From Spirochaetia bacterium (GTDB taxonomy: Bacteria; Spirochaetota; Spirochaetia; DSM-2461), in NCBI GenBank assembly GCA_963668315.1, contig OY764216.1:768001-832000 (forward strand): a stretch of 64,000 nucleotides of DNA. The letters are read 5' to 3'. The notes under the pieces are model-generated. The model ran no database searches and was not told the origin of the DNA. It saw only the letters and a program-made list of their open reading frames with translations. This document shows, one piece after another, positions 1 to 64,000 of the stretch. The translations under genes and the position numbers were made by a program. Numbering within the stretch: position 1 is the stretch's first letter; every line of letters starts with the position of its first letter.

Positions 1-50
1 GAAAGGGTAGAAAAAAGCTTTCCATTTCTAATGAAAAGAAACCTTACTAG
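1..50 (+). CDS. rpmH: 50S ribosomal protein L34, 3' end only (5' part outside window)
   Basis: Frame from base 3 reads [18 protein letters not shown](48-50), matching the L34 C-terminus. It lies directly before rnpA and overlaps it by 20 nt. Not in the ORF track. Confidence 0.9.
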   Translation, partial: KGRKKLSISNEKKPY

Positions 51-378
51 AGATGAACGAATCGGAAGCGCTTCCGATTTCAAGAAAATTTTTGCGTCCG
101 CTGCATCAATGTCATGCAGGGGCGCAAAAATTTTTTTTATTCAAAATGACAGGGAATATAACCGGATCGGTATAACGTTACGACGAAAATACGGTAATGC
201 CGTGGAAAGAAATTACGGCCGTCGTATAATGAAAGAATTGTACAGGAATAATAAGAATTCTATTAAACAGGGTTTTGATATAATTTTTATTATCTATCCT
301 GGCAATTATGACTTCAGGGATAGGGAAGAACAGTTTCAAATCCTTATGAGAAGGTCCGGTCTTGTTAAAGGAAATTAA
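31..378 (+). CDS. rnpA: Ribonuclease P protein component
   Basis: [21 protein letters not shown] (RNR-type motif), 115 aa, conserved position after rpmH. Confidence 0.95.
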
Positions 379-595
379 TTCGTTTTTGGGCAGAGCATTT
401 CGTTTATTTGTTCTGTTCTATAGAAAGTTCATTTCTCCTTTTTTTCCGAGTAGCTGTCGGTTTACTCCGACCTGTTCAGCCTATACCGCAGAAGCTTTAC
501 AAAAGTATGGATTTGCCAAGGGTATGTATTTAGGAATCAGACGGATACTAAGATGTCATCCCCGCAATCCAGGCGGTTATGATCCGGTTCCCTGA
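362..595 (+). CDS. yidD: Membrane protein insertion efficiency factor YidD
   Basis: [10 protein letters not shown]...RILRCHP...GGYDPVP signature; lies between rnpA and yidC. Confidence 0.95.
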
Positions 596-642
596 CCTTA
601 TTAAAAAAGTTACCCCTTAGCGGGCTTTACACAGGAGTGATA

Positions 643-2448
643 ATGGATAAAAACGTCGTACTGGCCGTTGTTTTAAGTTTTGTTGTGATTATGGGTTTTT
701 CCTTTCTTCAGCAGAGGATGTTCCCTAAAAATGAAATAAGTCAAACCGAAGTTGTGGAAAATCAACCTCAGGAAAACAGCGAAACTGAAGTAACCCTTTC
801 CCAGGATAACGTTGTAAACGGATCCGCCCTATCCGTCAGCAGTGGCGATTACAGCGTCTATGCAAGCGAGGGCCAGGCGCCCGCCGCTTCTCAGATCATC
901 ACCATGAATACGGATCTCTATGAGATACAATTTTCCACCCTGGGCGGTGATATCACTTCCCTGAAGCTGAAAGAGCACGTAGGCGACAACGGGGAACAGG
1001 TTAATATGGTGTATCCCGTTACGGAAAACCGGGCGGCCTTTGAGTTATCCTTCGGAGAAAATTATTCCCGTCCCGTCAGAGACGCATTTTATTTCAAAAA
1101 GACCGGTGATTACGAGTATCATTTTTACCAGTCCTTCGTTATGAACTACAGCGACGGAACTTCCAGCGCCCCCTTCACCATCACAAAGAAGTACCGCTTT
1201 GTTCCCAATGAATATATGATGGAAATGACCGTGGAAATGGAAAATTCCGTAAATGAATATATTCCCCTTAATTATGACGGAATAGCCTATACCCTTACCT
1301 ACGGTCCTCAGATTGGTCCCGACTTTGAGAAGCTGGACGGCCGCTACTATTTCCGTCAGTTCCAGACCTATAAGAATGAAAAGGTTGAGCTGGTTAACCG
1401 GGGTACGAAGAAAAATCAGTTTGTTGTGGACGACTATGTGAACTGGGCTTCTATCAGCGGAAAGTACTTTTCCGTCGCCGCTATTACCGATTCCACGAAA
1501 TATAAAGTCATCTTTGATAACAGAGAGACAGGATCGACCGGTAAGGAAGCGTCCTACATGTCTTTCGCCCGGCCGTCCATCGGCAGTTCGAAGAACAGCG
1601 ACACTTTTCACTTCTATATAGGGCCCAAGGATAAGAGCATCCTCTCCCTCTATAACAACAATCTTGACAACAGTTTCAATTTCTCCAACATGAAGCTGGA
1701 TGAGCTTTCCCAGGCCGGCGGTATACTGGCCCCCATCCAGTGGCTCTTAAAACTGATTATTGAGCTGGTGTACAAGGTCATTCCCAACTATGGTATCGCC
1801 ATTATCATTATGACCCTTCTCATCAAGCTTGTTCTTTTTCCCGTTACCCACAAGAGTTACGAATCGACCGCGAAAATGCAGGAGATTCAGCCTCTCGTCA
1901 AGGAAATACAGGAAAAGTTTAAGGATGATCCCCAGAAACTGAACGGGGAAATGGCAAAAGTGTATAAGGAACAGGGAGTCAGTCCCCTGGGCGGATGTCT
2001 TCCCATGGTGCTCCAGATGCCTATCCTTTTTGCCGTGTACGGTATGCTTAACCGGTATTTTGACCTGCGGGGAGCCGTTTTTATCCCCGGCTGGATCAAT
2101 GACCTTTCCGCTCCCGAATCGGTATGGAATTTTGCTCCCGTAAGCATCCCCTTTAATATCGGAAGCGATTTGCGTCTGCTTCCCATTATTTACGTGGCGA
2201 CTCAGCTGCTGTCCATGAGAATTACTCAGAGCACGCAGACGGCAGGGCAGACGGGAGCCCAGCAGAAAATGATGATGTACGGTATGCCGGCCATGTTCTT
2301 TTTCGTCCTTTACAATGTACCCTCCGGTCTTCTTATCTACTGGATTACCATGAACGTCATGACGACGGCTCAGCAGTATTATATTACCCGCAAGAAGAAG
2401 ATTCAGGACGGTCTGCTAGAGACAAAAAAGAATAAAAAGGGCAAATAA
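643..2448 (+). CDS. yidC: Membrane protein insertase YidC
   Basis: N-terminal TM, large periplasmic domain, NYGIAII, GGCLPMVLQMPI, PSGLLIYW. ATG 643 follows AGGAG at 633-637 (ORF track starts at GTG 637). Confidence 0.97.
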   Translation: MDKNVVLAVVLSFVVIMGFSFLQQRMFPKNEISQTEVVENQPQENSETEVTLSQDNVVNGSALSVSSGDYSVYASEGQAPAASQIITMNTDLYEIQFSTLGGDITSLKLKEHVGDNGEQVNMVYPVTENRAAFELSFGENYSRPVRDAFYFKKTGDYEYHFYQSFVMNYSDGTSSAPFTITKKYRFVPNEYMMEMTVEMENSVNEYIPLNYDGIAYTLTYGPQIGPDFEKLDGRYYFRQFQTYKNEKVELVNRGTKKNQFVVDDYVNWASISGKYFSVAAITDSTKYKVIFDNRETGSTGKEASYMSFARPSIGSSKNSDTFHFYIGPKDKSILSLYNNNLDNSFNFSNMKLDELSQAGGILAPIQWLLKLIIELVYKVIPNYGIAIIIMTLLIKLVLFPVTHKSYESTAKMQEIQPLVKEIQEKFKDDPQKLNGEMAKVYKEQGVSPLGGCLPMVLQMPILFAVYGMLNRYFDLRGAVFIPGWINDLSAPESVWNFAPVSIPFNIGSDLRLLPIIYVATQLLSMRITQSTQTAGQTGAQQKMMMYGMPAMFFFVLYNVPSGLLIYWITMNVMTTAQQYYITRKKKIQDGLLETKKNKKGK

Positions 2449-2490
2449 TATGAGATTGTGCCGGCCTCGGGCCGGTTTCAGGAGATAAAC

Positions 2491-3165
2491 ATGATTAAGG
2501 AATTCGAAGGAAAGACCGAAAAGGACGCCATTCAAAAGGCTGTTTCCGAACTCGGCCTGACGCAGGATCAATTCGAAGTAGAGATCCTGTCGGCGGAAAA
2601 GTCCGGTTTCCTCTTTAAGAAAGGAACGGTACGAATTCGGGCTCATTTTGACGATAGCCAATTTACCTTCAAGGATGAGAGACCCGATCTTGTGCCGGAG
2701 AACGATTTAGAGAAAAAACTGATCGACTTTACCACCAACGTAATTAAAAATATGGGTTATGAAGCCGTTGTCACCCTCAAGGAAAGGGAGCAGGAAAAAC
2801 TGATTTTTTCCATCGAGTCGGAAAATTCAGCGATTATCATCGGCCGCAAGGGTAAAAATATCGACGCCCTTCAGCTCCTGGCTAACGTTTATGAAAGCCG
2901 AATCGCCGGGGGTAAAAGTCAGAATAGAATCATACTGGATGCGGAAAACTATCGCCGCCGCCGGGAAGAGAATCTGATTAAAATAGCCGAGAAAACTGCC
3001 GAAGCCGTGGTAAAAACCAAGTCTTCCAAGCTTCTTGAGCCGATGAATCCCTTTGAGAGAAGGCTGATTCATACGACCCTGAATGACAGGAACGATGTCA
3101 TGACCAAGAGTGAAGGTGAAGGACTTTTCAAGAGAGTCCGGATTATTTACAAGGGTTCGCGCTAG
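2491..3165 (+). CDS. jag: RNA-binding protein Jag/KhpB (Jag_N, KH, R3H)
   Basis: EFEGKTEKDAIQKA, IIGRKGKNIDALQ, PMNPFERRLIH. ATG 2491 follows GGAGA. Confidence 0.95.
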   Translation: MIKEFEGKTEKDAIQKAVSELGLTQDQFEVEILSAEKSGFLFKKGTVRIRAHFDDSQFTFKDERPDLVPENDLEKKLIDFTTNVIKNMGYEAVVTLKEREQEKLIFSIESENSAIIIGRKGKNIDALQLLANVYESRIAGGKSQNRIILDAENYRRRREENLIKIAEKTAEAVVKTKSSKLLEPMNPFERRLIHTTLNDRNDVMTKSEGEGLFKRVRIIYKGSR

Positions 3166-3193
3166 AAATGCGAAAGCGGATAGCGTAAAGATG

Positions 3194-3226
3194 AAAGGGG
3201 CTGCTCTCAGGGAGCAGCCTTTTTTT
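3194..3226. terminator. Intrinsic terminator between convergent jag and lipoprotein gene
   Basis: Stem GGCTGCTC (3199-3206) / GAGCAGCC (3212-3219), followed by a T run at 3220-3226. A short A run on the other side suggests it may work in both directions. Confidence 0.85.
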
Positions 3227-3788
3227 ATGTCTGATAGGGTTCAAAATCGGCCGGAAGATAGTGCCTGCCGTTAATGGCTATGTACGTCATGGCACCGGTT
3301 TTCAAATCAAGGATCAAATCGATATGAGTGATGGATGAATCGGTTACATCAAGAGTGACTGACGCCGTGCCCGAAAGGATTGCCATATTGCTATCAACCA
3401 GCATAGGAAGAATCGTCACTCCTCCTGTGATATTTCCGCTATGATCAGAGAAGGTATAGGAGGAATGAACCTTATTAATCATACGGACTTCATAATTTCC
3501 CGTCGAAAGGGATATTATATCCCCGCCGATGCTGATTGAAGGCTCATTAATGATAAATACCGTATTTGCATGGGTTGTGTCGGTTTCGGTCTTCGCGGCG
3601 GTGAAGGGGGATTTTTCCATTATCTCATCGGGAGAAAGGTAAAAAGACGCGATAATAGCTTCCATTTCGCCGGCCAGTTCATCGGTTACGCGGCCATACT
3701 CCTGTGACGTCGAATCTGACCCACTATCACAGGAACCAAAAAATAGCGTGACGACAGACAGTAGAAAGAGCAAAAATTTTTTTTCCAT
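3225..3788 (-). CDS. Hypothetical lipoprotein
   Basis: MEKK plus hydrophobic core plus FFGS-C lipobox, Ser-rich tether, AGGA upstream. Confidence 0.75.
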   Translation of the reverse strand: MEKKFLLFLLSVVTLFFGSCDSGSDSTSQEYGRVTDELAGEMEAIIASFYLSPDEIMEKSPFTAAKTETDTTHANTVFIINEPSISIGGDIISLSTGNYEVRMINKVHSSYTFSDHSGNITGGVTILPMLVDSNMAILSGTASVTLDVTDSSITHIDLILDLKTGAMTYIAINGRHYLPADFEPYQT

Positions 3789-3889
3789 AATACATCCTGT
3801 AAGTGAAATATCTGGAAAAATATATACCCCATTATTATTAATGGAAATAGATTTTTGCCATTAATAAAGATTATTTTGAGATATTGAAA

Positions 3890-4291
3890 TTAGAGATTTG
3901 ATAGAAATTCTTCTTTTTGACTGCGCAGGACTTCCTTTTTGGGAAGTTCACGTTTTTTACCCGATTCATCAATGCTGACAAAGGTCACCTTGTTTTCGAA
4001 TACCAAGCTCTCCTTGTCTTCACCGGGTGAGTCGGCAAAAACATTCACCATATAGGTGATGCTGCTGGTTCCCTGGTTGCAGGGCAGGATATGAAAGCGG
4101 AGAATGGATCCGTTGGGAACGGCTTTTTCAAAACTGATTTTGTCCATCGCCCGGGTGACCAGTTTATAGCCGGGAAAATCCCGGGAAGCGGTGAGCCAGG
4201 CGAATTCATCGACCCAGCTGAGCATCTGTCCCCCGAAAAGGTTATCGTGCTGATTTAGGTGTTCGAACCGGACAATGGTATAGTTATTCAT
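3890..4291 (-). CDS. Acyl-CoA thioesterase (hotdog fold, YciA-like)
   Basis: HLNQHDNLFGGQMLSWVDE motif; VTFVSIDESGK. Confidence 0.9.
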   Translation of the reverse strand: MNNYTIVRFEHLNQHDNLFGGQMLSWVDEFAWLTASRDFPGYKLVTRAMDKISFEKAVPNGSILRFHILPCNQGTSSITYMVNVFADSPGEDKESLVFENKVTFVSIDESGKKRELPKKEVLRSQKEEFLSNL

Positions 4292-4297
4292 GGGAAA

Positions 4298-4326
4298 AAC
4301 CTACCATCGTCCGGATAACTTGTCAA
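4298..4326 (-). promoter_or_regulatory. Sigma70-type promoter for thioesterase (leaderless)
   Basis: TTGACA, 17 nt (ending TGG), TAGGTT, then ATG 6 nt later with no Shine-Dalgarno. Confidence 0.65.
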
Positions 4327-4351
4327 TTATGATTTGTATACTTGAAAAAAT

Positions 4352-4396
4352 AAAAAAAAAGGACTATTGCCTATACCAATAATGCAATAGTCCTTT
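4352..4396 (-). terminator. Intrinsic terminator after lipoprotein gene 4428-5120
   Basis: 13-bp inverted repeat AAAGGACTATTGC (4358-4370) / GCAATAGTCCTTT (4384-4396), with a U tract on the minus strand (A run 4352-4360). Confidence 0.8.
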
Positions 4397-4427
4397 CATT
4401 AATAAGTTAATTTATATCTATCTAGTT

Positions 4428-5120
4428 TTATTCATCAGCTTCAATGAAAGACTGAAAATCTGCAATATTATAGGTGTTATTACCAATGGTAAAAGTGCCT
4501 TTAGCACTCTTAAATGAATCATCCGAAGCGTCCATTACCAAAGTAAAGTCAAAATCAACATCTGAAATATCAGAAAATCCACTGATTGTATAATCTCCCG
4601 TTGCACTCATGGTAATAGTACCAGTCATATTCTCATTCTGATCAGATGTAGTATCCATGGACATTGTTAAAGAACTTGTACCGGATAATGTTCCACTGGT
4701 GGTATAACCCTTACTATCAGTGAAGGAAATTGCTGAATTAGATAAAGTCATAGAAAATACCATATCCATATCCATTGTCACTATTCCAGTATTTATATCA
4801 TAAGACATTGAGTTAATAGTCAAAGTACAATTATAATCACTTCCATTATAAGTATATGTGCTTGTTCCTCCTTGGTAAGAATTCATTGAATTATTAAAAA
4901 AAGTGGCAAAAGCAGAATCATGATCATCCAAATCTTCAGTCACATCCATTTGAGTACCTAAAAAGACACTAGCCAGATCATAGAGCTCCTGCGATACTGT
5001 ACCGTCATTTATGGCTGTGAAGTCGGTCGGTGCAGGAGCTGAATTACCACTAGCATCTTCGCAAGAAAAGAAAGTAATAGACATGGCTACTACTAAAAAA
5101 AGAACAACGAGTTTTTTCAT
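4428..5120 (-). CDS. Hypothetical lipoprotein (AT-rich gene, Ser/Thr/Asp-rich)
   Basis: MKKLVVLFLVVAMSITFFS-C lipobox; AGGAGA upstream. Confidence 0.8.
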   Translation of the reverse strand: MKKLVVLFLVVAMSITFFSCEDASGNSAPAPTDFTAINDGTVSQELYDLASVFLGTQMDVTEDLDDHDSAFATFFNNSMNSYQGGTSTYTYNGSDYNCTLTINSMSYDINTGIVTMDMDMVFSMTLSNSAISFTDSKGYTTSGTLSGTSSLTMSMDTTSDQNENMTGTITMSATGDYTISGFSDISDVDFDFTLVMDASDDSFKSAKGTFTIGNNTYNIADFQSFIEADE

Positions 5121-5226
5121 TTGATTCTCCTATTCAATTAGAAATATTGTATTTATGTATACTCTATCACTAATAAAATGAATTTACAGTCATAAAAAAA
5201 AATATGATAAAAATGTGTTTACATAT

Positions 5227-5269
5227 TCAAAGAATATGACCTTTAATGCTGAAGAATCATATTCTTTGA
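5227..5269. repeat. 13-bp perfect inverted repeat just downstream of pdxT (terminator or operator)
   Basis: TCAAAGAATATGA (5227-5239), 17-nt spacer, TCATATTCTTTGA (5257-5269). Confidence 0.6.
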
Positions 5270-5273
5270 GTAT

Positions 5274-5900
5274 TTAAAGTTTGTAAAGGTCAAACTTCTT
5301 ATCAAATTCCAGACTAACCGGGAGAAGTTCCGTTTTGGATGATGCCACTGTTTCCAGAAAATACCGATGGATCCCCGTGTAGCCGGTCAGTTCCGGATGG
5401 AAACTGGCGGCCAGGCAGTTATTTTGTCGTACCAATACGGGGACTTCTTCATGGCTGGCCATCACGTCCGTATTTTCCCCCAATGAGTGGATGCGAGGGG
5501 CTCGGATGAACAGGGCGGGTACGGTATCTCCTCCCCAGATCAAATCCGTTTCGAAGCTGTCCTTTTGCCGTCCATAGGCGTTACGTGTCACACGGTAATC
5601 CATAGCCGACAGAGTAGGCTGATCGGAATTCTCCACACCCGAGGAGAGCATTATCATACCGGCGCAGGTTCCGAAAACGGGAAGTCCCTCACTGATCAAG
5701 CGGGACAGATCGTCCCACATATCCATTCTCTGCAGAAGACGATACATCACGGTGCTCTCTCCGCCGGGAATAATGAGACAGCTGATGCGGTTAAGTTCCT
5801 GCCGGCATTTTACAAGCAGAGGCTTGTAACCCAGGTTTTTCAAAACACCTTCGTGGGCGGCAAAGCCGCCCTGAAGGGCCAGTATTCCCGGCCTTTCCAT
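5274..5900 (-). CDS. pdxT: PLP synthase glutaminase subunit PdxT
   Basis: GILALQG, IPGGEST, FGTCAGMI, FIRAP, SFHPELT; start overlaps the pdxS stop. Confidence 0.97.
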   Translation of the reverse strand: MERPGILALQGGFAAHEGVLKNLGYKPLLVKCRQELNRISCLIIPGGESTVMYRLLQRMDMWDDLSRLISEGLPVFGTCAGMIMLSSGVENSDQPTLSAMDYRVTRNAYGRQKDSFETDLIWGGDTVPALFIRAPRIHSLGENTDVMASHEEVPVLVRQNNCLAASFHPELTGYTGIHRYFLETVASSKTELLPVSLEFDKKFDLYKL

Positions 5901-6805
5901 TACCAGCCCCGTCCGGCCATACGCTGTTCAGGAAGAAGTTCATCCATACCGATTCCGGTCATGGGAAGCCCCAGATTACGGGAAACCCTGGCCAAAGTCT
6001 CGGGATCCTCATAACGGGTGACCGCTTCGACAATCGCTGCCGCCCGCTTCGCGGGATTCTCCGATTTGAATATGCCCGAACCGACAAAAACCGCCTCTGC
6101 CCCCAGCTGCATCATCAGAGCCGCATCGGCCGGAGTGGCCACCCCGCCGGCGGAGAAATTGGGGACGGGTAATTTTCCTCTGACCGCCACTTCCAGAACA
6201 AGCTCATAGGGCGCGCCCATTTCCTTGGCCACGGTCATAAGGGTTTCCCTGGGAAGAGCCGTAATCCGGGCGATATCCTCCCTGAGGGTTCTCATATGTC
6301 TTACCGCTTCGGATATGTCTCCCGTACCGGCTTCGCCTTTGGTGCGGATCATGGCGGCTCCTTCCCCTATGCGCCTGAGGGCTTCGCCCAGATTCCGGCA
6401 GCCGCAGACGAAGGGAACGGTGAAATCGTCCTTGAGAATATGATAACGGTCATCCGCAGGGGTAAGGACTTCCGACTCGTCGATGAAGTCTATTTCCAGG
6501 GATTCGAGAATACTTGCTTCGGTGAAATGTCCTATCCGGCATTTAGCCATAACCGGTATGGTCACGGCGTTCTGAATCCCGATAATCATCTCGGGATCGG
6601 ACATGCGCGCCACGCCCCCGTCCTTGCGGATATCCGCCGGTACTCTTTCCAGGGCCATGACAGCCGCCGCTCCGGCTTCTTCGGCAATTCGTGCCTGCTC
6701 GGGAGTCACCACGTCCATAATGACGCCTCCCTTCAGCATTTCTGCCAATCCCACTTTACTTTTCCATGTTGCCGTCCGTTTTTCGGACCAGGTCTGTTCG
6801 CTCAT
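5900..6805 (-). CDS. pdxS: PLP synthase lyase subunit PdxS
   Basis: [49 protein letters not shown]-terminal RGW. Confidence 0.98.
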
Positions 6806-6824
6806 CGCGTCCTCCAGCCTTGTA

Positions 6825-7598
6825 TCAACCCAGATTCAGTTTTCTGATTTCCTCCAGACCCAAAAGGACAAGTTCGGGGACGATTTTATCGAATAGATGG
6901 TACTTTTCATAAAGCCCGGCATGTTCACCCGTGGCTATTACGGTGACATTCTGCTCGGCAAAGCATTCGCGCGACAGGCGGTTAATCAGCTCCTTGAGCA
7001 TACCCAAAGTGCCGAAGAACAAGCCGCTTTGAATCCCGCTGACCGTGTTTCTGCCGCAGACTTTGGAGACGGGCTGTATTTCCACCACAGGAAGCCGGGC
7101 CGTACGGTCTGCAAGTGCTTCCATGGCTATATCCAGTCCCGGAATAAGACAGCCTCCCAGATATTCCCGGTCCCTGCTGACGGCGCACAAACTCGTCGCC
7201 GTGCCGAAATCGACAATAATGAGATTATTTCCCGGAGAAAGGCTTAGCGCCGCGGCGGCGTTGGCGATCAGGTCGGCACCCAGCTCTGAGTGGTTGGTGT
7301 ACTTCACCTGCAGTCCGCTTTTCACACCGGCTCGTAAAGTCAAAGCCTGAAGATGAAAGTAGTCCCGGCAGCATCGCTCAATCTCGCCGTTCAGCTCGGG
7401 AACGACGGAACAGAAGACAAATGCCTCCAGATCTTCTTTTTGGAAATTTTTCACAGCAAGCCATTGCAGGAGAAAGAGTCCTATCTCGTCTGCTGTCGAG
7501 CGGGGGGAGGTTTCTTTATGGAATGTTCCTAATACCTTGCCCTTGTGAATCATTCCGCCGAAAAGACGGGAACTTCCCACATCCAATGCCAAAGTCAT
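6825..7598 (-). CDS. coaX: Type III pantothenate kinase
   Basis: [48 protein letters not shown]. Confidence 0.9.
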
Positions 7599-7690
7599 CA
7601 GTACCTGTCCTTCTGAATCAAGTCTGAATTGATTAAGATTAGTTAGTTTACGGCCGGTACCGTTCGTTAAGAATCGATTCGGCCGGGGTT

Positions 7691-7720
7691 ATAGTAATCC
7701 CGGCGGTAAAAAAAAGTCAA
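7691..7720 (-). promoter_or_regulatory. Putative sigma70 promoter of coaX-pdxS-pdxT
   Basis: TTGACT (7720-7715), 18 nt, TACTAT (7696-7691). Confidence 0.5.
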
Positions 7721-7825
7721 TGTGGAGGATAATTTAAAATCAGAAATGGATTTTTTTCATTTATGTATATATTATGTGTCATATTTGTGTAGAACATGTG
7801 AATGTCTATATAGTAAGGATAAAAA

Positions 7826-10800
7826 ATGAGAATAATAATAAAAGGAATTCTAGCGCTTCTTTTCCTGGCTCTGCTATCCGGATGTCCGGACGGTATGATC
7901 GGCTTGGGAGATAAGGTTGATCTGGATCCCCCTTCTTTAGTCATAGGCAGTTACGAGGACGGAACGCCCATCTCCAACGGAGATTACGTGCGGGGAACGA
8001 TCCTTCTGTCCGGTTCCGTCTCAGACGATACCGGCGTCAAATCGGTGAGAATCTCCGTGGAAGGGGCGGATGCCTCCATAGATGCGACCCTTGGCGGCGA
8101 CGGCACTTCCTGGAGCGCCCCTGTCGATACGGCCCGCTACGGGGACGGGGAGAAGGAAATTCTCCTTACCGTCACCGATAAAGCACCCGAACCCCGGACA
8201 TATGAGACCCGCCTTCTTCTCTTTTTTGATAATACCCCGCCGGTCGTGCTGGTTAAGGAACCGTCGGGATACGAATCCACCGATTTTACGGACAGCATTA
8301 TTTCTCTCAAGGGGGAAGCTTCCGATCCCTTCCGGGTCAGAAGGGTCGATGTCAGCCTGGAGGGGGGATCGGGCAGTCTGGGGGATGTGGAAGGAACCAA
8401 TACCTGGAACTGCACCTTTGAGAGTCCCGGGACCGGATCCTATATCTTTAGAGTTTCGGCGGAGGATTACGCGGGAAACGTGAGCACTCATTTTTATCAT
8501 TACGATGATATTCTTACGGCCGACGGCAATGTGTATATGACGCCCGAGGAGATTTACGACGTGGAAAATGGGGTGGCTGGGAAAAATATAACCCCAAGCG
8601 GACTTAAGGCCCTCGAGCTGGACGAAATGACACTTTCGATCAGTATGGAGCTGGATAATCCGGATATAACCATCAGCAATCCCGATCCCTCAGCTCTTGT
8701 GGTGGATAACGTTATGTCCGGTTCCGCCAAATTTCTCGGCTCCGTTTCCGATGACGACGGGGTGGATACCTCTACGCTGGAAATCCGCTTTGACAACGGT
8801 TTCTGGGAGCCTGTAGGCCGTGTGAACGGTTCGGGAAGATTCGTGACCTGGACCCATACCAGGACTTATACTTCTTCGGGGGACCACTATTTTCAGATTC
8901 GTGTTGACGATATCTACGGGGTGTCTCAGCTTTCTCCCCTCGTGAATTTCCGCATTAACGTGGATGCCGCCAAGGTGGATATCGATTTTCCGGCCATGAG
9001 CCAGTATCTGAACGTCTCCGATTACACGATCACCGGCACAGCTCTGGATACGGGAGGCGGCGTCACAGATCTGCAGATAAGCCTGGACGAGGGCTCGACC
9101 TGGAACGAAGTGGACACAACGCCCTCCCTTCCCAGCGAAAGCGTCAGCTGGTCCTACCGTGTCGAGGGAGGGGAGCAAGGCTCTATTCCCGTAAAGATGC
9201 GGGCCAGCGATGATTCGGGGGGCACCTGGTCCTATACGAATGTGCAGTACACCGTGGATACGACCGCACCCATCACTTCTTTTGTCTCCCCCGCCGGCGG
9301 CAGTTATGTCAATGGCGATGTGACCTTGCGCGGCAGCTGCACCGATAACAATCAGCTGGCGTCGGTCCGTCTGAAGATCGGGGACGATCCGGCGGAGCCA
9401 TGGATAGATATTGATGAGCAGGATCTGTACAGCTGGACCTATACCTTTGCTTCGGATGATTACGAAAACGGGACCGCCGGCGACGAAACGGCGCCGGGGA
9501 GCGGAGTTTACGCCGTTAACTGTTATATTGAGGCGACGGACAAAGCCGGAAACGTAAAGGTTACGCCTTCCGGTGCCTTTGTACTGAATATCGATAATGA
9601 GCTCGATAAGCCTTCGGTCACGGTGATTTCTCCCCGGTCCGGAGACAGTGTGGGCGGTTCGGTTCTCCTGACGGGAACGTCCTATGACGATGACGGAGAG
9701 GTATACGGCGTTTATGTGCAGCTGGACGTTAACACTCCCCCGGGAGGGGAGCCCGATTTCGCCGATAAAGTAAGCCTGAGCGGAGGCGGTATTGATTTTG
9801 ACGGATCGGGAAGTTCCTCACCCGTGACGTTGCTGGACGAGACGAAAGCCTACCTGGCAGAGGGCTCCTCTCCCTGGAGCGTTTCGCTGAACAGTTCCGG
9901 TGAGCTTTACAGCACCGAAGCGGGGCACAGCGGGGATATTTACGCCCGGATCTGGGCCGTGGACAAGGACGGGGGCGCAGACAGCGTGGCCGGAGATGTG
10001 CAGACGCTCCATTTTCGCTTTGACGATACGATTCCGGTTATCGGGGAATTGACGCCTTCCACCGAATCCTACGTAAAGGATACCTTTACCATAGAAGGAA
10101 ATCTGTCCGACGAGACGCAGATTAAGCATCTGGAAGTCAGTTACGACGGGGGAACTTCCTATCATTATATTATAAAGGACGGCACCGTTCAGCCGGGTTA
10201 CTCGGGAGCCGGATCCGCTGTGAACACCGATTATGCCATCAGCCTGCCGGTCAATACGGCTTCCATTCCCGATGTCGGCGGCGTCACGAGCGATGATATC
10301 CTGATTCGCTTCAAAGCGACGGATAATACGAACTATCAATCACAGGAATCGCTGGTTTATTATGTGGACAACAATCTGCCCACGGCTTGGATGACTCAGG
10401 ATACCTCGGATATTTACGGAAGCGGAGACAATGGGCTATTTACCGGTTTCGCCGATGATGAGGGAACGGTCAGCGGCGTGGAAAGAGTTGTTCTTTACAT
10501 AGAGAAGGACGGTTTCTTCTACGATCAGAAGGACGGAACAGCCGCCGCGCTGACGACGGAAGAGATTAATGGCAGTGATACTCCCTTTCCTTCCGATCCG
10601 GATTATCTCATGACCATCGATTCCACCGTGGAAACCCTATCGGGAAGCAATTCCGACGGGGACGGACTGGAGGAGGAGCTGAACGTCGGCTCTTTCTATG
10701 AGTGGAAGGCCCGCATTAATTCGACGAATATTCCGGACGGAGTCGCCACGCTTCACTATGTGGCTTACGACCGGGCGCAGAACAGGGTACACGGCAGTCA

Positions 10801-13351
10801 GATGATCTTCGTGAAAAACGACAAGCCCTCCATCACGTCGGTGGACGTCGGTTATGACCTGGATGGCAACGGCACGGTGGAGGGAGACGAAATATTTCCC
10901 TATACCGGCGAATTCAAGGCCAGGAGCCGGCTGTATTTCCATGTGAACGCCACCGACGGCGGAGGCATTACGCAGTTTCGCCTGTATGAGGGTAGCGACT
11001 CTTCGGGGTCATCCGTTCTTTCCGCGTCCGAAGGGCAACTGGACATTTCTTCCCTGGCCGACGGAGAGTATACCTATTTCTGCCAGGTTACCGACGGTGA
11101 CGGGATTACGGCGGAAAAGACGATTCTTGTGGAAATCGATAATGTGGATGACGACGCTCCGGTGGTGACGCTGGACAGTCTGAGCCGGGAGAGCGTCGTT
11201 GACGGTCATCTGGAGCCTGCGGGAGCGAGCCTTCTGGACGGGAGCGATGCCGATGTCAGCGGAACGGTGAAGTTTACCGGACGGGTTTCCGATGATCAGG
11301 GAATCGAGGAGTTCCGGCTGAATCTGGACGGGAACGAGACGGTTCTGGCCAATTGGGAAAACGGATATTTCGTTTCCCGTGCGAGCGGCTTTACCATAGA
11401 TGAGCAGACCTTCGATCCCGGCCTGGGCCATCAGATTTCCTGGACCTATGTCTGGAACTCCGCCGAAGTGACCGGAGTGGCCGCTCTGGATGTGATAGCC
11501 CGGTTTACGGCGGTGGACTTTGCCGATACGGCGAACAGCGATGAAAAAAGTCTCACTTTCGATGTGGTTCCTTATATAAGCGGGATAGATACATACCTGA
11601 GTTCTGCTTTCGACAGCAAATTCGCCCGTTCGGCCCGGGGAGCCTATCCGGTATGGGTGAACAGCGCCGACGGCGGATGGGAGACTGTCGTTCTGAGCGG
11701 ATACAATCTTAATCCGGTCGGCACAGGCGGAGCGGGAAGCGATGTGCGGCTCAGCTCCGACGGGGACAGCCTTGACGGGAGCGGCCAGAAAACCGGCAAG
11801 GGGCTGATCTATACCGGGGTTAATGCTACTTATACCAGCCTGCAGGCGGATATGCGGATCGACGGGGCGGGGGCTTTGGACGGCTCCGGCTACCTGACGG
11901 TCTTCACCAACGGAATTCCCTCTATCAACAATATTAATGATAACGGCGGCAACGGAGAGGCAGATGTCATCAATCCTTCCCTGAATGACGACAGGAAGCT
12001 GCAGGTTTGGGATCTGCGCCTTCTGAAAAATGAGTTTTCCCTGGCGAAGAACGCGGTTTACCCCTCCATGTCCATGAACGGGGATACGCCGGAGTTCGCC
12101 TACCAGAACAATTCCCAGGGGTGGGGTATCTCCCTTTACAATGACGGGACGACGGAAAAGTACGTTTACGAAAACTGGGACTTGTTTACTTTTAGCGCTA
12201 TCGATCACAATTCCAGCGGGGACCATGCCTCTCTCTACGATATCAACGTGGTGAATGGTAACTTTGGAGATTTCAATTCGGGGAACTACGGGGGAATTCT
12301 CATGACCCTCTTCGAAGACGTCCCGGCTACCAGTTGGGATTACTGGGCCTATCGTATCAATGACAATCAGATCTGGCTGGAAAATCTGGTGGATGAAACA
12401 AGAAAATCCACGGCCGTTCTGGATCGCTATCGCTACCCCGATATCTCTCTGAAAGGAAACAGCGGGGAAACCGATGTGTTCTATACCCTTTACGACCGGC
12501 TTAACGATAAAATTATCTTCCGCCATTTCCTGGCCGGCACGTCCGGCGGTATAGCCGGCGGGATGGGCGGCCGGATAAATAACGAAGGCACCGCCATCTA
12601 TGCAAGCGTGCCCCAGTATGAACCGGACGGTTCTTTCCCCGAATATGACGGGAATGAAATGCGCTTCGTGAATAATAACCAGACCGGAAAAACCCCGGCA
12701 GGACGGCAGGAGCTCGTGACGGAGAATACCGGCGAGTTTACCGCCGTGGACGGTACTGCGGACGGAAGCACGGCGGTGGTCGCCTGGTATGACGCCGCGG
12801 GCACAGGGCGGATACGGCTCATGTACAATATCGACCCGGATAATGGGGATACCTGGGAGACCATTGGCGCCGACAGTTTGATCGATTCGGGACATGGCGG
12901 GGAATATTTGGACCTGCGTATCGATTCGGGGAACAATATCCATCTGGCCTATTACGATAACAACAACGGCGATTTGAGATATATCTATATTCCTGTCAAC
13001 GATTTTGCTTCGGGCAGCTTCGGCGAAATACAGAAGATGGTCGTGGACAGTTACCTGGACGTGGGCGACCGTCTTACCCTGGAACTGAATGGCGGAGACA
13101 AGCCTTTCATCGCCTACAAGGGAGTGAACCGCTCGGGCAAGGCGGCCTGGATGACCGGTTCCGTGGGGCCCGGCGTAAACGGGGACGATGAGTACACGGG
13201 GCTGTGGGAAGTCAGTATCCTGCCTGCGAAAATCAGCAATACCGATTCCAACCGGTTCTGCGTAGGCGTGGATACCCACGGGCTTCCCGTTGTGGGTTAT
13301 ACCAACGGGGGAATCGAATATATCCGAATGCTCGGGGATCTGGCAGACTGA
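7826..13351 (+). CDS. Large lipoprotein with about 10-11 Ig-like repeats and a C-terminal beta-propeller-like region
   Basis: LLSG-C lipobox. Recurrent DxxxP linkers and GxxxDDxG motifs. EF-hand-like loop DLDGNGTVEGDE. C-terminal propeller-type motifs (GEYLDLRIDSGNNIHLAYYD). Confidence 0.85.
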   Translation: MRIIIKGILALLFLALLSGCPDGMIGLGDKVDLDPPSLVIGSYEDGTPISNGDYVRGTILLSGSVSDDTGVKSVRISVEGADASIDATLGGDGTSWSAPVDTARYGDGEKEILLTVTDKAPEPRTYETRLLLFFDNTPPVVLVKEPSGYESTDFTDSIISLKGEASDPFRVRRVDVSLEGGSGSLGDVEGTNTWNCTFESPGTGSYIFRVSAEDYAGNVSTHFYHYDDILTADGNVYMTPEEIYDVENGVAGKNITPSGLKALELDEMTLSISMELDNPDITISNPDPSALVVDNVMSGSAKFLGSVSDDDGVDTSTLEIRFDNGFWEPVGRVNGSGRFVTWTHTRTYTSSGDHYFQIRVDDIYGVSQLSPLVNFRINVDAAKVDIDFPAMSQYLNVSDYTITGTALDTGGGVTDLQISLDEGSTWNEVDTTPSLPSESVSWSYRVEGGEQGSIPVKMRASDDSGGTWSYTNVQYTVDTTAPITSFVSPAGGSYVNGDVTLRGSCTDNNQLASVRLKIGDDPAEPWIDIDEQDLYSWTYTFASDDYENGTAGDETAPGSGVYAVNCYIEATDKAGNVKVTPSGAFVLNIDNELDKPSVTVISPRSGDSVGGSVLLTGTSYDDDGEVYGVYVQLDVNTPPGGEPDFADKVSLSGGGIDFDGSGSSSPVTLLDETKAYLAEGSSPWSVSLNSSGELYSTEAGHSGDIYARIWAVDKDGGADSVAGDVQTLHFRFDDTIPVIGELTPSTESYVKDTFTIEGNLSDETQIKHLEVSYDGGTSYHYIIKDGTVQPGYSGAGSAVNTDYAISLPVNTASIPDVGGVTSDDILIRFKATDNTNYQSQESLVYYVDNNLPTAWMTQDTSDIYGSGDNGLFTGFADDEGTVSGVERVVLYIEKDGFFYDQKDGTAAALTTEEINGSDTPFPSDPDYLMTIDSTVETLSGSNSDGDGLEEELNVGSFYEWKARINSTNIPDGVATLHYVAYDRAQNRVHGSQMIFVKNDKPSITSVDVGYDLDGNGTVEGDEIFPYTGEFKARSRLYFHVNATDGGGITQFRLYEGSDSSGSSVLSASEGQLDISSLADGEYTYFCQVTDGDGITAEKTILVEIDNVDDDAPVVTLDSLSRESVVDGHLEPAGASLLDGSDADVSGTVKFTGRVSDDQGIEEFRLNLDGNETVLANWENGYFVSRASGFTIDEQTFDPGLGHQISWTYVWNSAEVTGVAALDVIARFTAVDFADTANSDEKSLTFDVVPYISGIDTYLSSAFDSKFARSARGAYPVWVNSADGGWETVVLSGYNLNPVGTGGAGSDVRLSSDGDSLDGSGQKTGKGLIYTGVNATYTSLQADMRIDGAGALDGSGYLTVFTNGIPSINNINDNGGNGEADVINPSLNDDRKLQVWDLRLLKNEFSLAKNAVYPSMSMNGDTPEFAYQNNSQGWGISLYNDGTTEKYVYENWDLFTFSAIDHNSSGDHASLYDINVVNGNFGDFNSGNYGGILMTLFEDVPATSWDYWAYRINDNQIWLENLVDETRKSTAVLDRYRYPDISLKGNSGETDVFYTLYDRLNDKIIFRHFLAGTSGGIAGGMGGRINNEGTAIYASVPQYEPDGSFPEYDGNEMRFVNNNQTGKTPAGRQELVTENTGEFTAVDGTADGSTAVVAWYDAAGTGRIRLMYNIDPDNGDTWETIGADSLIDSGHGGEYLDLRIDSGNNIHLAYYDNNNGDLRYIYIPVNDFASGSFGEIQKMVVDSYLDVGDRLTLELNGGDKPFIAYKGVNRSGKAAWMTGSVGPGVNGDDEYTGLWEVSILPAKISNTDSNRFCVGVDTHGLPVVGYTNGGIEYIRMLGDLAD

Positions 13352-13366
13352 GAGGAGTACTGAAAA

Positions 13367-16300
13367 ATGAATAAAATAGGATACGCGTTTTTCGTCCTGA
13401 TACTGGGGGCGACCGCCCTTTTGGGTGCGGGCGGTAAGGAAGAACCGGAATACAATAGAGCAAACGGGCTGGAATCCTGGACATACAGTTACGACCTTTC
13501 CAGCCAAGAAGAAGGGCTTTATAACATTATCGTAGAGGGAGAGGACCGGGCCGGTAACGTGAGCCAGGCCGGGCCTTTTAACCTGTATATCGACGGGGAA
13601 TCGGATCTGCCGCAGACGGCTGTGGTGAGCCCCGTCGCGGGCAGTCTGATCAAGGACAACCTGAACGTAGTGGGATCCGCCAGCGACGACGACGGAATCG
13701 CCCTGGTGGAGATAAGCCTGGACGGCGGGGCCTACGCGGCTTGCGAGGGAACGGAATTCTGGGATTACTATATTCCCCTGGGCAATTTGACGGACGGTCA
13801 CCATGAGATAAGCCTGCGGGCTACCGACGTAAACGGTCTGACCGGACCGGAGAATACCGTCTCCTTCGGGGTGGATAAGGACATTCCCCGCATTAGAATC
13901 GATTCCCCGGAAAAGGGAGCCTTTCTAAAAGATACGGTTCTGCTCTCGGGCACAGTGGAAGACAGAAGCGGCCTCTCCGATCTTTACATCACACACCGGG
14001 AAAGCGGTGTAACCGACAGGGTTGGTCTCAAATTCGATAAAGAGGCGGGCCTGTATCGTTTTGCCTACAAAATCAGCACAAAGGATTTCGAAGAGGGCGT
14101 TCATAACCTCACCCTGGCCACAACGGATGTTTCCGGCTTTCGGGGGGAAGATAACTTTCTCTTTTTTGCCGATAATACCCCGCCCGAACTGGAAATACTG
14201 ACTCCCGGCGAAGACGAGCGGGTCAACGGTGAGGTGCTGATCGGCGGTTTCGTCAGGGACGACGTGGGCGTGAAAAGAATTTTCCTCCGCCTCGCGGACG
14301 GGGAGGAAAGGGAAGCGGCAGTTCTGCCGGGAAGTTCCTACTGGCAGGTAAATCTATCTCTGGAAGGAATCCCCTACGGTAGCCGGACGGTGGAAATAGT
14401 CGCCGAGGATAACAGCGGCAACGTCTCTGAGGAGAAAATTAAAATTCTCCATGACGAAAAGAGCGATCTGCCCGTACTTTCCCTTTTCGGGCCTGAGCGG
14501 ACCGGGGTGGAGGAAGAGACGGTTCAGCTGGGACTCATCGCCCGGGACGATGACGGAATCCGCGCTATAGAGTATTCCCTGGACGGGGAAAGTCCCCGGA
14601 GGGAAATGGCCTGCGAAGGCACCGTTCTGGAACTGACCGGACTGGAACCGGGTCGGCATAAGCTGGTGGCCCGGGCCGTTGATACCAATGATAAATTGGG
14701 TGAGACGGAGCAGTTGAGCTTTACTGTGCCCAAACTGTCTCAGAAAAATCCCCTGGCGCCCGTGGAGGAGATTCGTTTTTCCGCCGGAGGCCCTCTTCTG
14801 CTTACCGAATCGGGCATACTCGTCGAAGGTACCGCTCCCGGCCGGGGAAATACCCTGTCCTATGCTCTTCTGAACGGGGAAGATCCGGTTTACGAGAATC
14901 TGGCCAGGGATGGCGACGGCGGTTTTCGCCTGGAAATTCCGGCGGAGAATTTGACTGACGGTCAGTACGCCCTGGCGTTCCGCTCCCAGTCTGAAGAGGG
15001 AAATTTCTCGGAAAACCTTATCCTGATAAGCCGGGACAGCCAGCCTCCCGAACTTACCTTGCTTTCTCCCGGTCCGGAAGAGATTCTGAACGGGAAGATC
15101 CTGCTGGCCGGTAAGGTACAGGATCAAAGCGGTGATGTCCTGGTTGAAATCAGCGACGACGGGGAAAATTATCTTCCCGTGGAAGGGGGAAAGAGCTTTT
15201 CCCATGAGATCGACTTGAATCGCTATGAAGGGGATCCCTCCCTGACTTTACGGCTGAGCGATTCCCGGGGCCTTTCCCGGCTCGTGCCCCTCTCCATCGG
15301 TCAGAATGCCGATGCAGACATACCGCGGGTAATTCTGGATTACCCCCTGGCCGATTCCCTGGTAAACGGTCCGGTAGGTTTGAACGGTACCGCTCTGGAT
15401 GATGATGGTATAGGCGCCGTTCTTTATCGCGTTGGCGAGGAGGAGTGGCATAGAACAGAGGGAAGCTACTCTTTTTCCCTGCCCTTTGATCCGGGCGACC
15501 GGCCCGATGGAGACTTTACGGTTTATCTCAAATGCGAGGATCTCAACGGACGGGAGAGCAGCGTGGTGGAGAGAACTTTCTCCGTGAGCCGTAAATCCCC
15601 GGAAATTATGATCGATTCACCTGTTCCGGAAGACATTCTCAAAGGGGTGGGAGTTCTGCAGGGGACGGCGAAGGATGACAACGGCATCGCCGGGGTTTAT
15701 GTCTCTACCGATAACGGGCTGAGTTACCAAAAGGCCCGGGGAGAGGAGAACTGGGTCTATTCCCTGGATACGACCGTGCTTCCCGACGGGCCCCTTTCTC
15801 TGTTTATCAAAGCGGTTGACCGGGCGGGTATGGAATCCTACTTTACCAGTCTTATCAATATAGACAACCGGGCTCCCTCCATTAAACTGGATTTTCCCCG
15901 GGGGAATGACGAAATATTCCGCCGCTTTACCATCGAAGGGGTCGTTTCCGATCTGAATAGCCTGGAGGAAGTGAATTATACTCTGGCCTCCCGGGATGAT
16001 CCGCAGGAGGGTTCGGAATGGGCATACTCCCTTCTCAAGGGAGAGGAAAGGACCCTTCGCATCAATCGGACCGTCGATCTTTCCGAACGCGAATCGGGCT
16101 GGTATATCCTCAGTCTCACCGCTGTGGACCGGGCGGGGAACCGAAGCCGCATAAGCCGCGACATCTATCTGAACGGTGAAGCCGACAGAGCCGGCGTATC
16201 CCTGCTATACCCACTGGAAGGGGCCGGACAGAGCGGTGCCGTTCTCATAGAGGGGACTCTTGAGAAAGGCGGGGATTCCGGTGGGGTTGATCTTTTTCTG

Positions 16301-17386
16301 GACGGGGAGTCGACGGGCACGGCACTTGCCGGAGAAGACGGATTTTTCCATTTCACTCTGGACGGGGAGACCCTGACCCGGGGAGATCATGTTCTTCTGG
16401 CCCGGAGCGGGAATTCCCAGACGGAGGAGAGGCATTTCACCTATGACGGCGAAGGGCCGTGGATCTCTTTCGAAGGCTACGAATCGGGCGATTTCCTGAC
16501 CGAAAGGACTTTTATTACCGGTAGAACGGGATACGGAGATGTTCCCCTGGACCGTATCGAATACAGTTTTGACAAGGGGCGCTCCTTCAGAATACTCCCG
16601 GGAGGGAAGGTTTCCCGCAGGAAAGGAGAGGATGGGGCATCATGGAAAGTCCGTATCGAAACGGAGTCCTATCCCGACGGGGATCTTCCGGTAATCGCCA
16701 AGGCCTACTACGGGGACGGAAGCCAGGCCACGGCGGAGATCTTGCTGAAGGTGGATAAAACGGCGCCGCAGATAACTATCAACGCTCCCTCCGAAGGAGA
16801 AAGTTTTAACGATGTCCTCACTGTCAGCGGAGATACCGAGGACAGCAACGGCATGAGCGGAGTTGCCCTACTGCTCAGGGAAGGTGACAAGAGCGGATAC
16901 GAACTGCCCTCCTTTGTGCAGGGGCTTTTCCTTGACTTCCAGGTCCTCGGGGCCACCTTCGGGGAACAGGGCGTGGGACTGACCTTCTTTGAGGACAATG
17001 TAAAGCTTCAGGTTCAGGCGGGTATTGCCCCTCCGGGCCGATTCTCGGGGCTTGTCCTGGGCGGTAAGCTGCTGGCCAATGTGGCGACGATTCCCTACAG
17101 CTACGTTCTAGGTCCGGATTGGGCTGATTTTTCCACATCCCTGGCGGTGGGAGCGAATTTCTCCTACTTTACCATGTCCGGAGAGTCTCTGGGATTCTCC
17201 TCCGACGGGGTGGTGCTGGGCTCCATACTGTTTCAGTGGGAGCTGATTAAATTTGAGACTGACCGCTGGTCTGTTCTTAATGATTACTCCCTCTATGTGG
17301 AGGAAAGTCTGTGGTTCATCTCATCGGACGTGCAAGCCGGTCTGGTGCCCCGGTTCAGCGTAGGCTGCCGGGTGGGAATCTTCTAG
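13367..17386 (+). CDS. Secreted Ig-like repeat protein (about 12 modules) with putative C-terminal outer-membrane beta-barrel
   Basis: Signal peptide ending LLGA-GGKEE. Repeated DxxxP / GxAxDDxG / AxDxAGN modules. Last ~160 aa are amphipathic beta-strands ending in Phe (FSVGCRVGIF). GAGGAG RBS, 15 nt after the previous gene. Confidence 0.85.
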   Translation: MNKIGYAFFVLILGATALLGAGGKEEPEYNRANGLESWTYSYDLSSQEEGLYNIIVEGEDRAGNVSQAGPFNLYIDGESDLPQTAVVSPVAGSLIKDNLNVVGSASDDDGIALVEISLDGGAYAACEGTEFWDYYIPLGNLTDGHHEISLRATDVNGLTGPENTVSFGVDKDIPRIRIDSPEKGAFLKDTVLLSGTVEDRSGLSDLYITHRESGVTDRVGLKFDKEAGLYRFAYKISTKDFEEGVHNLTLATTDVSGFRGEDNFLFFADNTPPELEILTPGEDERVNGEVLIGGFVRDDVGVKRIFLRLADGEEREAAVLPGSSYWQVNLSLEGIPYGSRTVEIVAEDNSGNVSEEKIKILHDEKSDLPVLSLFGPERTGVEEETVQLGLIARDDDGIRAIEYSLDGESPRREMACEGTVLELTGLEPGRHKLVARAVDTNDKLGETEQLSFTVPKLSQKNPLAPVEEIRFSAGGPLLLTESGILVEGTAPGRGNTLSYALLNGEDPVYENLARDGDGGFRLEIPAENLTDGQYALAFRSQSEEGNFSENLILISRDSQPPELTLLSPGPEEILNGKILLAGKVQDQSGDVLVEISDDGENYLPVEGGKSFSHEIDLNRYEGDPSLTLRLSDSRGLSRLVPLSIGQNADADIPRVILDYPLADSLVNGPVGLNGTALDDDGIGAVLYRVGEEEWHRTEGSYSFSLPFDPGDRPDGDFTVYLKCEDLNGRESSVVERTFSVSRKSPEIMIDSPVPEDILKGVGVLQGTAKDDNGIAGVYVSTDNGLSYQKARGEENWVYSLDTTVLPDGPLSLFIKAVDRAGMESYFTSLINIDNRAPSIKLDFPRGNDEIFRRFTIEGVVSDLNSLEEVNYTLASRDDPQEGSEWAYSLLKGEERTLRINRTVDLSERESGWYILSLTAVDRAGNRSRISRDIYLNGEADRAGVSLLYPLEGAGQSGAVLIEGTLEKGGDSGGVDLFLDGESTGTALAGEDGFFHFTLDGETLTRGDHVLLARSGNSQTEERHFTYDGEGPWISFEGYESGDFLTERTFITGRTGYGDVPLDRIEYSFDKGRSFRILPGGKVSRRKGEDGASWKVRIETESYPDGDLPVIAKAYYGDGSQATAEILLKVDKTAPQITINAPSEGESFNDVLTVSGDTEDSNGMSGVALLLREGDKSGYELPSFVQGLFLDFQVLGATFGEQGVGLTFFEDNVKLQVQAGIAPPGRFSGLVLGGKLLANVATIPYSYVLGPDWADFSTSLAVGANFSYFTMSGESLGFSSDGVVLGSILFQWELIKFETDRWSVLNDYSLYVEESLWFISSDVQAGLVPRFSVGCRVGIF

Positions 17387-18861
17387 GAGGTAAAGCTCCT
17401 CAGAAATACCCGAATCGTGCCAAGCAGCCCCCCGATTCTTCCCGGGCCGAAAACGAAGGACATGACGCTCTTCAGGCCCTTGTAGACGGCGGGTGAGTGG
17501 GGGTACCACCACATTTGCCGGGGGAGGGAGCCGAGGGAATCGTTAATAACGGTCTTGGTCTGTGTCACTTCGTCGAGGCCGGGTGTGCCGTGGGAGCGGC
17601 CCAGGGATGACTGTTTGTAGCCGCCCCAGGGGGTTTCGGCCAGGCCGTGGGACATGAGATGATCGTTGACGGTGATGGCTCCCGCCTGGAGCTGTGAAGC
17701 GCATTGACGGGCCTTGCGGCGGTCGGAGGTCCATACCGAAGCGGTCAGGCCCAGATGGGAGCTGTTGGCCAGGGAGATGGCTTCGCGGCAATCCTCTACA
17801 CGGCAAAGGGCTATAACGGGGCCGAAGGTTTCTTCATCCATGGTCAGCATGCCGGGTTTGACTTTTTCCAGGAGAGTGGCGGGATAGAAAAATCCTTCTG
17901 CCGAATCGATCAAGTGAGACTGGGCCGTTATCTCAGCGCCTTTGGAAAGGGCATCGGCCACATGTGCCTTTACCGTTTCCCGCTGTTTCTCCGTCGTCAG
18001 AGAACCCAGATCGGAATTCTCTCCATTCCAGCTTCCCTGAGTCAGGGCTTTGGTTTTGTCCCGGAGGAGCGAAGCAAACTCGTCATACACTTCGGATACG
18101 ACGAAAATCCGTTCCACGCCGCCGCAGGATTGGCCGCAGTTTGAATAGCCGGCCCAGCAGGCGCCGTTGGCCGCCCGTTCCAGATTGGCATCGGCCAGGA
18201 CGATCATGGCGTCGTTACCTCCCAGCTCCAGGCTGAGGGGAAGAAGGCGGGGCGCCGCCAGTTTGGCCAGTTCTATTCCCACCGGATTGGAGCCGGTGAA
18301 AAAGAGCTTATCGATTCCCGAGGCAATGAAAGTAGGTCCGGCTTCCGATCCTGCCATATCCACCAGGGAAAAAAGATTTTCCGGCAGGTCCAGAGAATCG
18401 AAAAGACTCTTGATCTCTTCTCCCACATCCCGACACTGCCGGGCCACTTTGAGAATACAGGCATTACCCGCGATGAGGGCCATGAGAACTTCCTGGAAGG
18501 GGATGGAAAAGGGATAATTCCAGGGACTGATGATGCCGATAACACCCCAGGGTTCCCGATAAAGGCGGGATGATTTGTTGAAGAAAAGAAGGGATCCGCC
18601 TCGCAAGCGCCTGGGTTTCAGATAACGGGGTGCCTGGCGGCAGTAGAAATTCACCGAGAGAGAACAGGGAAGCACTTCGGCGCTCAGGGCATCAATAAGG
18701 GTTTTTCCGGTGGTACGGCTTATGGTTTGCGACAGCCGGTCGGCCCTTTCTGAAATCAGTTTGCCCAGAGGCTTGAGCCTATGAGCCCGCTCTTTCAGGG
18801 ACAGATCCTGCCAGATCTTTTGTGCTTCCTTCGCTTGATTGACGGTACTATTCAAATTCAT
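17383..18861 (-). CDS. Aldehyde dehydrogenase family protein
   Basis: ISPWNYP, FTGS, LELGGND, GQSC catalytic Cys, EETFGP, PWGGYKQS. Confidence 0.95.
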   Translation of the reverse strand: MNLNSTVNQAKEAQKIWQDLSLKERAHRLKPLGKLISERADRLSQTISRTTGKTLIDALSAEVLPCSLSVNFYCRQAPRYLKPRRLRGGSLLFFNKSSRLYREPWGVIGIISPWNYPFSIPFQEVLMALIAGNACILKVARQCRDVGEEIKSLFDSLDLPENLFSLVDMAGSEAGPTFIASGIDKLFFTGSNPVGIELAKLAAPRLLPLSLELGGNDAMIVLADANLERAANGACWAGYSNCGQSCGGVERIFVVSEVYDEFASLLRDKTKALTQGSWNGENSDLGSLTTEKQRETVKAHVADALSKGAEITAQSHLIDSAEGFFYPATLLEKVKPGMLTMDEETFGPVIALCRVEDCREAISLANSSHLGLTASVWTSDRRKARQCASQLQAGAITVNDHLMSHGLAETPWGGYKQSSLGRSHGTPGLDEVTQTKTVINDSLGSLPRQMWWYPHSPAVYKGLKSVMSFVFGPGRIGGLLGTIRVFLRSFTS

Positions 18862-18870
18862 ATGAGCTTC

Positions 18871-19689
18871 CTACTTATGATAATGGGACATGCTTTCCTG
18901 TACCTTCAACCAGCGGATAACCGCAGCGAAGGCCGAATAGGGCAGAAGTCCTTTGAGTAAGTCTATAAGAAAGAGAGAACGGGGCCGGTACACTTTTTTA
19001 CGGTTTCTTTTCAGACCCATTTCCACGATGCCCTTGGCGATGACGTCATGATTTTTCACCCGGGGAACAAGTATATTGCCCAGACCTTTTATCTGAGCTC
19101 CTTCGAAAAGCCCGGTGGCTATGTAAAAGGGATGGACGGAGGTGTAGCGGATGTTTTTTTTATCCATAAAAGCTTCCTCCCGCAGGGAATCGGTCAATCC
19201 ATGGACGGCCCATTTGGAAGCGGCATAGGCAGAGAGGCCCGAAACGCCCAGCATTCCCGCGGCGGATGAGATGTTGACAATGTGTCCCTTATCGGCTTCA
19301 TACATGGCGGGGAGGAAGGCTCTGGTCGTATGCAGTACGGCCTTCAGGTTTACATCAAGGGTCAAATCCCAGTCTTCATCGCTGCCTTCCAGAAAATTGC
19401 CCGGACGCATGATGCCGGCGTTATTAATGAGAATATCGAGAAAACCCCATTCGCTCTTCAGCTTGGCAGCTTCATCATGAACAGCTTTTCTGTCGGTTAT
19501 GTCGATTCTCGTCCAGCGTATCTTATCTTTGAAGTCCATGAGACCCGCTTGCTTATCGTTAATGGATCGTTCCGAGGCATCCCAGACGGCTACGAAACAG
19601 CCCTCCTTAAGGAGGCGGAGAAGAGTGGCATAGCCGATTCCGGAGGCGCCTCCGGTGATCAGGGCTTTTTTATTTTGCAGAGTGGTCAT
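18871..19689 (-). CDS. SDR family oxidoreductase
   Basis: ITGGASGIG, NNAG, YAASK catalytic motif. Confidence 0.95.
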   Translation of the reverse strand: MTTLQNKKALITGGASGIGYATLLRLLKEGCFVAVWDASERSINDKQAGLMDFKDKIRWTRIDITDRKAVHDEAAKLKSEWGFLDILINNAGIMRPGNFLEGSDEDWDLTLDVNLKAVLHTTRAFLPAMYEADKGHIVNISSAAGMLGVSGLSAYAASKWAVHGLTDSLREEAFMDKKNIRYTSVHPFYIATGLFEGAQIKGLGNILVPRVKNHDVIAKGIVEMGLKRNRKKVYRPRSLFLIDLLKGLLPYSAFAAVIRWLKVQESMSHYHK

Positions 19690-19814
19690 GGTTTATTTTT
19701 GGTATTTAGGGGCCGGATGTCAAGAGGGGGGGGCTCGCAGAGGTAGGGGGTATTGTAGGTGTGGTTATTTTATGAGGAGGGATTAATGCTCGCAAAGGCG
19801 CAAAGGGTGGTTTT

Positions 19815-20735
19815 TTACCCTATGGCGGCTTCGGGGTTGAGGGAGTTATTGGGGAGAATGGCAGAGGATTTCCGGGTTTGGCGAGAATATTCGAACCAGC
19901 CCTTGAGGCGGCCCCAAGCCTGGCAGTAGTGGCTCCAGGCGCGGCAAGGTTTGAGGGTTATGAGGAGGAAAGATCCCTTGGCGGCATGGATGAGGGAGTA
20001 GAAAGACAGCTGGAACAGATTATAGCCGTTTTTTCTGAGGATGTAGCCCATGCCCAGGCCGTAGCCGTAGCGGCGGGAGCACTCCTTTTTGTCATATCGG
20101 CCGCGGTAGACGTCGTGGTAGATATTGATCCGGGGATCGTAGATAACTTTATGGCCTTTGGCGACGATGCGGAGGACCAGGTCGGTTTCTTCGCCGGAGA
20201 TATACCGGGCGGCGCCCAGTCCCAGATCTTCATCAAAATGACCCGCCCCATTGACGGAGTCCTTAAGGAGGAAGATACCGGAAGAGTTGGTTGTCATGCA
20301 GGCGTTATGTTTGTTCACGGCGGTTTTATGGTTTTTAATCATGAATCCGCCGGCGGAAAAACGGCCCTGTTCATCGGTTACCAGACCGGTGAGACCCTTG
20401 AGAGAAGGATCGGTCCGGAAGCGGTTTTTTACCTGGAGCAGGGTATCCGGCTGATACCAGCAGTCGTCATCGGGGAAAGCGACGATTTGACCGGAGGCGT
20501 GTTTCAATCCGAAATTACGGGCGGCGGAGAGGCCGAGGTTCCTTTTTACGTGCAGATAAACAAGATTAAGATCGGCCAGATGGTCGAGAAGGGAGGTTTT
20601 TAAAGTGTCATGGGGGTTCTGATCGACCAGAATAATCTCAAAATCCTGATACGTCTGTTCCTTAAGGGATGATAACAATTTGAGATGATGATTCATTCTG
20701 TTTATCGTCGCAATGACAAGTGAGAAATAAGGCAA
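19815..20735 (-). CDS. Glycosyltransferase family 2 (paralog A)
   Basis: FEIILVDQN, GLSAARNFGL, FPDDDCWY, SGEETDLVLR; TTG start after GGAGA. Confidence 0.9.
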   Translation of the reverse strand: MPYFSLVIATINRMNHHLKLLSSLKEQTYQDFEIILVDQNPHDTLKTSLLDHLADLNLVYLHVKRNLGLSAARNFGLKHASGQIVAFPDDDCWYQPDTLLQVKNRFRTDPSLKGLTGLVTDEQGRFSAGGFMIKNHKTAVNKHNACMTTNSSGIFLLKDSVNGAGHFDEDLGLGAARYISGEETDLVLRIVAKGHKVIYDPRINIYHDVYRGRYDKKECSRRYGYGLGMGYILRKNGYNLFQLSFYSLIHAAKGSFLLITLKPCRAWSHYCQAWGRLKGWFEYSRQTRKSSAILPNNSLNPEAAIG

Positions 20736-20787
20736 GCCTGGTCTCCCTGGTTGTTTGAGATTAATTATAATTCAAGATCGGGGAGAA

Positions 20788-20819
20788 AGGAAGAGGAAAA
20801 ATTATTTTTTCCTCTTCCT
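20788..20819 (-). terminator. Hairpin between the two GT2 paralogs
   Basis: 14-bp perfect inverted repeat AGGAAGAGGAAAAA / TTTTTCCTCTTCCT with a 4-nt loop, starting about 19 nt after the stop of 20838-21701. Confidence 0.65.
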
Positions 20820-20837
20820 ATAGAGACTTGGAAGGGA

Positions 20838-21701
20838 TCAATGTTTTTTAGGGTATTCGAAGTAGCCGCGGAGGCGTCCCAGGGCCTGGGCGAAATGGAA
20901 GAAGGCGCGTTTAGGCTGGAGGGAGAGAAGCATGTAGGTTCCTTTAGCCCAGTGGATAGCGGAGTAGAAGAAGAGGGAAAAAATGGTGTAGCCGTTTTTT
21001 CGAAGGACATAGCCCATTCCCAGGCCGTAGCCGTAGCCTCTTTGACGTTCGGCTTTATCGTAGGTTCCGCAGTATTTTTTGTGGTAGATGTTGATATCGG
21101 AGTAATACTTGATGGTGTATTTATGGATGTGAATACGCAGTACCAGATCGGTTTCTTCACCGGAGATGTACCGTTCCGTTCCCAGACCGACGGCTTCATC
21201 GAATAGACCTACCTTTTCCAGTACCTCTTTACGGATGAATACGGCGGAGGAGTTGGAAGTCCACCAGGCGTTGCGGTGAGATACATTGGCCTGTTTGCTT
21301 TTAAGCATATAGCCGCCGGCGGAGTAGCTGCCGTCCACATCGGTGACCAGACCGGTGATGCACTGGGTTTCGGGATTTTTCTGAAAGTATTTCTGCACCA
21401 GCTGGAGAGAATTGGGCTGGTACCAGCAATCGTCGTCGGGGAAAGCCACTATTTCGCCGGAAGCATGGCCAAGACCATAGTTTCGGGCGGCGGACAGACC
21501 CATATTTTGTTTAACATGCAGATAGATGAGGTTAAAGTCCTGCAGGTCTGCGGTCAGAGTCTTTTTAAGATTGTCATGGACATTCTGGTCGACAATAATA
21601 ATTTCGAAATCTTGTAAGTATTGCTCTTTAAGGGATTTAAGGAGGTTAATATGGTGTTCCAATCTGTTTATTGTCGCTATGATGAGCGAGAAATAGGGCA
21701 A
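20838..21701 (-). CDS. Glycosyltransferase family 2 (paralog B)
   Basis: Same motifs as paralog A and colinear with it; TTG start after AGGAG. Confidence 0.9.
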   Translation of the reverse strand: MPYFSLIIATINRLEHHINLLKSLKEQYLQDFEIIIVDQNVHDNLKKTLTADLQDFNLIYLHVKQNMGLSAARNYGLGHASGEIVAFPDDDCWYQPNSLQLVQKYFQKNPETQCITGLVTDVDGSYSAGGYMLKSKQANVSHRNAWWTSNSSAVFIRKEVLEKVGLFDEAVGLGTERYISGEETDLVLRIHIHKYTIKYYSDINIYHKKYCGTYDKAERQRGYGYGLGMGYVLRKNGYTIFSLFFYSAIHWAKGTYMLLSLQPKRAFFHFAQALGRLRGYFEYPKKH

Positions 21702-21962
21702 TATTGCGGACTCTCCTGTTTTTTACCTTGCTTATTATAGCATTGGGGAAGGAAAAATAAAAGGTTGGGAGTTTTTTTTTGAGTGGGAAGGCTCCCGCTG
21801 CGCGGGCCGGGGACACGTGGTTTATTTTCGGTAAAATCCGTGTTTTGAAACATGAGCTGATAGATGAGTAGGAAGCTCGTGTGGACGTTTGACGATTCTT
21901 TCCTGCCGGTATCATTGTGGGTATAAATGAATTAGGGACATTAATCGGAAATTCTGGATTAA

Positions 21963-23372
21963 CTAAAACTTCCAGAAAAGCGGAATGAAATAGAGGGAAA
22001 CGATAATGGTAATTACATTCAGGGGCAGGCCGATTTTCAAAAAGTCCCGGAATTTGTAATTTCCGATACCTTTGACAATCAGGTTGGTCTGATAACCTAT
22101 GGGGGTTGAGAAACTGGCCGAGGCGGCGATGGCGATGGCGATAAAAAAAGGACGGGGGGAAACGTTAAGCAGAGCGGACGTTTCTATGGCGATGGGGAAC
22201 ATGAGAGCCGCTGACCAGATAGAAATCCTGGGAATTTTTCCAGCGGGTGGTAAAGCGCTGAGTCGTTAACAGGATCAGATTGTCTCCGGGTCGTAAATGA
22301 TGTCTCCTATTTTCCCGTTTATGCGGGAGCCGTTACGGTGGACGGCCAGTACGGCTGCCCGGTAGGTGGCGCGGAAGTTAAACTCGCTTATTGTCTGGCC
22401 CAGACCTGGAAAACGGGGAGAAACGACGACTTCCACAAGATTTTTTGTAATGCTATGGAAGTCTTTACTGAACTCTTTTTCTTCCACGAAATAGAGGCCG
22501 GGGAAGCTTTTTAAATCATCTATACTGTCTATGTTTCCAGAAAAGATGAGCCGGTCGTCTCCTAGAAGAATCTCATCCTTATTTACATTTTTAATAGAAT
22601 AATTATCCCGTTCGATGGCGGTTAGGTAGACTCCTTTCAGCTCTCTCAAACCGGCGGCAAAAACCGATTTGCGGCATAGAGGACTCGTAGGATCCAGCTG
22701 TATTTCTATGAGATATTCCCTAAGGTTTTCTTTTCTGGCTTCATCGATGGGGGGATTTTCCGGGAGCAGATGATAGCCGATGAAAGCGGTGTAAGCTGTT
22801 CCCAGGATGGCAATGGGAAAGCCGACTCTAAAAAGTTCAAACATACCCAGCCCCTTGTAGCCGTTCTGGAGCATCAGGCCGTGAACAACCAGATTGGTCG
22901 ATGTGCCTATGAGCGTACACATTCCCCCGAAGATGGTGGCGTAGGAGAGGGGAATCAAGAATTTTCCCGGGTTCAGATTCAGTCTTGTGGCCCAGCTTTT
23001 TATGGCGGGTGCCAAAATAACCACTACGGGGGTATTATTGATAAAGGCGGAAAGAAAAGTGGCGGGAAGCATGATGCGGCCCAGCATGAAGACGGGGCGG
23101 AACTGGCGGGAAGGGAGAAAGTAGTGGGTGACCAGATTAAGGCCCCCGGTCTGCCTGATCCCTTCGCTGATAAGAAACAGCAGGGCCACGGTCATCATGC
23201 CCTTGTTGCTGAAGCCGGAAAGAAATTCATATATATCGATATATCCAAAAAAATAGAAAAGGCTTAATACACTTAACAGGATGAGCCCGGGGCGAAGGAA
23301 TTCATTAATAAGGGCTGTTATCATAAGGATGACGAGAAAGATAGAGAAATAGGCGCTGAAACAAGGTATCAT
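21963..23372 (-). pseudogene. SLC13-family permease with TrkA-C domains (probable sulfate/anion symporter), frameshifted and internally deleted
   Basis: N part: SAFINNTPVV, GGMCTLIGTSTNLVV, TrkA-C domains. C part: AASASFSTPIGYQTN. A 1-nt loss at 22295-22297 shifts the frame, and DFYLVS is fused to AALMFPIA at about 22210. Confidence 0.85.
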
Positions 23373-23479
23373 ATTTTTCTTTTATATAATTGACTTATAA
23401 AATATTCAAGATAGATCGTTTTTTTGAGATTGAGAAATGGCCTATGAATTCAGAAAGAACTATGCTAGTCTTCTGTACC

Positions 23480-24268
23480 ATGAGAGGGAAAAATCTCGAA
23501 ATAGCAAAAGAAGCCGCCCTTGATGCGGGTCAGAAAATACGGGAGATTTATAATTCTTCCAATTTTGAAATAGAATTTAAATCTGATAATTCACCCCTGA
23601 CAAAAGCTGACAAGGCTTCCCATGAAGTCATAATTTCCTATCTGAATGATACCCCCTATCCTGTTTTGTCCGAAGAGGGAAAAAGCATTTCCTATGAAGA
23701 AAGATCCCGATGGAGTACCTATTGGCTGATAGATCCTCTGGACGGAACAAAGGAATTTATAAAGCGAAACGGAGAATTTACGGTTAATATTGCCCTGATA
23801 GAACAGGGAAAGCCTGTTCTGGGTGTGGTTTACATTCCCGTTACAGATGTCCTTTACTGGGGTTCTGAAGGAGATGGGGCTTTTAAGAGGGTAAAAGCGG
23901 GAAAACCAGTTTCATTGCCGGAAGAAAGAGATAATGGAATATTTACAGTTATCGCCAGCCGATCCCATCTTTCCGAGGAGACTCAGCAGTTTATCGATAA
24001 GCTGGAAGAGCTGCATCCCGGTTTAGAGTGCCAGAGTTCGGGCAGTTCCTTAAAGTTATGCCGCGTGGCGGAAGGTTCGGCCGATGTCTATCCCCGTTTC
24101 GCCCCTACCATGGAGTGGGATACGGCGGCGGCCGACGGGGTCTGCCGTGCCGCCGGCTGTTATGTATTTAATGTAGAATCCAAAAATCTCCTGGATTATA
24201 ATAAGGAAAACCTGTTAAATCCCTGGTTTCTTGTTACCCGCGATTCGCAAATGAAGGATCTTTTATGA
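23480..24268 (+). CDS. cysQ: 3'(2'),5'-bisphosphate nucleotidase CysQ
   Basis: SPLTKAD, LSEE, WLIDPLDGTKEF, SRSH, GSSLKLC, TMEWDTAA. Start uncertain; ATG 23480 preferred over 23390. Confidence 0.93.
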   Translation: MRGKNLEIAKEAALDAGQKIREIYNSSNFEIEFKSDNSPLTKADKASHEVIISYLNDTPYPVLSEEGKSISYEERSRWSTYWLIDPLDGTKEFIKRNGEFTVNIALIEQGKPVLGVVYIPVTDVLYWGSEGDGAFKRVKAGKPVSLPEERDNGIFTVIASRSHLSEETQQFIDKLEELHPGLECQSSGSSLKLCRVAEGSADVYPRFAPTMEWDTAAADGVCRAAGCYVFNVESKNLLDYNKENLLNPWFLVTRDSQMKDLL

Positions 24269-25173
24269 ATAATTACACCTTAAATCACCTCAAACAGCTG
24301 GAAAATGAAGCCATATATGTTTTAAGAGAAGTGGCCGCCCAGTTTGAGAAACCGGCCATGCTCTTTTCCGGCGGAAAGGACTCCATCTGTATGGCGTGGC
24401 TGGCCCGGAAAGCCTTTCATCCCGGCAAGATCCCCTTTCCCATGCTTCATGTGGATACGGGGCATAATTTTCAGGAAACCCTGAATTACCGGGATAAATT
24501 TCTGGATGAGATAGGAGCCACTCTTATCGTCCGAACCGTACAGGATTCCATTGACAAGGGCCGGGTCGTGGAAGAGAAGGGTCCCAAGGCCAGCCGTAAC
24601 GGACTGCAGACGGTGACGTTGCTGGACGCGCTTAAGGAGTTCAAATTCACCTGTGCCATGGGCGGCGCCCGTCGGGACGAGGAAAAAGCCCGGGCCAAGG
24701 AGCGCTTCTTCAGTTTCCGTGACTCCTTCGGTCAGTGGGATCCTAAAAATCAGCGGCCAGAGCTATGGAATATCTTTAATGCTCAGCACAATATGGGCGA
24801 GCATTTTCGTGCTTTCCCCATCAGTAATTGGACGGAGCTGGACGTGTGGCAGTATATCGCCATGGAAGAGATTCCCATGCCTTCCCTCTATTTCAGTCAT
24901 GAAAGAGATATCATTAGAAGAGACGGAATTATTCTGGCTCATATTCCCGGGCTTACCGATCCGTTGGATGATGAAAAAATCGAGCCCATGCATGTGCGCT
25001 GCAGGACTATAGGTGATATTACCTGTACCGGTTTGACCGTTTCCCCCGCTGCGACAATTCGGGACATAGTCAACGAAGTGGCATATACCCGTACCACAGA
25101 AAGGGGCGGCAGAGCCGATGACAAGCGCAGCGAAGCGGCGATGGAAGACAGAAAGAAACAGGGCTACTTCTAA
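24265..25173 (+). CDS. cysD: Sulfate adenylyltransferase subunit 2
   Basis: LFSGGKDS, GGARRDEEKARAKER, WDPKNQRPELW, MEDRKKQGYF. Confidence 0.97.
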   Translation: MNNYTLNHLKQLENEAIYVLREVAAQFEKPAMLFSGGKDSICMAWLARKAFHPGKIPFPMLHVDTGHNFQETLNYRDKFLDEIGATLIVRTVQDSIDKGRVVEEKGPKASRNGLQTVTLLDALKEFKFTCAMGGARRDEEKARAKERFFSFRDSFGQWDPKNQRPELWNIFNAQHNMGEHFRAFPISNWTELDVWQYIAMEEIPMPSLYFSHERDIIRRDGIILAHIPGLTDPLDDEKIEPMHVRCRTIGDITCTGLTVSPAATIRDIVNEVAYTRTTERGGRADDKRSEAAMEDRKKQGYF

Positions 25174-25180
25174 GGAGAGA

Positions 25181-27100
25181 ATGATGAGCACTATTATGGA
25201 TAATCAGGAAATAGAAGAGTTTAACGAAGAAGCCTATCTGAATATGGAGCTGTTACGGTTTACAACAGCGGGAAGCGTGGACGACGGTAAAAGTACCCTT
25301 ATCGGCCGGTTGCTTTATGATTCCAAGGCCATTTTTCAGGATCAGATGGAACAGTTGGAGCAGGCCAGCGCCTTACGCGGTGAAGAAGAAGTCAATCTGG
25401 CATTGTTAACAGACGGCTTACGGGCCGAAAGGGAGCAGGGTATTACCATAGACGTGGCTTACCGCTATTTCTCCACTCCTAAAAGAAAATTTATCATCGC
25501 CGACACTCCTGGTCACGAGCAATATACACGCAATATGGTGACAGGGGCCTCCACGGCTGATTTGGCAATCATATTGATTGATGCCCGTCTTGGCGTTCTG
25601 CCTCAGAGTCGACGCCATGGGATTATCGCCAGCCTTTTGGGAATTCCCCATGTGATCGTGGCGGTCAACAAGATGGATCTGGTGAATTACGATCGAAAAA
25701 CCTATGAGAAGATAGTTGAAGAATATCGTGAATTCAGTCAGAAGCTTAATATTCACGATATTACCTTTATTCCTATTTCCGCTCTCGTGGGAGATAACGT
25801 GGTGGATGCCGGTGATAATATGCCTTGGTATGACGGCCCGACCGTCATGTATCAGCTGGAGAACGCATCTATTTCGGCTGACCGGAATCTGGTGGATTTT
25901 CGTTTTCCCGTGCAGTATGTCCTGCGCCCCCATCTGAATTTTCGGGGATTTTCCGGACGTATTTCCAGCGGTTCCATTAAACCGGGTGAACCGGTAACGA
26001 TACTTCCTTCCATGAAGACTTCCACCGTAAAGGAGATTGTTACCTATGACGGTAACCGGGATGAAGCTTTTCAAGGGGAAAGCGTTACACTGACGTTGGA
26101 TGACGAGATCGATATCAGCCGGGGTGACATGATCGTCCGTAGTCATAACTTACCCGATGTAACCACTCGCTTCCAGGCGACTATCTGCTGGATGGATGAT
26201 GACCAGTCTCTGAGTTTAGCGACCGGTTACAATCTGCAATGCGGCAGCCGGATGGTCAAGGCATATGTCAGGACTCTTGATTATCGGCTGGATATCAATA
26301 CTTTGCATCGTCAGGATGCGGATAAGCTTTCTTTGAATGAGATAGGTCGTGTGGAAATTGAAACGGCCATGCCCTTGCCTCTGGATCCCTATGATCAGAA
26401 TCGGGAAACGGGAAGCTTTATATTGATTGATCCGGCATCTAATCAGACAGTGGCGGCCGGGATGGTACGAAAAGCCTTAAAAAATGCTCCGGCTCCTGAG
26501 CTGATGACCCAATCTTCAACGAATGTTCGCTGGGAGAAGCTTAATGTGACCCGGGAGAACAGAGAAGCCCGCCAGGGGCATAAGGCCCATTGTCTGTGGT
26601 TCACCGGCCTTTCCGGATCGGGTAAAAGTACTATCGCCAAGGAATTGGAAAAGAACCTCTTTGAAGAGGGTAAGCGGGTTTACGTTCTGGACGGGGATAA
26701 TATCCGCCATGGTTTGAACGGGGATCTGGGTTTTTCGGCTAATGACAGGATAGAGAATATCCGTCGAATAGGAGAAGTGGCCCGGCTCATGTACGATGCC
26801 GGATTTATTGTGCTTTGTTCCTTTATCTCGCCCATGAAGGCTATGAGGGACTTTGTGAAGGGATTGTTTCCAGCAGGAGCCTTTACCGAAGTCTATGTGA
26901 AGGCCGATTTGGATACCTGTAAATCCAGGGATCCGAAAGGATTGTATAAGAAGGCTTTGGCTGGGGAGATCCCCGATTTCACGGGTATAAGCAGTCCCTA
27001 TGAGGAACCGGAATCGGCGGAACTGGTTTTGGATACAATGGGGGAAATTATTGAAACAACAGCAATGAAGGCAATTAATTATATTAAACCATTACTATAG
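25181..27100 (+). CDS. cysNC: Bifunctional sulfate adenylyltransferase subunit 1 / APS kinase
   Basis: GSVDDGKST, DTPGHEQYTRNM, NKMD, then WFTGLSGSGKST, LDGDNIRHGL, RDPKGLY. ATG 25181 follows AAGGAG. Confidence 0.97.
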   Translation: MMSTIMDNQEIEEFNEEAYLNMELLRFTTAGSVDDGKSTLIGRLLYDSKAIFQDQMEQLEQASALRGEEEVNLALLTDGLRAEREQGITIDVAYRYFSTPKRKFIIADTPGHEQYTRNMVTGASTADLAIILIDARLGVLPQSRRHGIIASLLGIPHVIVAVNKMDLVNYDRKTYEKIVEEYREFSQKLNIHDITFIPISALVGDNVVDAGDNMPWYDGPTVMYQLENASISADRNLVDFRFPVQYVLRPHLNFRGFSGRISSGSIKPGEPVTILPSMKTSTVKEIVTYDGNRDEAFQGESVTLTLDDEIDISRGDMIVRSHNLPDVTTRFQATICWMDDDQSLSLATGYNLQCGSRMVKAYVRTLDYRLDINTLHRQDADKLSLNEIGRVEIETAMPLPLDPYDQNRETGSFILIDPASNQTVAAGMVRKALKNAPAPELMTQSSTNVRWEKLNVTRENREARQGHKAHCLWFTGLSGSGKSTIAKELEKNLFEEGKRVYVLDGDNIRHGLNGDLGFSANDRIENIRRIGEVARLMYDAGFIVLCSFISPMKAMRDFVKGLFPAGAFTEVYVKADLDTCKSRDPKGLYKKALAGEIPDFTGISSPYEEPESAELVLDTMGEIIETTAMKAINYIKPLL

Positions 27101-27111
27101 GAGATAGTTTC

Positions 27112-27912
27112 GTGAAATTCTTAATTTCATTTATGACAGATATTATAAAAAGTCGTTACTTAATATGGCAACTTACGAAAAGAGGGTTTTCTCAAAAATA
27201 TAAACGTTCAAAACTTGGTTTTTTATGGTCGATTATTGAGCCTTTGTTATTTATGCTAGTTCTGTATGTTGTTTTTGGTATAGGTTTACGCGGAGGTAGC
27301 AATATGAATATTCCATACATTTGTTATCTTATTACTGGATTAGCATCTATAAATTTTTTCACAGAAACTTTTATTAAAGGAACAGTTGCAGTATATGGAT
27401 ACTCATATCTATTAAAAAAAGTTACATTTCGAATGAGCATCTTACCAGTTGTAGTAGTATTGGTTGGTTTACTTGAACATTTGATATTTTTAATAATCGT
27501 GTCAGTAGTACTTTTTTTAAATCATGTATATATCAATATATATTGGATTCAGATATTTTATTATATGTTATCTCTTAGTTTTTTTCTTTTAGGGCTAACT
27601 TGGTTTACCTCGTCTGTTGGTGTTTTTTTTCCAGATTTACAACAAATAGTAAGTGTTATAAACAAAATGATTTTTTACTTTTCCCCTGTTTTTTGGACTA
27701 TTGATGTATTACCTATATCATTGCAAAAATACTTAATGTTTAATCCATTGTATTATATCATCTCGGGTTATAGAGATTCTTTTTTCTATAAAATACCCAT
27801 TGGAAGTAATATGAGTCAGCTAATATATTTTTGGGGGTGTACTTTTACCTCGCTTATTATTGGTGCATTTTTCTTTAAAAAATTACGTCCTCAATTTTCT
27901 GATTATATTTAG
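27112..27912 (+). CDS. wzm: ABC-2 polysaccharide exporter permease (Wzm/TagG-like)
   Basis: KYKRSKLGFLWSIIEPL, FYFSPVFW, NPLYYIISGYR; multiple TM segments. Confidence 0.9.
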   Translation: MKFLISFMTDIIKSRYLIWQLTKRGFSQKYKRSKLGFLWSIIEPLLFMLVLYVVFGIGLRGGSNMNIPYICYLITGLASINFFTETFIKGTVAVYGYSYLLKKVTFRMSILPVVVVLVGLLEHLIFLIIVSVVLFLNHVYINIYWIQIFYYMLSLSFFLLGLTWFTSSVGVFFPDLQQIVSVINKMIFYFSPVFWTIDVLPISLQKYLMFNPLYYIISGYRDSFFYKIPIGSNMSQLIYFWGCTFTSLIIGAFFFKKLRPQFSDYI

Positions 27913-27920
27913 GATAAAAA

Positions 27921-28655
27921 ATGGATGATATAGTAATTAATTTAACAGATGTATCAAAGACATATTATCTTTATGACCGAAATTTTGTAGATCGTTTTAA
28001 AGATACATTTTTACCTGGAAAGAAAAAACGATATAGACAGTTCGATGCATTAAAAAACATTTCTCTTTCAGTAAATAGAGGAGAAATTCTTGGGATTATT
28101 GGTGGAAATGGTGCTGGTAAATCAACTTTATTAAAGATAATAAGTGGGATAACACAACCCACATCAGGAGACGTTAATGTAAGTGGGAGAATAATACCGC
28201 TTCTAGAATTAGGAGGTGGATTTAATCCAGAATATACCGGTCGCGAAAATATATATTTTTATTGTTCACTAATGGGCTTACATAAAGAAGAAATAGATCT
28301 TATATACGATGAAATCGTTGATTTTAGTGAAATAATAGATTTTATTGATGTTCCTTTGAAAAAATATTCTTCAGGTATGAAAGCACGTCTAGCATTTTCT
28401 GTATCTATAAATATTGATCCAGATATACTCATTCTAGATGAGGTTTTGGCTGTAGGAGATCAAAAGTTTCGAAAAAAATGCTTTTCCCGTATGGATCAAA
28501 TTTTTAAGTCAGGAAAAACAATTTTGTTTGTATCTCATGACGTAGCTAGCATTAAAAGGATTTGTACTAAAGCTGTATTATTAAATAAGGGATCATTAGT
28601 TGCAATAGACTCTACAGATTGTATTGTTAAAATGTATAATGAATTGCTTAAATAA
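27921..28655 (+). CDS. wzt: ABC polysaccharide exporter ATPase (Wzt/TagH-like, no C-terminal carbohydrate-binding module)
   Basis: GGNGAGKST, YSSGMKARLAF, LILDEVLAVGD, VSHD; only 244 aa. Confidence 0.92.
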   Translation: MDDIVINLTDVSKTYYLYDRNFVDRFKDTFLPGKKKRYRQFDALKNISLSVNRGEILGIIGGNGAGKSTLLKIISGITQPTSGDVNVSGRIIPLLELGGGFNPEYTGRENIYFYCSLMGLHKEEIDLIYDEIVDFSEIIDFIDVPLKKYSSGMKARLAFSVSINIDPDILILDEVLAVGDQKFRKKCFSRMDQIFKSGKTILFVSHDVASIKRICTKAVLLNKGSLVAIDSTDCIVKMYNELLK

Positions 28656-28691
28656 TGGGTAATAATACTAAGGAATGAATAGGAGATAAAA

Positions 28692-31600
28692 ATGGATGCA
28701 CTACTTTCAATTATAATGCCTGTATATGGAACTGAATGTTTTTTAGAGAAAAGTATCAATAGTGTTATTGGGCAATCATATAAAAACATAGAATTAATAA
28801 TCGTAAATGATAAATCTCCTGGTGATGTTAGAAGTATAATTAAGCCATACCTTGATAACCATAATATCAAGTATATTGAAAATAATAAAAATCTCGGTTT
28901 ATTTCATACAAGGATTGCAGGTATAAAAGAGGCAAGAGGACAATATATATCTTTTCTTGATAGTGATGATTATGTATCAATTGATTATTATAGAGAGTTA
29001 TTAGAAAAAGCAATTAATTCAAATTATGATATTGTTGAATCAAGAATAGTTATGCAGTCTGAAAACGGAGAGAAGTTTATTCAAAATAATAATAACAATC
29101 TCTTTCCTGAATTGATAGGTAAGGATATACAAAAAAAATTCTTTCAACAAGAAGGTTTATTTTTTCATTGGCATGTAATCTGGAATAAAATATATAAAAG
29201 AGAATTGATTGAGCAGTCTTTACCAGTTCTTACTAAGCAGAAAGAACATTTGATTATGACAGAAGATGTTCTCTTTTCTTCGGTTTTTTTTAGTAATGCA
29301 AATTCTTATGCTTCAGTGGACAATGGATGTATTTTTTATTGTTTGCATGGAAATGCTTCTACTGGAAAAAATGCTGATTTTAGTAAGTTCAGCAAAAATC
29401 TTTCAGATATTCAATTGGTGTTTAGTTTTTTGTTAGAACAATTCTGTAATAGTGAATATAAGGGTAATATTAATAATTGGAAAGAACGATATTCACGTAT
29501 TTGGTGTGAACGAATAAAGCATGAAATTAATAAGTGTAGTGATAGAAATAAACTATTATCAAAATATTCGCTTTTTTTATCCGATAATACTCCAGTTAGG
29601 GGCGATGATCTTTATCATCATGCTGTCATTACAGATTGGGATAATCGATATGAACATATTTATGAACTCATTAAAAGGAATGAAGTTGAGTATGTCAGTT
29701 TTGATATATTTGATACTCTTTTAGTGAGAGACTTTTTGGATCCTTCTGATGTATTTGAATTAGTTGATCGTTTCTTTTCAACCATTTGTAGTAAACCTAA
29801 TCTTGTTAAATTTAGTAATATACGTATCGAGGCAGAATCTCTTTGTCGAGCAGAAGAAATTAAGAACAATCCTCTAATCGAAGATATTACTCTTGATGAT
29901 ATATATAATTATATTTTAAGGAATTATGAAATATCAGAAGACATAATTAATAAATTAAAAAAGAAAGAATTAGAAATAGAAAAAAATAACATTAGACAGA
30001 GAAAATCTGCTTTGAATTTGTTTAATGGTATTCAAAGTATGGGTAAAAAAATAATACTAATTTCTGATATGTATTTATCTAAACAATTTATAGCAGATTT
30101 ACTACATAATTCAGGATATGAAAACTGGGAGAAATTATATCTGTCTTCTGATATAAAACTCACAAAACATACTGGAAATTTATTTAAACATGTTTGTGAA
30201 GACTTAAATATTAATCCATACAAAATTTTTCATATTGGTGATAATTGGTTTTCTGACAAAACAAAAGCTACAGAGATGGGACTTCAATCTTATTATTATC
30301 CAAAAATAAGGGATCTATTATCAACAGAACTTAATGGAATTTATTCTGGTAGATTTTTTGATCCATATAATAATATAAATAATAATTCTTCCTGGTTAGA
30401 TAATCACTATGTACAACACAATTTTGGTATGAAGTGTCTAATTGCTAATACAGCAAATTATTTTTATGATAAACCATATAAATCTATTAACTATAATTCT
30501 GATTTTAATGTGGACCCTTTTTTTATAGGTCATTATTCCTTAGGTATAACTACATTATTAATGTGTAGATGGATTAAAAAATACTGTGAGAATAATAATA
30601 AAAAAAGGATTGTTTTTATTGGTAGAGATGGATATTTAATAAAAGAAATATTTGACAAATATAATGAGTCAGAAAACATCAAAACGGGTTATATTTATGC
30701 TTCAAGGAGATCTCTTTTACCAGCGCTTTTCTCAGAAAAAGTTAACATTTATGGTTTATCTGATTTTTTAAATTATCAGGAACATTCGCCGCGTAGTATT
30801 TTAGAATTATTTAATGTAATCACAATTGATAATTTAGATTATAGAGAGCTTAAGAAAGACAAGATAATAATAGATAAAAGATTTGATAGAAAAGAAGGAT
30901 TTCTTTTCTTTATGAAATATTTTTATAATAAATTACTATCAAAGGATAAACTTAGTGAATATAAACTTAATTTAAAAGAATATTTAATTAATAATAATGT
31001 TGATGAAGATGCAATAACATTTGATCTTGGGTATTCAGGAAGAATTCAATCTATTATATGTCATATTTTGGAAAAGCCAATCGATACTCTTTTTATGCAT
31101 ACCAATAATGAAACAAGTTCTATTTTGTCAAAAAGATTTAAGTTTAAAGTTAAATGTTTTTATGATTTTGTACCGCAAATAAGTGGGCTCATTCGGGAAC
31201 AGCTATATTCTGAATCATCTCCTTCGTGTATTGGATATATAAGAAATGCAAATAACAAGGTTATTCCTGTTTTTGAAGATTATACAGAGTTCAACCTTGT
31301 TGATTCACTAAATATTAATAAAATACATTATGGTGCTATTCGTTTCGTTGATTCTTTTCTAAATGATCATAGAGATCTATTAGAGTTATTTAATATTTCA
31401 AATTATGAAGCTTCAATTCCTTTAGAGTATTATATTCATGAAAGCAAAGAAATTGATAGATCATTATTTATTCATTCTATATCAGATGATTTTGTGCATG
31501 CTGGAAGAGCAGATTATAATATTCTTGAATGGTGGAACTGGGAATTGCAAAAAAACAGAGGAGTTATTGGAAATAAAAAATCAGAGTCAGTAAGAATAGC

Positions 31601-31715
31601 AGAACATGAACAGTTATTTGAGAATTATAACATTATTAAGAGAACAATATACTTCATTCTATTTGAACAAAAATTGTTTATTCAAAAATTAAAGAAGAGA
31701 ATTTTGAAAAAGTGA
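28692..31715 (+). CDS. Multidomain glycan polymerase: GT2 + HAD phosphatase + glycan phosphoribosyltransferase-like domain
   Basis: GT2 (IIMPVY, VNDKSP, FLDSDD). HAD (SFDIFDTLL, ISDMYL, HIGDNWFSD). PRT-like (FIGRDGY, ASRRS, FDLGYSGRIQ). Confidence 0.8.
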   Translation: MDALLSIIMPVYGTECFLEKSINSVIGQSYKNIELIIVNDKSPGDVRSIIKPYLDNHNIKYIENNKNLGLFHTRIAGIKEARGQYISFLDSDDYVSIDYYRELLEKAINSNYDIVESRIVMQSENGEKFIQNNNNNLFPELIGKDIQKKFFQQEGLFFHWHVIWNKIYKRELIEQSLPVLTKQKEHLIMTEDVLFSSVFFSNANSYASVDNGCIFYCLHGNASTGKNADFSKFSKNLSDIQLVFSFLLEQFCNSEYKGNINNWKERYSRIWCERIKHEINKCSDRNKLLSKYSLFLSDNTPVRGDDLYHHAVITDWDNRYEHIYELIKRNEVEYVSFDIFDTLLVRDFLDPSDVFELVDRFFSTICSKPNLVKFSNIRIEAESLCRAEEIKNNPLIEDITLDDIYNYILRNYEISEDIINKLKKKELEIEKNNIRQRKSALNLFNGIQSMGKKIILISDMYLSKQFIADLLHNSGYENWEKLYLSSDIKLTKHTGNLFKHVCEDLNINPYKIFHIGDNWFSDKTKATEMGLQSYYYPKIRDLLSTELNGIYSGRFFDPYNNINNNSSWLDNHYVQHNFGMKCLIANTANYFYDKPYKSINYNSDFNVDPFFIGHYSLGITTLLMCRWIKKYCENNNKKRIVFIGRDGYLIKEIFDKYNESENIKTGYIYASRRSLLPALFSEKVNIYGLSDFLNYQEHSPRSILELFNVITIDNLDYRELKKDKIIIDKRFDRKEGFLFFMKYFYNKLLSKDKLSEYKLNLKEYLINNNVDEDAITFDLGYSGRIQSIICHILEKPIDTLFMHTNNETSSILSKRFKFKVKCFYDFVPQISGLIREQLYSESSPSCIGYIRNANNKVIPVFEDYTEFNLVDSLNINKIHYGAIRFVDSFLNDHRDLLELFNISNYEASIPLEYYIHESKEIDRSLFIHSISDDFVHAGRADYNILEWWNWELQKNRGVIGNKKSESVRIAEHEQLFENYNIIKRTIYFILFEQKLFIQKLKKRILKK

Positions 31716-32983
31716 ATTACTACACTCACTATAAAAAATGGCATGATCATACTAATTCTTCATATGTAAAATGGATGAGTTATAAGTATAAAAAATTATT
31801 GAAAAATCATCTACCAGCAGATAAAGATTCAAGAATTCTTGAAGTTGGTTGTGCAAATGGAATTTCTCTATTGGCTTTAAGTGAATTAGGCTACAAGAAT
31901 TTAGATGCAGTAGAAATAAGTAAGGATATGTATAATATTGCATGCCAGTTTTCATCAAAAGTAAAAAATATCGATATTATTGACTATGTAAATACATGTA
32001 ACGTTAGGTATAATTTTATTTATTTAATAGATGTTCTCGAACACATAGATAAAGATAAAATAATATTTGTACTACAAGGATTGTGTAAGTTACTTGAAGA
32101 TAAAGGGAAATTGTTTATTATAACACCTAATGCAACTTCAATCAGCGGTGCTTATTTTAGATATATTGATTGGACCCATCAATTATCTTTTACACCAACA
32201 AGTATATTGCATTTATTGGAAGAGTCAGGTTTTACTTTTGTAGATATATATGAAGAAGATATCATTGGTGATTATGTTGAGGATAAAGAATTAATAAAAG
32301 AAAATATTTTTTTTAAGCAGTTTCATAGATGGATGCAATTTGCTCAATTTGGTTATGATAAGCTGTCATTATTTGTTTCTCCTAATATGAAGGTTATTGC
32401 ATATAAAGAAAGGAATCAAACGTTTGCCTATAAAGTTAATGTTGATATTGATGATAAAATTGATCTGGCAAGTTTTTATTATAATCAATCCTCCCTTTAT
32501 GATGATAATATCGAAATTTATTCCTTACTGAATATATATCAGAAGTTAATTAATAAACTTTCGATTGAAAATAGTAAGCAGATGTATCTAATTGATGAAT
32601 TGAATTCTAAGATAAATGAAAATAGAAGAAAAGAGAGGGCAAATAATATAAAGTATTTATCAGAAATTGAAACAACTCAGAATGCAATTATAGATATGCA
32701 TAAATATCTTTATAATTTAAAAAAACCTAACATATTATATAAAATTAAGACATTCCTTTTTTTATATAAAAATCCAAAGTTCGATAGCGTTTTTTATTCC
32801 AAAAAATATAATATAAACAAAGGACACGTTGGTTCTCTTTTACACTATATTATTAAAGGTGATAAAAAGCTATTCTCTCCAAATATCTATTTTAAATATG
32901 ATTATTATTTTAATAGAAATGCTAATTATTTGAATGGTAAGAATATATTGCTATATGAAATATTGAGGAATAATAATGAATAA
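31712..32983 (+). CDS. Class I SAM-dependent methyltransferase with C-terminal coiled-coil-like region
   Basis: ILEVGCANG, DVLEHI, TPN, DWTH; heptad-like helical stretch; FDSVFY...LLHY...G...P tail. Confidence 0.8.
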   Translation: MNYYTHYKKWHDHTNSSYVKWMSYKYKKLLKNHLPADKDSRILEVGCANGISLLALSELGYKNLDAVEISKDMYNIACQFSSKVKNIDIIDYVNTCNVRYNFIYLIDVLEHIDKDKIIFVLQGLCKLLEDKGKLFIITPNATSISGAYFRYIDWTHQLSFTPTSILHLLEESGFTFVDIYEEDIIGDYVEDKELIKENIFFKQFHRWMQFAQFGYDKLSLFVSPNMKVIAYKERNQTFAYKVNVDIDDKIDLASFYYNQSSLYDDNIEIYSLLNIYQKLINKLSIENSKQMYLIDELNSKINENRRKERANNIKYLSEIETTQNAIIDMHKYLYNLKKPNILYKIKTFLFLYKNPKFDSVFYSKKYNINKGHVGSLLHYIIKGDKKLFSPNIYFKYDYYFNRNANYLNGKNILLYEILRNNNE

Positions 32984-34040
32984 AATAAATCTTCTTTTAC
33001 ATATTGGTATACATAAAACTGGCTCGACAGCAATACAAAGCTTTTTATACTTAAATCATGATGAAATACTAAAACATGGTTACTATTATCCTATTGATCA
33101 TACATTAGTAGAAAATAAATTAATTATAATAAGAAAATTGATACAGACAAATAGTATAAGTCAGCTTAATGTTTTACTTGAAAATCTTGTTAAGAGGGCA
33201 AAGGAAAACAATTGTCATACAGTGATATTATCTGATGAAGATTATCAAGAATTTTGTCATAGTTCTGATGATAGGATAAAATGTTTATCCAACTATTTTA
33301 ATGTAAAAATATTAATGTATGTTAGACGACAGGATCGATATTCAGAATCTGCTTATGGTTTTTGGATCCAATGGCATTATAAGAGAATAACAGCAGAATC
33401 TAGATCAATATTCCATATCTTTCCTCTTGTTAATTACGTTTATCTAGTAAGTTTTTGGGAAACAATATTTTCAAGAGAAAATATATATCTAAAAGTCTAT
33501 GATGATGAATCTAAAAATCATAATTTAATAAATAATTTTATTAAATTTCTTGAAATTGATCTACAAGATATAAAAACACCTGATATAACTGAATCTAACA
33601 TTACAAGTAATAAATTTATATTAGATTTTTTACGTAAAATTAATCATATCCCTTTTTCTGATGAAGAGTATATAAAAATTAAAGAATATCTTTTAACAAA
33701 AAGTATAATTAAAAATGGACCTAAACCGTTTTTTTTAGATGTTAATGAAAGAAAAAGAGTTCTGAACTTGGCATCTGATACAAATAAAGAAATTGCAAAA
33801 AAATATTTTGGTAGAAAAGAACTGTTTACGTATGAAAACCTTGAAGATAAAAGTCCAACATTATCAAATGAAATTTTTAATCAAGTATTTGATGATTTAG
33901 TAAATGAACCGAATTTATCAACATTTATTAATAGATCCTTACTAAATTTGAATATAGAGAAATTAAGGGATTTAATAATTGAAAATAAAAGAGAAAAAAA
34001 TATTAGTTTGTGCGATTATATTGCCAGATATAAAAGATAA
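32976..34040 (+). CDS. Putative sulfotransferase (P-loop sulfotransferase fold)
   Basis: LHIGIHKTGSTAIQ (5'-PSB-like), ILSDE, YVRRQDRYSESAY (3'-PB-like). Confidence 0.7.
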   Translation: MNKINLLLHIGIHKTGSTAIQSFLYLNHDEILKHGYYYPIDHTLVENKLIIIRKLIQTNSISQLNVLLENLVKRAKENNCHTVILSDEDYQEFCHSSDDRIKCLSNYFNVKILMYVRRQDRYSESAYGFWIQWHYKRITAESRSIFHIFPLVNYVYLVSFWETIFSRENIYLKVYDDESKNHNLINNFIKFLEIDLQDIKTPDITESNITSNKFILDFLRKINHIPFSDEEYIKIKEYLLTKSIIKNGPKPFFLDVNERKRVLNLASDTNKEIAKKYFGRKELFTYENLEDKSPTLSNEIFNQVFDDLVNEPNLSTFINRSLLNLNIEKLRDLIIENKREKNISLCDYIARYKR

Positions 34041-35318
34041 ATGGAAAAAAGTGATATTGATTACTGGGAGAAATTTTGTCTGAAAAAGATGATTCCTATT
34101 GTTAAGAATTTCTCGAGCTGGGTAATATCGCAAGCAGATAAAGACAATTTTGACATATTACTATTTCTATCTAGAGATGGGTTTTATCCATATTTATATT
34201 ATAAGAAAGCATCTGCTAATAAACATATAAGGTCAGAAGGCAGGTATGTGTTATCCTCAAGACGTGCATATTTATATGCTTCAAAATTAAATGATAAAGA
34301 TGAACTACTTGATGCAATTCTTAATGAACAAAATAGTATTGAAAAAAAATGTAGTATTAAAGCAATAATTGAAAATATTGGTCTAGATTTATGTAATTAT
34401 GAAGATGAATTAAGAAAATTCGGTTTTCAACATCAATTGATTGATATCCAATCAAATAATCAGAAAGATAAATTAAGAGAATTTCTTGAATATATATATA
34501 GAGATATTCATAATGCTATTGAATTAGAAAAAAAAGCGCTAATGAACTATTTTGAGAATCTAGGGGTAATTAACAAAAGAATTTGTATAATAGATATCGG
34601 TTGGAGAGGAACATCACAGTTAGCACTGATGTCATTATTAAATTGTGAAGTTTTTGGGTATTACTTTTGTTTACAAAAGAAAATTGATCGTAAACTTGAA
34701 AAAAATGTAAAAACATTTATTGATGAACTTTGTTTTTCAAAAATAAAATCCCATTATGTTTTTTCAAATATTATGATGTTTGAGTTTCTGTTTTCAAGTC
34801 CGATGAAGTCTTTAAAACATTTTAATATTGAAAAAGGATATGCTAGACCTGAGTTTATTGATAGAGGCGAGGATAAATATATAAATTCTATCCATAAAAT
34901 CTTTTTAAATGAATATAAAAAGAATATGCATCAATATGATTTTTGCAGATATCAAAGCAATATAGATTTAATTAAATACTTTTTTTTCTTAAATATTAAG
35001 AGTAAAAAAGATCGTATAGCTTTTTCAAGAGTTTCTATAAATATTGGAATTGGTGAGATCAATCCAAATTATCCCATCGTGAATAAAATATCAATTTCAA
35101 AAATTAAATCATACAAAGATTTAAGTTCTTTATATTATAACTCAAAATGGAAAGATACATTATGTATAGAATGGGATGTACTTTCATTTAAGAAGATCAA
35201 ATTATTTTTATTATATAAATTTAGAACTTTGATAATAGTAGATAAGATTATTAAATTTGCAAAAATAATTATCAAACGACCTAGAAAAAGGAACATTTCC
35301 CCATGCCCCAAATCCTAA
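34041..35318 (+). CDS. Stand-alone glycan phosphoribosyltransferase-like protein
   Basis: LFLSRDG, SSRRA, IDIGWRGTSQ, GYYF; resembles the C-terminal part of 28692-31715 but has no HAD motifs. Confidence 0.65.
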   Translation: MEKSDIDYWEKFCLKKMIPIVKNFSSWVISQADKDNFDILLFLSRDGFYPYLYYKKASANKHIRSEGRYVLSSRRAYLYASKLNDKDELLDAILNEQNSIEKKCSIKAIIENIGLDLCNYEDELRKFGFQHQLIDIQSNNQKDKLREFLEYIYRDIHNAIELEKKALMNYFENLGVINKRICIIDIGWRGTSQLALMSLLNCEVFGYYFCLQKKIDRKLEKNVKTFIDELCFSKIKSHYVFSNIMMFEFLFSSPMKSLKHFNIEKGYARPEFIDRGEDKYINSIHKIFLNEYKKNMHQYDFCRYQSNIDLIKYFFFLNIKSKKDRIAFSRVSINIGIGEINPNYPIVNKISISKIKSYKDLSSLYYNSKWKDTLCIEWDVLSFKKIKLFLLYKFRTLIIVDKIIKFAKIIIKRPRKRNISPCPKS

Positions 35319-36487
35319 TCACCGGCGCCGGCCTTTCCGGCGCCGTCATTGCCCGTCATCTGGCGGAAAAAAACTACATACTCACCGTCATAGACGAAAA
35401 ATCCCACACAGCCGGCCACTGCCGTACCTACCGGGACGAGAAAACCCAGGTCATGATACATCAGTACGGCCCCCATATCTTCCATACCGACATTAAGGAA
35501 GTCTGGGACTACGTGAATCGATACGCCGAATTCATGCCCTACACCAACCGGGTTAAAGCCCGCACCGAATTCGGCACCTACAGCCTGCCTGTCAACCTAC
35601 TCACCCTGAGCCAGCGCTTCGGTAAGGAATTCTCCCCGCGGGAAGCCTACGACTTCGTTCAGTCCAAGGCGGATAAATCCATCACCGACCCGAAAAACTT
35701 TAAGGAAAAAGGCCTAAGCCTGATGGGGGAGGAGCTCTACCACACCTTCTTCTCCGGCTACACCTTCAAGCAGTGGGGGCGGGATCCGGAAGAATTGCCC
35801 GCCTCCGTGCTCTCACGACTTCCCTTTCGCTTTAATTACGACGACAACTACTTTACCCACCCTTACCAGGGAATGCCTAAGGAAGGCTATTCTGCGCTCA
35901 TAGACAATATTCTGGATCATCCTAATATAACCGTGAAGCTGAAACATGTCTTTGATAAGAAAGAAGCGGAACAATACGACCATGTCTTCTATTCGGGACA
36001 GCTGGACCGCTACTTCGATTTCGCCCATGGCAGACTGGAATACCGCACTCTGGACTTTGAAAAGTTCTATCCTTCCGAAGAGGAAACCTTGAACGGCGAT
36101 TATCAGGGTGGCGCCGTGGTCAATTACTGCAGCCCCCTGGTTCCCTGGACTCGTATTACCGAGCACAAGCACTTTGCTCCCTGGGAAGAGCACGAAGGTA
36201 CCGTCTGCTACAAGGAGTACAGCCGGAACTGCGAGCCCGAAGATATCCCCTACTACCCGGTCCGCCTGAGCGGCAAAAACGACCTCCTGGGCACCTACGT
36301 GGCCGAAGCCAATAAACTCGCCGGCATTACCTTTGTAGGGCGTTTGGGACTGTACCAGTACTTTGATATGGACAAGACCATCGACGCCGCCCTTAAAACA
36401 GCCCGCCAGTTCGAAGAGAAATTCCGACCCGGAAAAGAGTGTGCTTTACCGATAGCGTACAATCAAGTTCGCAATTTTAATTATTGA
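35303..36487 (+). CDS. glf: UDP-galactopyranose mutase (C-terminus altered by IS insertion)
   Basis: GAGLSG, HQYGPHIFHT, YTFKQWG, YQGMP, TRITEHKHF, PYYP, GRLGLYQYFDMD. Confidence 0.97.
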   Translation: MPQILITGAGLSGAVIARHLAEKNYILTVIDEKSHTAGHCRTYRDEKTQVMIHQYGPHIFHTDIKEVWDYVNRYAEFMPYTNRVKARTEFGTYSLPVNLLTLSQRFGKEFSPREAYDFVQSKADKSITDPKNFKEKGLSLMGEELYHTFFSGYTFKQWGRDPEELPASVLSRLPFRFNYDDNYFTHPYQGMPKEGYSALIDNILDHPNITVKLKHVFDKKEAEQYDHVFYSGQLDRYFDFAHGRLEYRTLDFEKFYPSEEETLNGDYQGGAVVNYCSPLVPWTRITEHKHFAPWEEHEGTVCYKEYSRNCEPEDIPYYPVRLSGKNDLLGTYVAEANKLAGITFVGRLGLYQYFDMDKTIDAALKTARQFEEKFRPGKECALPIAYNQVRNFNY

Positions 36488-37798
36488 AAGAAGCCATCGA
36501 ATTCTCCAGAATGGTAATGCACAACTAAAACCATGGAGGAAGAAAACGATGGCTAAGGAAAATGATAATGGTAATCTGGAAAAAATGCTACTCCAATTCA
36601 TTTCGGAACCGGATCCCATTTTCAGCTTATTGAAATGGCTACTGGAAAAGCTTATGGAAATAGAAGCGGCGAATAAAGTAGGAGCTCAAAAGGGGTCTCA
36701 TTCTACGGGAAGATCCACCCATTTTTCTGGATATCGACCACGCCGATTTGATACTCGTCTTGGAACACTGTATCTCCTTGTCCCCAAGCTCAGAAAAGGC
36801 GGATATATTCCCTTCTTTGTAACAGAAAAGAAGAGATCCGAGCAAGCTCTGATTCAGGTTGTCCAGGAAGCATTTATCAACGGTGTTTCAACCAGAAAGA
36901 TTGAGAAATTGGCTATGAGTCTGGGCATTGAAAATATTTCAGCCAGCCAGGTCTCTGAAATCAATAAGGGACTTGATGAACAGGTAGATGAATTCCGCTA
37001 TCGATCTCTTGATTCAGAATATCCTGTCATCTGGGTTGATGCCCTCTATGAAAAGATCCGGTATAACGGAAGAGTGAGAAATATGGCTGTGATGGTTGTA
37101 TCTGGTGTTAATTCACAAGGATTCAAAGAAATCCTTGCTGTTGAACCAATGCAGGAAGAATCAGAAAGCACTTATACCGAACTGTTCAGGTCTCTTAAAG
37201 CAAGAGGATTTAAAAATGCCTGGCTCTGTGTCTCTGATGCCCATCTGGGACTTCAAGCCGCCATAAGAAAGGAACTCATCGGTTGCTCCTGGCAACGCTG
37301 TAAAATCCATTTTATGAGGAACATCCTGTCCCATCTTCCTGCCAGGGATAAAGAAGCTGTTGCCGGCAGAATTAAGCAGATTTGGAATCAACCGAACTCC
37401 CAATCGGCCCGTGAATATGCATACCGAATTATAGAGGAATTTGAAGAACAATTTCCGAAGTCCATGACTTGTCTTGAAGACGGATTAGAAGACTCTCTTC
37501 AGTATTATGAATTCTCAGAAATAGACAGCCGGAAAACTGCTTCTACCAATCAACTGGAACGATTGAATCGGGAAATCCGTAGACGATCTCGTGTTGTGGG
37601 AATCTTTCCCAGTATTGACTCCTACCTTAGACTAGTCTGTTGTTACCTGATTGAATACTCAGAAGACTGGGCTTCGGGAAAACGGTATATCAGTGAGAAA
37701 TCGATTGATGAACAAAGAATTAAATTAGGTCAGGCTGCCTAATGGGGAATTTTGATGGCTTCTTGAAAGGAAAGTTGCGAACATGGCTGGACACTATC
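36451..37798 (+). mobile_element. IS256-family insertion sequence, 1348 bp
   Basis: Imperfect terminal inverted repeats GATAGCGTACAATCAAGTTCGCAATTTT vs GATAGTGTCCAGCCATGTTCGCAACTTT (22/28 by eye). 8-bp target duplication GCTTTACC at 36443-36450 and 37799-37806. Confidence 0.95.
36549..37742 (+). CDS. IS256-family DDE transposase
   Basis: GYRPRRFDTRLG, GVSTRK, IWVDALYEK, VSDAHLG, WQRCKIHF, TNQLERLNREIRRR. Confidence 0.97.
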   Translation: MAKENDNGNLEKMLLQFISEPDPIFSLLKWLLEKLMEIEAANKVGAQKGSHSTGRSTHFSGYRPRRFDTRLGTLYLLVPKLRKGGYIPFFVTEKKRSEQALIQVVQEAFINGVSTRKIEKLAMSLGIENISASQVSEINKGLDEQVDEFRYRSLDSEYPVIWVDALYEKIRYNGRVRNMAVMVVSGVNSQGFKEILAVEPMQEESESTYTELFRSLKARGFKNAWLCVSDAHLGLQAAIRKELIGCSWQRCKIHFMRNILSHLPARDKEAVAGRIKQIWNQPNSQSAREYAYRIIEEFEEQFPKSMTCLEDGLEDSLQYYEFSEIDSRKTASTNQLERLNREIRRRSRVVGIFPSIDSYLRLVCCYLIEYSEDWASGKRYISEKSIDEQRIKLGQAA

Positions 37799-37824
37799 GC
37801 TTTACCCTTTGCGGAGATATAAAA

Positions 37825-38745
37825 TCATGAGTAGTAAGTAAACAGAAAAAGCAACCCCGCGAATAAACGAACCTTCCCGCTCTCTATCTGACTAAAATCC
37901 TTTTTCTGCTCCTTCAAAATACTTCGGCTTCGTCGGTAATAATCTGGCAGGTTTCCAAAAGCCGTCTTGTCCAGGTTCCAGTACAGGTCCTCGGCTATCT
38001 TGGCCGTTATGAAAGGAGCCAGAATTTCCCTTCTTTCTGTTGCTATGCCCTCAATAAGAGGCAGAATCCGATTATACAAATCGGAAATCCGCCGGGGATC
38101 GTTTTTTTTCTTCACCGAAGAGTCCGGATTCGACTGGCGGTAACTGTAAAGGGATTCCGGCAGAATATAGAGGCTTTGCGCCTTAAGAAATGTCTCCCAG
38201 AAAAAAGGAAGATCCTGGAAGGAAGCCCCCGGCGTTTCGGCAAAACGGATACGGTGCAGCTCCAGAAAATCCCTTCTGTAAAAGGCGGACCAGATGGAAG
38301 GGTTGTTTACCAGCAGCCGGGGATTGGATTCGGGAGTGCATTCCCCCCATTTATCCGACTTGAGTTGGTAGACAGACTCCCGGGGAGGATCGTCCCAGAA
38401 GAGAGTGAAGTTTCCCTTGATAATATCCGCTCCCAAATTCGGCTTAATCCGCTCCAGGCAGTCCGGTTCATACAAGTCATCCGGCTCCAGAATCCCTATA
38501 TAATCGCCCCGAGCCTCGTCCAGTCCCCGGTTCATCGCCTTACCGTAGCCGCCGTTGGGGCCGGTAAACAGGCGAAAACGAGCGTCCCCGGCGGCATAGT
38601 CCTCCAAAATAGTCAAAGAACCGTCGGTACTGCCGTCGTCAATCAGGATAAACTCGGCATCTTCCTTTTGAACGGACAGGGAATTCAAGGCTTGGGGCAG
38701 GTAGTTGCGAACGTTGTAAACAGGAACGATGATGGAAAAAGTCAT
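37825..38745 (-). CDS. Glycosyltransferase family 2
   Basis: IIVPVYNV, IDDGSTD, LEPDD, ETPGASFQD. Confidence 0.92.
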   Translation of the reverse strand: MTFSIIVPVYNVRNYLPQALNSLSVQKEDAEFILIDDGSTDGSLTILEDYAAGDARFRLFTGPNGGYGKAMNRGLDEARGDYIGILEPDDLYEPDCLERIKPNLGADIIKGNFTLFWDDPPRESVYQLKSDKWGECTPESNPRLLVNNPSIWSAFYRRDFLELHRIRFAETPGASFQDLPFFWETFLKAQSLYILPESLYSYRQSNPDSSVKKKNDPRRISDLYNRILPLIEGIATERREILAPFITAKIAEDLYWNLDKTAFGNLPDYYRRSRSILKEQKKDFSQIESGKVRLFAGLLFLFTYYS

Positions 38746-39674
38746 ATCCTATTCAATACCTTTTGCTTCAACCGAAAGAACCAGCCGTGAATATGTATAG
38801 ACAAAGAATAATACGCAAGGGACGTCCGTTTGTTCCGGCTGAATTCCCGGTGCCGTTCCGCTGGAACTTGCCTTTGGGCCCACTTGAGCGTCCGGAATTC
38901 AAAAAGATAAGCGTATAGCAGCCATTCCCGGGTATAATCAGCCTTAACGATATCATGGACCTTGCGGAATATAGGGAATACATCAAAGATTCGGTCTCCC
39001 CGGGTATTGGTTATCGATTCACTCCGGCTGTCGTTGTAGCAGTAGAGCTGACGGGGATAGAAGACGATCCATTCCGCCTTGGACATGGTTTGAAAATGGA
39101 AAGGCATATCTTCGAAAATCAGACCTTCCGAAAAGGTGAAACCGTTCTTGGTAAGAAAATCCCGCCGGTACATACGCCGCCAGACAGAGGGTTGGAAGAG
39201 GAGAGTTTTAGGGTACATTTTCAGATCTCCCGCACTGATCGCACTCTTTTCCAGATAATCCCAGACACGTCCATCTATATATGAAATCCGTTCGTTTCCT
39301 CTGTTCATGAAGGCATCGGCTATAACCATGTCCGCCCGGGAAGATTCCAGGGATTCAGATAGAGCCGTCAGGTAATCGGGCATAAGGCAGTCGTCCGAAT
39401 CCACAAAGGCGATAAAATCTCCCTTCGCGGCGGCGATCCCTCTGTTGCGGGCGGCGGCCAGTCCCCGGTTTTCCTGTGAGATGATCTGTATTTGGGGAAA
39501 GAGGCGGATATGATTCTGGACGATACCCAGAGAGTCGTCGGTGGAGCCGTCGTTAACGGCGATCAGTTCCCACTTATCCTTGGGCAGAGTCTGCTTATCA
39601 AGGGAGTCCAGGCAGCGGGGGAGATCCTTTTCCACGTTGTAAACGGGCAAAATGACGGAAACCAGAGGAGTCAT
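38742..39674 (-). CDS. Glycosyltransferase family 2
   Basis: VILPVYNVE, VNDGSTD, ARNRG, FVDSDD, FED; ATGA coupling to the next gene. Confidence 0.92.
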   Translation of the reverse strand: MTPLVSVILPVYNVEKDLPRCLDSLDKQTLPKDKWELIAVNDGSTDDSLGIVQNHIRLFPQIQIISQENRGLAAARNRGIAAAKGDFIAFVDSDDCLMPDYLTALSESLESSRADMVIADAFMNRGNERISYIDGRVWDYLEKSAISAGDLKMYPKTLLFQPSVWRRMYRRDFLTKNGFTFSEGLIFEDMPFHFQTMSKAEWIVFYPRQLYCYNDSRSESITNTRGDRIFDVFPIFRKVHDIVKADYTREWLLYAYLFEFRTLKWAQRQVPAERHREFSRNKRTSLAYYSLSIHIHGWFFRLKQKVLNRI

Positions 39675-39679
39675 AGGAT

Positions 39680-39709
39680 ATCATACAGGAGGTTTCCCTG
39701 TCGCGTCAA
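39680..39709 (-). promoter_or_regulatory. Sigma70-type promoter of the GT2 pair (leaderless)
   Basis: TTGACG, 18 nt, TATGAT, then ATG 5 nt later. Confidence 0.6.
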
Positions 39710-39745
39710 ATATTCGAAGAAAAATTTGCTCAGAGGGGATGTGAT

Positions 39746-40852
39746 TCACTCGTTTTGTATAACTAAAGAATGAAATATATCCGTGTTATCTCTGATGCGG
39801 GATTGAAGGATTTCACCGTTTTCTCCCCAGATATAAACGGGAACGTTGACATCCGTATGACCAGTCGTACTCCATGAGACGTCAGGCAGGTTGTGAATGC
39901 CGTTATTGTTCAGAACCGTTAAGCCTCCCGTCTCATGATCGGCCGTGACGATGACAACCGTATCGTTTTTTCCGGAGGCCCAGTCAATTACCCGGGAAAC
40001 GGTGTCGGAAAGCTCCAGAACCTCGTAAATGTTCCGGATCAGATCATTGGCGTGTCCGGCATGGTCGATTCTTCCGGCTTCAATCATAAGGAAGAAGCCC
40101 GTATCCGATTCTTCCAGCAAGTCGAGGGCTTTCATGGCCATATCGGACAATTCGGGAAGGCTGTCTGTTCCGTCGTACATATAGGGCATATAGCCGGTTC
40201 CGAAGAATCCGAAATACTTGTCTCCGGGAGCGTAATCCAGCCCGGAAAGTTCGGTGGCATTCTGGGATACACGATAATCCTGGAGCTCGGCCATGGTAAC
40301 GGATAAATTGACATCTCCGCCGCCGAAAATGACATCCGGCCGGCTTCTATTCATATATTGCCGACCGATCTCATTATAATTGCTCCTATCTATCGTATGG
40401 GAGGCAAAGGCGGCGGGAGTGGCATGAACGATAGTCGCCGTGGATACAAGGCCGGTCATTTTTCCCTCATCCCGGGCAATTTCCAGCAGCGTCAATAATT
40501 CGGTATTGCCGTCCATACTTAACACTCCGTTATTCACCTTTTCTCCCGTAGCCATGGCCGATGCGGAGGCTGCAGAGTCGGTAATAGGGGAATTGGCGGA
40601 ATATGTGGTCATATGGGTTTTATAGGGGAAATCTTCAAAACTAAGATGACCCGTCTCTCCGTATTCATAATACCCAGCGGCTTTGATCTGCTCGTCTCCC
40701 ATCCCGTCCCCGATAATCAGAATGGTGTTTTTACTGATAACTTTGTAATCCCGGTCGGGATATGAAGGGAAGAAGCATGAATTAAGAGAAATCAAGGTAA
40801 ATAGAATGAGAAGAGAGGTGATAGGAAGAGGTTTTTTTTCTATCCCGGTCAT
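39746..40852 (-). CDS. Alkaline phosphatase (PhoA family), probable lipoprotein
   Basis: IGDGMG, TDSAASASA (catalytic Ser), HATPAAF, EAGRIDHAGH, TADHETGG; LNS-C lipobox. ATG 40852 preferred because the ORF-track TTG at 40888 coincides with a -35 box. Confidence 0.93.
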   Translation of the reverse strand: MTGIEKKPLPITSLLILFTLISLNSCFFPSYPDRDYKVISKNTILIIGDGMGDEQIKAAGYYEYGETGHLSFEDFPYKTHMTTYSANSPITDSAASASAMATGEKVNNGVLSMDGNTELLTLLEIARDEGKMTGLVSTATIVHATPAAFASHTIDRSNYNEIGRQYMNRSRPDVIFGGGDVNLSVTMAELQDYRVSQNATELSGLDYAPGDKYFGFFGTGYMPYMYDGTDSLPELSDMAMKALDLLEESDTGFFLMIEAGRIDHAGHANDLIRNIYEVLELSDTVSRVIDWASGKNDTVVIVTADHETGGLTVLNNNGIHNLPDVSWSTTGHTDVNVPVYIWGENGEILQSRIRDNTDIFHSLVIQNE

Positions 40853-40858
40853 AATATA

Positions 40859-40888
40859 ATTATAAACCGGAGAAATTACCCGGTGCAA
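40859..40888 (-). promoter_or_regulatory. Sigma70-type promoter of alkaline phosphatase (leaderless)
   Basis: TTGCAC, 18 nt, TATAAT, then ATG 6 nt later. Confidence 0.65.
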
Positions 40889-40925
40889 ATTTTGTTCTTC
40901 CCGACAGATAGAAGAAAAAGAACCC

Positions 40926-41930
40926 CTAATTCGTCTTCACCTGCATCCCCGCATAAACCGCCGGCGTAATGATATCCTTATCCCCCGACAAATCCAGATA
41001 GGGCCGCTCGTGCTCCAGGAACAGATCGACAAAAATCCTGGCGTCTTCATTAAGTAACAGCTGGTTTCCCAGAACCGCCCGCTCTTTGAAGTACTCCCCG
41101 TAGGCCGCGTCGGGCATAAGCAGGGAGTAGCGGAGGGCGGGAATCCAGACCATCTCCTTTACGGGAATCTTACGGCCGAACAGGAGGTCTACCCCCCAGA
41201 AATAGCTTTTTTCCCTATCGTCCGTGGGCAGGGTCATGTAGCCGATGGGAGCGGGATAGTTGGAGCCGACGGCGGTTTCAGCTGAGTAGATCCAGGGGCG
41301 GGAAAGATCGGACGCATGAAGGGTAAAGGCGAAGTGGTGGGGATTGTCTCCGTGGTTCGTGAGTATGGTCCGGTAATTCCCCAGGTAGAGTCCCGACAGT
41401 CCGTAAAAGCTTTTCTTCCCGAAGGGGTGGAAAAAGTATGATCCGTTGAATTGCGGTTCGTAAGGATAGATGTAGGAGACTCCCCCCCTGGCATACCAGT
41501 CGTTCTTGTCGTAAATTTCCATGCCCAGATAACGGGCTTCGTATCCCAGATAGTCGTAGTACTCCTTGATAAGGCTGATTGTCGCCACGGGCCGGTCGAA
41601 GGAGGACCGGAATTCATCCATACTCAGAAAGTTTTCCCTATAACCGGAGCGTACCTTGATTTTCTCTCCCAGTTTGAAGGTAAAGCTGACTTCGTCCGGT
41701 TTCACTTCCGATTCGTCTACCTGCACGGATATATCGGCGAACATTCCCGAGGAGAGATCCAGTTCGGCTCCCAGTTTTCCTTTCAGGTTAAGATACTCTT
41801 CCCAGTATCGGCTGGAATCGATGTCAATGAGAACGCTGCAGTTGATCTTGTTTTCGGCGAAGAGGGGCAGGGCGGCGAAGAGCATGAGCAGGGGGAAAAG
41901 TGTGTTTTTTACGTTGAAATTCAAGGGCAT
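40926..41930 (-). CDS. Secreted protein, probable outer-membrane beta-barrel/porin
   Basis: Signal peptide (PLFA-EN) and many aromatic amphipathic strands; 9 nt downstream of the CotH gene. Confidence 0.55.
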   Translation of the reverse strand: MPLNFNVKNTLFPLLMLFAALPLFAENKINCSVLIDIDSSRYWEEYLNLKGKLGAELDLSSGMFADISVQVDESEVKPDEVSFTFKLGEKIKVRSGYRENFLSMDEFRSSFDRPVATISLIKEYYDYLGYEARYLGMEIYDKNDWYARGGVSYIYPYEPQFNGSYFFHPFGKKSFYGLSGLYLGNYRTILTNHGDNPHHFAFTLHASDLSRPWIYSAETAVGSNYPAPIGYMTLPTDDREKSYFWGVDLLFGRKIPVKEMVWIPALRYSLLMPDAAYGEYFKERAVLGNQLLLNEDARIFVDLFLEHERPYLDLSGDKDIITPAVYAGMQVKTN

Positions 41931-41939
41931 GGTTGTTTC

Positions 41940-43034
41940 CTATAGATTGTTCTGGATCTGGCTGATCCGGTTATTGAGAAAGTCCGTCAGGTAGGTTTCC
42001 TGATCAAGAAAGGTCTGGTAATCGTAACGGCGATTGTGATCATAATAGATGGCTCTGTCTATTTCGGACATATACGCCGGGATCCGCGCGATCAAATCGT
42101 CCTTCGTGAAATCTCGTAATATCTCTTCATAGCGCGTTTTTACGGGGGAGCCGTCTATGAGGAGACGGGCATGGAGCCGGCTATACTCATTGTCCCGGCT
42201 ATCGGTATAGAGGGATTTGTCGTTGTCCCAGGGGAGAAGCGTATACTTCCCGTCTATGAAGGCGATATAATAATTGAACAAGGCCGTTTCATTAACCTTG
42301 AGTATGGTATGGGCCGCGCAGTATTGAGCCGTCCCTTCCACATCGAAATTATCCGCCACCCACAGATTCCAGGCGTCGTCATCCAGTTCCAGGAATGTGA
42401 TGATCAGAGAGTTCAGGCTTGTGAAGTCATCATTGTCGGGGTATTTCTTTTCCGTCTGACTCTGGAGGGGATGTTCGTCCCCGAAGGCATTGTTATCCTG
42501 GAATTCGCAGAAATGGCATTTGTAAAGTTCCAGTTTATCGGCGGAGTAAAAATCTTTGAGAACATCTCCGTCATAGATCGTTATTTTGTCGTAGTGGCCA
42601 AGGTATTCTCCATTCAGGAAAAGCGCCGTCGGTTCGACTTCGGGGGCGGGGATTCCCATCTCCCTGTATAAACTAAAGGCCAGCCGGTTGCGTATTCCCG
42701 ATTCATCATCATAACAGGCGACGAAAGCAAACTTAACATCATTTCCGCCGGTGTCCGTTTTCCTGATGGTGAATGAACGCTTGTAGCTCTGGCGGGTGGA
42801 AAATCCCCGGGACCTGATCCAGGCATGAAAGGTGCCCTCATCGTCTTCCATCAGGCAATGGGTATAAGCGCTGTCGTAATTGTCCGACTCCTTAAGGTAT
42901 TGAATCTCCTCGTCATCCATGGAAAGATAGACATTGGTGATGCCGGCTATCGCGGGACGGTCCCTATCGAGCATACCGCATCCGGTCACGAGGATAATAA
43001 GGGGAAGCAGCATAAGGGGCAGGCCGGACTTCAT
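41940..43034 (-). CDS. CotH kinase family lipoprotein
   Basis: VTG-C lipobox; IRSRGFSTR..KRSF, IRNRLAF.LYREMGIPAP, LFLNGEYLGHY, NYY, LLPWDND. Confidence 0.85.
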   Translation of the reverse strand: MKSGLPLMLLPLIILVTGCGMLDRDRPAIAGITNVYLSMDDEEIQYLKESDNYDSAYTHCLMEDDEGTFHAWIRSRGFSTRQSYKRSFTIRKTDTGGNDVKFAFVACYDDESGIRNRLAFSLYREMGIPAPEVEPTALFLNGEYLGHYDKITIYDGDVLKDFYSADKLELYKCHFCEFQDNNAFGDEHPLQSQTEKKYPDNDDFTSLNSLIITFLELDDDAWNLWVADNFDVEGTAQYCAAHTILKVNETALFNYYIAFIDGKYTLLPWDNDKSLYTDSRDNEYSRLHARLLIDGSPVKTRYEEILRDFTKDDLIARIPAYMSEIDRAIYYDHNRRYDYQTFLDQETYLTDFLNNRISQIQNNL

Positions 43035-43040
43035 GATGTT

Positions 43041-43069
43041 ATTGTAAGTTTTTCCCCAAAAAGAGCCAA
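43041..43069 (-). promoter_or_regulatory. Sigma70-type promoter of CotH gene (leaderless)
   Basis: TTGGCT, 17 nt, TACAAT, then ATG 6 nt later. Confidence 0.6.
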
Positions 43070-43147
43070 GGGGCTATCCGGTAATCATGATTTCGCCTAA
43101 TATAAATGCAAGAATCTGACCTATTCGTCTCCCAAAGGAAAGCCTTG

Positions 43148-43633
43148 ATGGATTTTTTATCCCAGTTATTCGCCTTCGATCTGGAATTCAATCTGCAGTT
43201 ACTCATCAGATTTATCATAAATCTCGTCGTCATTACACTGCTGATCACCTGCATCTATTCTCCGGTTAAGAAGAAGAAGGAATACCTGTTTGTTTTCTTT
43301 AACTTCAATATCCTCATTTTCTTCATTGCCAGCCTTCTGAGTAAAATCAAAATGGAAACGGGTTTCGCCTTCGGCCTTTTCGCCATCTTCTCCATTATCC
43401 GCTACCGGACGAAGCAGATTCCCATCAAGGAGATGACCTTTCTGTTTATCTCCATTATCCTGGCCACGATAAACTCCACCGTGACCATCGAGATCGACTT
43501 TCTCACGATTCTCATGGCGAACGTGATGATTCTTCTTTCCAGTTATGTCATGGAGAAAATCTGGCTGCCCCCCGTGGATTCGGAAGAAGAGACCGAGGTG
43601 AGGGAAGAGAAAAACGGCGAATCAGACGCTTAG
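43148..43633 (+). CDS. DUF4956-family membrane protein
   Basis: GFAFGLFAIFSIIRYRT..IPIKEMTFLF motif; several TM helices. ATG 43148 after AAGGA preferred (ORF track 43106). Confidence 0.8.
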   Translation: MDFLSQLFAFDLEFNLQLLIRFIINLVVITLLITCIYSPVKKKKEYLFVFFNFNILIFFIASLLSKIKMETGFAFGLFAIFSIIRYRTKQIPIKEMTFLFISIILATINSTVTIEIDFLTILMANVMILLSSYVMEKIWLPPVDSEEETEVREEKNGESDA

Positions 43634-44683
43634 GGCGTAAATCAGGCTTGTCCGGCTGTCAACGCCGACCTTATTATAGATATTCCAGATATGCTTTTTC
43701 ACCGTGGAAAGGCTGATCCGCAAGGTCTCCGAGATCGTTTTGTTGCTGTATCCCTTGTAAAGGCAATCCAGGATTTCCCGCTCCCGAGTCGTAAGACTGT
43801 AAACATTGACTATCTTGTCATAATCCAGAAGAGAATCGTTTTCACCGAAATCCTCCTTAAGCTGAATGGTTATGGCCGGGATATCGACGGGCAGATAGGA
43901 GAACTCCTCCGTGGCGGTTTTGGAAAATTCCAGCCGGTAGTTTTTATCGGGAGTCTTAACGGGGAAGGTTCCCGTGGAATCGGGAAGGTTGTTCAATACG
44001 GAGAGGAACGTCCGTTCAAAGATCCGAGAAAAGGGACGATCCCCCGTGAGCGGCGTATCCCAGAACCTTTCTCCCGTGTTGCGAATTAATACATCCTTAA
44101 GAAGCTCCCCGCAGGAGAGGATATGCCCTTCCCTGTCCAGATAAGCCTGATTGGTTTCGGGCGGGGGCTGCCGGAAGGAGCGGATGAAATTTTCCGTCAG
44201 ATAGGAAGAGAGGAAGTCGAAGGTCTGCAGGTCTTCCCTCTGATACTCCGGTCTGTTTATCCCGGCCCGGGCGATGGCGGTGAAACCGCAGAGGCGCTCC
44301 GTCAGGGTAAAGGGGATGTAGAGGCAGTCGGACACGGGGCGGACTTGCTGGAGGGGTGTGAAAAAGTCCCTGTGCTTCGGATCGCTCATATCGGCTATCC
44401 GGTTGTAGCTCACGGGGGATTTGCCGTTCATCATGAAATCCTGAAGAACATCCTTGGACTGCAGAGGGAGGTATACATCGTTGAAATCTCCGGGATTATT
44501 GGAAAAATAGTAGGTCTGATCCGAGTGCTTGTTGGGGAAAAGTATGGTGGCGAAATAGTGGCTGTCCAGAATCCGGCAGATCAGATCGGCCTGTTCCTTC
44601 AGAAAAGAGTCACTTAAATTTTCCGAGAAACTATGAGCGATAAATTCTTTTACATAGGGGATTTTACTTTCTTCAATTTTCAT
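43622..44683 (-). CDS. LuxR-family transcriptional regulator with N-terminal sensor (GAF-like) domain
   Basis: C-terminal LTTREREILDCLYKGYSNKTISETLRISLSTVKKHIWNIYNKVGV. Confidence 0.9.
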   Translation of the reverse strand: MKIEESKIPYVKEFIAHSFSENLSDSFLKEQADLICRILDSHYFATILFPNKHSDQTYYFSNNPGDFNDVYLPLQSKDVLQDFMMNGKSPVSYNRIADMSDPKHRDFFTPLQQVRPVSDCLYIPFTLTERLCGFTAIARAGINRPEYQREDLQTFDFLSSYLTENFIRSFRQPPPETNQAYLDREGHILSCGELLKDVLIRNTGERFWDTPLTGDRPFSRIFERTFLSVLNNLPDSTGTFPVKTPDKNYRLEFSKTATEEFSYLPVDIPAITIQLKEDFGENDSLLDYDKIVNVYSLTTREREILDCLYKGYSNKTISETLRISLSTVKKHIWNIYNKVGVDSRTSLIYALSV

Positions 44684-44744
44684 TACTAAAATTATATATC
44701 CTTTTCTCTATTTAACTGAAAAAAGGGGAAAATTCCGGGGATTT

Positions 44745-44764
44745 TATAGAACTTTAGTTCTATA
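44745..44764. promoter_or_regulatory. 20-bp palindrome, candidate operator of the adjacent LuxR regulator
   Basis: TATAGAACT-TT-AGTTCTATA with 9-bp perfect arms, in the divergent intergenic region. Confidence 0.6.
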
Positions 44765-44865
44765 TACACGATGCTGGATGTTTTTTTAGTATATCACATG
44801 TGAAGAATATGTAGAAATGTACATATTAATGACAAAATTTATTTACATCGATTCCCGGAGGGTAT

Positions 44866-46581
44866 ATGAAAAAGATTTTAGGTCTGATAGCGGCTTTACT
44901 CCTGATTTTTGCGTCATGTGAAGATCCGGCCAACTCAAGTGGCGGCGGAGATGATGAAAAGCTTTATGTGGGTACGTGGTATGCTGTAAGCGGTTCAAAT
45001 ATTTATACCGCGGAGATTAAAAGCGATGGTACTTTCAGCTATTATGAATCGGAAGAGGACGAATGGACGACCGGAACGTATAGAGTCGTAGATAGTACAA
45101 TCACTCTTATAAATGATGGAGAAACGAATGAAGGGGTTTATACCCTTACGGTGACCGATGAAACCATGAGTTTTTCCCTGGTGAGTGATTCGGATACGGA
45201 AAGAAGCAATATTGCTCTGTTGAGCTGGTCAAAAACCAATCCGAACGCCGTCTACACGGTAAGCGGTACGGTTACGGTTCCCGATGAGGCCGCAGGAAAA
45301 CATTATGCCGCCACTCTTGTTAATGATTCGGAAAGCATATACTTAAAGGATCAGGGAACGGTCAGCGGAACAACGCTCAGTTTCTCCATAAGCGATGTTA
45401 AGGCAAATGACTTTCAATTTCTTCTCGTCGTAGATATGGACGGTTCCTGGGGCGGTGATGCCGGTATAAATTGGGATGTAATGACCGAAGGCGACTATTA
45501 TGCTATGAAGGCCGATCTCCCGGTAAATCAGGATCTGGCCCTATCCGGATTAACCCTGGCAGAATACGATGATGAGCTTGTGGACGGCGATCTCGTCGGA
45601 TCCTGGTATAGAGCGGTTGATTGTGAACTTTTTGTTCTTTCTATCTATGGAGACGGAACGGCGGCATGCACCGTTTATCAGGATACCGAAGAGGAAAGGG
45701 TAAATTATGAATCGGACGGATCGGAAATTACGATTTGGGAAGACGGAGATTCCGAAGCGGATTATGGTACTTACGCATATGCGTTATCCGACGGGGAACT
45801 GATATTTACACTGAATAGTGATTCAGATACAGACCGAAGCGCCGTTGTTGCCGGAACGTGGACATCGGTTATGCCGGCAGTTTACGAAGTAAGCGGCACC
45901 ATCGCTCTCCCTTCCGATGCCACCGGGAAGAAATACTATGTCGGCATCGATTCCAATGACGACGGCGGCGACGGAATGAACTACATTACCGGTACCGTCA
46001 GCGGAAGCACCATCGACTATAGCGTAGGCGGGATTCCCGCCGGGACGTACTTCATGCACCTCGTCGTGGATGTGGACGATTCCTGGGGCGATGAAGAGGC
46101 AGGACCCGTGGCCAATGGAGACTACTGGGCCTTCTACGGTATGACCGGCGGAAATCCCCCCGAATCGGCGACCCTGGTCATCGACGGTGACAGAACGGTT
46201 GATTTGACGGCGGTGACCTTTGTCTCTGAGACCGGAGAAGGTACAAATACGGTAAGCGGTACGATCACCCTGCCCGTTTCGGTGAGTGAAAAGACCTATT
46301 ATATCTGTCTTGATACGAATTTGAACGGGGATGATGGAATGGAAGGTTTTCTTTCAGAACAGGTGACCGGAACTTCTATTAACTACTCGTTTTCCAACGT
46401 TTCCGATGGAACCTATTACCTCTATGCGATTGTCGACATGGATGGTTCCGGTGAAGGAATTTCTTCGGGGGACTACTGGATGTTCAACGGGATGGTCAAT
46501 TCGAATCCTTCCACCGCGGAGAGTATTGACGTTGCCGGAGATGTGTCTGTCGACATGACTCTGGAAGCTTATACGGGCTGA
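44866..46581 (+). CDS. Acidic multidomain lipoprotein with internal repeats
   Basis: IFAS-C lipobox; two VG[TS]WY modules and three VSGT[VI]..P...VD.D.S...GDY[YW] modules; GGAGG RBS. Confidence 0.8.
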   Translation: MKKILGLIAALLLIFASCEDPANSSGGGDDEKLYVGTWYAVSGSNIYTAEIKSDGTFSYYESEEDEWTTGTYRVVDSTITLINDGETNEGVYTLTVTDETMSFSLVSDSDTERSNIALLSWSKTNPNAVYTVSGTVTVPDEAAGKHYAATLVNDSESIYLKDQGTVSGTTLSFSISDVKANDFQFLLVVDMDGSWGGDAGINWDVMTEGDYYAMKADLPVNQDLALSGLTLAEYDDELVDGDLVGSWYRAVDCELFVLSIYGDGTAACTVYQDTEEERVNYESDGSEITIWEDGDSEADYGTYAYALSDGELIFTLNSDSDTDRSAVVAGTWTSVMPAVYEVSGTIALPSDATGKKYYVGIDSNDDGGDGMNYITGTVSGSTIDYSVGGIPAGTYFMHLVVDVDDSWGDEEAGPVANGDYWAFYGMTGGNPPESATLVIDGDRTVDLTAVTFVSETGEGTNTVSGTITLPVSVSEKTYYICLDTNLNGDDGMEGFLSEQVTGTSINYSFSNVSDGTYYLYAIVDMDGSGEGISSGDYWMFNGMVNSNPSTAESIDVAGDVSVDMTLEAYTG

Positions 46582-46587
46582 TCTCTC

Positions 46588-46616
46588 TTGCAAACAACGC
46601 CATGTGGCGCTATACT
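46588..46616 (+). promoter_or_regulatory. Sigma70 promoter of the toxin-antitoxin operon with a palindrome in the spacer
   Basis: TTGCAA, 17 nt, TATACT; CGCCA-TG-TGGCG at 46598-46609. Confidence 0.75.
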
Positions 46617-46635
46617 GTAAAGACAGGAGGCGCCT

Positions 46636-47040
46636 ATGGCTTTGACAGAGATTTTACAGACGCAGAAGGAACTCAGTCCCGAGGAGTGCCGCCGTCTATT
46701 GGACGAGGGCATCCGCAAGGAGCAGTTCCTTCAGATTGCCAAAGCCGTGGCCAGCGTGAATCTGCTGACCCGGATAGCCGGCATAAGCACGCGTTCCCTG
46801 TCCCGTATCAAAGCGCAGGAAACGATCCCCGACCATGCCGCCGAAGTGGTCCTGTCTCTGATCCGGATTCTTTTGAAGGGAGCGGAGGTGTTCGGCGGTG
46901 TGGAGGAGACCGGCCTCTGGCTCAACAGGCCCAACCGGGCCCTCCGCGATGTTATTCCCCTGGAGATGCTTAAAAGCCGATTCGGCGCGGAAGAGGTAAT
47001 GGATGTCCTTGTTCGTCTGGAACACGGCGTCTATTCCTGA
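46636..47040 (+). CDS. Xre/MbcA/ParS-type antitoxin
   Basis: HTH-like AGISTRSLSR; C-terminal VFGG....WLNRPNRAL....PLEML....GAEEV..VL.RLEHGVYS. Confidence 0.9.
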   Translation: MALTEILQTQKELSPEECRRLLDEGIRKEQFLQIAKAVASVNLLTRIAGISTRSLSRIKAQETIPDHAAEVVLSLIRILLKGAEVFGGVEETGLWLNRPNRALRDVIPLEMLKSRFGAEEVMDVLVRLEHGVYS

Positions 47041-47525
47041 TGATTGTCTACCGTATTTCCCAGGAAAAATGGGTCCGTGATCTTTCCGGGCGGGGGGCCG
47101 AGATCGCCGGCGGGCGATGGAACCATAAGGGATATCCCGCCGTTTATACCTCCTGTTCCCTGGCCCTTTGCGTCTGCGAAATTCTTGTCCATACCGATTC
47201 CGACCTGCCGCCGGTGAACATGCACAGGGCCAGGCTGGATATTCCCGACAATCTGATCAATGAGGATCTGCGGGATTTCGACTGGACCGGCGATTCCAGG
47301 AAAATCGGGACCGAATGGCTGAAGACGCAGGATCGCCCGGCTCTGCTGGTGCCGTCCATTGTGGTTCCCAGCGAGTTCAATCTGCTCTTGAATCCCCGCC
47401 ATCGGGATATTTTCCGGGTGAAATTACTCGATTCCCAACCCTTTGCCTTCGATCCCCGTTTCTTTTCTGAAAAAGAGCCTGAAAAACCCATCGATCTGGA
47501 CAATATTCTTACTTTTCTGCCCTGA
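47040..47525 (+). CDS. RES-domain toxin (NAD+ phosphorylase/mART family)
   Basis: VYRI, LSGRGA..AGGRWN..G..AVYTS, CE.LVH, LLVPS.VVP.E.N.LLNP.H; TGATG coupling to the antitoxin. Confidence 0.92.
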   Translation: MIVYRISQEKWVRDLSGRGAEIAGGRWNHKGYPAVYTSCSLALCVCEILVHTDSDLPPVNMHRARLDIPDNLINEDLRDFDWTGDSRKIGTEWLKTQDRPALLVPSIVVPSEFNLLLNPRHRDIFRVKLLDSQPFAFDPRFFSEKEPEKPIDLDNILTFLP

Positions 47526-47586
47526 CTCCCTGTTCGCGGGGTTTTCACGTAAGACGTAATCTCCCTTTTGCTATATAATAGCTCCG

Positions 47587-49029
47587 ATGGTCGTTAAACT
47601 CGCTCTGCGCAACGCTCTGCGACACGGTAAAAGCTCCCTTTTGATTCTCTTTTTCATGACGGCGGTGGGCATGGTCTTTATGGGGGGGAATTCCCTTCTG
47701 GTCTCCGTCAACCGCTCCATGCGGGAGGGATTCCGCGACTATCTGACGGCCGACGGAGTCATCCTGTCCCCGACCGAAGAGCCCATGTCTCTCTTCGGTG
47801 CTTCCGCCCCCTCCCTGGGGGATTTTTACACCCTTCCCACTTTAAAGCACCGACATGAGATGGAGAGCCTGATAGAAGGCCGGGGGATGGTTTCCACCCC
47901 TTTGATTTCAGGCTCGGCTCTGATGGAAGCTTCCGGGTTCAGCAGGGGAATCCCCTTTTTCGGGATAGATCCCGAATCCTACTTCTCCCTTTTTCCCGAG
48001 GCGGAGATGACAGGGGGACAGAGGGACTTTTCCGGTTCCGGCGCGTTGGTCTCCCAGGCCCTGGCGGAAGAGTGGGAGAAAGAGACGGGAACACCCCTCA
48101 GACCGGGGGATTTTGTGAAATTCAGTACTCTCGGGGATATCGGCTTTACCATAAGGCTTGTGCCCGTGGCGGGGATATACCGTTTTCCCTATGCCCATCC
48201 CCTTATCGATTCCCTGGTGCTTCTGGACGGGAAGACCGCCCGCGATCTGGTCCGGGTTCTGGCCGATCAGACGAAGGATACATCCCCCGAAGAGGCCAGC
48301 GATCTCTTCGATAGGGACCTGGACGATCTGTTTTCTGAAGATTTCGCTGCGGCCGACGGGGAGGAGGGAGAAGATATCCTCTCCTCTCTGGATGCTCTTT
48401 TTGACGAACCTCTGCCCGACCCTCCTTCCGATCCCCTGGAGGGAAGCTGGCATTTTCTGCTTGTCCGCTTTGCCCGGCCGGGGCAGTACGGCCGACAGCT
48501 GGGAGAGCTGGAAGCTCTTGTCTCCGATTACCCCTCGCAGGTTCTGAACTGGCGTCAGGCTGCCGGTACCACCGCCGGGTACGCCCATTTTATCCAGCTC
48601 TTTTTTTACGGCGGATTCGCCCTGATTCTCCTGGCCGGCGTTCTGGGCATCGTGAATATTATGCTTATCAGTCTGTTCCAGAGAACCGTGGAAATAGGGA
48701 CGATTCAGGCGCTGGGGGGAACCTTCGGATTTATCCGGCGCCTTCTCGGGCTGGAATACTTCTCCCTCTCCCTGGCAGGGGGTGCCTTAAGCCTGATTAT
48801 GTCCCGGATTCTTTTTCTCTTTCTGAACAGCCGGGAGATCGTTTTAAGGAATTCCCTTTTAAATCTCGTATTCGGAGGCAGGGCTCTCTTTTTTCCCTTT
48901 ACCCCGGGACTGGCCGGAGTGACATTGATTCTCTGCCTGCTGACCGGCTGGGTCTCCTCCCTCTACCCCATAGGAAAAGCCCTGGCCCTCCCTCCGGTGG
49001 ATGCCTTGAAGGGAGGGAATCTTGAATAA
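47587..49029 (+). CDS. FtsX/LolC-E-like ABC permease 1
   Basis: LALRNALRH, large periplasmic domain, QRTVEIGTIQALGG, C-terminal YP...A....PVDAL. Confidence 0.88.
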   Translation: MVVKLALRNALRHGKSSLLILFFMTAVGMVFMGGNSLLVSVNRSMREGFRDYLTADGVILSPTEEPMSLFGASAPSLGDFYTLPTLKHRHEMESLIEGRGMVSTPLISGSALMEASGFSRGIPFFGIDPESYFSLFPEAEMTGGQRDFSGSGALVSQALAEEWEKETGTPLRPGDFVKFSTLGDIGFTIRLVPVAGIYRFPYAHPLIDSLVLLDGKTARDLVRVLADQTKDTSPEEASDLFDRDLDDLFSEDFAAADGEEGEDILSSLDALFDEPLPDPPSDPLEGSWHFLLVRFARPGQYGRQLGELEALVSDYPSQVLNWRQAAGTTAGYAHFIQLFFYGGFALILLAGVLGIVNIMLISLFQRTVEIGTIQALGGTFGFIRRLLGLEYFSLSLAGGALSLIMSRILFLFLNSREIVLRNSLLNLVFGGRALFFPFTPGLAGVTLILCLLTGWVSSLYPIGKALALPPVDALKGGNLE

Positions 49030-50317
49030 GCGCAGTCTGTTCATTATGGGATACCGCAACCTTCTGCGGCACAGACAGAAGCAGTTCTTTCTGACCGCCG
49101 CCCTGACTCTCTGTTTTGCTCTCATTTCCCTTCTTTCCCTTGTTTCCGAAGGGATGAACCGCAATGTGACCGATTCTTCCCGGGTCCACTACGGGGGAGA
49201 TCTTTTCCTCGTCGGATTCTACGGGGATAACCGTGACAGGCCCGCCTGGGCTGACCGGCCGGAAACCCTTTTTGCCCTGGCGGAGGATGTGCCCGGAACG
49301 GCCGCTCCCCGGAGCCAGCTTTTCCGAAAGGGCTGGCTCTATTTCAACGGACGTCCCCAGCTCCTGAAGAACGTCATCGGGCTGGATTACGGAACAGAGA
49401 AGAGCTGGCTGAGCCGTTATGACGTGGCGGAAGGTGATATGGATCTTCTGGATTCCCCGGGCTCGGTGGTGCTCTCCTCTGCCCTGGCCGAGATCATGAA
49501 TCTTCACGCGGGGGACGGGGTCATTCTGAAAACGACCAATCCCCGCGGGCAGGTCAACACGGGTGATTTCACCGTGGCGGCACTCATTCATGACGATACC
49601 CTGCTGGGGTACTACCGCCTCTTCATGGACAGGAGGGATTTGAACGGCCTGATGGGGTGGAGTGAGGATGAATTCAGCTCTCTGGGAATATACCTGGATA
49701 ATCCGGACAAGGCTGATTTATGGGCGGAAACGCTTTACGGGAGGCTAAGCCAAGAGCTTCCCTCGGGAGAGCCTGTCTACACCCGGGACGACTATTACCG
49801 GGAGACGGGGAAAAGCTGGACGGGGGTACGGTATTTCGCCTATGCCCTGAGCGTATATGTTTCCGATGTGGCCGACCTTCTGACGGCGATGGATCTGGTA
49901 TCCTACTTCATCTATCTGATGATGCTCCTCATAACCTTTGTCTCCGTGCTGGTCACCTACCGTATCCTTCTCCATGACCGCAGCCGGGAGCTGGCCGTTT
50001 TTCAGGCCGTGGGGATGACCGGAAGACAGATGGAGGGGATGCTTTTCATCGAGATTCTTCTCCTGCTGCTGGTCTCTCTGGCGGCGGGAACGGTTCTCTC
50101 CTTTCTCATGCTCTGGGGGATGAGGGGATTCTCCTTCGAGGATATCCAGGGGTTCGGGATTTTTCTGAATCGGGGAAATTTGACGGGGAGATTTGTTTTT
50201 TCCCGATTTTGCTTTAATATTAGTGTTATTCTTGCCGGCGTACTGATCCCCGTATGGCTTTTGGTACGCCATGAAGTCAGAAGGCCTCTGGCCCTGACTC
50301 TTAAGGGAGAAAAATGA
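49022..50317 (+). CDS. FtsX/LolC-E-like ABC permease 2
   Basis: GYRNLLRH, DRSRELAVFQAVGM, four-TM layout; TTG start overlaps the previous stop. Confidence 0.88.
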   Translation: MNKRSLFIMGYRNLLRHRQKQFFLTAALTLCFALISLLSLVSEGMNRNVTDSSRVHYGGDLFLVGFYGDNRDRPAWADRPETLFALAEDVPGTAAPRSQLFRKGWLYFNGRPQLLKNVIGLDYGTEKSWLSRYDVAEGDMDLLDSPGSVVLSSALAEIMNLHAGDGVILKTTNPRGQVNTGDFTVAALIHDDTLLGYYRLFMDRRDLNGLMGWSEDEFSSLGIYLDNPDKADLWAETLYGRLSQELPSGEPVYTRDDYYRETGKSWTGVRYFAYALSVYVSDVADLLTAMDLVSYFIYLMMLLITFVSVLVTYRILLHDRSRELAVFQAVGMTGRQMEGMLFIEILLLLLVSLAAGTVLSFLMLWGMRGFSFEDIQGFGIFLNRGNLTGRFVFSRFCFNISVILAGVLIPVWLLVRHEVRRPLALTLKGEK

Positions 50318-51075
50318 GAAAAATACTCTTTGCTGCTTTTTTACTATACATGACAAGCTTTCTGTTCGCCGTGGACTTTCAGGCGCTTCTGGCCGAGGCG
50401 GACAGGCTGGTCAATTATCCCGCCACCGATTTTCAGGCCCGCTATACCATTGTTCAGGATAAACCCGGCGAAGGCCGTATCACCACGGTCGCTTCCGTTT
50501 TCAGACGGGACCGCTCCGAGACATACACCATTGTCATAGAAGATCCGGCGGAGAACCGGGGCCAGGGATATCTGAAGCAGGGAGAGACCCTGTGGGTTTA
50601 CGATCCCGAATCGCGCCAATTCAACTCCACCAGCTCCTCCGAGCGTTTTCAGAATACCAACGCCCGCAATTCCGATTTTACCCGATCCACCCTGGCTCAG
50701 GATTACAGGGTGACCGGTTCGGAGCAGGTGGCCCTGGGCCGCTATAACTGCTGGCTTCTGGATCTGGAAGGTGTTGTGGATAACCTCACCTATCCGAAAA
50801 TGAAAATCTGGATTGATGAGGACCATCTTGTCAGGAAGACCGAAGACTACAGTCTTTCCGGGCGTCTTCTGCGCAGTTCCGTTTTTCCCTCCTACCATGA
50901 GCTGAACGGGCTTTACGTCCCCTATAAAGTTCTCTATGTGGACCAGCTGGAAGGGGCTATGGTCAACGGGAAATTTCAGCAGGAAAAGACCCAGGTCACC
51001 ATTGAGAATCCTTCTTTGACCGATCTGCCCGATTCGGTATTTTCCAAATCCTTCCTGGAGCGGGTAAGCCATTGA
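50314..51075 (+). CDS. Outer-membrane lipoprotein-sorting protein (LolA-like periplasmic protein)
   Basis: Signal peptide; GQGYLKQGETLWVYDP, F..T.....SDF, YSLSGRLLR, LPDSVFSKSFLE. Confidence 0.85.
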   Translation: MRKILFAAFLLYMTSFLFAVDFQALLAEADRLVNYPATDFQARYTIVQDKPGEGRITTVASVFRRDRSETYTIVIEDPAENRGQGYLKQGETLWVYDPESRQFNSTSSSERFQNTNARNSDFTRSTLAQDYRVTGSEQVALGRYNCWLLDLEGVVDNLTYPKMKIWIDEDHLVRKTEDYSLSGRLLRSSVFPSYHELNGLYVPYKVLYVDQLEGAMVNGKFQQEKTQVTIENPSLTDLPDSVFSKSFLERVSH

Positions 51076-52367
51076 CGCGCGCCGTTCCCTTTCTGCTCGC
51101 CCTGCTGTTGACCTCTTTTGTTTACAGCCAGTCCTCCGATGATCTTCTGGATGCCGCCGATTCGCTGGATTCCCTCTTTGACGACCCCGTGGCGGAAGAA
51201 ACGGATAGAGAGGATAATCCGCAGGTGAGCGAACCGATGGGGGAGAGTTCCGTTCTGGAGGATCTGTTGGACCGGAAAACCCTGGATGTTAAGGGAAACT
51301 TCACCCTGACCGGCGGGTATACCCCCGGTTTTGACGGGATGCCTCCAAGCCCGGGGAATTTTAACGACAGCCTGATCCTGGAACTGAATTCCCAGTTGAT
51401 CCTGGATTTTCATCTGTCCCGGGAGTTCCGTTTTTATCAGAAATGGGTTCTGGAAGCGCCGGATTTTATTCTGGATCCGTCGGAGGTTTTTGCCGATTAT
51501 CACCCCAACGACACGCTTTTCCTCAGAGCGGGGCGGTTTAATGTGACTTGGGGGGAATCGCGTAACTTCTCCCATACCAACCTGGTCGCCCGCCTGCCTG
51601 ATATGGCGATAGGCGAATCGTTCGGAGGTAAAGACATTCTGGCCCTTCGCCTGACTATCCCCTGGAAAACCGGTTCCGTGGAGGCCCTCTCCCTGGCAAG
51701 GGACGGATTCTGGAAGAGCGAATCGAGTACGCCCGGTGTTCAGGATTTCGGCTGGGGGCTGCGCATCAATCCGCCTCTGCCCTTCGCAGACGCCACTCTG
51801 TCGGTTTTCGCCCATCCCCAGCTGAACCTCCGTTCCGCCGCCAGCGTGAAAACGACCCTCTTTGACTCAATTGAAGCCTATGGTGAGTTTCTGGTGACCG
51901 TGGATAAGAGTTTGTACTATGGCAGTTATAACCCGGATAAAACCACCGCCGACGGCAAGCCGGACAATCCCATCGATTATTCCCTCAACGGCGGTTTGTA
52001 CCGGGATTTTCTGGATAGCCGCCTCTCTCTGGGAGGGGAGTATTTCTTCAACGGGGAAGAGTCGGAACTGACTCTGGCCAGCGGTACATGGGCTCTCTTT
52101 TATGGCCACAACCTGGCGCTCTACGCCCGGTGGAAACAAAATGACTGGGACCTTTCCCTCTACGGCCGGTATAACCACTATTACCGGAGCGGGATTCTCG
52201 GGCCCGGTTTCAACTGGTACTTTGCCGACGGGGCGAAACTTCAGCTGGGCGGCGCCTGGTCCTGGGGTGCCGATGGTTACGGAGGAACGAACCCCGATGA
52301 CTGGAACAGGGATGCTCTGATGTTTATCAGACTGGTTATAAACGGTTCCTGGGATGCAAGCCTGTGA
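51072..52367 (+). CDS. Secreted protein, probable outer-membrane beta-barrel
   Basis: Signal peptide, acidic N-terminal extension, LRAGRFNVTWG, GEYFFNG, aromatic amphipathic strands. Confidence 0.65.
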   Translation: MTRAVPFLLALLLTSFVYSQSSDDLLDAADSLDSLFDDPVAEETDREDNPQVSEPMGESSVLEDLLDRKTLDVKGNFTLTGGYTPGFDGMPPSPGNFNDSLILELNSQLILDFHLSREFRFYQKWVLEAPDFILDPSEVFADYHPNDTLFLRAGRFNVTWGESRNFSHTNLVARLPDMAIGESFGGKDILALRLTIPWKTGSVEALSLARDGFWKSESSTPGVQDFGWGLRINPPLPFADATLSVFAHPQLNLRSAASVKTTLFDSIEAYGEFLVTVDKSLYYGSYNPDKTTADGKPDNPIDYSLNGGLYRDFLDSRLSLGGEYFFNGEESELTLASGTWALFYGHNLALYARWKQNDWDLSLYGRYNHYYRSGILGPGFNWYFADGAKLQLGGAWSWGADGYGGTNPDDWNRDALMFIRLVINGSWDASL

Positions 52368-53254
52368 CCGGTGTGACCGCCGTCATCGTCACCTTCAATA
52401 ACAGAGATTTAGTCCTTCAACAGCTGGAACGGCTGCTGAAGCGCGAGAGAGAAGGGTTCCGCATCATTCTTGTGGATAACGGCTCCTCCGACGGGACAGC
52501 CGAAGGGGTGGAATCCCGCTGGGGCCGCGATAGAAGAGTCCGCCTGGTTCGGCAGGAGAAGAACCGGGGCGGCGCGGGAGGTTTCCGGCGGGGCGTGGAA
52601 GAGGCCCTGAAGGGGAAAAACGACCTTTTCTGGCTTCTCGATGACGATGCCGTTCCCCGGGAGGACGCCCTGGATGAGCTCTTGAAGGCGGCCGGATCGA
52701 TTAAGGGGCCCTGGGGCGCCCTGGCTTCGCTCATCGCCCAGCAGGAAAATCCGGACAGGGTTACCGAAGCGGGCGGGGAAATCCGCTGGCTGAGGGGTAA
52801 ACTCAAGGCGAATCATCAGAATGAACCGGTCTCCTCGATCCATCCCGAGCCGGTAAAGGTCGGCCATGGGGCGGCGGCTTCCCTGCTTATCCGCCGGGAG
52901 GTTGTGGAAAAATACGGCTTCTTTGAGGATATCTTTATCCATTTCGACGATGTGGAGTGGTGCTGCCGGATCGCCCGCCGCGGTTTTCCCGTCTATGCCG
53001 TTGCCCGATCCGTCGTCTACCATCCCTTCAAGAAAGGTTCGGCTCCGGGATGGATCCGCTATTACGACGCCCGCAATATTCTCCTCGTGTACCGCCGCAA
53101 CAAACCGCTTCTTCTTCCCGTTCCCCTCATCCGTTTTTGTCTGATGGCTCTGGTTTTTCTTTTAAGAGGGGAGAAGGAAACGGCCCGGTTCATAATTATG
53201 GGACAGAGGGATTTTTTCAAAAAACGTATCAGAATGAGGGACGAGCTGACTTGA
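52364..53254 (+). CDS. Glycosyltransferase family 2 (galactofuranosyl/rhamnosyltransferase-like)
   Basis: VIVTFN, VDNGSSDGT, NRGGAGGF, WLLDDDA, FIHFDDVEW, YYDARN; GTGA coupling. Confidence 0.88.
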   Translation: MTGVTAVIVTFNNRDLVLQQLERLLKREREGFRIILVDNGSSDGTAEGVESRWGRDRRVRLVRQEKNRGGAGGFRRGVEEALKGKNDLFWLLDDDAVPREDALDELLKAAGSIKGPWGALASLIAQQENPDRVTEAGGEIRWLRGKLKANHQNEPVSSIHPEPVKVGHGAAASLLIRREVVEKYGFFEDIFIHFDDVEWCCRIARRGFPVYAVARSVVYHPFKKGSAPGWIRYYDARNILLVYRRNKPLLLPVPLIRFCLMALVFLLRGEKETARFIIMGQRDFFKKRIRMRDELT

Positions 53255-53277
53255 TACCGTCGAAGTTCTCTCGGGGG

Positions 53278-54411
53278 TTATTCAACCTCCAGGTTGGGAA
53301 ACTTGAGGGTGAATCGGGCTCCTCCCCATTCGGATGTATCGACCCGTATCTCCCCGCCGAGGTGTTTCATTATCTGATAGGACACATTCAGGCCCAGGCC
53401 GGTTCCTTTTCCCGCGGCTTTCGTTGTGAAAAAGGGGTCGAATATTTTGGATCTGTTCTCCTCTGTTATTCCCGGACCGTTATCTCCTATTGAGCAGTAG
53501 ATCCAGGAAGGATCCTTTTCGAATCCGATTTTGATAATACCCCCCTCTGCCGGTATGGCGTGTCGGGCATTATTAAGTAGGTTGAGCAATATCTGATGCA
53601 GCTTTTCCTCCGTTCCGGAAACGGGGGGAATGGCCCGGGACTCCCAGATGATTTCCGGGTTTTTACGGGAGCTGTGGCCGGATGCTGTCAGTGCTCCTTT
53701 GACACACTTTTTCAGGTCAACCGGTTTGTTGGCAGCGAGGGTATCCATGCGGGAGAGCCCTCTTATGTTGCTGACGATTTCGTGAATGCGGAGAATCCCT
53801 TCCCGATTATCCTTTATCAGTTCCCTCGTGTCATTCATGATACGGATGATCTGCTCATGGTTTTCCGGCTTGAGATGATCGGGCACTGCTTCGGCATAGA
53901 GTGAGACCGTTTGCTCTATTTGCTCAAGATACTCTTCCAGAGTTTGGAAATTACTCTTTATGAAACTTATGGGATTGTTGATTTCATGGGCGATTCCGGC
54001 GGCCATCAAACCCAGGGCCGAAAGCTTTTCATCCCGGGCCATCATCTCTTTCTGGGTTTCTATCGTTTTGATCATTTTGTCGATGGAAAGGGCGAGGGAG
54101 CCTATTTCATCCCTACCGATCAAGGGCAGGGAAAAGCCGCTCTGGTTTGCATTATAGAGTCTGGTAGACTTTTCCAGATGTTCCAAAGGCTTGATAATTC
54201 TCCTCCGGGAAAAGACGAGGAGGAACGTAAAGAAGAGGACTACCATCACGGCGAGGAAAGAGCTGTAGAAGGAAAGAAAAATTTCTATCCGACCCGGAAC
54301 GTGGTGTAGAGATTTCAGAAGATGGAGCAAGTAAGAGAGTGAAATGAGAAGACTCAGAATCACCGCCAGGAGAAAAGAGAAGAAAAGCAGGCTTTTTTTG
54401 CGGATGGTCAT
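53278..54411 (-). CDS. HAMP-domain sensor histidine kinase
   Basis: Two [50 protein letters not shown]. Confidence 0.95.
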
Positions 54412-55547
54412 AGATTCATCTCAAGGGAAATCAGAGTCATATCATCTTTTATCTCTTCGTTTGTCTGAAGCCTTTTTATATCTTCCATCACCGCCGACAC
54501 GAAATAGGGATTATCCTTGTAAAACAGGAATATCTCCTTAAGCCGGGAAATCCCTCCGTCCAGTTCGGAAAGACCGTCGGTATAGAGAACGATCCGATCC
54601 TTGTCCCTCAGAGATAGGCGGCTGTCCGAATAGGCGATGTCCGTGAGAAATCCCATGGCCGTTCCCTGCGATTCCATTTCGAGCAGTTTCCCGTCTCTTA
54701 TGATGAGGGGAGGCATGTGGCCCCCGTTGCTCACGGTCATCGTTCTGTCTCTCAGGTTCATATGGCAGAGACAGAAACTGATGAAAAGGGGTTGGATGCT
54801 GCTTATGACCTGAGAGACCCGGTGGTTCAGATAGGCCATGATGCGGCTGAGGGAGACGTCAGTGTTCAATAATCGGGAAAAAGTCGCTTCATTCGTAATT
54901 GTCTTAAGGATGAAGGTGATGAAAGCCGCCTTGATACCGTGGCCCGAAACATCGCCTATCGCGATAAGGTAGTTGTCTTCGTTGATTCTGATAAGGTCGT
55001 AGTAATCGCCGCCGCAGGAGAGCTGAGGTTTGTAATTGACCGAAAAGCTGAACCGGTCATCCTTCTCGAAGCGAGGGGCCAGAAATTTTTCCTGAGTCAG
55101 GCCTCCGCCGATAAATTCAACCCGGAGCTGCTCGGCAGACGTGCGGTAGGCATTTTCATTTTTATAGCGGTGAAAGGCTTTCCGAACTTCCCTTTCCAGA
55201 TCATCTCTGTTCCAGGGCTTGAGGATGAAGGAGAAAATCCCGGTGCGGATGGTATTAATGATATCATCCGTGTCGGTGTAGGCCGTAAGCAGTATGGGCA
55301 CAATGCGGTCATTGATCTCTTTTGCTTTGCCGATGAAGTCGCACCCTTTGAGTTCGGCCATTCTCTGATCGGAAATCAGTACGGCTGTTTTTTCGGGATA
55401 CTCTTTAATGTAAGAAAGAGCGACAAGGGGATTGGTGAAAGATTTGATCTCCAGGGAAATCTCATCGGCCAGATTAGACAGTTCTCTCTCCAGAGCCCTG
55501 AGAATCGGCTTTTCATCATCCACCAAGAGAATGGCGGGCGTATTCAT
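54408..55547 (-). CDS. Response regulator receiver fused to SpoIIE/PP2C phosphatase
   Basis: ILLVDDE, ISDQRM, KPW; GGDYYD, GDVSGHG, YTDGL, DDMT. ATG 55547 follows AGGAG. Confidence 0.93.
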   Translation of the reverse strand: MNTPAILLVDDEKPILRALERELSNLADEISLEIKSFTNPLVALSYIKEYPEKTAVLISDQRMAELKGCDFIGKAKEINDRIVPILLTAYTDTDDIINTIRTGIFSFILKPWNRDDLEREVRKAFHRYKNENAYRTSAEQLRVEFIGGGLTQEKFLAPRFEKDDRFSFSVNYKPQLSCGGDYYDLIRINEDNYLIAIGDVSGHGIKAAFITFILKTITNEATFSRLLNTDVSLSRIMAYLNHRVSQVISSIQPLFISFCLCHMNLRDRTMTVSNGGHMPPLIIRDGKLLEMESQGTAMGFLTDIAYSDSRLSLRDKDRIVLYTDGLSELDGGISRLKEIFLFYKDNPYFVSAVMEDIKRLQTNEEIKDDMTLISLEMNL

Positions 55548-55775
55548 AATAGCTCCTGTTTTGTTTTTACATCTTTTTATAATAGTATACAGGACATAAT
55601 TTAGCATAAAAAACATAAATCATCAAATTTTATTGTGAACGGTTTGTGAAAGAGCCAATTACAAGGCGGGAAATCCTTCAGATGAATAAGACAGGGATCG
55701 AATTTGAAGAAATAGCCCGAGTGCTGTATAATAGGCTCCTATGTCGTTATATCTCCCGATTGAATGTGGTAAGCC

Positions 55776-57251
55776 ATGGAATTGATGAAACAGCACGGCC
55801 GCTTCCAGGTGGAAGTGAAGCACCACTATCCTCTGGATCTGGGCAGGAATAATCAGTTTGCCCTGGATCTCTATCTGCTCTCCCCCTATAGCCTGGATAT
55901 ACAGGAGAATACCTATCCCCGGGGCGAGATTCTGGCCGACACCCATATCTATACCCGTTATTCCATTTACAATACGACCTTGGAGGAGATCCTCTACCGG
56001 GAGAATATCCGCAGTCCCCTGATCCGGCTGGAATCGATACTGAAAGGAAATTCCGAAGTAACGGAGGATCAGAAACAGCGGGTTCTCTACGAGTTTCGGG
56101 TTCTGGCCAACACCTTCCTGGATGTGATGGATGAAAGGGAAAAGTATTTCAAATCCCTCATTTTTCAGAAAGACCCTTCGATCAACATTAAGGAGAGGGT
56201 GATCTATTTTTACGGGTTGATGGAGGAGTTCCTGACCCGCTTCCGGACATTGACGAAGACAAAGGATGACAGCCGCTACGATAAGACGATAGAGAATGCC
56301 TACTCCCTGGCCGATGAGATCATCAGTCTGTCCATTGAGAGAATTCTCTCCCCCCTCCTGAATTATTTCAACGATGCCGAAGGAGCCACCGGTAAGAAGC
56401 GGATAAGAAAACTGCTTCAGAGCGAGTCGGAATACCGGCGCGATATGGATTATGCCTATATCGATATGAATAATGTCACAGAGAAGGACAAGGAGAGACT
56501 GGCCTTTCGTGAGGGGATTCTGAAAAAATGGGCCCATTCGGTGAATTATATGGACAAAAAGAGCTCTTCCCTGAATGCCAATACGGGCCATCTGCTGGCG
56601 GCAATCGCGGCGGCGGTGGCCATGACTTTTGCCGTTCTGGCCACCCTGTACGCCAACCGCTTTTTCGTTTCCTACAGCCTGCCCTGGATCGCCATAGCCA
56701 TTTTGTCCTACTCCCTTAAGGACCGGATCAAAGAGGGACTTCGGGCGATATTCAAGAAGCTGATACCTGTCATGATTTCGGATAAAACGGATAATCTTTA
56801 TGATAACCTGATCAACCATCCTGTGGGCCGGGCGCGTCTGACCGTGGAGCATCTTAGAAAAAAGGAGCTTCCCGAGTATCTGCTGGATGCCTTCAGGGAG
56901 AAAGAGGACGCCCTGCGTTCCATTCTCCCTCCGGAAAATGTTATTCATATCCGAAGAAAGGTGACAATACGGGGGAAGCGCTTAAGGCCCCTTCATGTCA
57001 GACTGTCCTCCATAACCGAGGTTTTCCGAATGAATCTGTTCCGTTTCACCCGGAATATGGATGATCCGGAGAAAACTCTCTGGTTTCTGAATCAGAACGA
57101 TCCGGTCCCCGTGGAAAGTTCCCGTGTGTACCGTCTTCAGTTCGCCATTGCCGTGACGAAGGAGAAGGAGGAACCGCTGTGGTTCTTCTACAATGTGATT
57201 ATGAGACAGGACGGGATTCTTCGTGTCGAGCCGATGAAAGGACTTGGTTGA
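55776..57251 (+). CDS. Hypothetical membrane protein
   Basis: 491-aa ORF filling the gap between divergent and convergent genes; two adjacent hydrophobic segments; no motif recognised. Confidence 0.75.
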   Translation: MELMKQHGRFQVEVKHHYPLDLGRNNQFALDLYLLSPYSLDIQENTYPRGEILADTHIYTRYSIYNTTLEEILYRENIRSPLIRLESILKGNSEVTEDQKQRVLYEFRVLANTFLDVMDEREKYFKSLIFQKDPSINIKERVIYFYGLMEEFLTRFRTLTKTKDDSRYDKTIENAYSLADEIISLSIERILSPLLNYFNDAEGATGKKRIRKLLQSESEYRRDMDYAYIDMNNVTEKDKERLAFREGILKKWAHSVNYMDKKSSSLNANTGHLLAAIAAAVAMTFAVLATLYANRFFVSYSLPWIAIAILSYSLKDRIKEGLRAIFKKLIPVMISDKTDNLYDNLINHPVGRARLTVEHLRKKELPEYLLDAFREKEDALRSILPPENVIHIRRKVTIRGKRLRPLHVRLSSITEVFRMNLFRFTRNMDDPEKTLWFLNQNDPVPVESSRVYRLQFAIAVTKEKEEPLWFFYNVIMRQDGILRVEPMKGLG

Positions 57252-59184
57252 TTGAGTCGATAAGTTCTTCTTTACGGAAGGGCTTCTGGACAAATCCCGA
57301 GAGGCCTTCCTGTTCCAGCTGATACAGATCCTGGTCTTTGGTGAATCCGGAAGTAAGAATGACGGGACAGGAGGGATTAATCTGCCTGATCTTTCTGAAA
57401 AATTCCCGGCCGTTCATCTCGGGCATGATCATATCGGTGATAACGAGCTGTATGGAATCGGGATCCCGGGAGTATTTTTCCAGGCCCTCCCTTCCGTTTT
57501 CCGCCAGGATAACATCGAAGCCCATCATTTCCAGGATGGGTTTTCCCGTTTTTCTGATGATTTCCTCATCGTCGACCAGGAGGATCCTGCCGGGATTTCC
57601 CTTTGTTATTTCCGGTACCGGTTTGGTCTGCTCCGGGGAAGAGCCGGTCCGCTGTTCATCGGTGCAGAGGGGAAGGTAGATATGGAAGACCGTCCCCTTG
57701 CCCGGTTCGCTGTACACCGTAATGGCTCCCTTGTGGTCCTGTATCGTTCCGTAGACCATGGCGAGCCCCAGTCCCGTGCCTTTGCCCAGTTCCTTTGATG
57801 TGTAGAAGGGCTCGAAAATCTTCGAAATGTATTCCGGTTCGATGCCGATTCCCGTATCTCTGACAATCAGTTCTATATAGGGACCCGGTTCTATCTCGAA
57901 GGAACTGTAGCGGCAATAATTCTCATCAAGTACCACGTTGCGGGTTTCCAGGGTAAGATCGCCTCCGTCGGGCATGGCATGGGCCGCGTTGATGCTTAAG
58001 TTCATAAGGCAGTTCTGAAGGGAGGCTCCGTTCCCCGAGAAAAAGTAATTCTGCGCGTTTTCCTCGAGAATCACGTTGATTCTTTTATCCAGCGTCCGGT
58101 CAAGGAGTAGGACGGTATCGTGGATGACTCCGTGAAGATCAACCACCGTTGTGCTTATGTTTCTTTTGCGTCCGAAGGCAAGAAGCTTCCCCGTCAGTTC
58201 GGCCGCCCTGTCCGCCGTGTCCAGTATCATTTTAACGAAATCCCGGTTCTGCCCCTTTATGGCTTCATCCTGCTCCAGAAGCTGGGCGGCTCCGGAAATT
58301 CCGGCCAGCATGTTGTTGAAGTCGTGGGCCACTCCGCCGGCCAGCTGGCCGATGGCGTCCATTTTCCTGGCCTGTATGAGCTGTTCCTCCATCTTCGTTT
58401 TTTCGTTCATTTCATGGTTAAGATCTTCGATTTTCTCTTTGATGGACTGCTGCATGGATCTTACGCTGTGGGAGAGAAGACTGACTTCGTCCCGGCCCCG
58501 GGCCCTGACAATCTGGTTAAGCTCTCCCTGGGCGATTTTGCCCGTAATGGCCGTTAACTCTATTATGGGGGCGGTGATGCTGTAGGAGATAAGGATCAGA
58601 AGAGGAATGATAAAGGCGGAAAAAAGGATCATGGTCAGCATCTGAACCTTCAGGAAATTGTTGATGTCCTGATATTTCTCCTTCAGGGGGACGCAGAAAA
58701 CCACAATCCAGTCCCAGGGTTCGAAGGTTTCGAAAATATACCACTTCTCAACACCCCTGTAGGTCAGGTAAACATCGGAGGCCGCTGTTTCGCGGATATG
58801 CCGGATCTCCTCCAGGGATTCAAGAGAGGTTTCGCCACGGGAAAGATCGGGATGAAGGATCACCGAGAGATCTCTGTCCAGTATGAATGGGTAGACCCCC
58901 GTGTCCTTTCTGCCGTAATAGGTCCGGCTGAGGTTCTGGAGGAAACTTTCCTGGAAATCGTCGACATAGACTTCACGGGAGCCGGTTTTCTCCAGCCTTT
59001 CCTCGGCCCTTTCCATCTCTTTGATGATAATGTTTATTTTCTCTTCGTACAGATTTATCTGACTGGAGTTTATAATGCGGGTCAGCTGGATACGGGAGAT
59101 CAGGAACGTGGACGTATTGAGAATGAGTAACGTTCCCACGGTAAGCAGGATAAGCTTGGTTTTTATCGAATGCAGAAAATTCAT
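57199..59184 (-). CDS. Hybrid sensor histidine kinase/response regulator (Cache-like, HAMP, HisKA, HATPase, REC)
   Basis: FEPWDWIV, AGGVAHDFNN, GTGLGL, ILLVDDE, TDMIMP. ATG 59184 overlaps the upstream stop (ATGA). Confidence 0.95.
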   Translation of the reverse strand: MNFLHSIKTKLILLTVGTLLILNTSTFLISRIQLTRIINSSQINLYEEKINIIIKEMERAEERLEKTGSREVYVDDFQESFLQNLSRTYYGRKDTGVYPFILDRDLSVILHPDLSRGETSLESLEEIRHIRETAASDVYLTYRGVEKWYIFETFEPWDWIVVFCVPLKEKYQDINNFLKVQMLTMILFSAFIIPLLILISYSITAPIIELTAITGKIAQGELNQIVRARGRDEVSLLSHSVRSMQQSIKEKIEDLNHEMNEKTKMEEQLIQARKMDAIGQLAGGVAHDFNNMLAGISGAAQLLEQDEAIKGQNRDFVKMILDTADRAAELTGKLLAFGRKRNISTTVVDLHGVIHDTVLLLDRTLDKRINVILEENAQNYFFSGNGASLQNCLMNLSINAAHAMPDGGDLTLETRNVVLDENYCRYSSFEIEPGPYIELIVRDTGIGIEPEYISKIFEPFYTSKELGKGTGLGLAMVYGTIQDHKGAITVYSEPGKGTVFHIYLPLCTDEQRTGSSPEQTKPVPEITKGNPGRILLVDDEEIIRKTGKPILEMMGFDVILAENGREGLEKYSRDPDSIQLVITDMIMPEMNGREFFRKIRQINPSCPVILTSGFTKDQDLYQLEQEGLSGFVQKPFRKEELIDSINQVLSSARHEESRPVS

Positions 59185-61127
59185 TGTTCCAGTTGCTCCA
59201 TCGGCCATAATTGCGCTTCCTTGATGATTTCCAAGGGTATTTTATAATCAAGAAATTCGGCCATTTCGGTGTTGATGACCAGGCGGGAACCGCTATTCTG
59301 TGCCTGGGGAATCTCTTTCACGGCCTTGCCCTTAAGAACGTCAACCGCCGTTTTTCCCAGCCACCATCCCTGCTCTTCCGGTGTCTTCATATTACCCATG
59401 AGGGCCAGCCGGATATTGGTGTCAATCGTCGTTCCGACCGGGATGGAGGTGTTCTCCCGGATAAAGGTGAGCGCTTCCTCTTCATTCCAGTCTTTCATTC
59501 CCACCGGATTGTAAAAAATCAGCATATCCACGGCTTCCTGCATTTTCAGGTACTCTTTCTTCCATTGGGCGAAATCCGGGGTAAAGGAGACCCTTTCCAG
59601 GGATAACTCCCCTTTGGCCGTCAGGTTGTCATAGATGGCATGGTTGAAGGGTTCTTCCTGAAAAAGAAGGCCCAGCCTGTCCCCTCCCGCCAGCTGTCTC
59701 AGGTTGGACACCGATTCGGCCAGCGGATCGACTTCCGCCATTCCCGTGATCCAGGGAGAAGGCGGGGGGGGAGGGCCGTTAAGCCCGCAGTATATTATGG
59801 GTAATTTTTCCCCGGTGAGATAGGGGATCACCAGGTTATTGATAAATCTGTCATCGCTTCCCAGAATGATATCGGGCTCCCAGGCGAGAATCTCTTCGTA
59901 GGCTTCCCCGGCTCTCCTGTTTAATATTTCCTCGGATATCTGTGCCTTGCCATTCAGGCGGAAGATTTTCAAATCGTAAAAAAGATCCGACTGGTTAAGG
60001 GCTTTGATCATGGTTTCCTCTATATAATCGCTCCACTCATATCCCTGGTGGTAGGAATTGACATAGTATATTTTTTTGTTCTCCTCCGGGGTATTGATCA
60101 TATGGGATTTCTCGATGAGGTCCAGGGGAAACTGAATGCCCAGCTTACTCGCCAGGAGCATATTGGTATAGTAGGCCCCTTTTCTGTTATGCGCCACTTC
60201 TATATCGGAAGGGGCTGTTCCCATGGCTATTCTGAGGGCGGCTTCCGCGGCCCACTCCCCCTGTTCCTCGGGACTGTTCGTTATGGAAACGAGTACATGG
60301 GGAGCCATAACGTTGTCCCAGCCTCCCGTGGGGATCCGTGTGTTATCCATCATAAAGCGGTGGAGCTTCCTGTCGTCCTCGTCCCAATCGGCATAGGAGG
60401 ACGGATAACCGGCCAGAATCATATCCGATTCCTTCTGCAGTTTGAGGTATTCCTCCTGCCACATTTGGTAACTATTCACCAGCACGGCTTTGAACGGGTA
60501 GGAAAGGGTCTTTTCCAGATAGGTTATTTCCTGACGGCTGGTCGTGTCGTCGGATCTCAGGTAGGTGATCTCCTTTCCCTCCGCGTAGGGAAGAAGGGCT
60601 TCCACCAGATCAAAAATCTGATGGACGGATACGATGCCGGTGATGTTTTCTGCGGGGAAGCCATAGGGTTCTATATTCCAATTAATACCGCAGAAAACAA
60701 AGGGGAGCCTGTCATTGATGTAGTAGGGCGCGATCAGATATTTTGAAGCATTATCGTCGCTGGCAATAACGACATCGGGCTTCCAGGAATCGATGACATC
60801 CCTGGCCTCTTCTACGGCCTGCGCCAGATAATCGGGAGAGTGATCGACCAGGGTATTCATGTGGTGGACCCTGAGATGTACGGGACTCTCCGGGAGAGCC
60901 ACTTCCCCTTCCTGGATCCAGGGAAGGTTATAGAAGGAGAAGATCCCCTTCATGATGCCCCGGGACCAGAAATAATCAGGATGATAGGAATCGATATAAA
61001 GAATTTTCAGTTTGTCGGTAAAATCCTGTTTTTCATAACTTTGCCGCGGCTTGTCTTCGGGAGTATCCTTCAGGCAGGATTGAGTCAGGAATATCATAAT
61101 AAGAAGAATGATGGTCCTTTTACCCAT
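59181..61127 (-). CDS. Lipoprotein with two ABC-type substrate-binding-like domains
   Basis: TQS-C lipobox; duplicated SYH..Y.WS, PD......DD, P...CG.N, EEQG.W motifs. Confidence 0.8.
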   Translation of the reverse strand: MGKRTIILLIMIFLTQSCLKDTPEDKPRQSYEKQDFTDKLKILYIDSYHPDYFWSRGIMKGIFSFYNLPWIQEGEVALPESPVHLRVHHMNTLVDHSPDYLAQAVEEARDVIDSWKPDVVIASDDNASKYLIAPYYINDRLPFVFCGINWNIEPYGFPAENITGIVSVHQIFDLVEALLPYAEGKEITYLRSDDTTSRQEITYLEKTLSYPFKAVLVNSYQMWQEEYLKLQKESDMILAGYPSSYADWDEDDRKLHRFMMDNTRIPTGGWDNVMAPHVLVSITNSPEEQGEWAAEAALRIAMGTAPSDIEVAHNRKGAYYTNMLLASKLGIQFPLDLIEKSHMINTPEENKKIYYVNSYHQGYEWSDYIEETMIKALNQSDLFYDLKIFRLNGKAQISEEILNRRAGEAYEEILAWEPDIILGSDDRFINNLVIPYLTGEKLPIIYCGLNGPPPPPSPWITGMAEVDPLAESVSNLRQLAGGDRLGLLFQEEPFNHAIYDNLTAKGELSLERVSFTPDFAQWKKEYLKMQEAVDMLIFYNPVGMKDWNEEEALTFIRENTSIPVGTTIDTNIRLALMGNMKTPEEQGWWLGKTAVDVLKGKAVKEIPQAQNSGSRLVINTEMAEFLDYKIPLEIIKEAQLWPMEQLEQ

Positions 61128-61169
61128 TTTTAATCTCTATAATAATACTAGCGGTTAATTATGTTTTAT

Positions 61170-62240
61170 TCAATCGGTAAATGTATTTACCATATGGGAT
61201 TCCTCCAGTATCGCAAGGGGGAATTTAATATTGAGCTTTTTGGCAAGTCCCATATTCAGATAGTAGATGCCCCTGATATTCTCCTGAACGGGGATCTCCG
61301 ATGGTTTTTTCCCCTCCGCAATATCCAGCGCCGCCCCGGCGGCCCACTCGCCCTGTTCCTCCGAAGAGTTGGCTATGGTGATAAGGACATCCTCCGCCAT
61401 CCAGTAATCCCATGAGCCGGTGGGAATTGCCGTGTTGTCTACCATAAACCGGTGGAGAGCCTCTTCGTCGCCGTCCCAATCGGCCATCGCCGAAGGATAG
61501 GTCGTTATTAGAATATCCGTGTCGTTCTGAAGACGGAGGAATTCCCTTTTCCACTCCTCGTAGGTCGAGACTAGTACGGCATTTACATCGTAGGAGAGGG
61601 CGTTCTGCAGGTAGGCCGCTTCTTTCCGGCTGGTGTGGGCATCCCCCCTGAGAAAGGTAATTCTGTCTCCGCCGGCGTAGGGAAGGAGCTCCCTGATGAT
61701 GGTGGATATCTGGCTTACCTCGATCATGCCGGTGATATTGGCTGCGGGAAATCCATACTCTTCGGCGCTCCAGTTGATGCCGCAGAAAACAAAGGGAAGG
61801 GAGCTGTCTTTAAAATAGGGGACGATGAGGTATTTTGAGGCATTATCATCGCTGGCAATGACAACATCGGGCTGCCACTCTTCAATGAGCCGTTTTGCCT
61901 TCTGCACGGCCGCTTCGATATGCTCGGGGGACTGGTTTTTCTGCGTGTCCATATTGAATATATTCAGGATGACAGGACTTTCGTCGGCGGTTAGTTCGCC
62001 CGAGGGCTGCCAGGGAAGGGAATAGGATGACAAAAGCCCTTCCATGATTCCCCGCGTCCAGGGAAAATCGGGATCATAGGAATTGATAAGGAGAATACGC
62101 GGTTTGGAGGTTTTCTGGTCAGAACCGCCGGTCAGTTCTGTTTCCGGTGAGACCGGGATTTTCCTTTCCTCTCGATGACAGTTCACCGCCGTCAGGGCGA
62201 TCAGAGCCATGAGCAGAAAAAGGGGCCGTGCTTTCTTCAT
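61170..62240 (-). CDS. ABC-type substrate-binding-like lipoprotein, single domain
   Basis: AVN-C lipobox; PDVVIASDDNASKYLI, PFVFCGINW, EEQGEWAA, shared with 59181-61127. Confidence 0.8.
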   Translation of the reverse strand: MKKARPLFLLMALIALTAVNCHREERKIPVSPETELTGGSDQKTSKPRILLINSYDPDFPWTRGIMEGLLSSYSLPWQPSGELTADESPVILNIFNMDTQKNQSPEHIEAAVQKAKRLIEEWQPDVVIASDDNASKYLIVPYFKDSSLPFVFCGINWSAEEYGFPAANITGMIEVSQISTIIRELLPYAGGDRITFLRGDAHTSRKEAAYLQNALSYDVNAVLVSTYEEWKREFLRLQNDTDILITTYPSAMADWDGDEEALHRFMVDNTAIPTGSWDYWMAEDVLITIANSSEEQGEWAAGAALDIAEGKKPSEIPVQENIRGIYYLNMGLAKKLNIKFPLAILEESHMVNTFTD

Positions 62241-62288
62241 CTTCGTTCCCTGCCTATAAGAGTACAGGCATTTCTTAATTATATCAAA

Positions 62289-64000
62289 TTAATTAAGGGA
62301 AAACACGAAAAGAGACTCCCCTTTGCGGGGAAGTTCTCCCTTGCAGGTTAAGACGCTTCTCCAGAGGCCCTCCCGTTTCCAGGCCCGGAGTTTTTCATTG
62401 TCTACGGGAAAAGGAAGGTATTCCCTTGTAAAGTCCAGCTCCCTGTCTGAGCGGATCATGACTTTTTCACCTGCCGGATTGACGATATGGAGCTGGCTGT
62501 CGATGAAGGAGGGCTTATCGAGGGAAAGGAAATGCCAGACCATATCAGCCGGTTCCTCCCGGAGCTCCCAGCTGTCTTTCATCCGTATCTCACTCTCGGC
62601 AAAGCGGAAAGACCTGACGAGGGAAAGGATTTTCCCTTCCGGCGGATAGGCTCCTCCTATTTCCATTTCCCCCTCTTCGGGGCGGTCGAAGGCAAAGCGT
62701 GTGCATCGGTACCCTTTTCCCGGGGCCTGGTCTTTTCCGTTTACCGAGGGAAGATTGTGCCACCCGGACTGCATGGTCCAGATGGTGTATCTCATCTCAT
62801 TGAAGGTCTCCCGGGTGTAGTCTCCCACGCCGGGATCGATAAGGAGGGGAGCTTTCCTCCCGTAAAGAATAAACTGGCCGATATCATTATGGTTATGGCT
62901 TTCATCGTTATGGCCGCCCTTGCAGGCAAAGGTGTAGGGGCTCCTTCGGATTATCCCTGTCTGGGAGAGGGGAAATACTTCCCGGAGAGGTCTTTCGGGC
63001 TCGGTATGGGCCTCTCCCTTCCACCTTACCGCCAGATCTCTGATACCCCTCTGGGAGGAAAAGGCCGCCTCGTATTCTGTCCTGTCATTCCGCGCTTCTT
63101 CGCGGAGTATCCCGGAAAGGGCGATTAATCTGCTATTGTTGAGAGCTCTTCCCATCCGGCGGATCAGGTCTCCGGGCAGGTGGGGGAGCCGGCCGGGGCA
63201 GTCGGCGAAATTCACGAAATAATCCCCGCAGATGTGCAGGCTGGCAATGTAGCCGGCGGCCTTGGCGAGAAAGGGGTCGCTGAGCAGTTCCGTCTCTTTT
63301 CCGCAGGCCCAGTGGAGAATCTCCAGGCAGTCGAAGAGGGAGCCTATGGCGTGGTCCCAGTATCCGGGGCCTTCGTCGCAGCCCCCGTCTTCGGGGAGAA
63401 CATCCAGGTAGTGGGTCAGGATCTCCGAGGCGCGGCGGACTCCCTGTGCCAGGACGGCTTTATCCGTCTCCAGAAGAAAAAGGGTGTGAAGGAAGTTATC
63501 CGTAATCCAGGGGGTCCAGTTGTTAAGCGGCCCGTGGCCCGGGGCGGGGAGGTATCCCATCCACCAGTGGCTGTCGTTGTTCATATAGGGAGTGAGGCAG
63601 CGGCGGCGGCACTCCGCCGCCACCCGGGAGACCAGCCTCTCCGCGTCACGGGTAAGCGGTTCTCTGAGAAGATGGATGGTCAGGGCCAGAAGGGAGGAAC
63701 TGCTCCCGGCGAAGAGGTCCACCCGGGTCGGTTCCGCCGGGGGATAGGGATCGGCCGGCGGGGCGTTATGAGCGGGCAGAACCCAGCTCCATTCCCCGCA
63801 CAGACTGTCCAGATCGTCTATGATGCGGTCAAGCAGATCGTCCGAAGGTTCGACGCAATAGGCCTTGGTCAGGCGGAAAAGGTGGAGGCGGCGGGAAAAA
63901 TATATTTTCTCAAAGTTCACCCTGTTTCCGTTGAGGTGATACTCCCGGTAGTGGGTGGCCTTGAGTACGGGCAGTTCCTCACCGGCCGCTTCTCTGCCTT
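62289..64000 (-). CDS. Heparinase II/III family protein (5' end outside window)
   Basis: NNWTPW, DGGCDEGPGYW, VNFAD, KGGHNDESHNHNDIG, IDPGVGDY, WTMQSGWHNLP; the frame stays open to base 64000 (...ELPVLKATHYREYHLNGNRVNFE). Confidence 0.88.
   Translation of the reverse strand, partial: GREAAGEELPVLKATHYREYHLNGNRVNFEKIYFSRRLHLFRLTKAYCVEPSDDLLDRIIDDLDSLCGEWSWVLPAHNAPPADPYPPAEPTRVDLFAGSSSSLLALTIHLLREPLTRDAERLVSRVAAECRRRCLTPYMNNDSHWWMGYLPAPGHGPLNNWTPWITDNFLHTLFLLETDKAVLAQGVRRASEILTHYLDVLPEDGGCDEGPGYWDHAIGSLFDCLEILHWACGKETELLSDPFLAKAAGYIASLHICGDYFVNFADCPGRLPHLPGDLIRRMGRALNNSRLIALSGILREEARNDRTEYEAAFSSQRGIRDLAVRWKGEAHTEPERPLREVFPLSQTGIIRRSPYTFACKGGHNDESHNHNDIGQFILYGRKAPLLIDPGVGDYTRETFNEMRYTIWTMQSGWHNLPSVNGKDQAPGKGYRCTRFAFDRPEEGEMEIGGAYPPEGKILSLVRSFRFAESEIRMKDSWELREEPADMVWHFLSLDKPSFIDSQLHIVNPAGEKVMIRSDRELDFTREYLPFPVDNEKLRAWKREGLWRSVLTCKGELPRKGESLFVFSLN

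Follow-up and report, generated by a model that had tools for sequence, protein, structure and literature searches.

The window, a stretch of 64,000 nucleotides from a genome of the Spirochaetia, contains a lipoprotein gene followed by the gene of a long repeat protein (Table 1), termed ring gene and ring protein here after the architecture proposed below. The ring gene starts 15 bases past the stop of the partner gene, and its start is preceded by GAGAGGAG, a run that resembles a ribosome-binding site. Promoter and terminator scans gave scores close to shuffle levels. The ring protein consists of a signal peptide, the second half of an Ig repeat, 11 whole repeats (D1 to D11), the first half of an Ig repeat and an eight-stranded barrel, in this order. 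Its tandem repeats exceed the Pfam cut-off for Big_7 (158.9 bits) and Big_13 (93 bits) and resemble fragments of the adhesins SiiE (2yn3), Lap (6xi3) and Bap (7dm0). The internal repeats are revealed by profiles only and do not show when the single sequence is compared with itself by plain BLAST; a PDB search with the single ring protein gave no match.

Table 1. Features of the gene pair in the window (residue numbers refer to the respective protein).
Feature	Position	Strand	Remarks
Partner lipoprotein gene	7826..13351	+	1841 aa; Ig-repeat stalk (Big_7, Big_13) and 600-aa C-terminal head
Putatively lipidated Cys20 and conserved partner motif	7883..7933	+	lipidation predicted from a lipobox-like signal
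Ring gene, open reading frame	13367..17386	+	1339 aa
Signal peptide	13367..13429	+	about residues 1-21; cleavage site placed by eye
N-terminal half-domain (second half of Ig repeat)	13451..13594	+	residues 29-76
Whole repeats D1-D3, conserved head	13595..14455	+	residues 77-363
Repeats D4-D6	14456..15310	+	residues 364-648
Repeats D7-D9	15311..16180	+	residues 649-938; D8 (740-833) is the reference repeat of the sequence-only reading
Repeats D10-D11, divergent	16181..16750	+	residues 939-1128
C-terminal half-domain (first half of Ig repeat)	16751..16885	+	residues 1129-1173; N1148, invariant R1171
Length-invariant link from half-domain to barrel strand 1	16886..16921	+	residues 1174-1185
Eight-stranded beta-barrel	16922..17386	+	Phe at the end; stop codon included

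An initial sequence-only reading had claimed that the first and last repeats of this protein are complementary halves of one Ig domain. The open reading frame and the three segments on which it relied (residues 29-76, 1129-1173 and 740-833) are found at these positions. The N-terminal segment is a second half only: residues 31-76 match positions 57-101 of the 102 positions of the Pfam Big_13 profile. Likewise, the last module is a first half only; the residues that follow it (1174-1225) are not Ig-like, with a probability of at most 1.3 against any of the 11 repeats, so that completion by downstream residues is rejected. With family profiles, the joined halves align with whole repeats over 88-94 columns for nine of the 11 repeats and over 79 columns for the other two (repeat 6: 93 columns, probability 98.9). 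The 11 whole repeats and the split one add up to 12 domains, in line with the initial estimate of about 12. Each half separately finds its best match in repeat 9, with repeat 8 nearly equal for both, and on a closed ring the likeness is highest for repeats three or six apart, that is, with a three-repeat period.

Both halves, as had been anticipated, are kept by homologues (138 of 139 with an intact-looking head), a count that leaves out 52 of 191 barrel-bearing proteins (N-truncated or other) and in which, as in all counts of homologues, genomes or loci given here, kin are not independent. In these 138 proteins the N-terminal half directly precedes repeat 1 and the C-terminal half lies near the C-terminus; a first half ahead of the N-terminal half occurs in none of the 139, and the sole exception resembles a fragment beginning mid-array. 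The junction of C-terminal half and barrel segment is gapless in 186 of 187 cases. The domain number of homologues ranges from about 7 to 24, with modules gained or lost between D4 and D6, while the repeat order in head and tail is conserved. P0199 (921 aa) and P0189 (1039 aa) are the shortest homologues that are whole. One clade (P0049, L150, L151) carries a coiled-coil-like leader of 130-250 aa ahead of the N-terminal half.

The covariation between the halves that had been expected in homologues is present in a coupling analysis of 213 paired sequences. N72 and D1174 couple with a z of 13.2, rank 2 of all couplings found; the residue pairs at these positions are N/D (156), D/S (27), D/G (6) and D/D (2), and the two positions share 8 branch changes, of 13 and 15, on 424 branches. 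The five best partners of N1148 all lie within the predicted calcium site of repeat 1, whose residues are S79, D80 and D107-D109. N575 in repeat 6 couples in the same manner to four residues in repeat 7; the coupling of the C-terminal half to the predicted calcium site in repeat 1 is exactly that seen between whole neighbours. Lineage-wide loss of the calcium site as the source of the N1148 coupling is mostly rejected, because N1148 and D80 change jointly on 6 branches, N1148 and D651 on 2. Conserved, co-varying Asp/Asn clusters at the split-D1, D6-D7 and D2-D3 interfaces are putative calcium sites. Between the halves, contacts typical of the inside of a repeat are enriched: their mean z is 0.78, as against 1.50 when the repeat is whole and -0.12 to 0.39 when the partners are wrong. 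This test is only moderate because a register slide by two residues scored 0.57 and row-shuffled controls 0.22-0.35.

It is very improbable that the halves never meet, each being a leftover or completed by the periplasmic turns of the barrel, the lipoprotein or another protein. Some couplings between halves and barrel turns reach z 5-8, near the noise level of unrelated pairs, whereas the N72-D1174 and N1148-repeat 1 couplings, the conserved core residues of both halves and the non-Ig character of the residues past 1173 argue against it, as do 88 partner lipoproteins with no strong half-domain match and 3 weak ones at their C-termini. The two halves very probably form one domain, because both are kept, co-evolve and maintain the repeat phase; their proposed joint folding is thus well supported by conservation, covariation and phase. 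We infer a circularly permuted fold, in which the second half precedes the first along the chain, and barrel and signal peptide leave from the cut loop. Because the strand order is permuted, the repeat array would run head to tail without an end: repeat 11 would join the split domain and the split domain repeat 1, leaving no free end in the chain.

The coupling ladder of the barrel is full and antiparallel over eight strands, strand 8 to strand 1 included, and 78% of barrels have a terminal Phe, so that eight antiparallel strands are combined with a C-terminal aromatic residue as in barrels of the OmpA/OmpW/PagL type. The lumen is filled with conserved polar pairs, and couplings across it argue for a closed narrow barrel and against an oligomeric protein channel; the barrel appears to be a plugged anchor. 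No barrel family was matched in Pfam and NCBIfam with 29 members, and the barrel profile has no match in the PDB at E 10. An Atlas comparison (unnamed clusters 0.94, PagL 0.93) shares only 109 of 256 features and is a lead only. The same barrel is found behind an LpoB/CsgG-like domain in P0155. P0108 and P0259 consist entirely of two barrels in tandem, hence barrels can sit side by side.

The variable barrel loops all lie opposite the face that bears the C-terminus and the invariant 15-residue link, and because of this topology the ring is quite probably placed on the periplasmic face of the outer membrane. A ring outside the cell, a looped adhesin or coat exported in the manner of an autotransporter passenger via the barrel or alongside it, would suit the adhesin-like repeats and calcium motifs, and the Lig proteins of Leptospira are surface Ig-repeat proteins (PMC12183334, available text). 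Such a location is nevertheless distinctly unlikely, given the eight strands, the arrangement of link and loops on different faces, the polar lumen, a link too short to cross the membrane and, unlike in adhesin stalks, a conserved repeat order in head and tail.

The coupling analysis is blind to whether the halves pair within one chain or between chains. Closure within one chain is the arrangement we favour with some confidence, given the fold and judged by indirect signs: in the shortest form, with 7 domains, a filler of 25 residues takes the place of five missing repeats, no whole short form exists among 138 barrel matches up to 735 aa, and no cap or half-only protein occurs in the same genome or among the 88 partner lipoproteins. 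The chain would then form a ring in which four units of three repeats each contain a bend. Rods built of SiiE-type repeats are almost straight, their tilts being 15-30 degrees (PMC5466336, in the portion consulted), and therefore a ring of 7 to 12 domains needs bends. The couplings support one at a single junction, D7-D8, where side-on couplings make a bend probable; weak ones occur at D1-D2.

Pairing between chains would instead line up the subunits beneath the outer membrane, in an open filament or a lattice whose barrels are spaced 12 or more domains apart, or close them into a small oligomer (domain-swapped dimer or trimer). It fits all covariation equally well, requires no bends of straight rods and agrees with the tandem two-barrel proteins; the N-terminal half would moreover be exported long before its own C-terminal half, and calcium-reinforced strand-exchange polymers are known (PMC12518558, as far as its accessible text goes). 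We consider it unlikely, as no cap, tip or chaperone gene is among the conserved neighbours, a polymer needs no minimum length and yet no short whole form was found, and both the filler linker and the D7-D8 bend point to a single chain. The analogy to strand complementation in pili drawn in the sequence-only reading is loose: about four strands would be exchanged rather than one, and cap, tip and chaperone subunits were not found.

Two further models of the array were rejected. A two-armed hairpin (D11-D10, split-D9, D1-D8, D2-D7, D3-D6, D4-D5) is not supported: among 36 head-by-tail domain pairs, those it predicts and those it does not both reach top couplings of z 4.4-6.7. A rule of even module numbers hinges on the module length that is assumed, the odd/even count shifting from 182 of 216 to 113-116 of 216 with it. 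What stands as an observation is a spacing of about 197 aa in homologue lengths (R 0.44, 99 representatives), equally explained by two-module insertions.

Across 62 loci the lipoprotein is the only widely conserved neighbour of the ring gene, and the partner gene lies at most two genes from the barrel gene in 44 of 61 loci and in 13 of 20 further loci. The sequence-only reading had noted neither this linked lipoprotein nor the periplasmic placement that follows from the barrel topology. The partner family shares an N-terminal motif, C-x(2-8)-GLG-x-x-VD-x-x-x-P, which adjoins the lipid rather than the far end. Within the order, the motif is present in 17 of 18 genomes with the barrel and in 0 of 13 without it, by a profile built partly from these same genomes that also weakly matches the ring protein's own repeats. 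The head of the partner belongs to no known family and has no match in the PDB; a Pfam search with 13 plus 6 partner lipoproteins returned no named head domain beyond Ig-type and weak repeat matches. Because one ring gene accompanies several lipoproteins with very different lengths (1500-5700 aa) and heads, these look like cargo rather than a fixed strut. Proteins this long would hardly fit into the periplasm, nor could they get through a plugged barrel.

On balance, the ring protein probably works physically on the lipoprotein, and there is an even chance that the latter ends up on the cell surface. As the best overall explanation, with a probability of roughly 0.5, we propose a closed periplasmic Ig ring that anchors neighbouring lipoproteins or helps to display them. 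An eight-stranded barrel in the outer membrane would carry a chain of Ig repeats, predicted to be stiffened by calcium, on its periplasmic face; the chain ends would meet in the split domain, and the ring would most likely act as a dock or periplasmic cradle that keeps giant lipoproteins at the outer membrane or passes them on to it. A more specific and more tentative proposal is a two-component route particular to spirochaetes, in which the ring recognises the N-terminal motif and cradles lipoproteins for surface delivery or anchoring. It is unlikely that ring and lipoprotein merely brace the envelope from the outer membrane to the inner membrane or wall, with nothing displayed or exported. 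A brace agrees with the periplasmic topology, the plugged barrel, the leader of one clade and the LpoB/CsgG-like domain of P0155, but not with the variety of lipoproteins per ring gene, the motif next to the lipid, or the scattered distribution, the ring gene being absent from 13 of 31 genomes in the order, several of which consist of one to four contigs.

Among 401 genomes sampled across the phylum, 70 contain the gene pair; in the largest positive family the figure is 44 of 55. Named members occur in Treponema parvum and Gracilinema caldarium, and the proteins are labelled only 'Ig-like', 'hypothetical', 'BNR' or 'neuraminidase'. Surface structures have reportedly been seen in tomograms of Treponema primitia, with a possible link to the ring protein. 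Little is known about lipoprotein transport to the spirochaete surface (bioRxiv 10.1101/2022.12.21.521298, text available in part), for which the pair offers a candidate machine, its cargo and a cargo motif. If true, a repeat array whose ends are closed on each other by a permuted split domain would also show a new way to assemble ordinary Ig beads into a ring, or into an anchored filament, and the split domain would be ready for use in protein design.

The literature searched contains no description of this architecture, in agreement with the initial claim. T-Mac, with 647 aa, is a different protein (PMC11833123, partial text). The BIg adhesins SiiE, Lap and Bap (Big_7, Big_13, Big_3_3) have repeat fold and sequence in common with the ring protein, whose predicted inter-domain acidic calcium site resembles the type I sites of SiiE; inter-domain calcium sites are known there (PMC5466336, same portion). 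These adhesins leave the cell by type I systems and are linear rods with open ends, whereas the ring protein starts with a Sec-type signal, ends in a barrel and has a permuted split domain, and no T1SS genes are among its conserved neighbours. Donor-strand polymers (chaperone-usher pili, type V pili, archaeal cannulae) likewise complete an incomplete beta-sandwich with a distant piece of chain, and calcium at the joint, predicted in the ring protein, is a further likeness to strand-exchange polymers (PMC12518558, same text). In donor-strand pili one strand fills the groove of a neighbour, whereas each chain end of the ring protein would contribute about half a sandwich (48 and 45 residues), and no chaperone, usher, tip or cap genes are conserved near the ring gene in the 62 loci.

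Autotransporters, including inverse ones (intimin, invasin), combine a twelve-stranded barrel and a chain of Ig repeats in one polypeptide. The ring protein differs from these type Va and Ve systems in its eight strands, its plugged lumen, the lack of a linker through the pore and a chain predicted to be periplasmic. In OmpA, a small barrel serves as an anchor, as it would here for the periplasmic domains. Treponema Msp is likewise bipartite, with its N-terminal part in the periplasm and a barrel at the C-terminus (PMC12183334, available text). OmpA-type and Msp/Tpr proteins have no sequence match to the ring protein, whose periplasmic part is an Ig array of 1100-2300 aa that is proposed to be closed. 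Slam consists of TPR repeats and a 14-stranded barrel, and its gene adjoins that of its lipoprotein cargo. Slam-type export and RcsF-OMP complexes (both named in the accessible part of bioRxiv 10.1101/2022.12.21.521298) tie an outer-membrane protein genetically to a lipoprotein cargo, as is found for the ring gene. The ring protein has neither the TPR domain nor the 14 strands of Slam, and export is a candidate role. Discontinuous Ig-like domains, built from two distant parts of a chain, occur in complement C3 (MG6) and in the stalk locks of Gram-positive pilins and antigen I/II. Most of them keep the natural strand order around an insertion and form a hairpin, whereas the order in the ring protein is permuted.

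According to family profiles, the ring protein (1339 aa) consists of a signal peptide, a second-half repeat, the whole Ig repeats D1-D11 and a first-half repeat, followed by 166 aa at the C-terminus. The repeats themselves are ordinary BIg domains, with Pfam matches to Big_7, Big_13 and Big_3_3. Residues 31-76 align only to positions 57-101 of the 102 of the Big_13 profile, and the layout agrees with the sequence-only reading, which had taken the N-terminal segment for a second half-repeat and the last module for a first half-repeat. As a single sequence the protein has no sequence match in the PDB; a 43-sequence family profile has 10 PDB matches, among them fragments of SiiE, Lap and Bap. One public contig, possibly the window's own source, covers the ring gene and that of the partner lipoprotein without differences.

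Features of the window, of the ring protein and of related loci
Feature	Location	Strand	Description
Three genes	window 5274-7598	-	presumably a PLP synthase pair (PdxT, PdxS) and a type III pantothenate kinase
Partner gene	window 7826-13351	+	lipoprotein with Ig stalk, upstream of ring gene
Ring gene	window 13367-17386	+	Ig repeats, C-terminal barrel
Gene	window 17383-18861	-	end overlaps ring gene's stop by four bases; presumably aldehyde-dehydrogenase-like
Further genes	window 19815-27100		presumably two similar glycosyltransferase-like genes, cysQ, cysD and cysNC-like genes and an SLC13-like transporter, seemingly shortened (365 aa)
N-terminal half	residues 29-76		second-half repeat
C-terminal half	residues 1129-1173		first-half repeat
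Internal reference repeat	residues 740-833		
Second ring gene of the source genome	C1:885786-901903 (L002)		1556 aa, then 3781-aa GLG-motif lipoprotein; gene order reversed
Two tandem ring genes	L108:5702-14044		
Two tandem ring genes	L110:821-9315		
Leader-bearing ring gene	L150:2869-9144		distant clade
Leader-bearing ring gene	L151:2179-8319		distant clade

A word search with the ring protein returned 56 proteins, the close named ones from Spirochaetales, and a HMMER search with its last 211 residues returned 267 representatives, the best 150 of which were listed. Spirochaete titles are found on 79 of 80 genome loci, the remaining one being from an uncultured bacterium. The barrel gene has a match in 70 of the 401 genomes of the phylum sample, including 44 of 55 in family f2 and none in families f5 (0 of 16), f24 (0 of 89) and f29 (0 of 34); 18 of 31 genomes match in the order to which the window belongs. 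The window's source genome carries a second copy. From 191 barrel-bearing homologues, 139 with an intact-looking head were counted, and 52 that were truncated or other were left out. Both halves are carried by 138 of the 139, and in none is the N-terminal half preceded by a first half; the N-terminal half is also present in all 20 further genomic copies. Of 196, 193 keep the head order (half-D1-D2-D3) and 184 keep the tail order, in which D7-D11 are followed by the half and then the barrel; size variation is located between D4 and D6. In a distant clade a leader of 130-250 aa, coiled-coil-like in appearance in P0049, lies between signal peptide and N-terminal half.

That the halves share one fold is assigned a probability of about 0.9, as judged from sequence. 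In a mean-field coupling analysis of 196 paired sequences, N72-D1174 ranks second among all pairs, and N1148 is coupled to S79, D80 and D107-D109. An enlarged run (213 sequences, repeats 6-8 added as controls) gives N72-D1174 a z of 13.2, with N/D in 156 sequences, D/S in 27, D/G in 6 and D/D in 2; acid changes at the two positions (13 and 15 on 424 branches) share a branch in 8 cases. The five best partners of N1148 all lie within repeat 1, and the control N575 in repeat 6 likewise has four acidic residues in repeat 7 as its partners. A study of SiiE places comparable calcium sites where one domain meets the next (PMC5466336). The C-terminal half therefore acts as part of a domain preceding repeat 1. 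A set of 30 generic contacts, derived from 811 internal repeats, is enriched between the halves, where mean z is 0.78, against 1.50 in a whole repeat and -0.12, 0.39 and -0.06 for wrong partners; a two-residue slide yields 0.57 and shuffled rows 0.22-0.35, so this test alone is moderate. Profile comparison distinguishes three repeat classes with a period of three (residual similarity of +24 at ring offset 3 and +26 at offset 6, with negative values elsewhere). D9, closely followed by D8, is the best match of the halves, whether joined or taken singly, and belongs to the class expected at the split domain's place. Completion of the last module by downstream residues was rejected, as residues beyond 1173 match no repeat. 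The earlier proposal that the halves fold together is thus well supported at the sequence level, and the checks suggested with it, joint retention by homologues and covarying contacts, came out in its favour.

Since the split is permuted, with repeat 11 entering the split domain and repeat 1 leaving it, the array has no end. Closure within one chain is the probable arrangement, although covariation reads one chain and two chains alike. A whole short form is absent among 138 barrel matches up to 735 aa (135 fragment-like, 2 double barrels, 1 other fusion), and no cap subunit is found among conserved neighbours, the source genome or the partner lipoproteins; both count for closure in cis. So does a 921-aa form with a 25-residue filler in place of five absent repeats, which, as a single-member cluster, could be an assembly product. 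At the D7-D8 junction, side-on couplings reaching z 9.0 point to a bend and again count for cis; four such units would close a square. Alternatively, the halves would pair between chains into a polymer, with which it agrees that related rods are nearly straight (PMC5466336) and that a clear bend is seen at D7-D8 only. A two-armed hairpin was also tested and not supported.

Coupling analysis of 389 sequences arranges eight strands in an antiparallel ladder; the pairs between strands 8 and 1 (L1187-G1337, Q1192-S1331) are weaker. The cross-lumen pairs D1190-Y1310, Q1217-N1264, K1234-E1312 and K1213-E1292 fit a narrow plugged barrel, which has no family match in PDB, Pfam or NCBIfam. Most of the length variation falls in the loops that follow strands 3, 5 and 7 (sd 5.6, 3.1 and 2.2), and in 196 of 196 the half-domain is joined to strand 1 by a link of 15 residues. 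In outer-membrane barrels the C-terminus and short turns face the periplasm; by this rule the periplasm is the predicted location of the Ig array. A spirochaete precedent for a periplasmic N-terminal part is Msp (PMC12183334). P0108 and P0259 (389 and 387 aa) consist of a signal peptide and two tandem barrel copies without Ig repeats, and in P0155 this barrel is preceded by a domain with weak Pfam matches that is LpoB/CsgG-like.

The partner family, whose members begin at the putative lipid cysteine with the conserved motif C-x(2-8)-GLG-x-x-VD-x-x-x-P, is encoded no more than two genes away from the barrel gene, on either side, at 44 of 61 loci (adjacent in 33), and starts inside the 20 kb examined at 13 of 20 further loci. 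In the window's order, 17 of the 18 genomes with a barrel have a full-motif match, the remaining one being split into 480 contigs, and none of the 13 barrel-less ones has any match; in the same class of the phylum sample at least 54 of 58 barrel-bearing genomes have a motif-covering match among the matches listed, and no barrel-less genome matches, counts that are somewhat flattering because the profile was built partly from these genomes and cross-matches Ig repeats. In other classes, 21 genomes match it without a barrel match, mostly over the Ig part. Many genomes have one ring gene and several partner-type lipoproteins (about 760 to 5700 aa, with differing heads), a pattern of machine and cargo that makes these candidate binding partners; the source genome has two of each, as two pairs. 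Tandem paralogues are frequent in the family, whose members have an Ig stalk and a variable unclassified head and reach at least 5700 aa. At L060, L065, L075, L081, L108 and L110, and also at L099 and L102, the ring gene is directly preceded by a gene for a protein of 330-420 aa that has a single hydrophobic stretch, near its N-terminus. Where the lipoprotein gene is seen, this gene separates the two, and its product may be a third component of the system in some clades.

In the proposed mechanism, Sec would export both proteins, the barrel would insert into the outer membrane, and the N-terminal half would then dock onto the C-terminal half beside the barrel link, a putative calcium locking the split domain to repeat 1 so that the ring closes under the membrane. 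These steps rest on sequence evidence; beyond them, we infer that the lipoprotein's motif and first domain would be recognised by the ring or by conserved periplasmic turns of the barrel, the lipoprotein being held at the outer membrane or handed over to another route of surface display.

The architecture is real and conserved, with a genetically linked partner. A full-text search of literature that includes few subscription papers found no description of family or architecture; supplements of treponemal proteome studies might list these proteins. The architecture is apparently undescribed, as had been supposed, and the partner family itself seems so too. The ring protein differs from autotransporters, from Slam and from the discontinuous domains found in complement C3 or in the stalks of Gram-positive adhesins. 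In donor-strand systems one strand is donated between subunits (PMC12518558).
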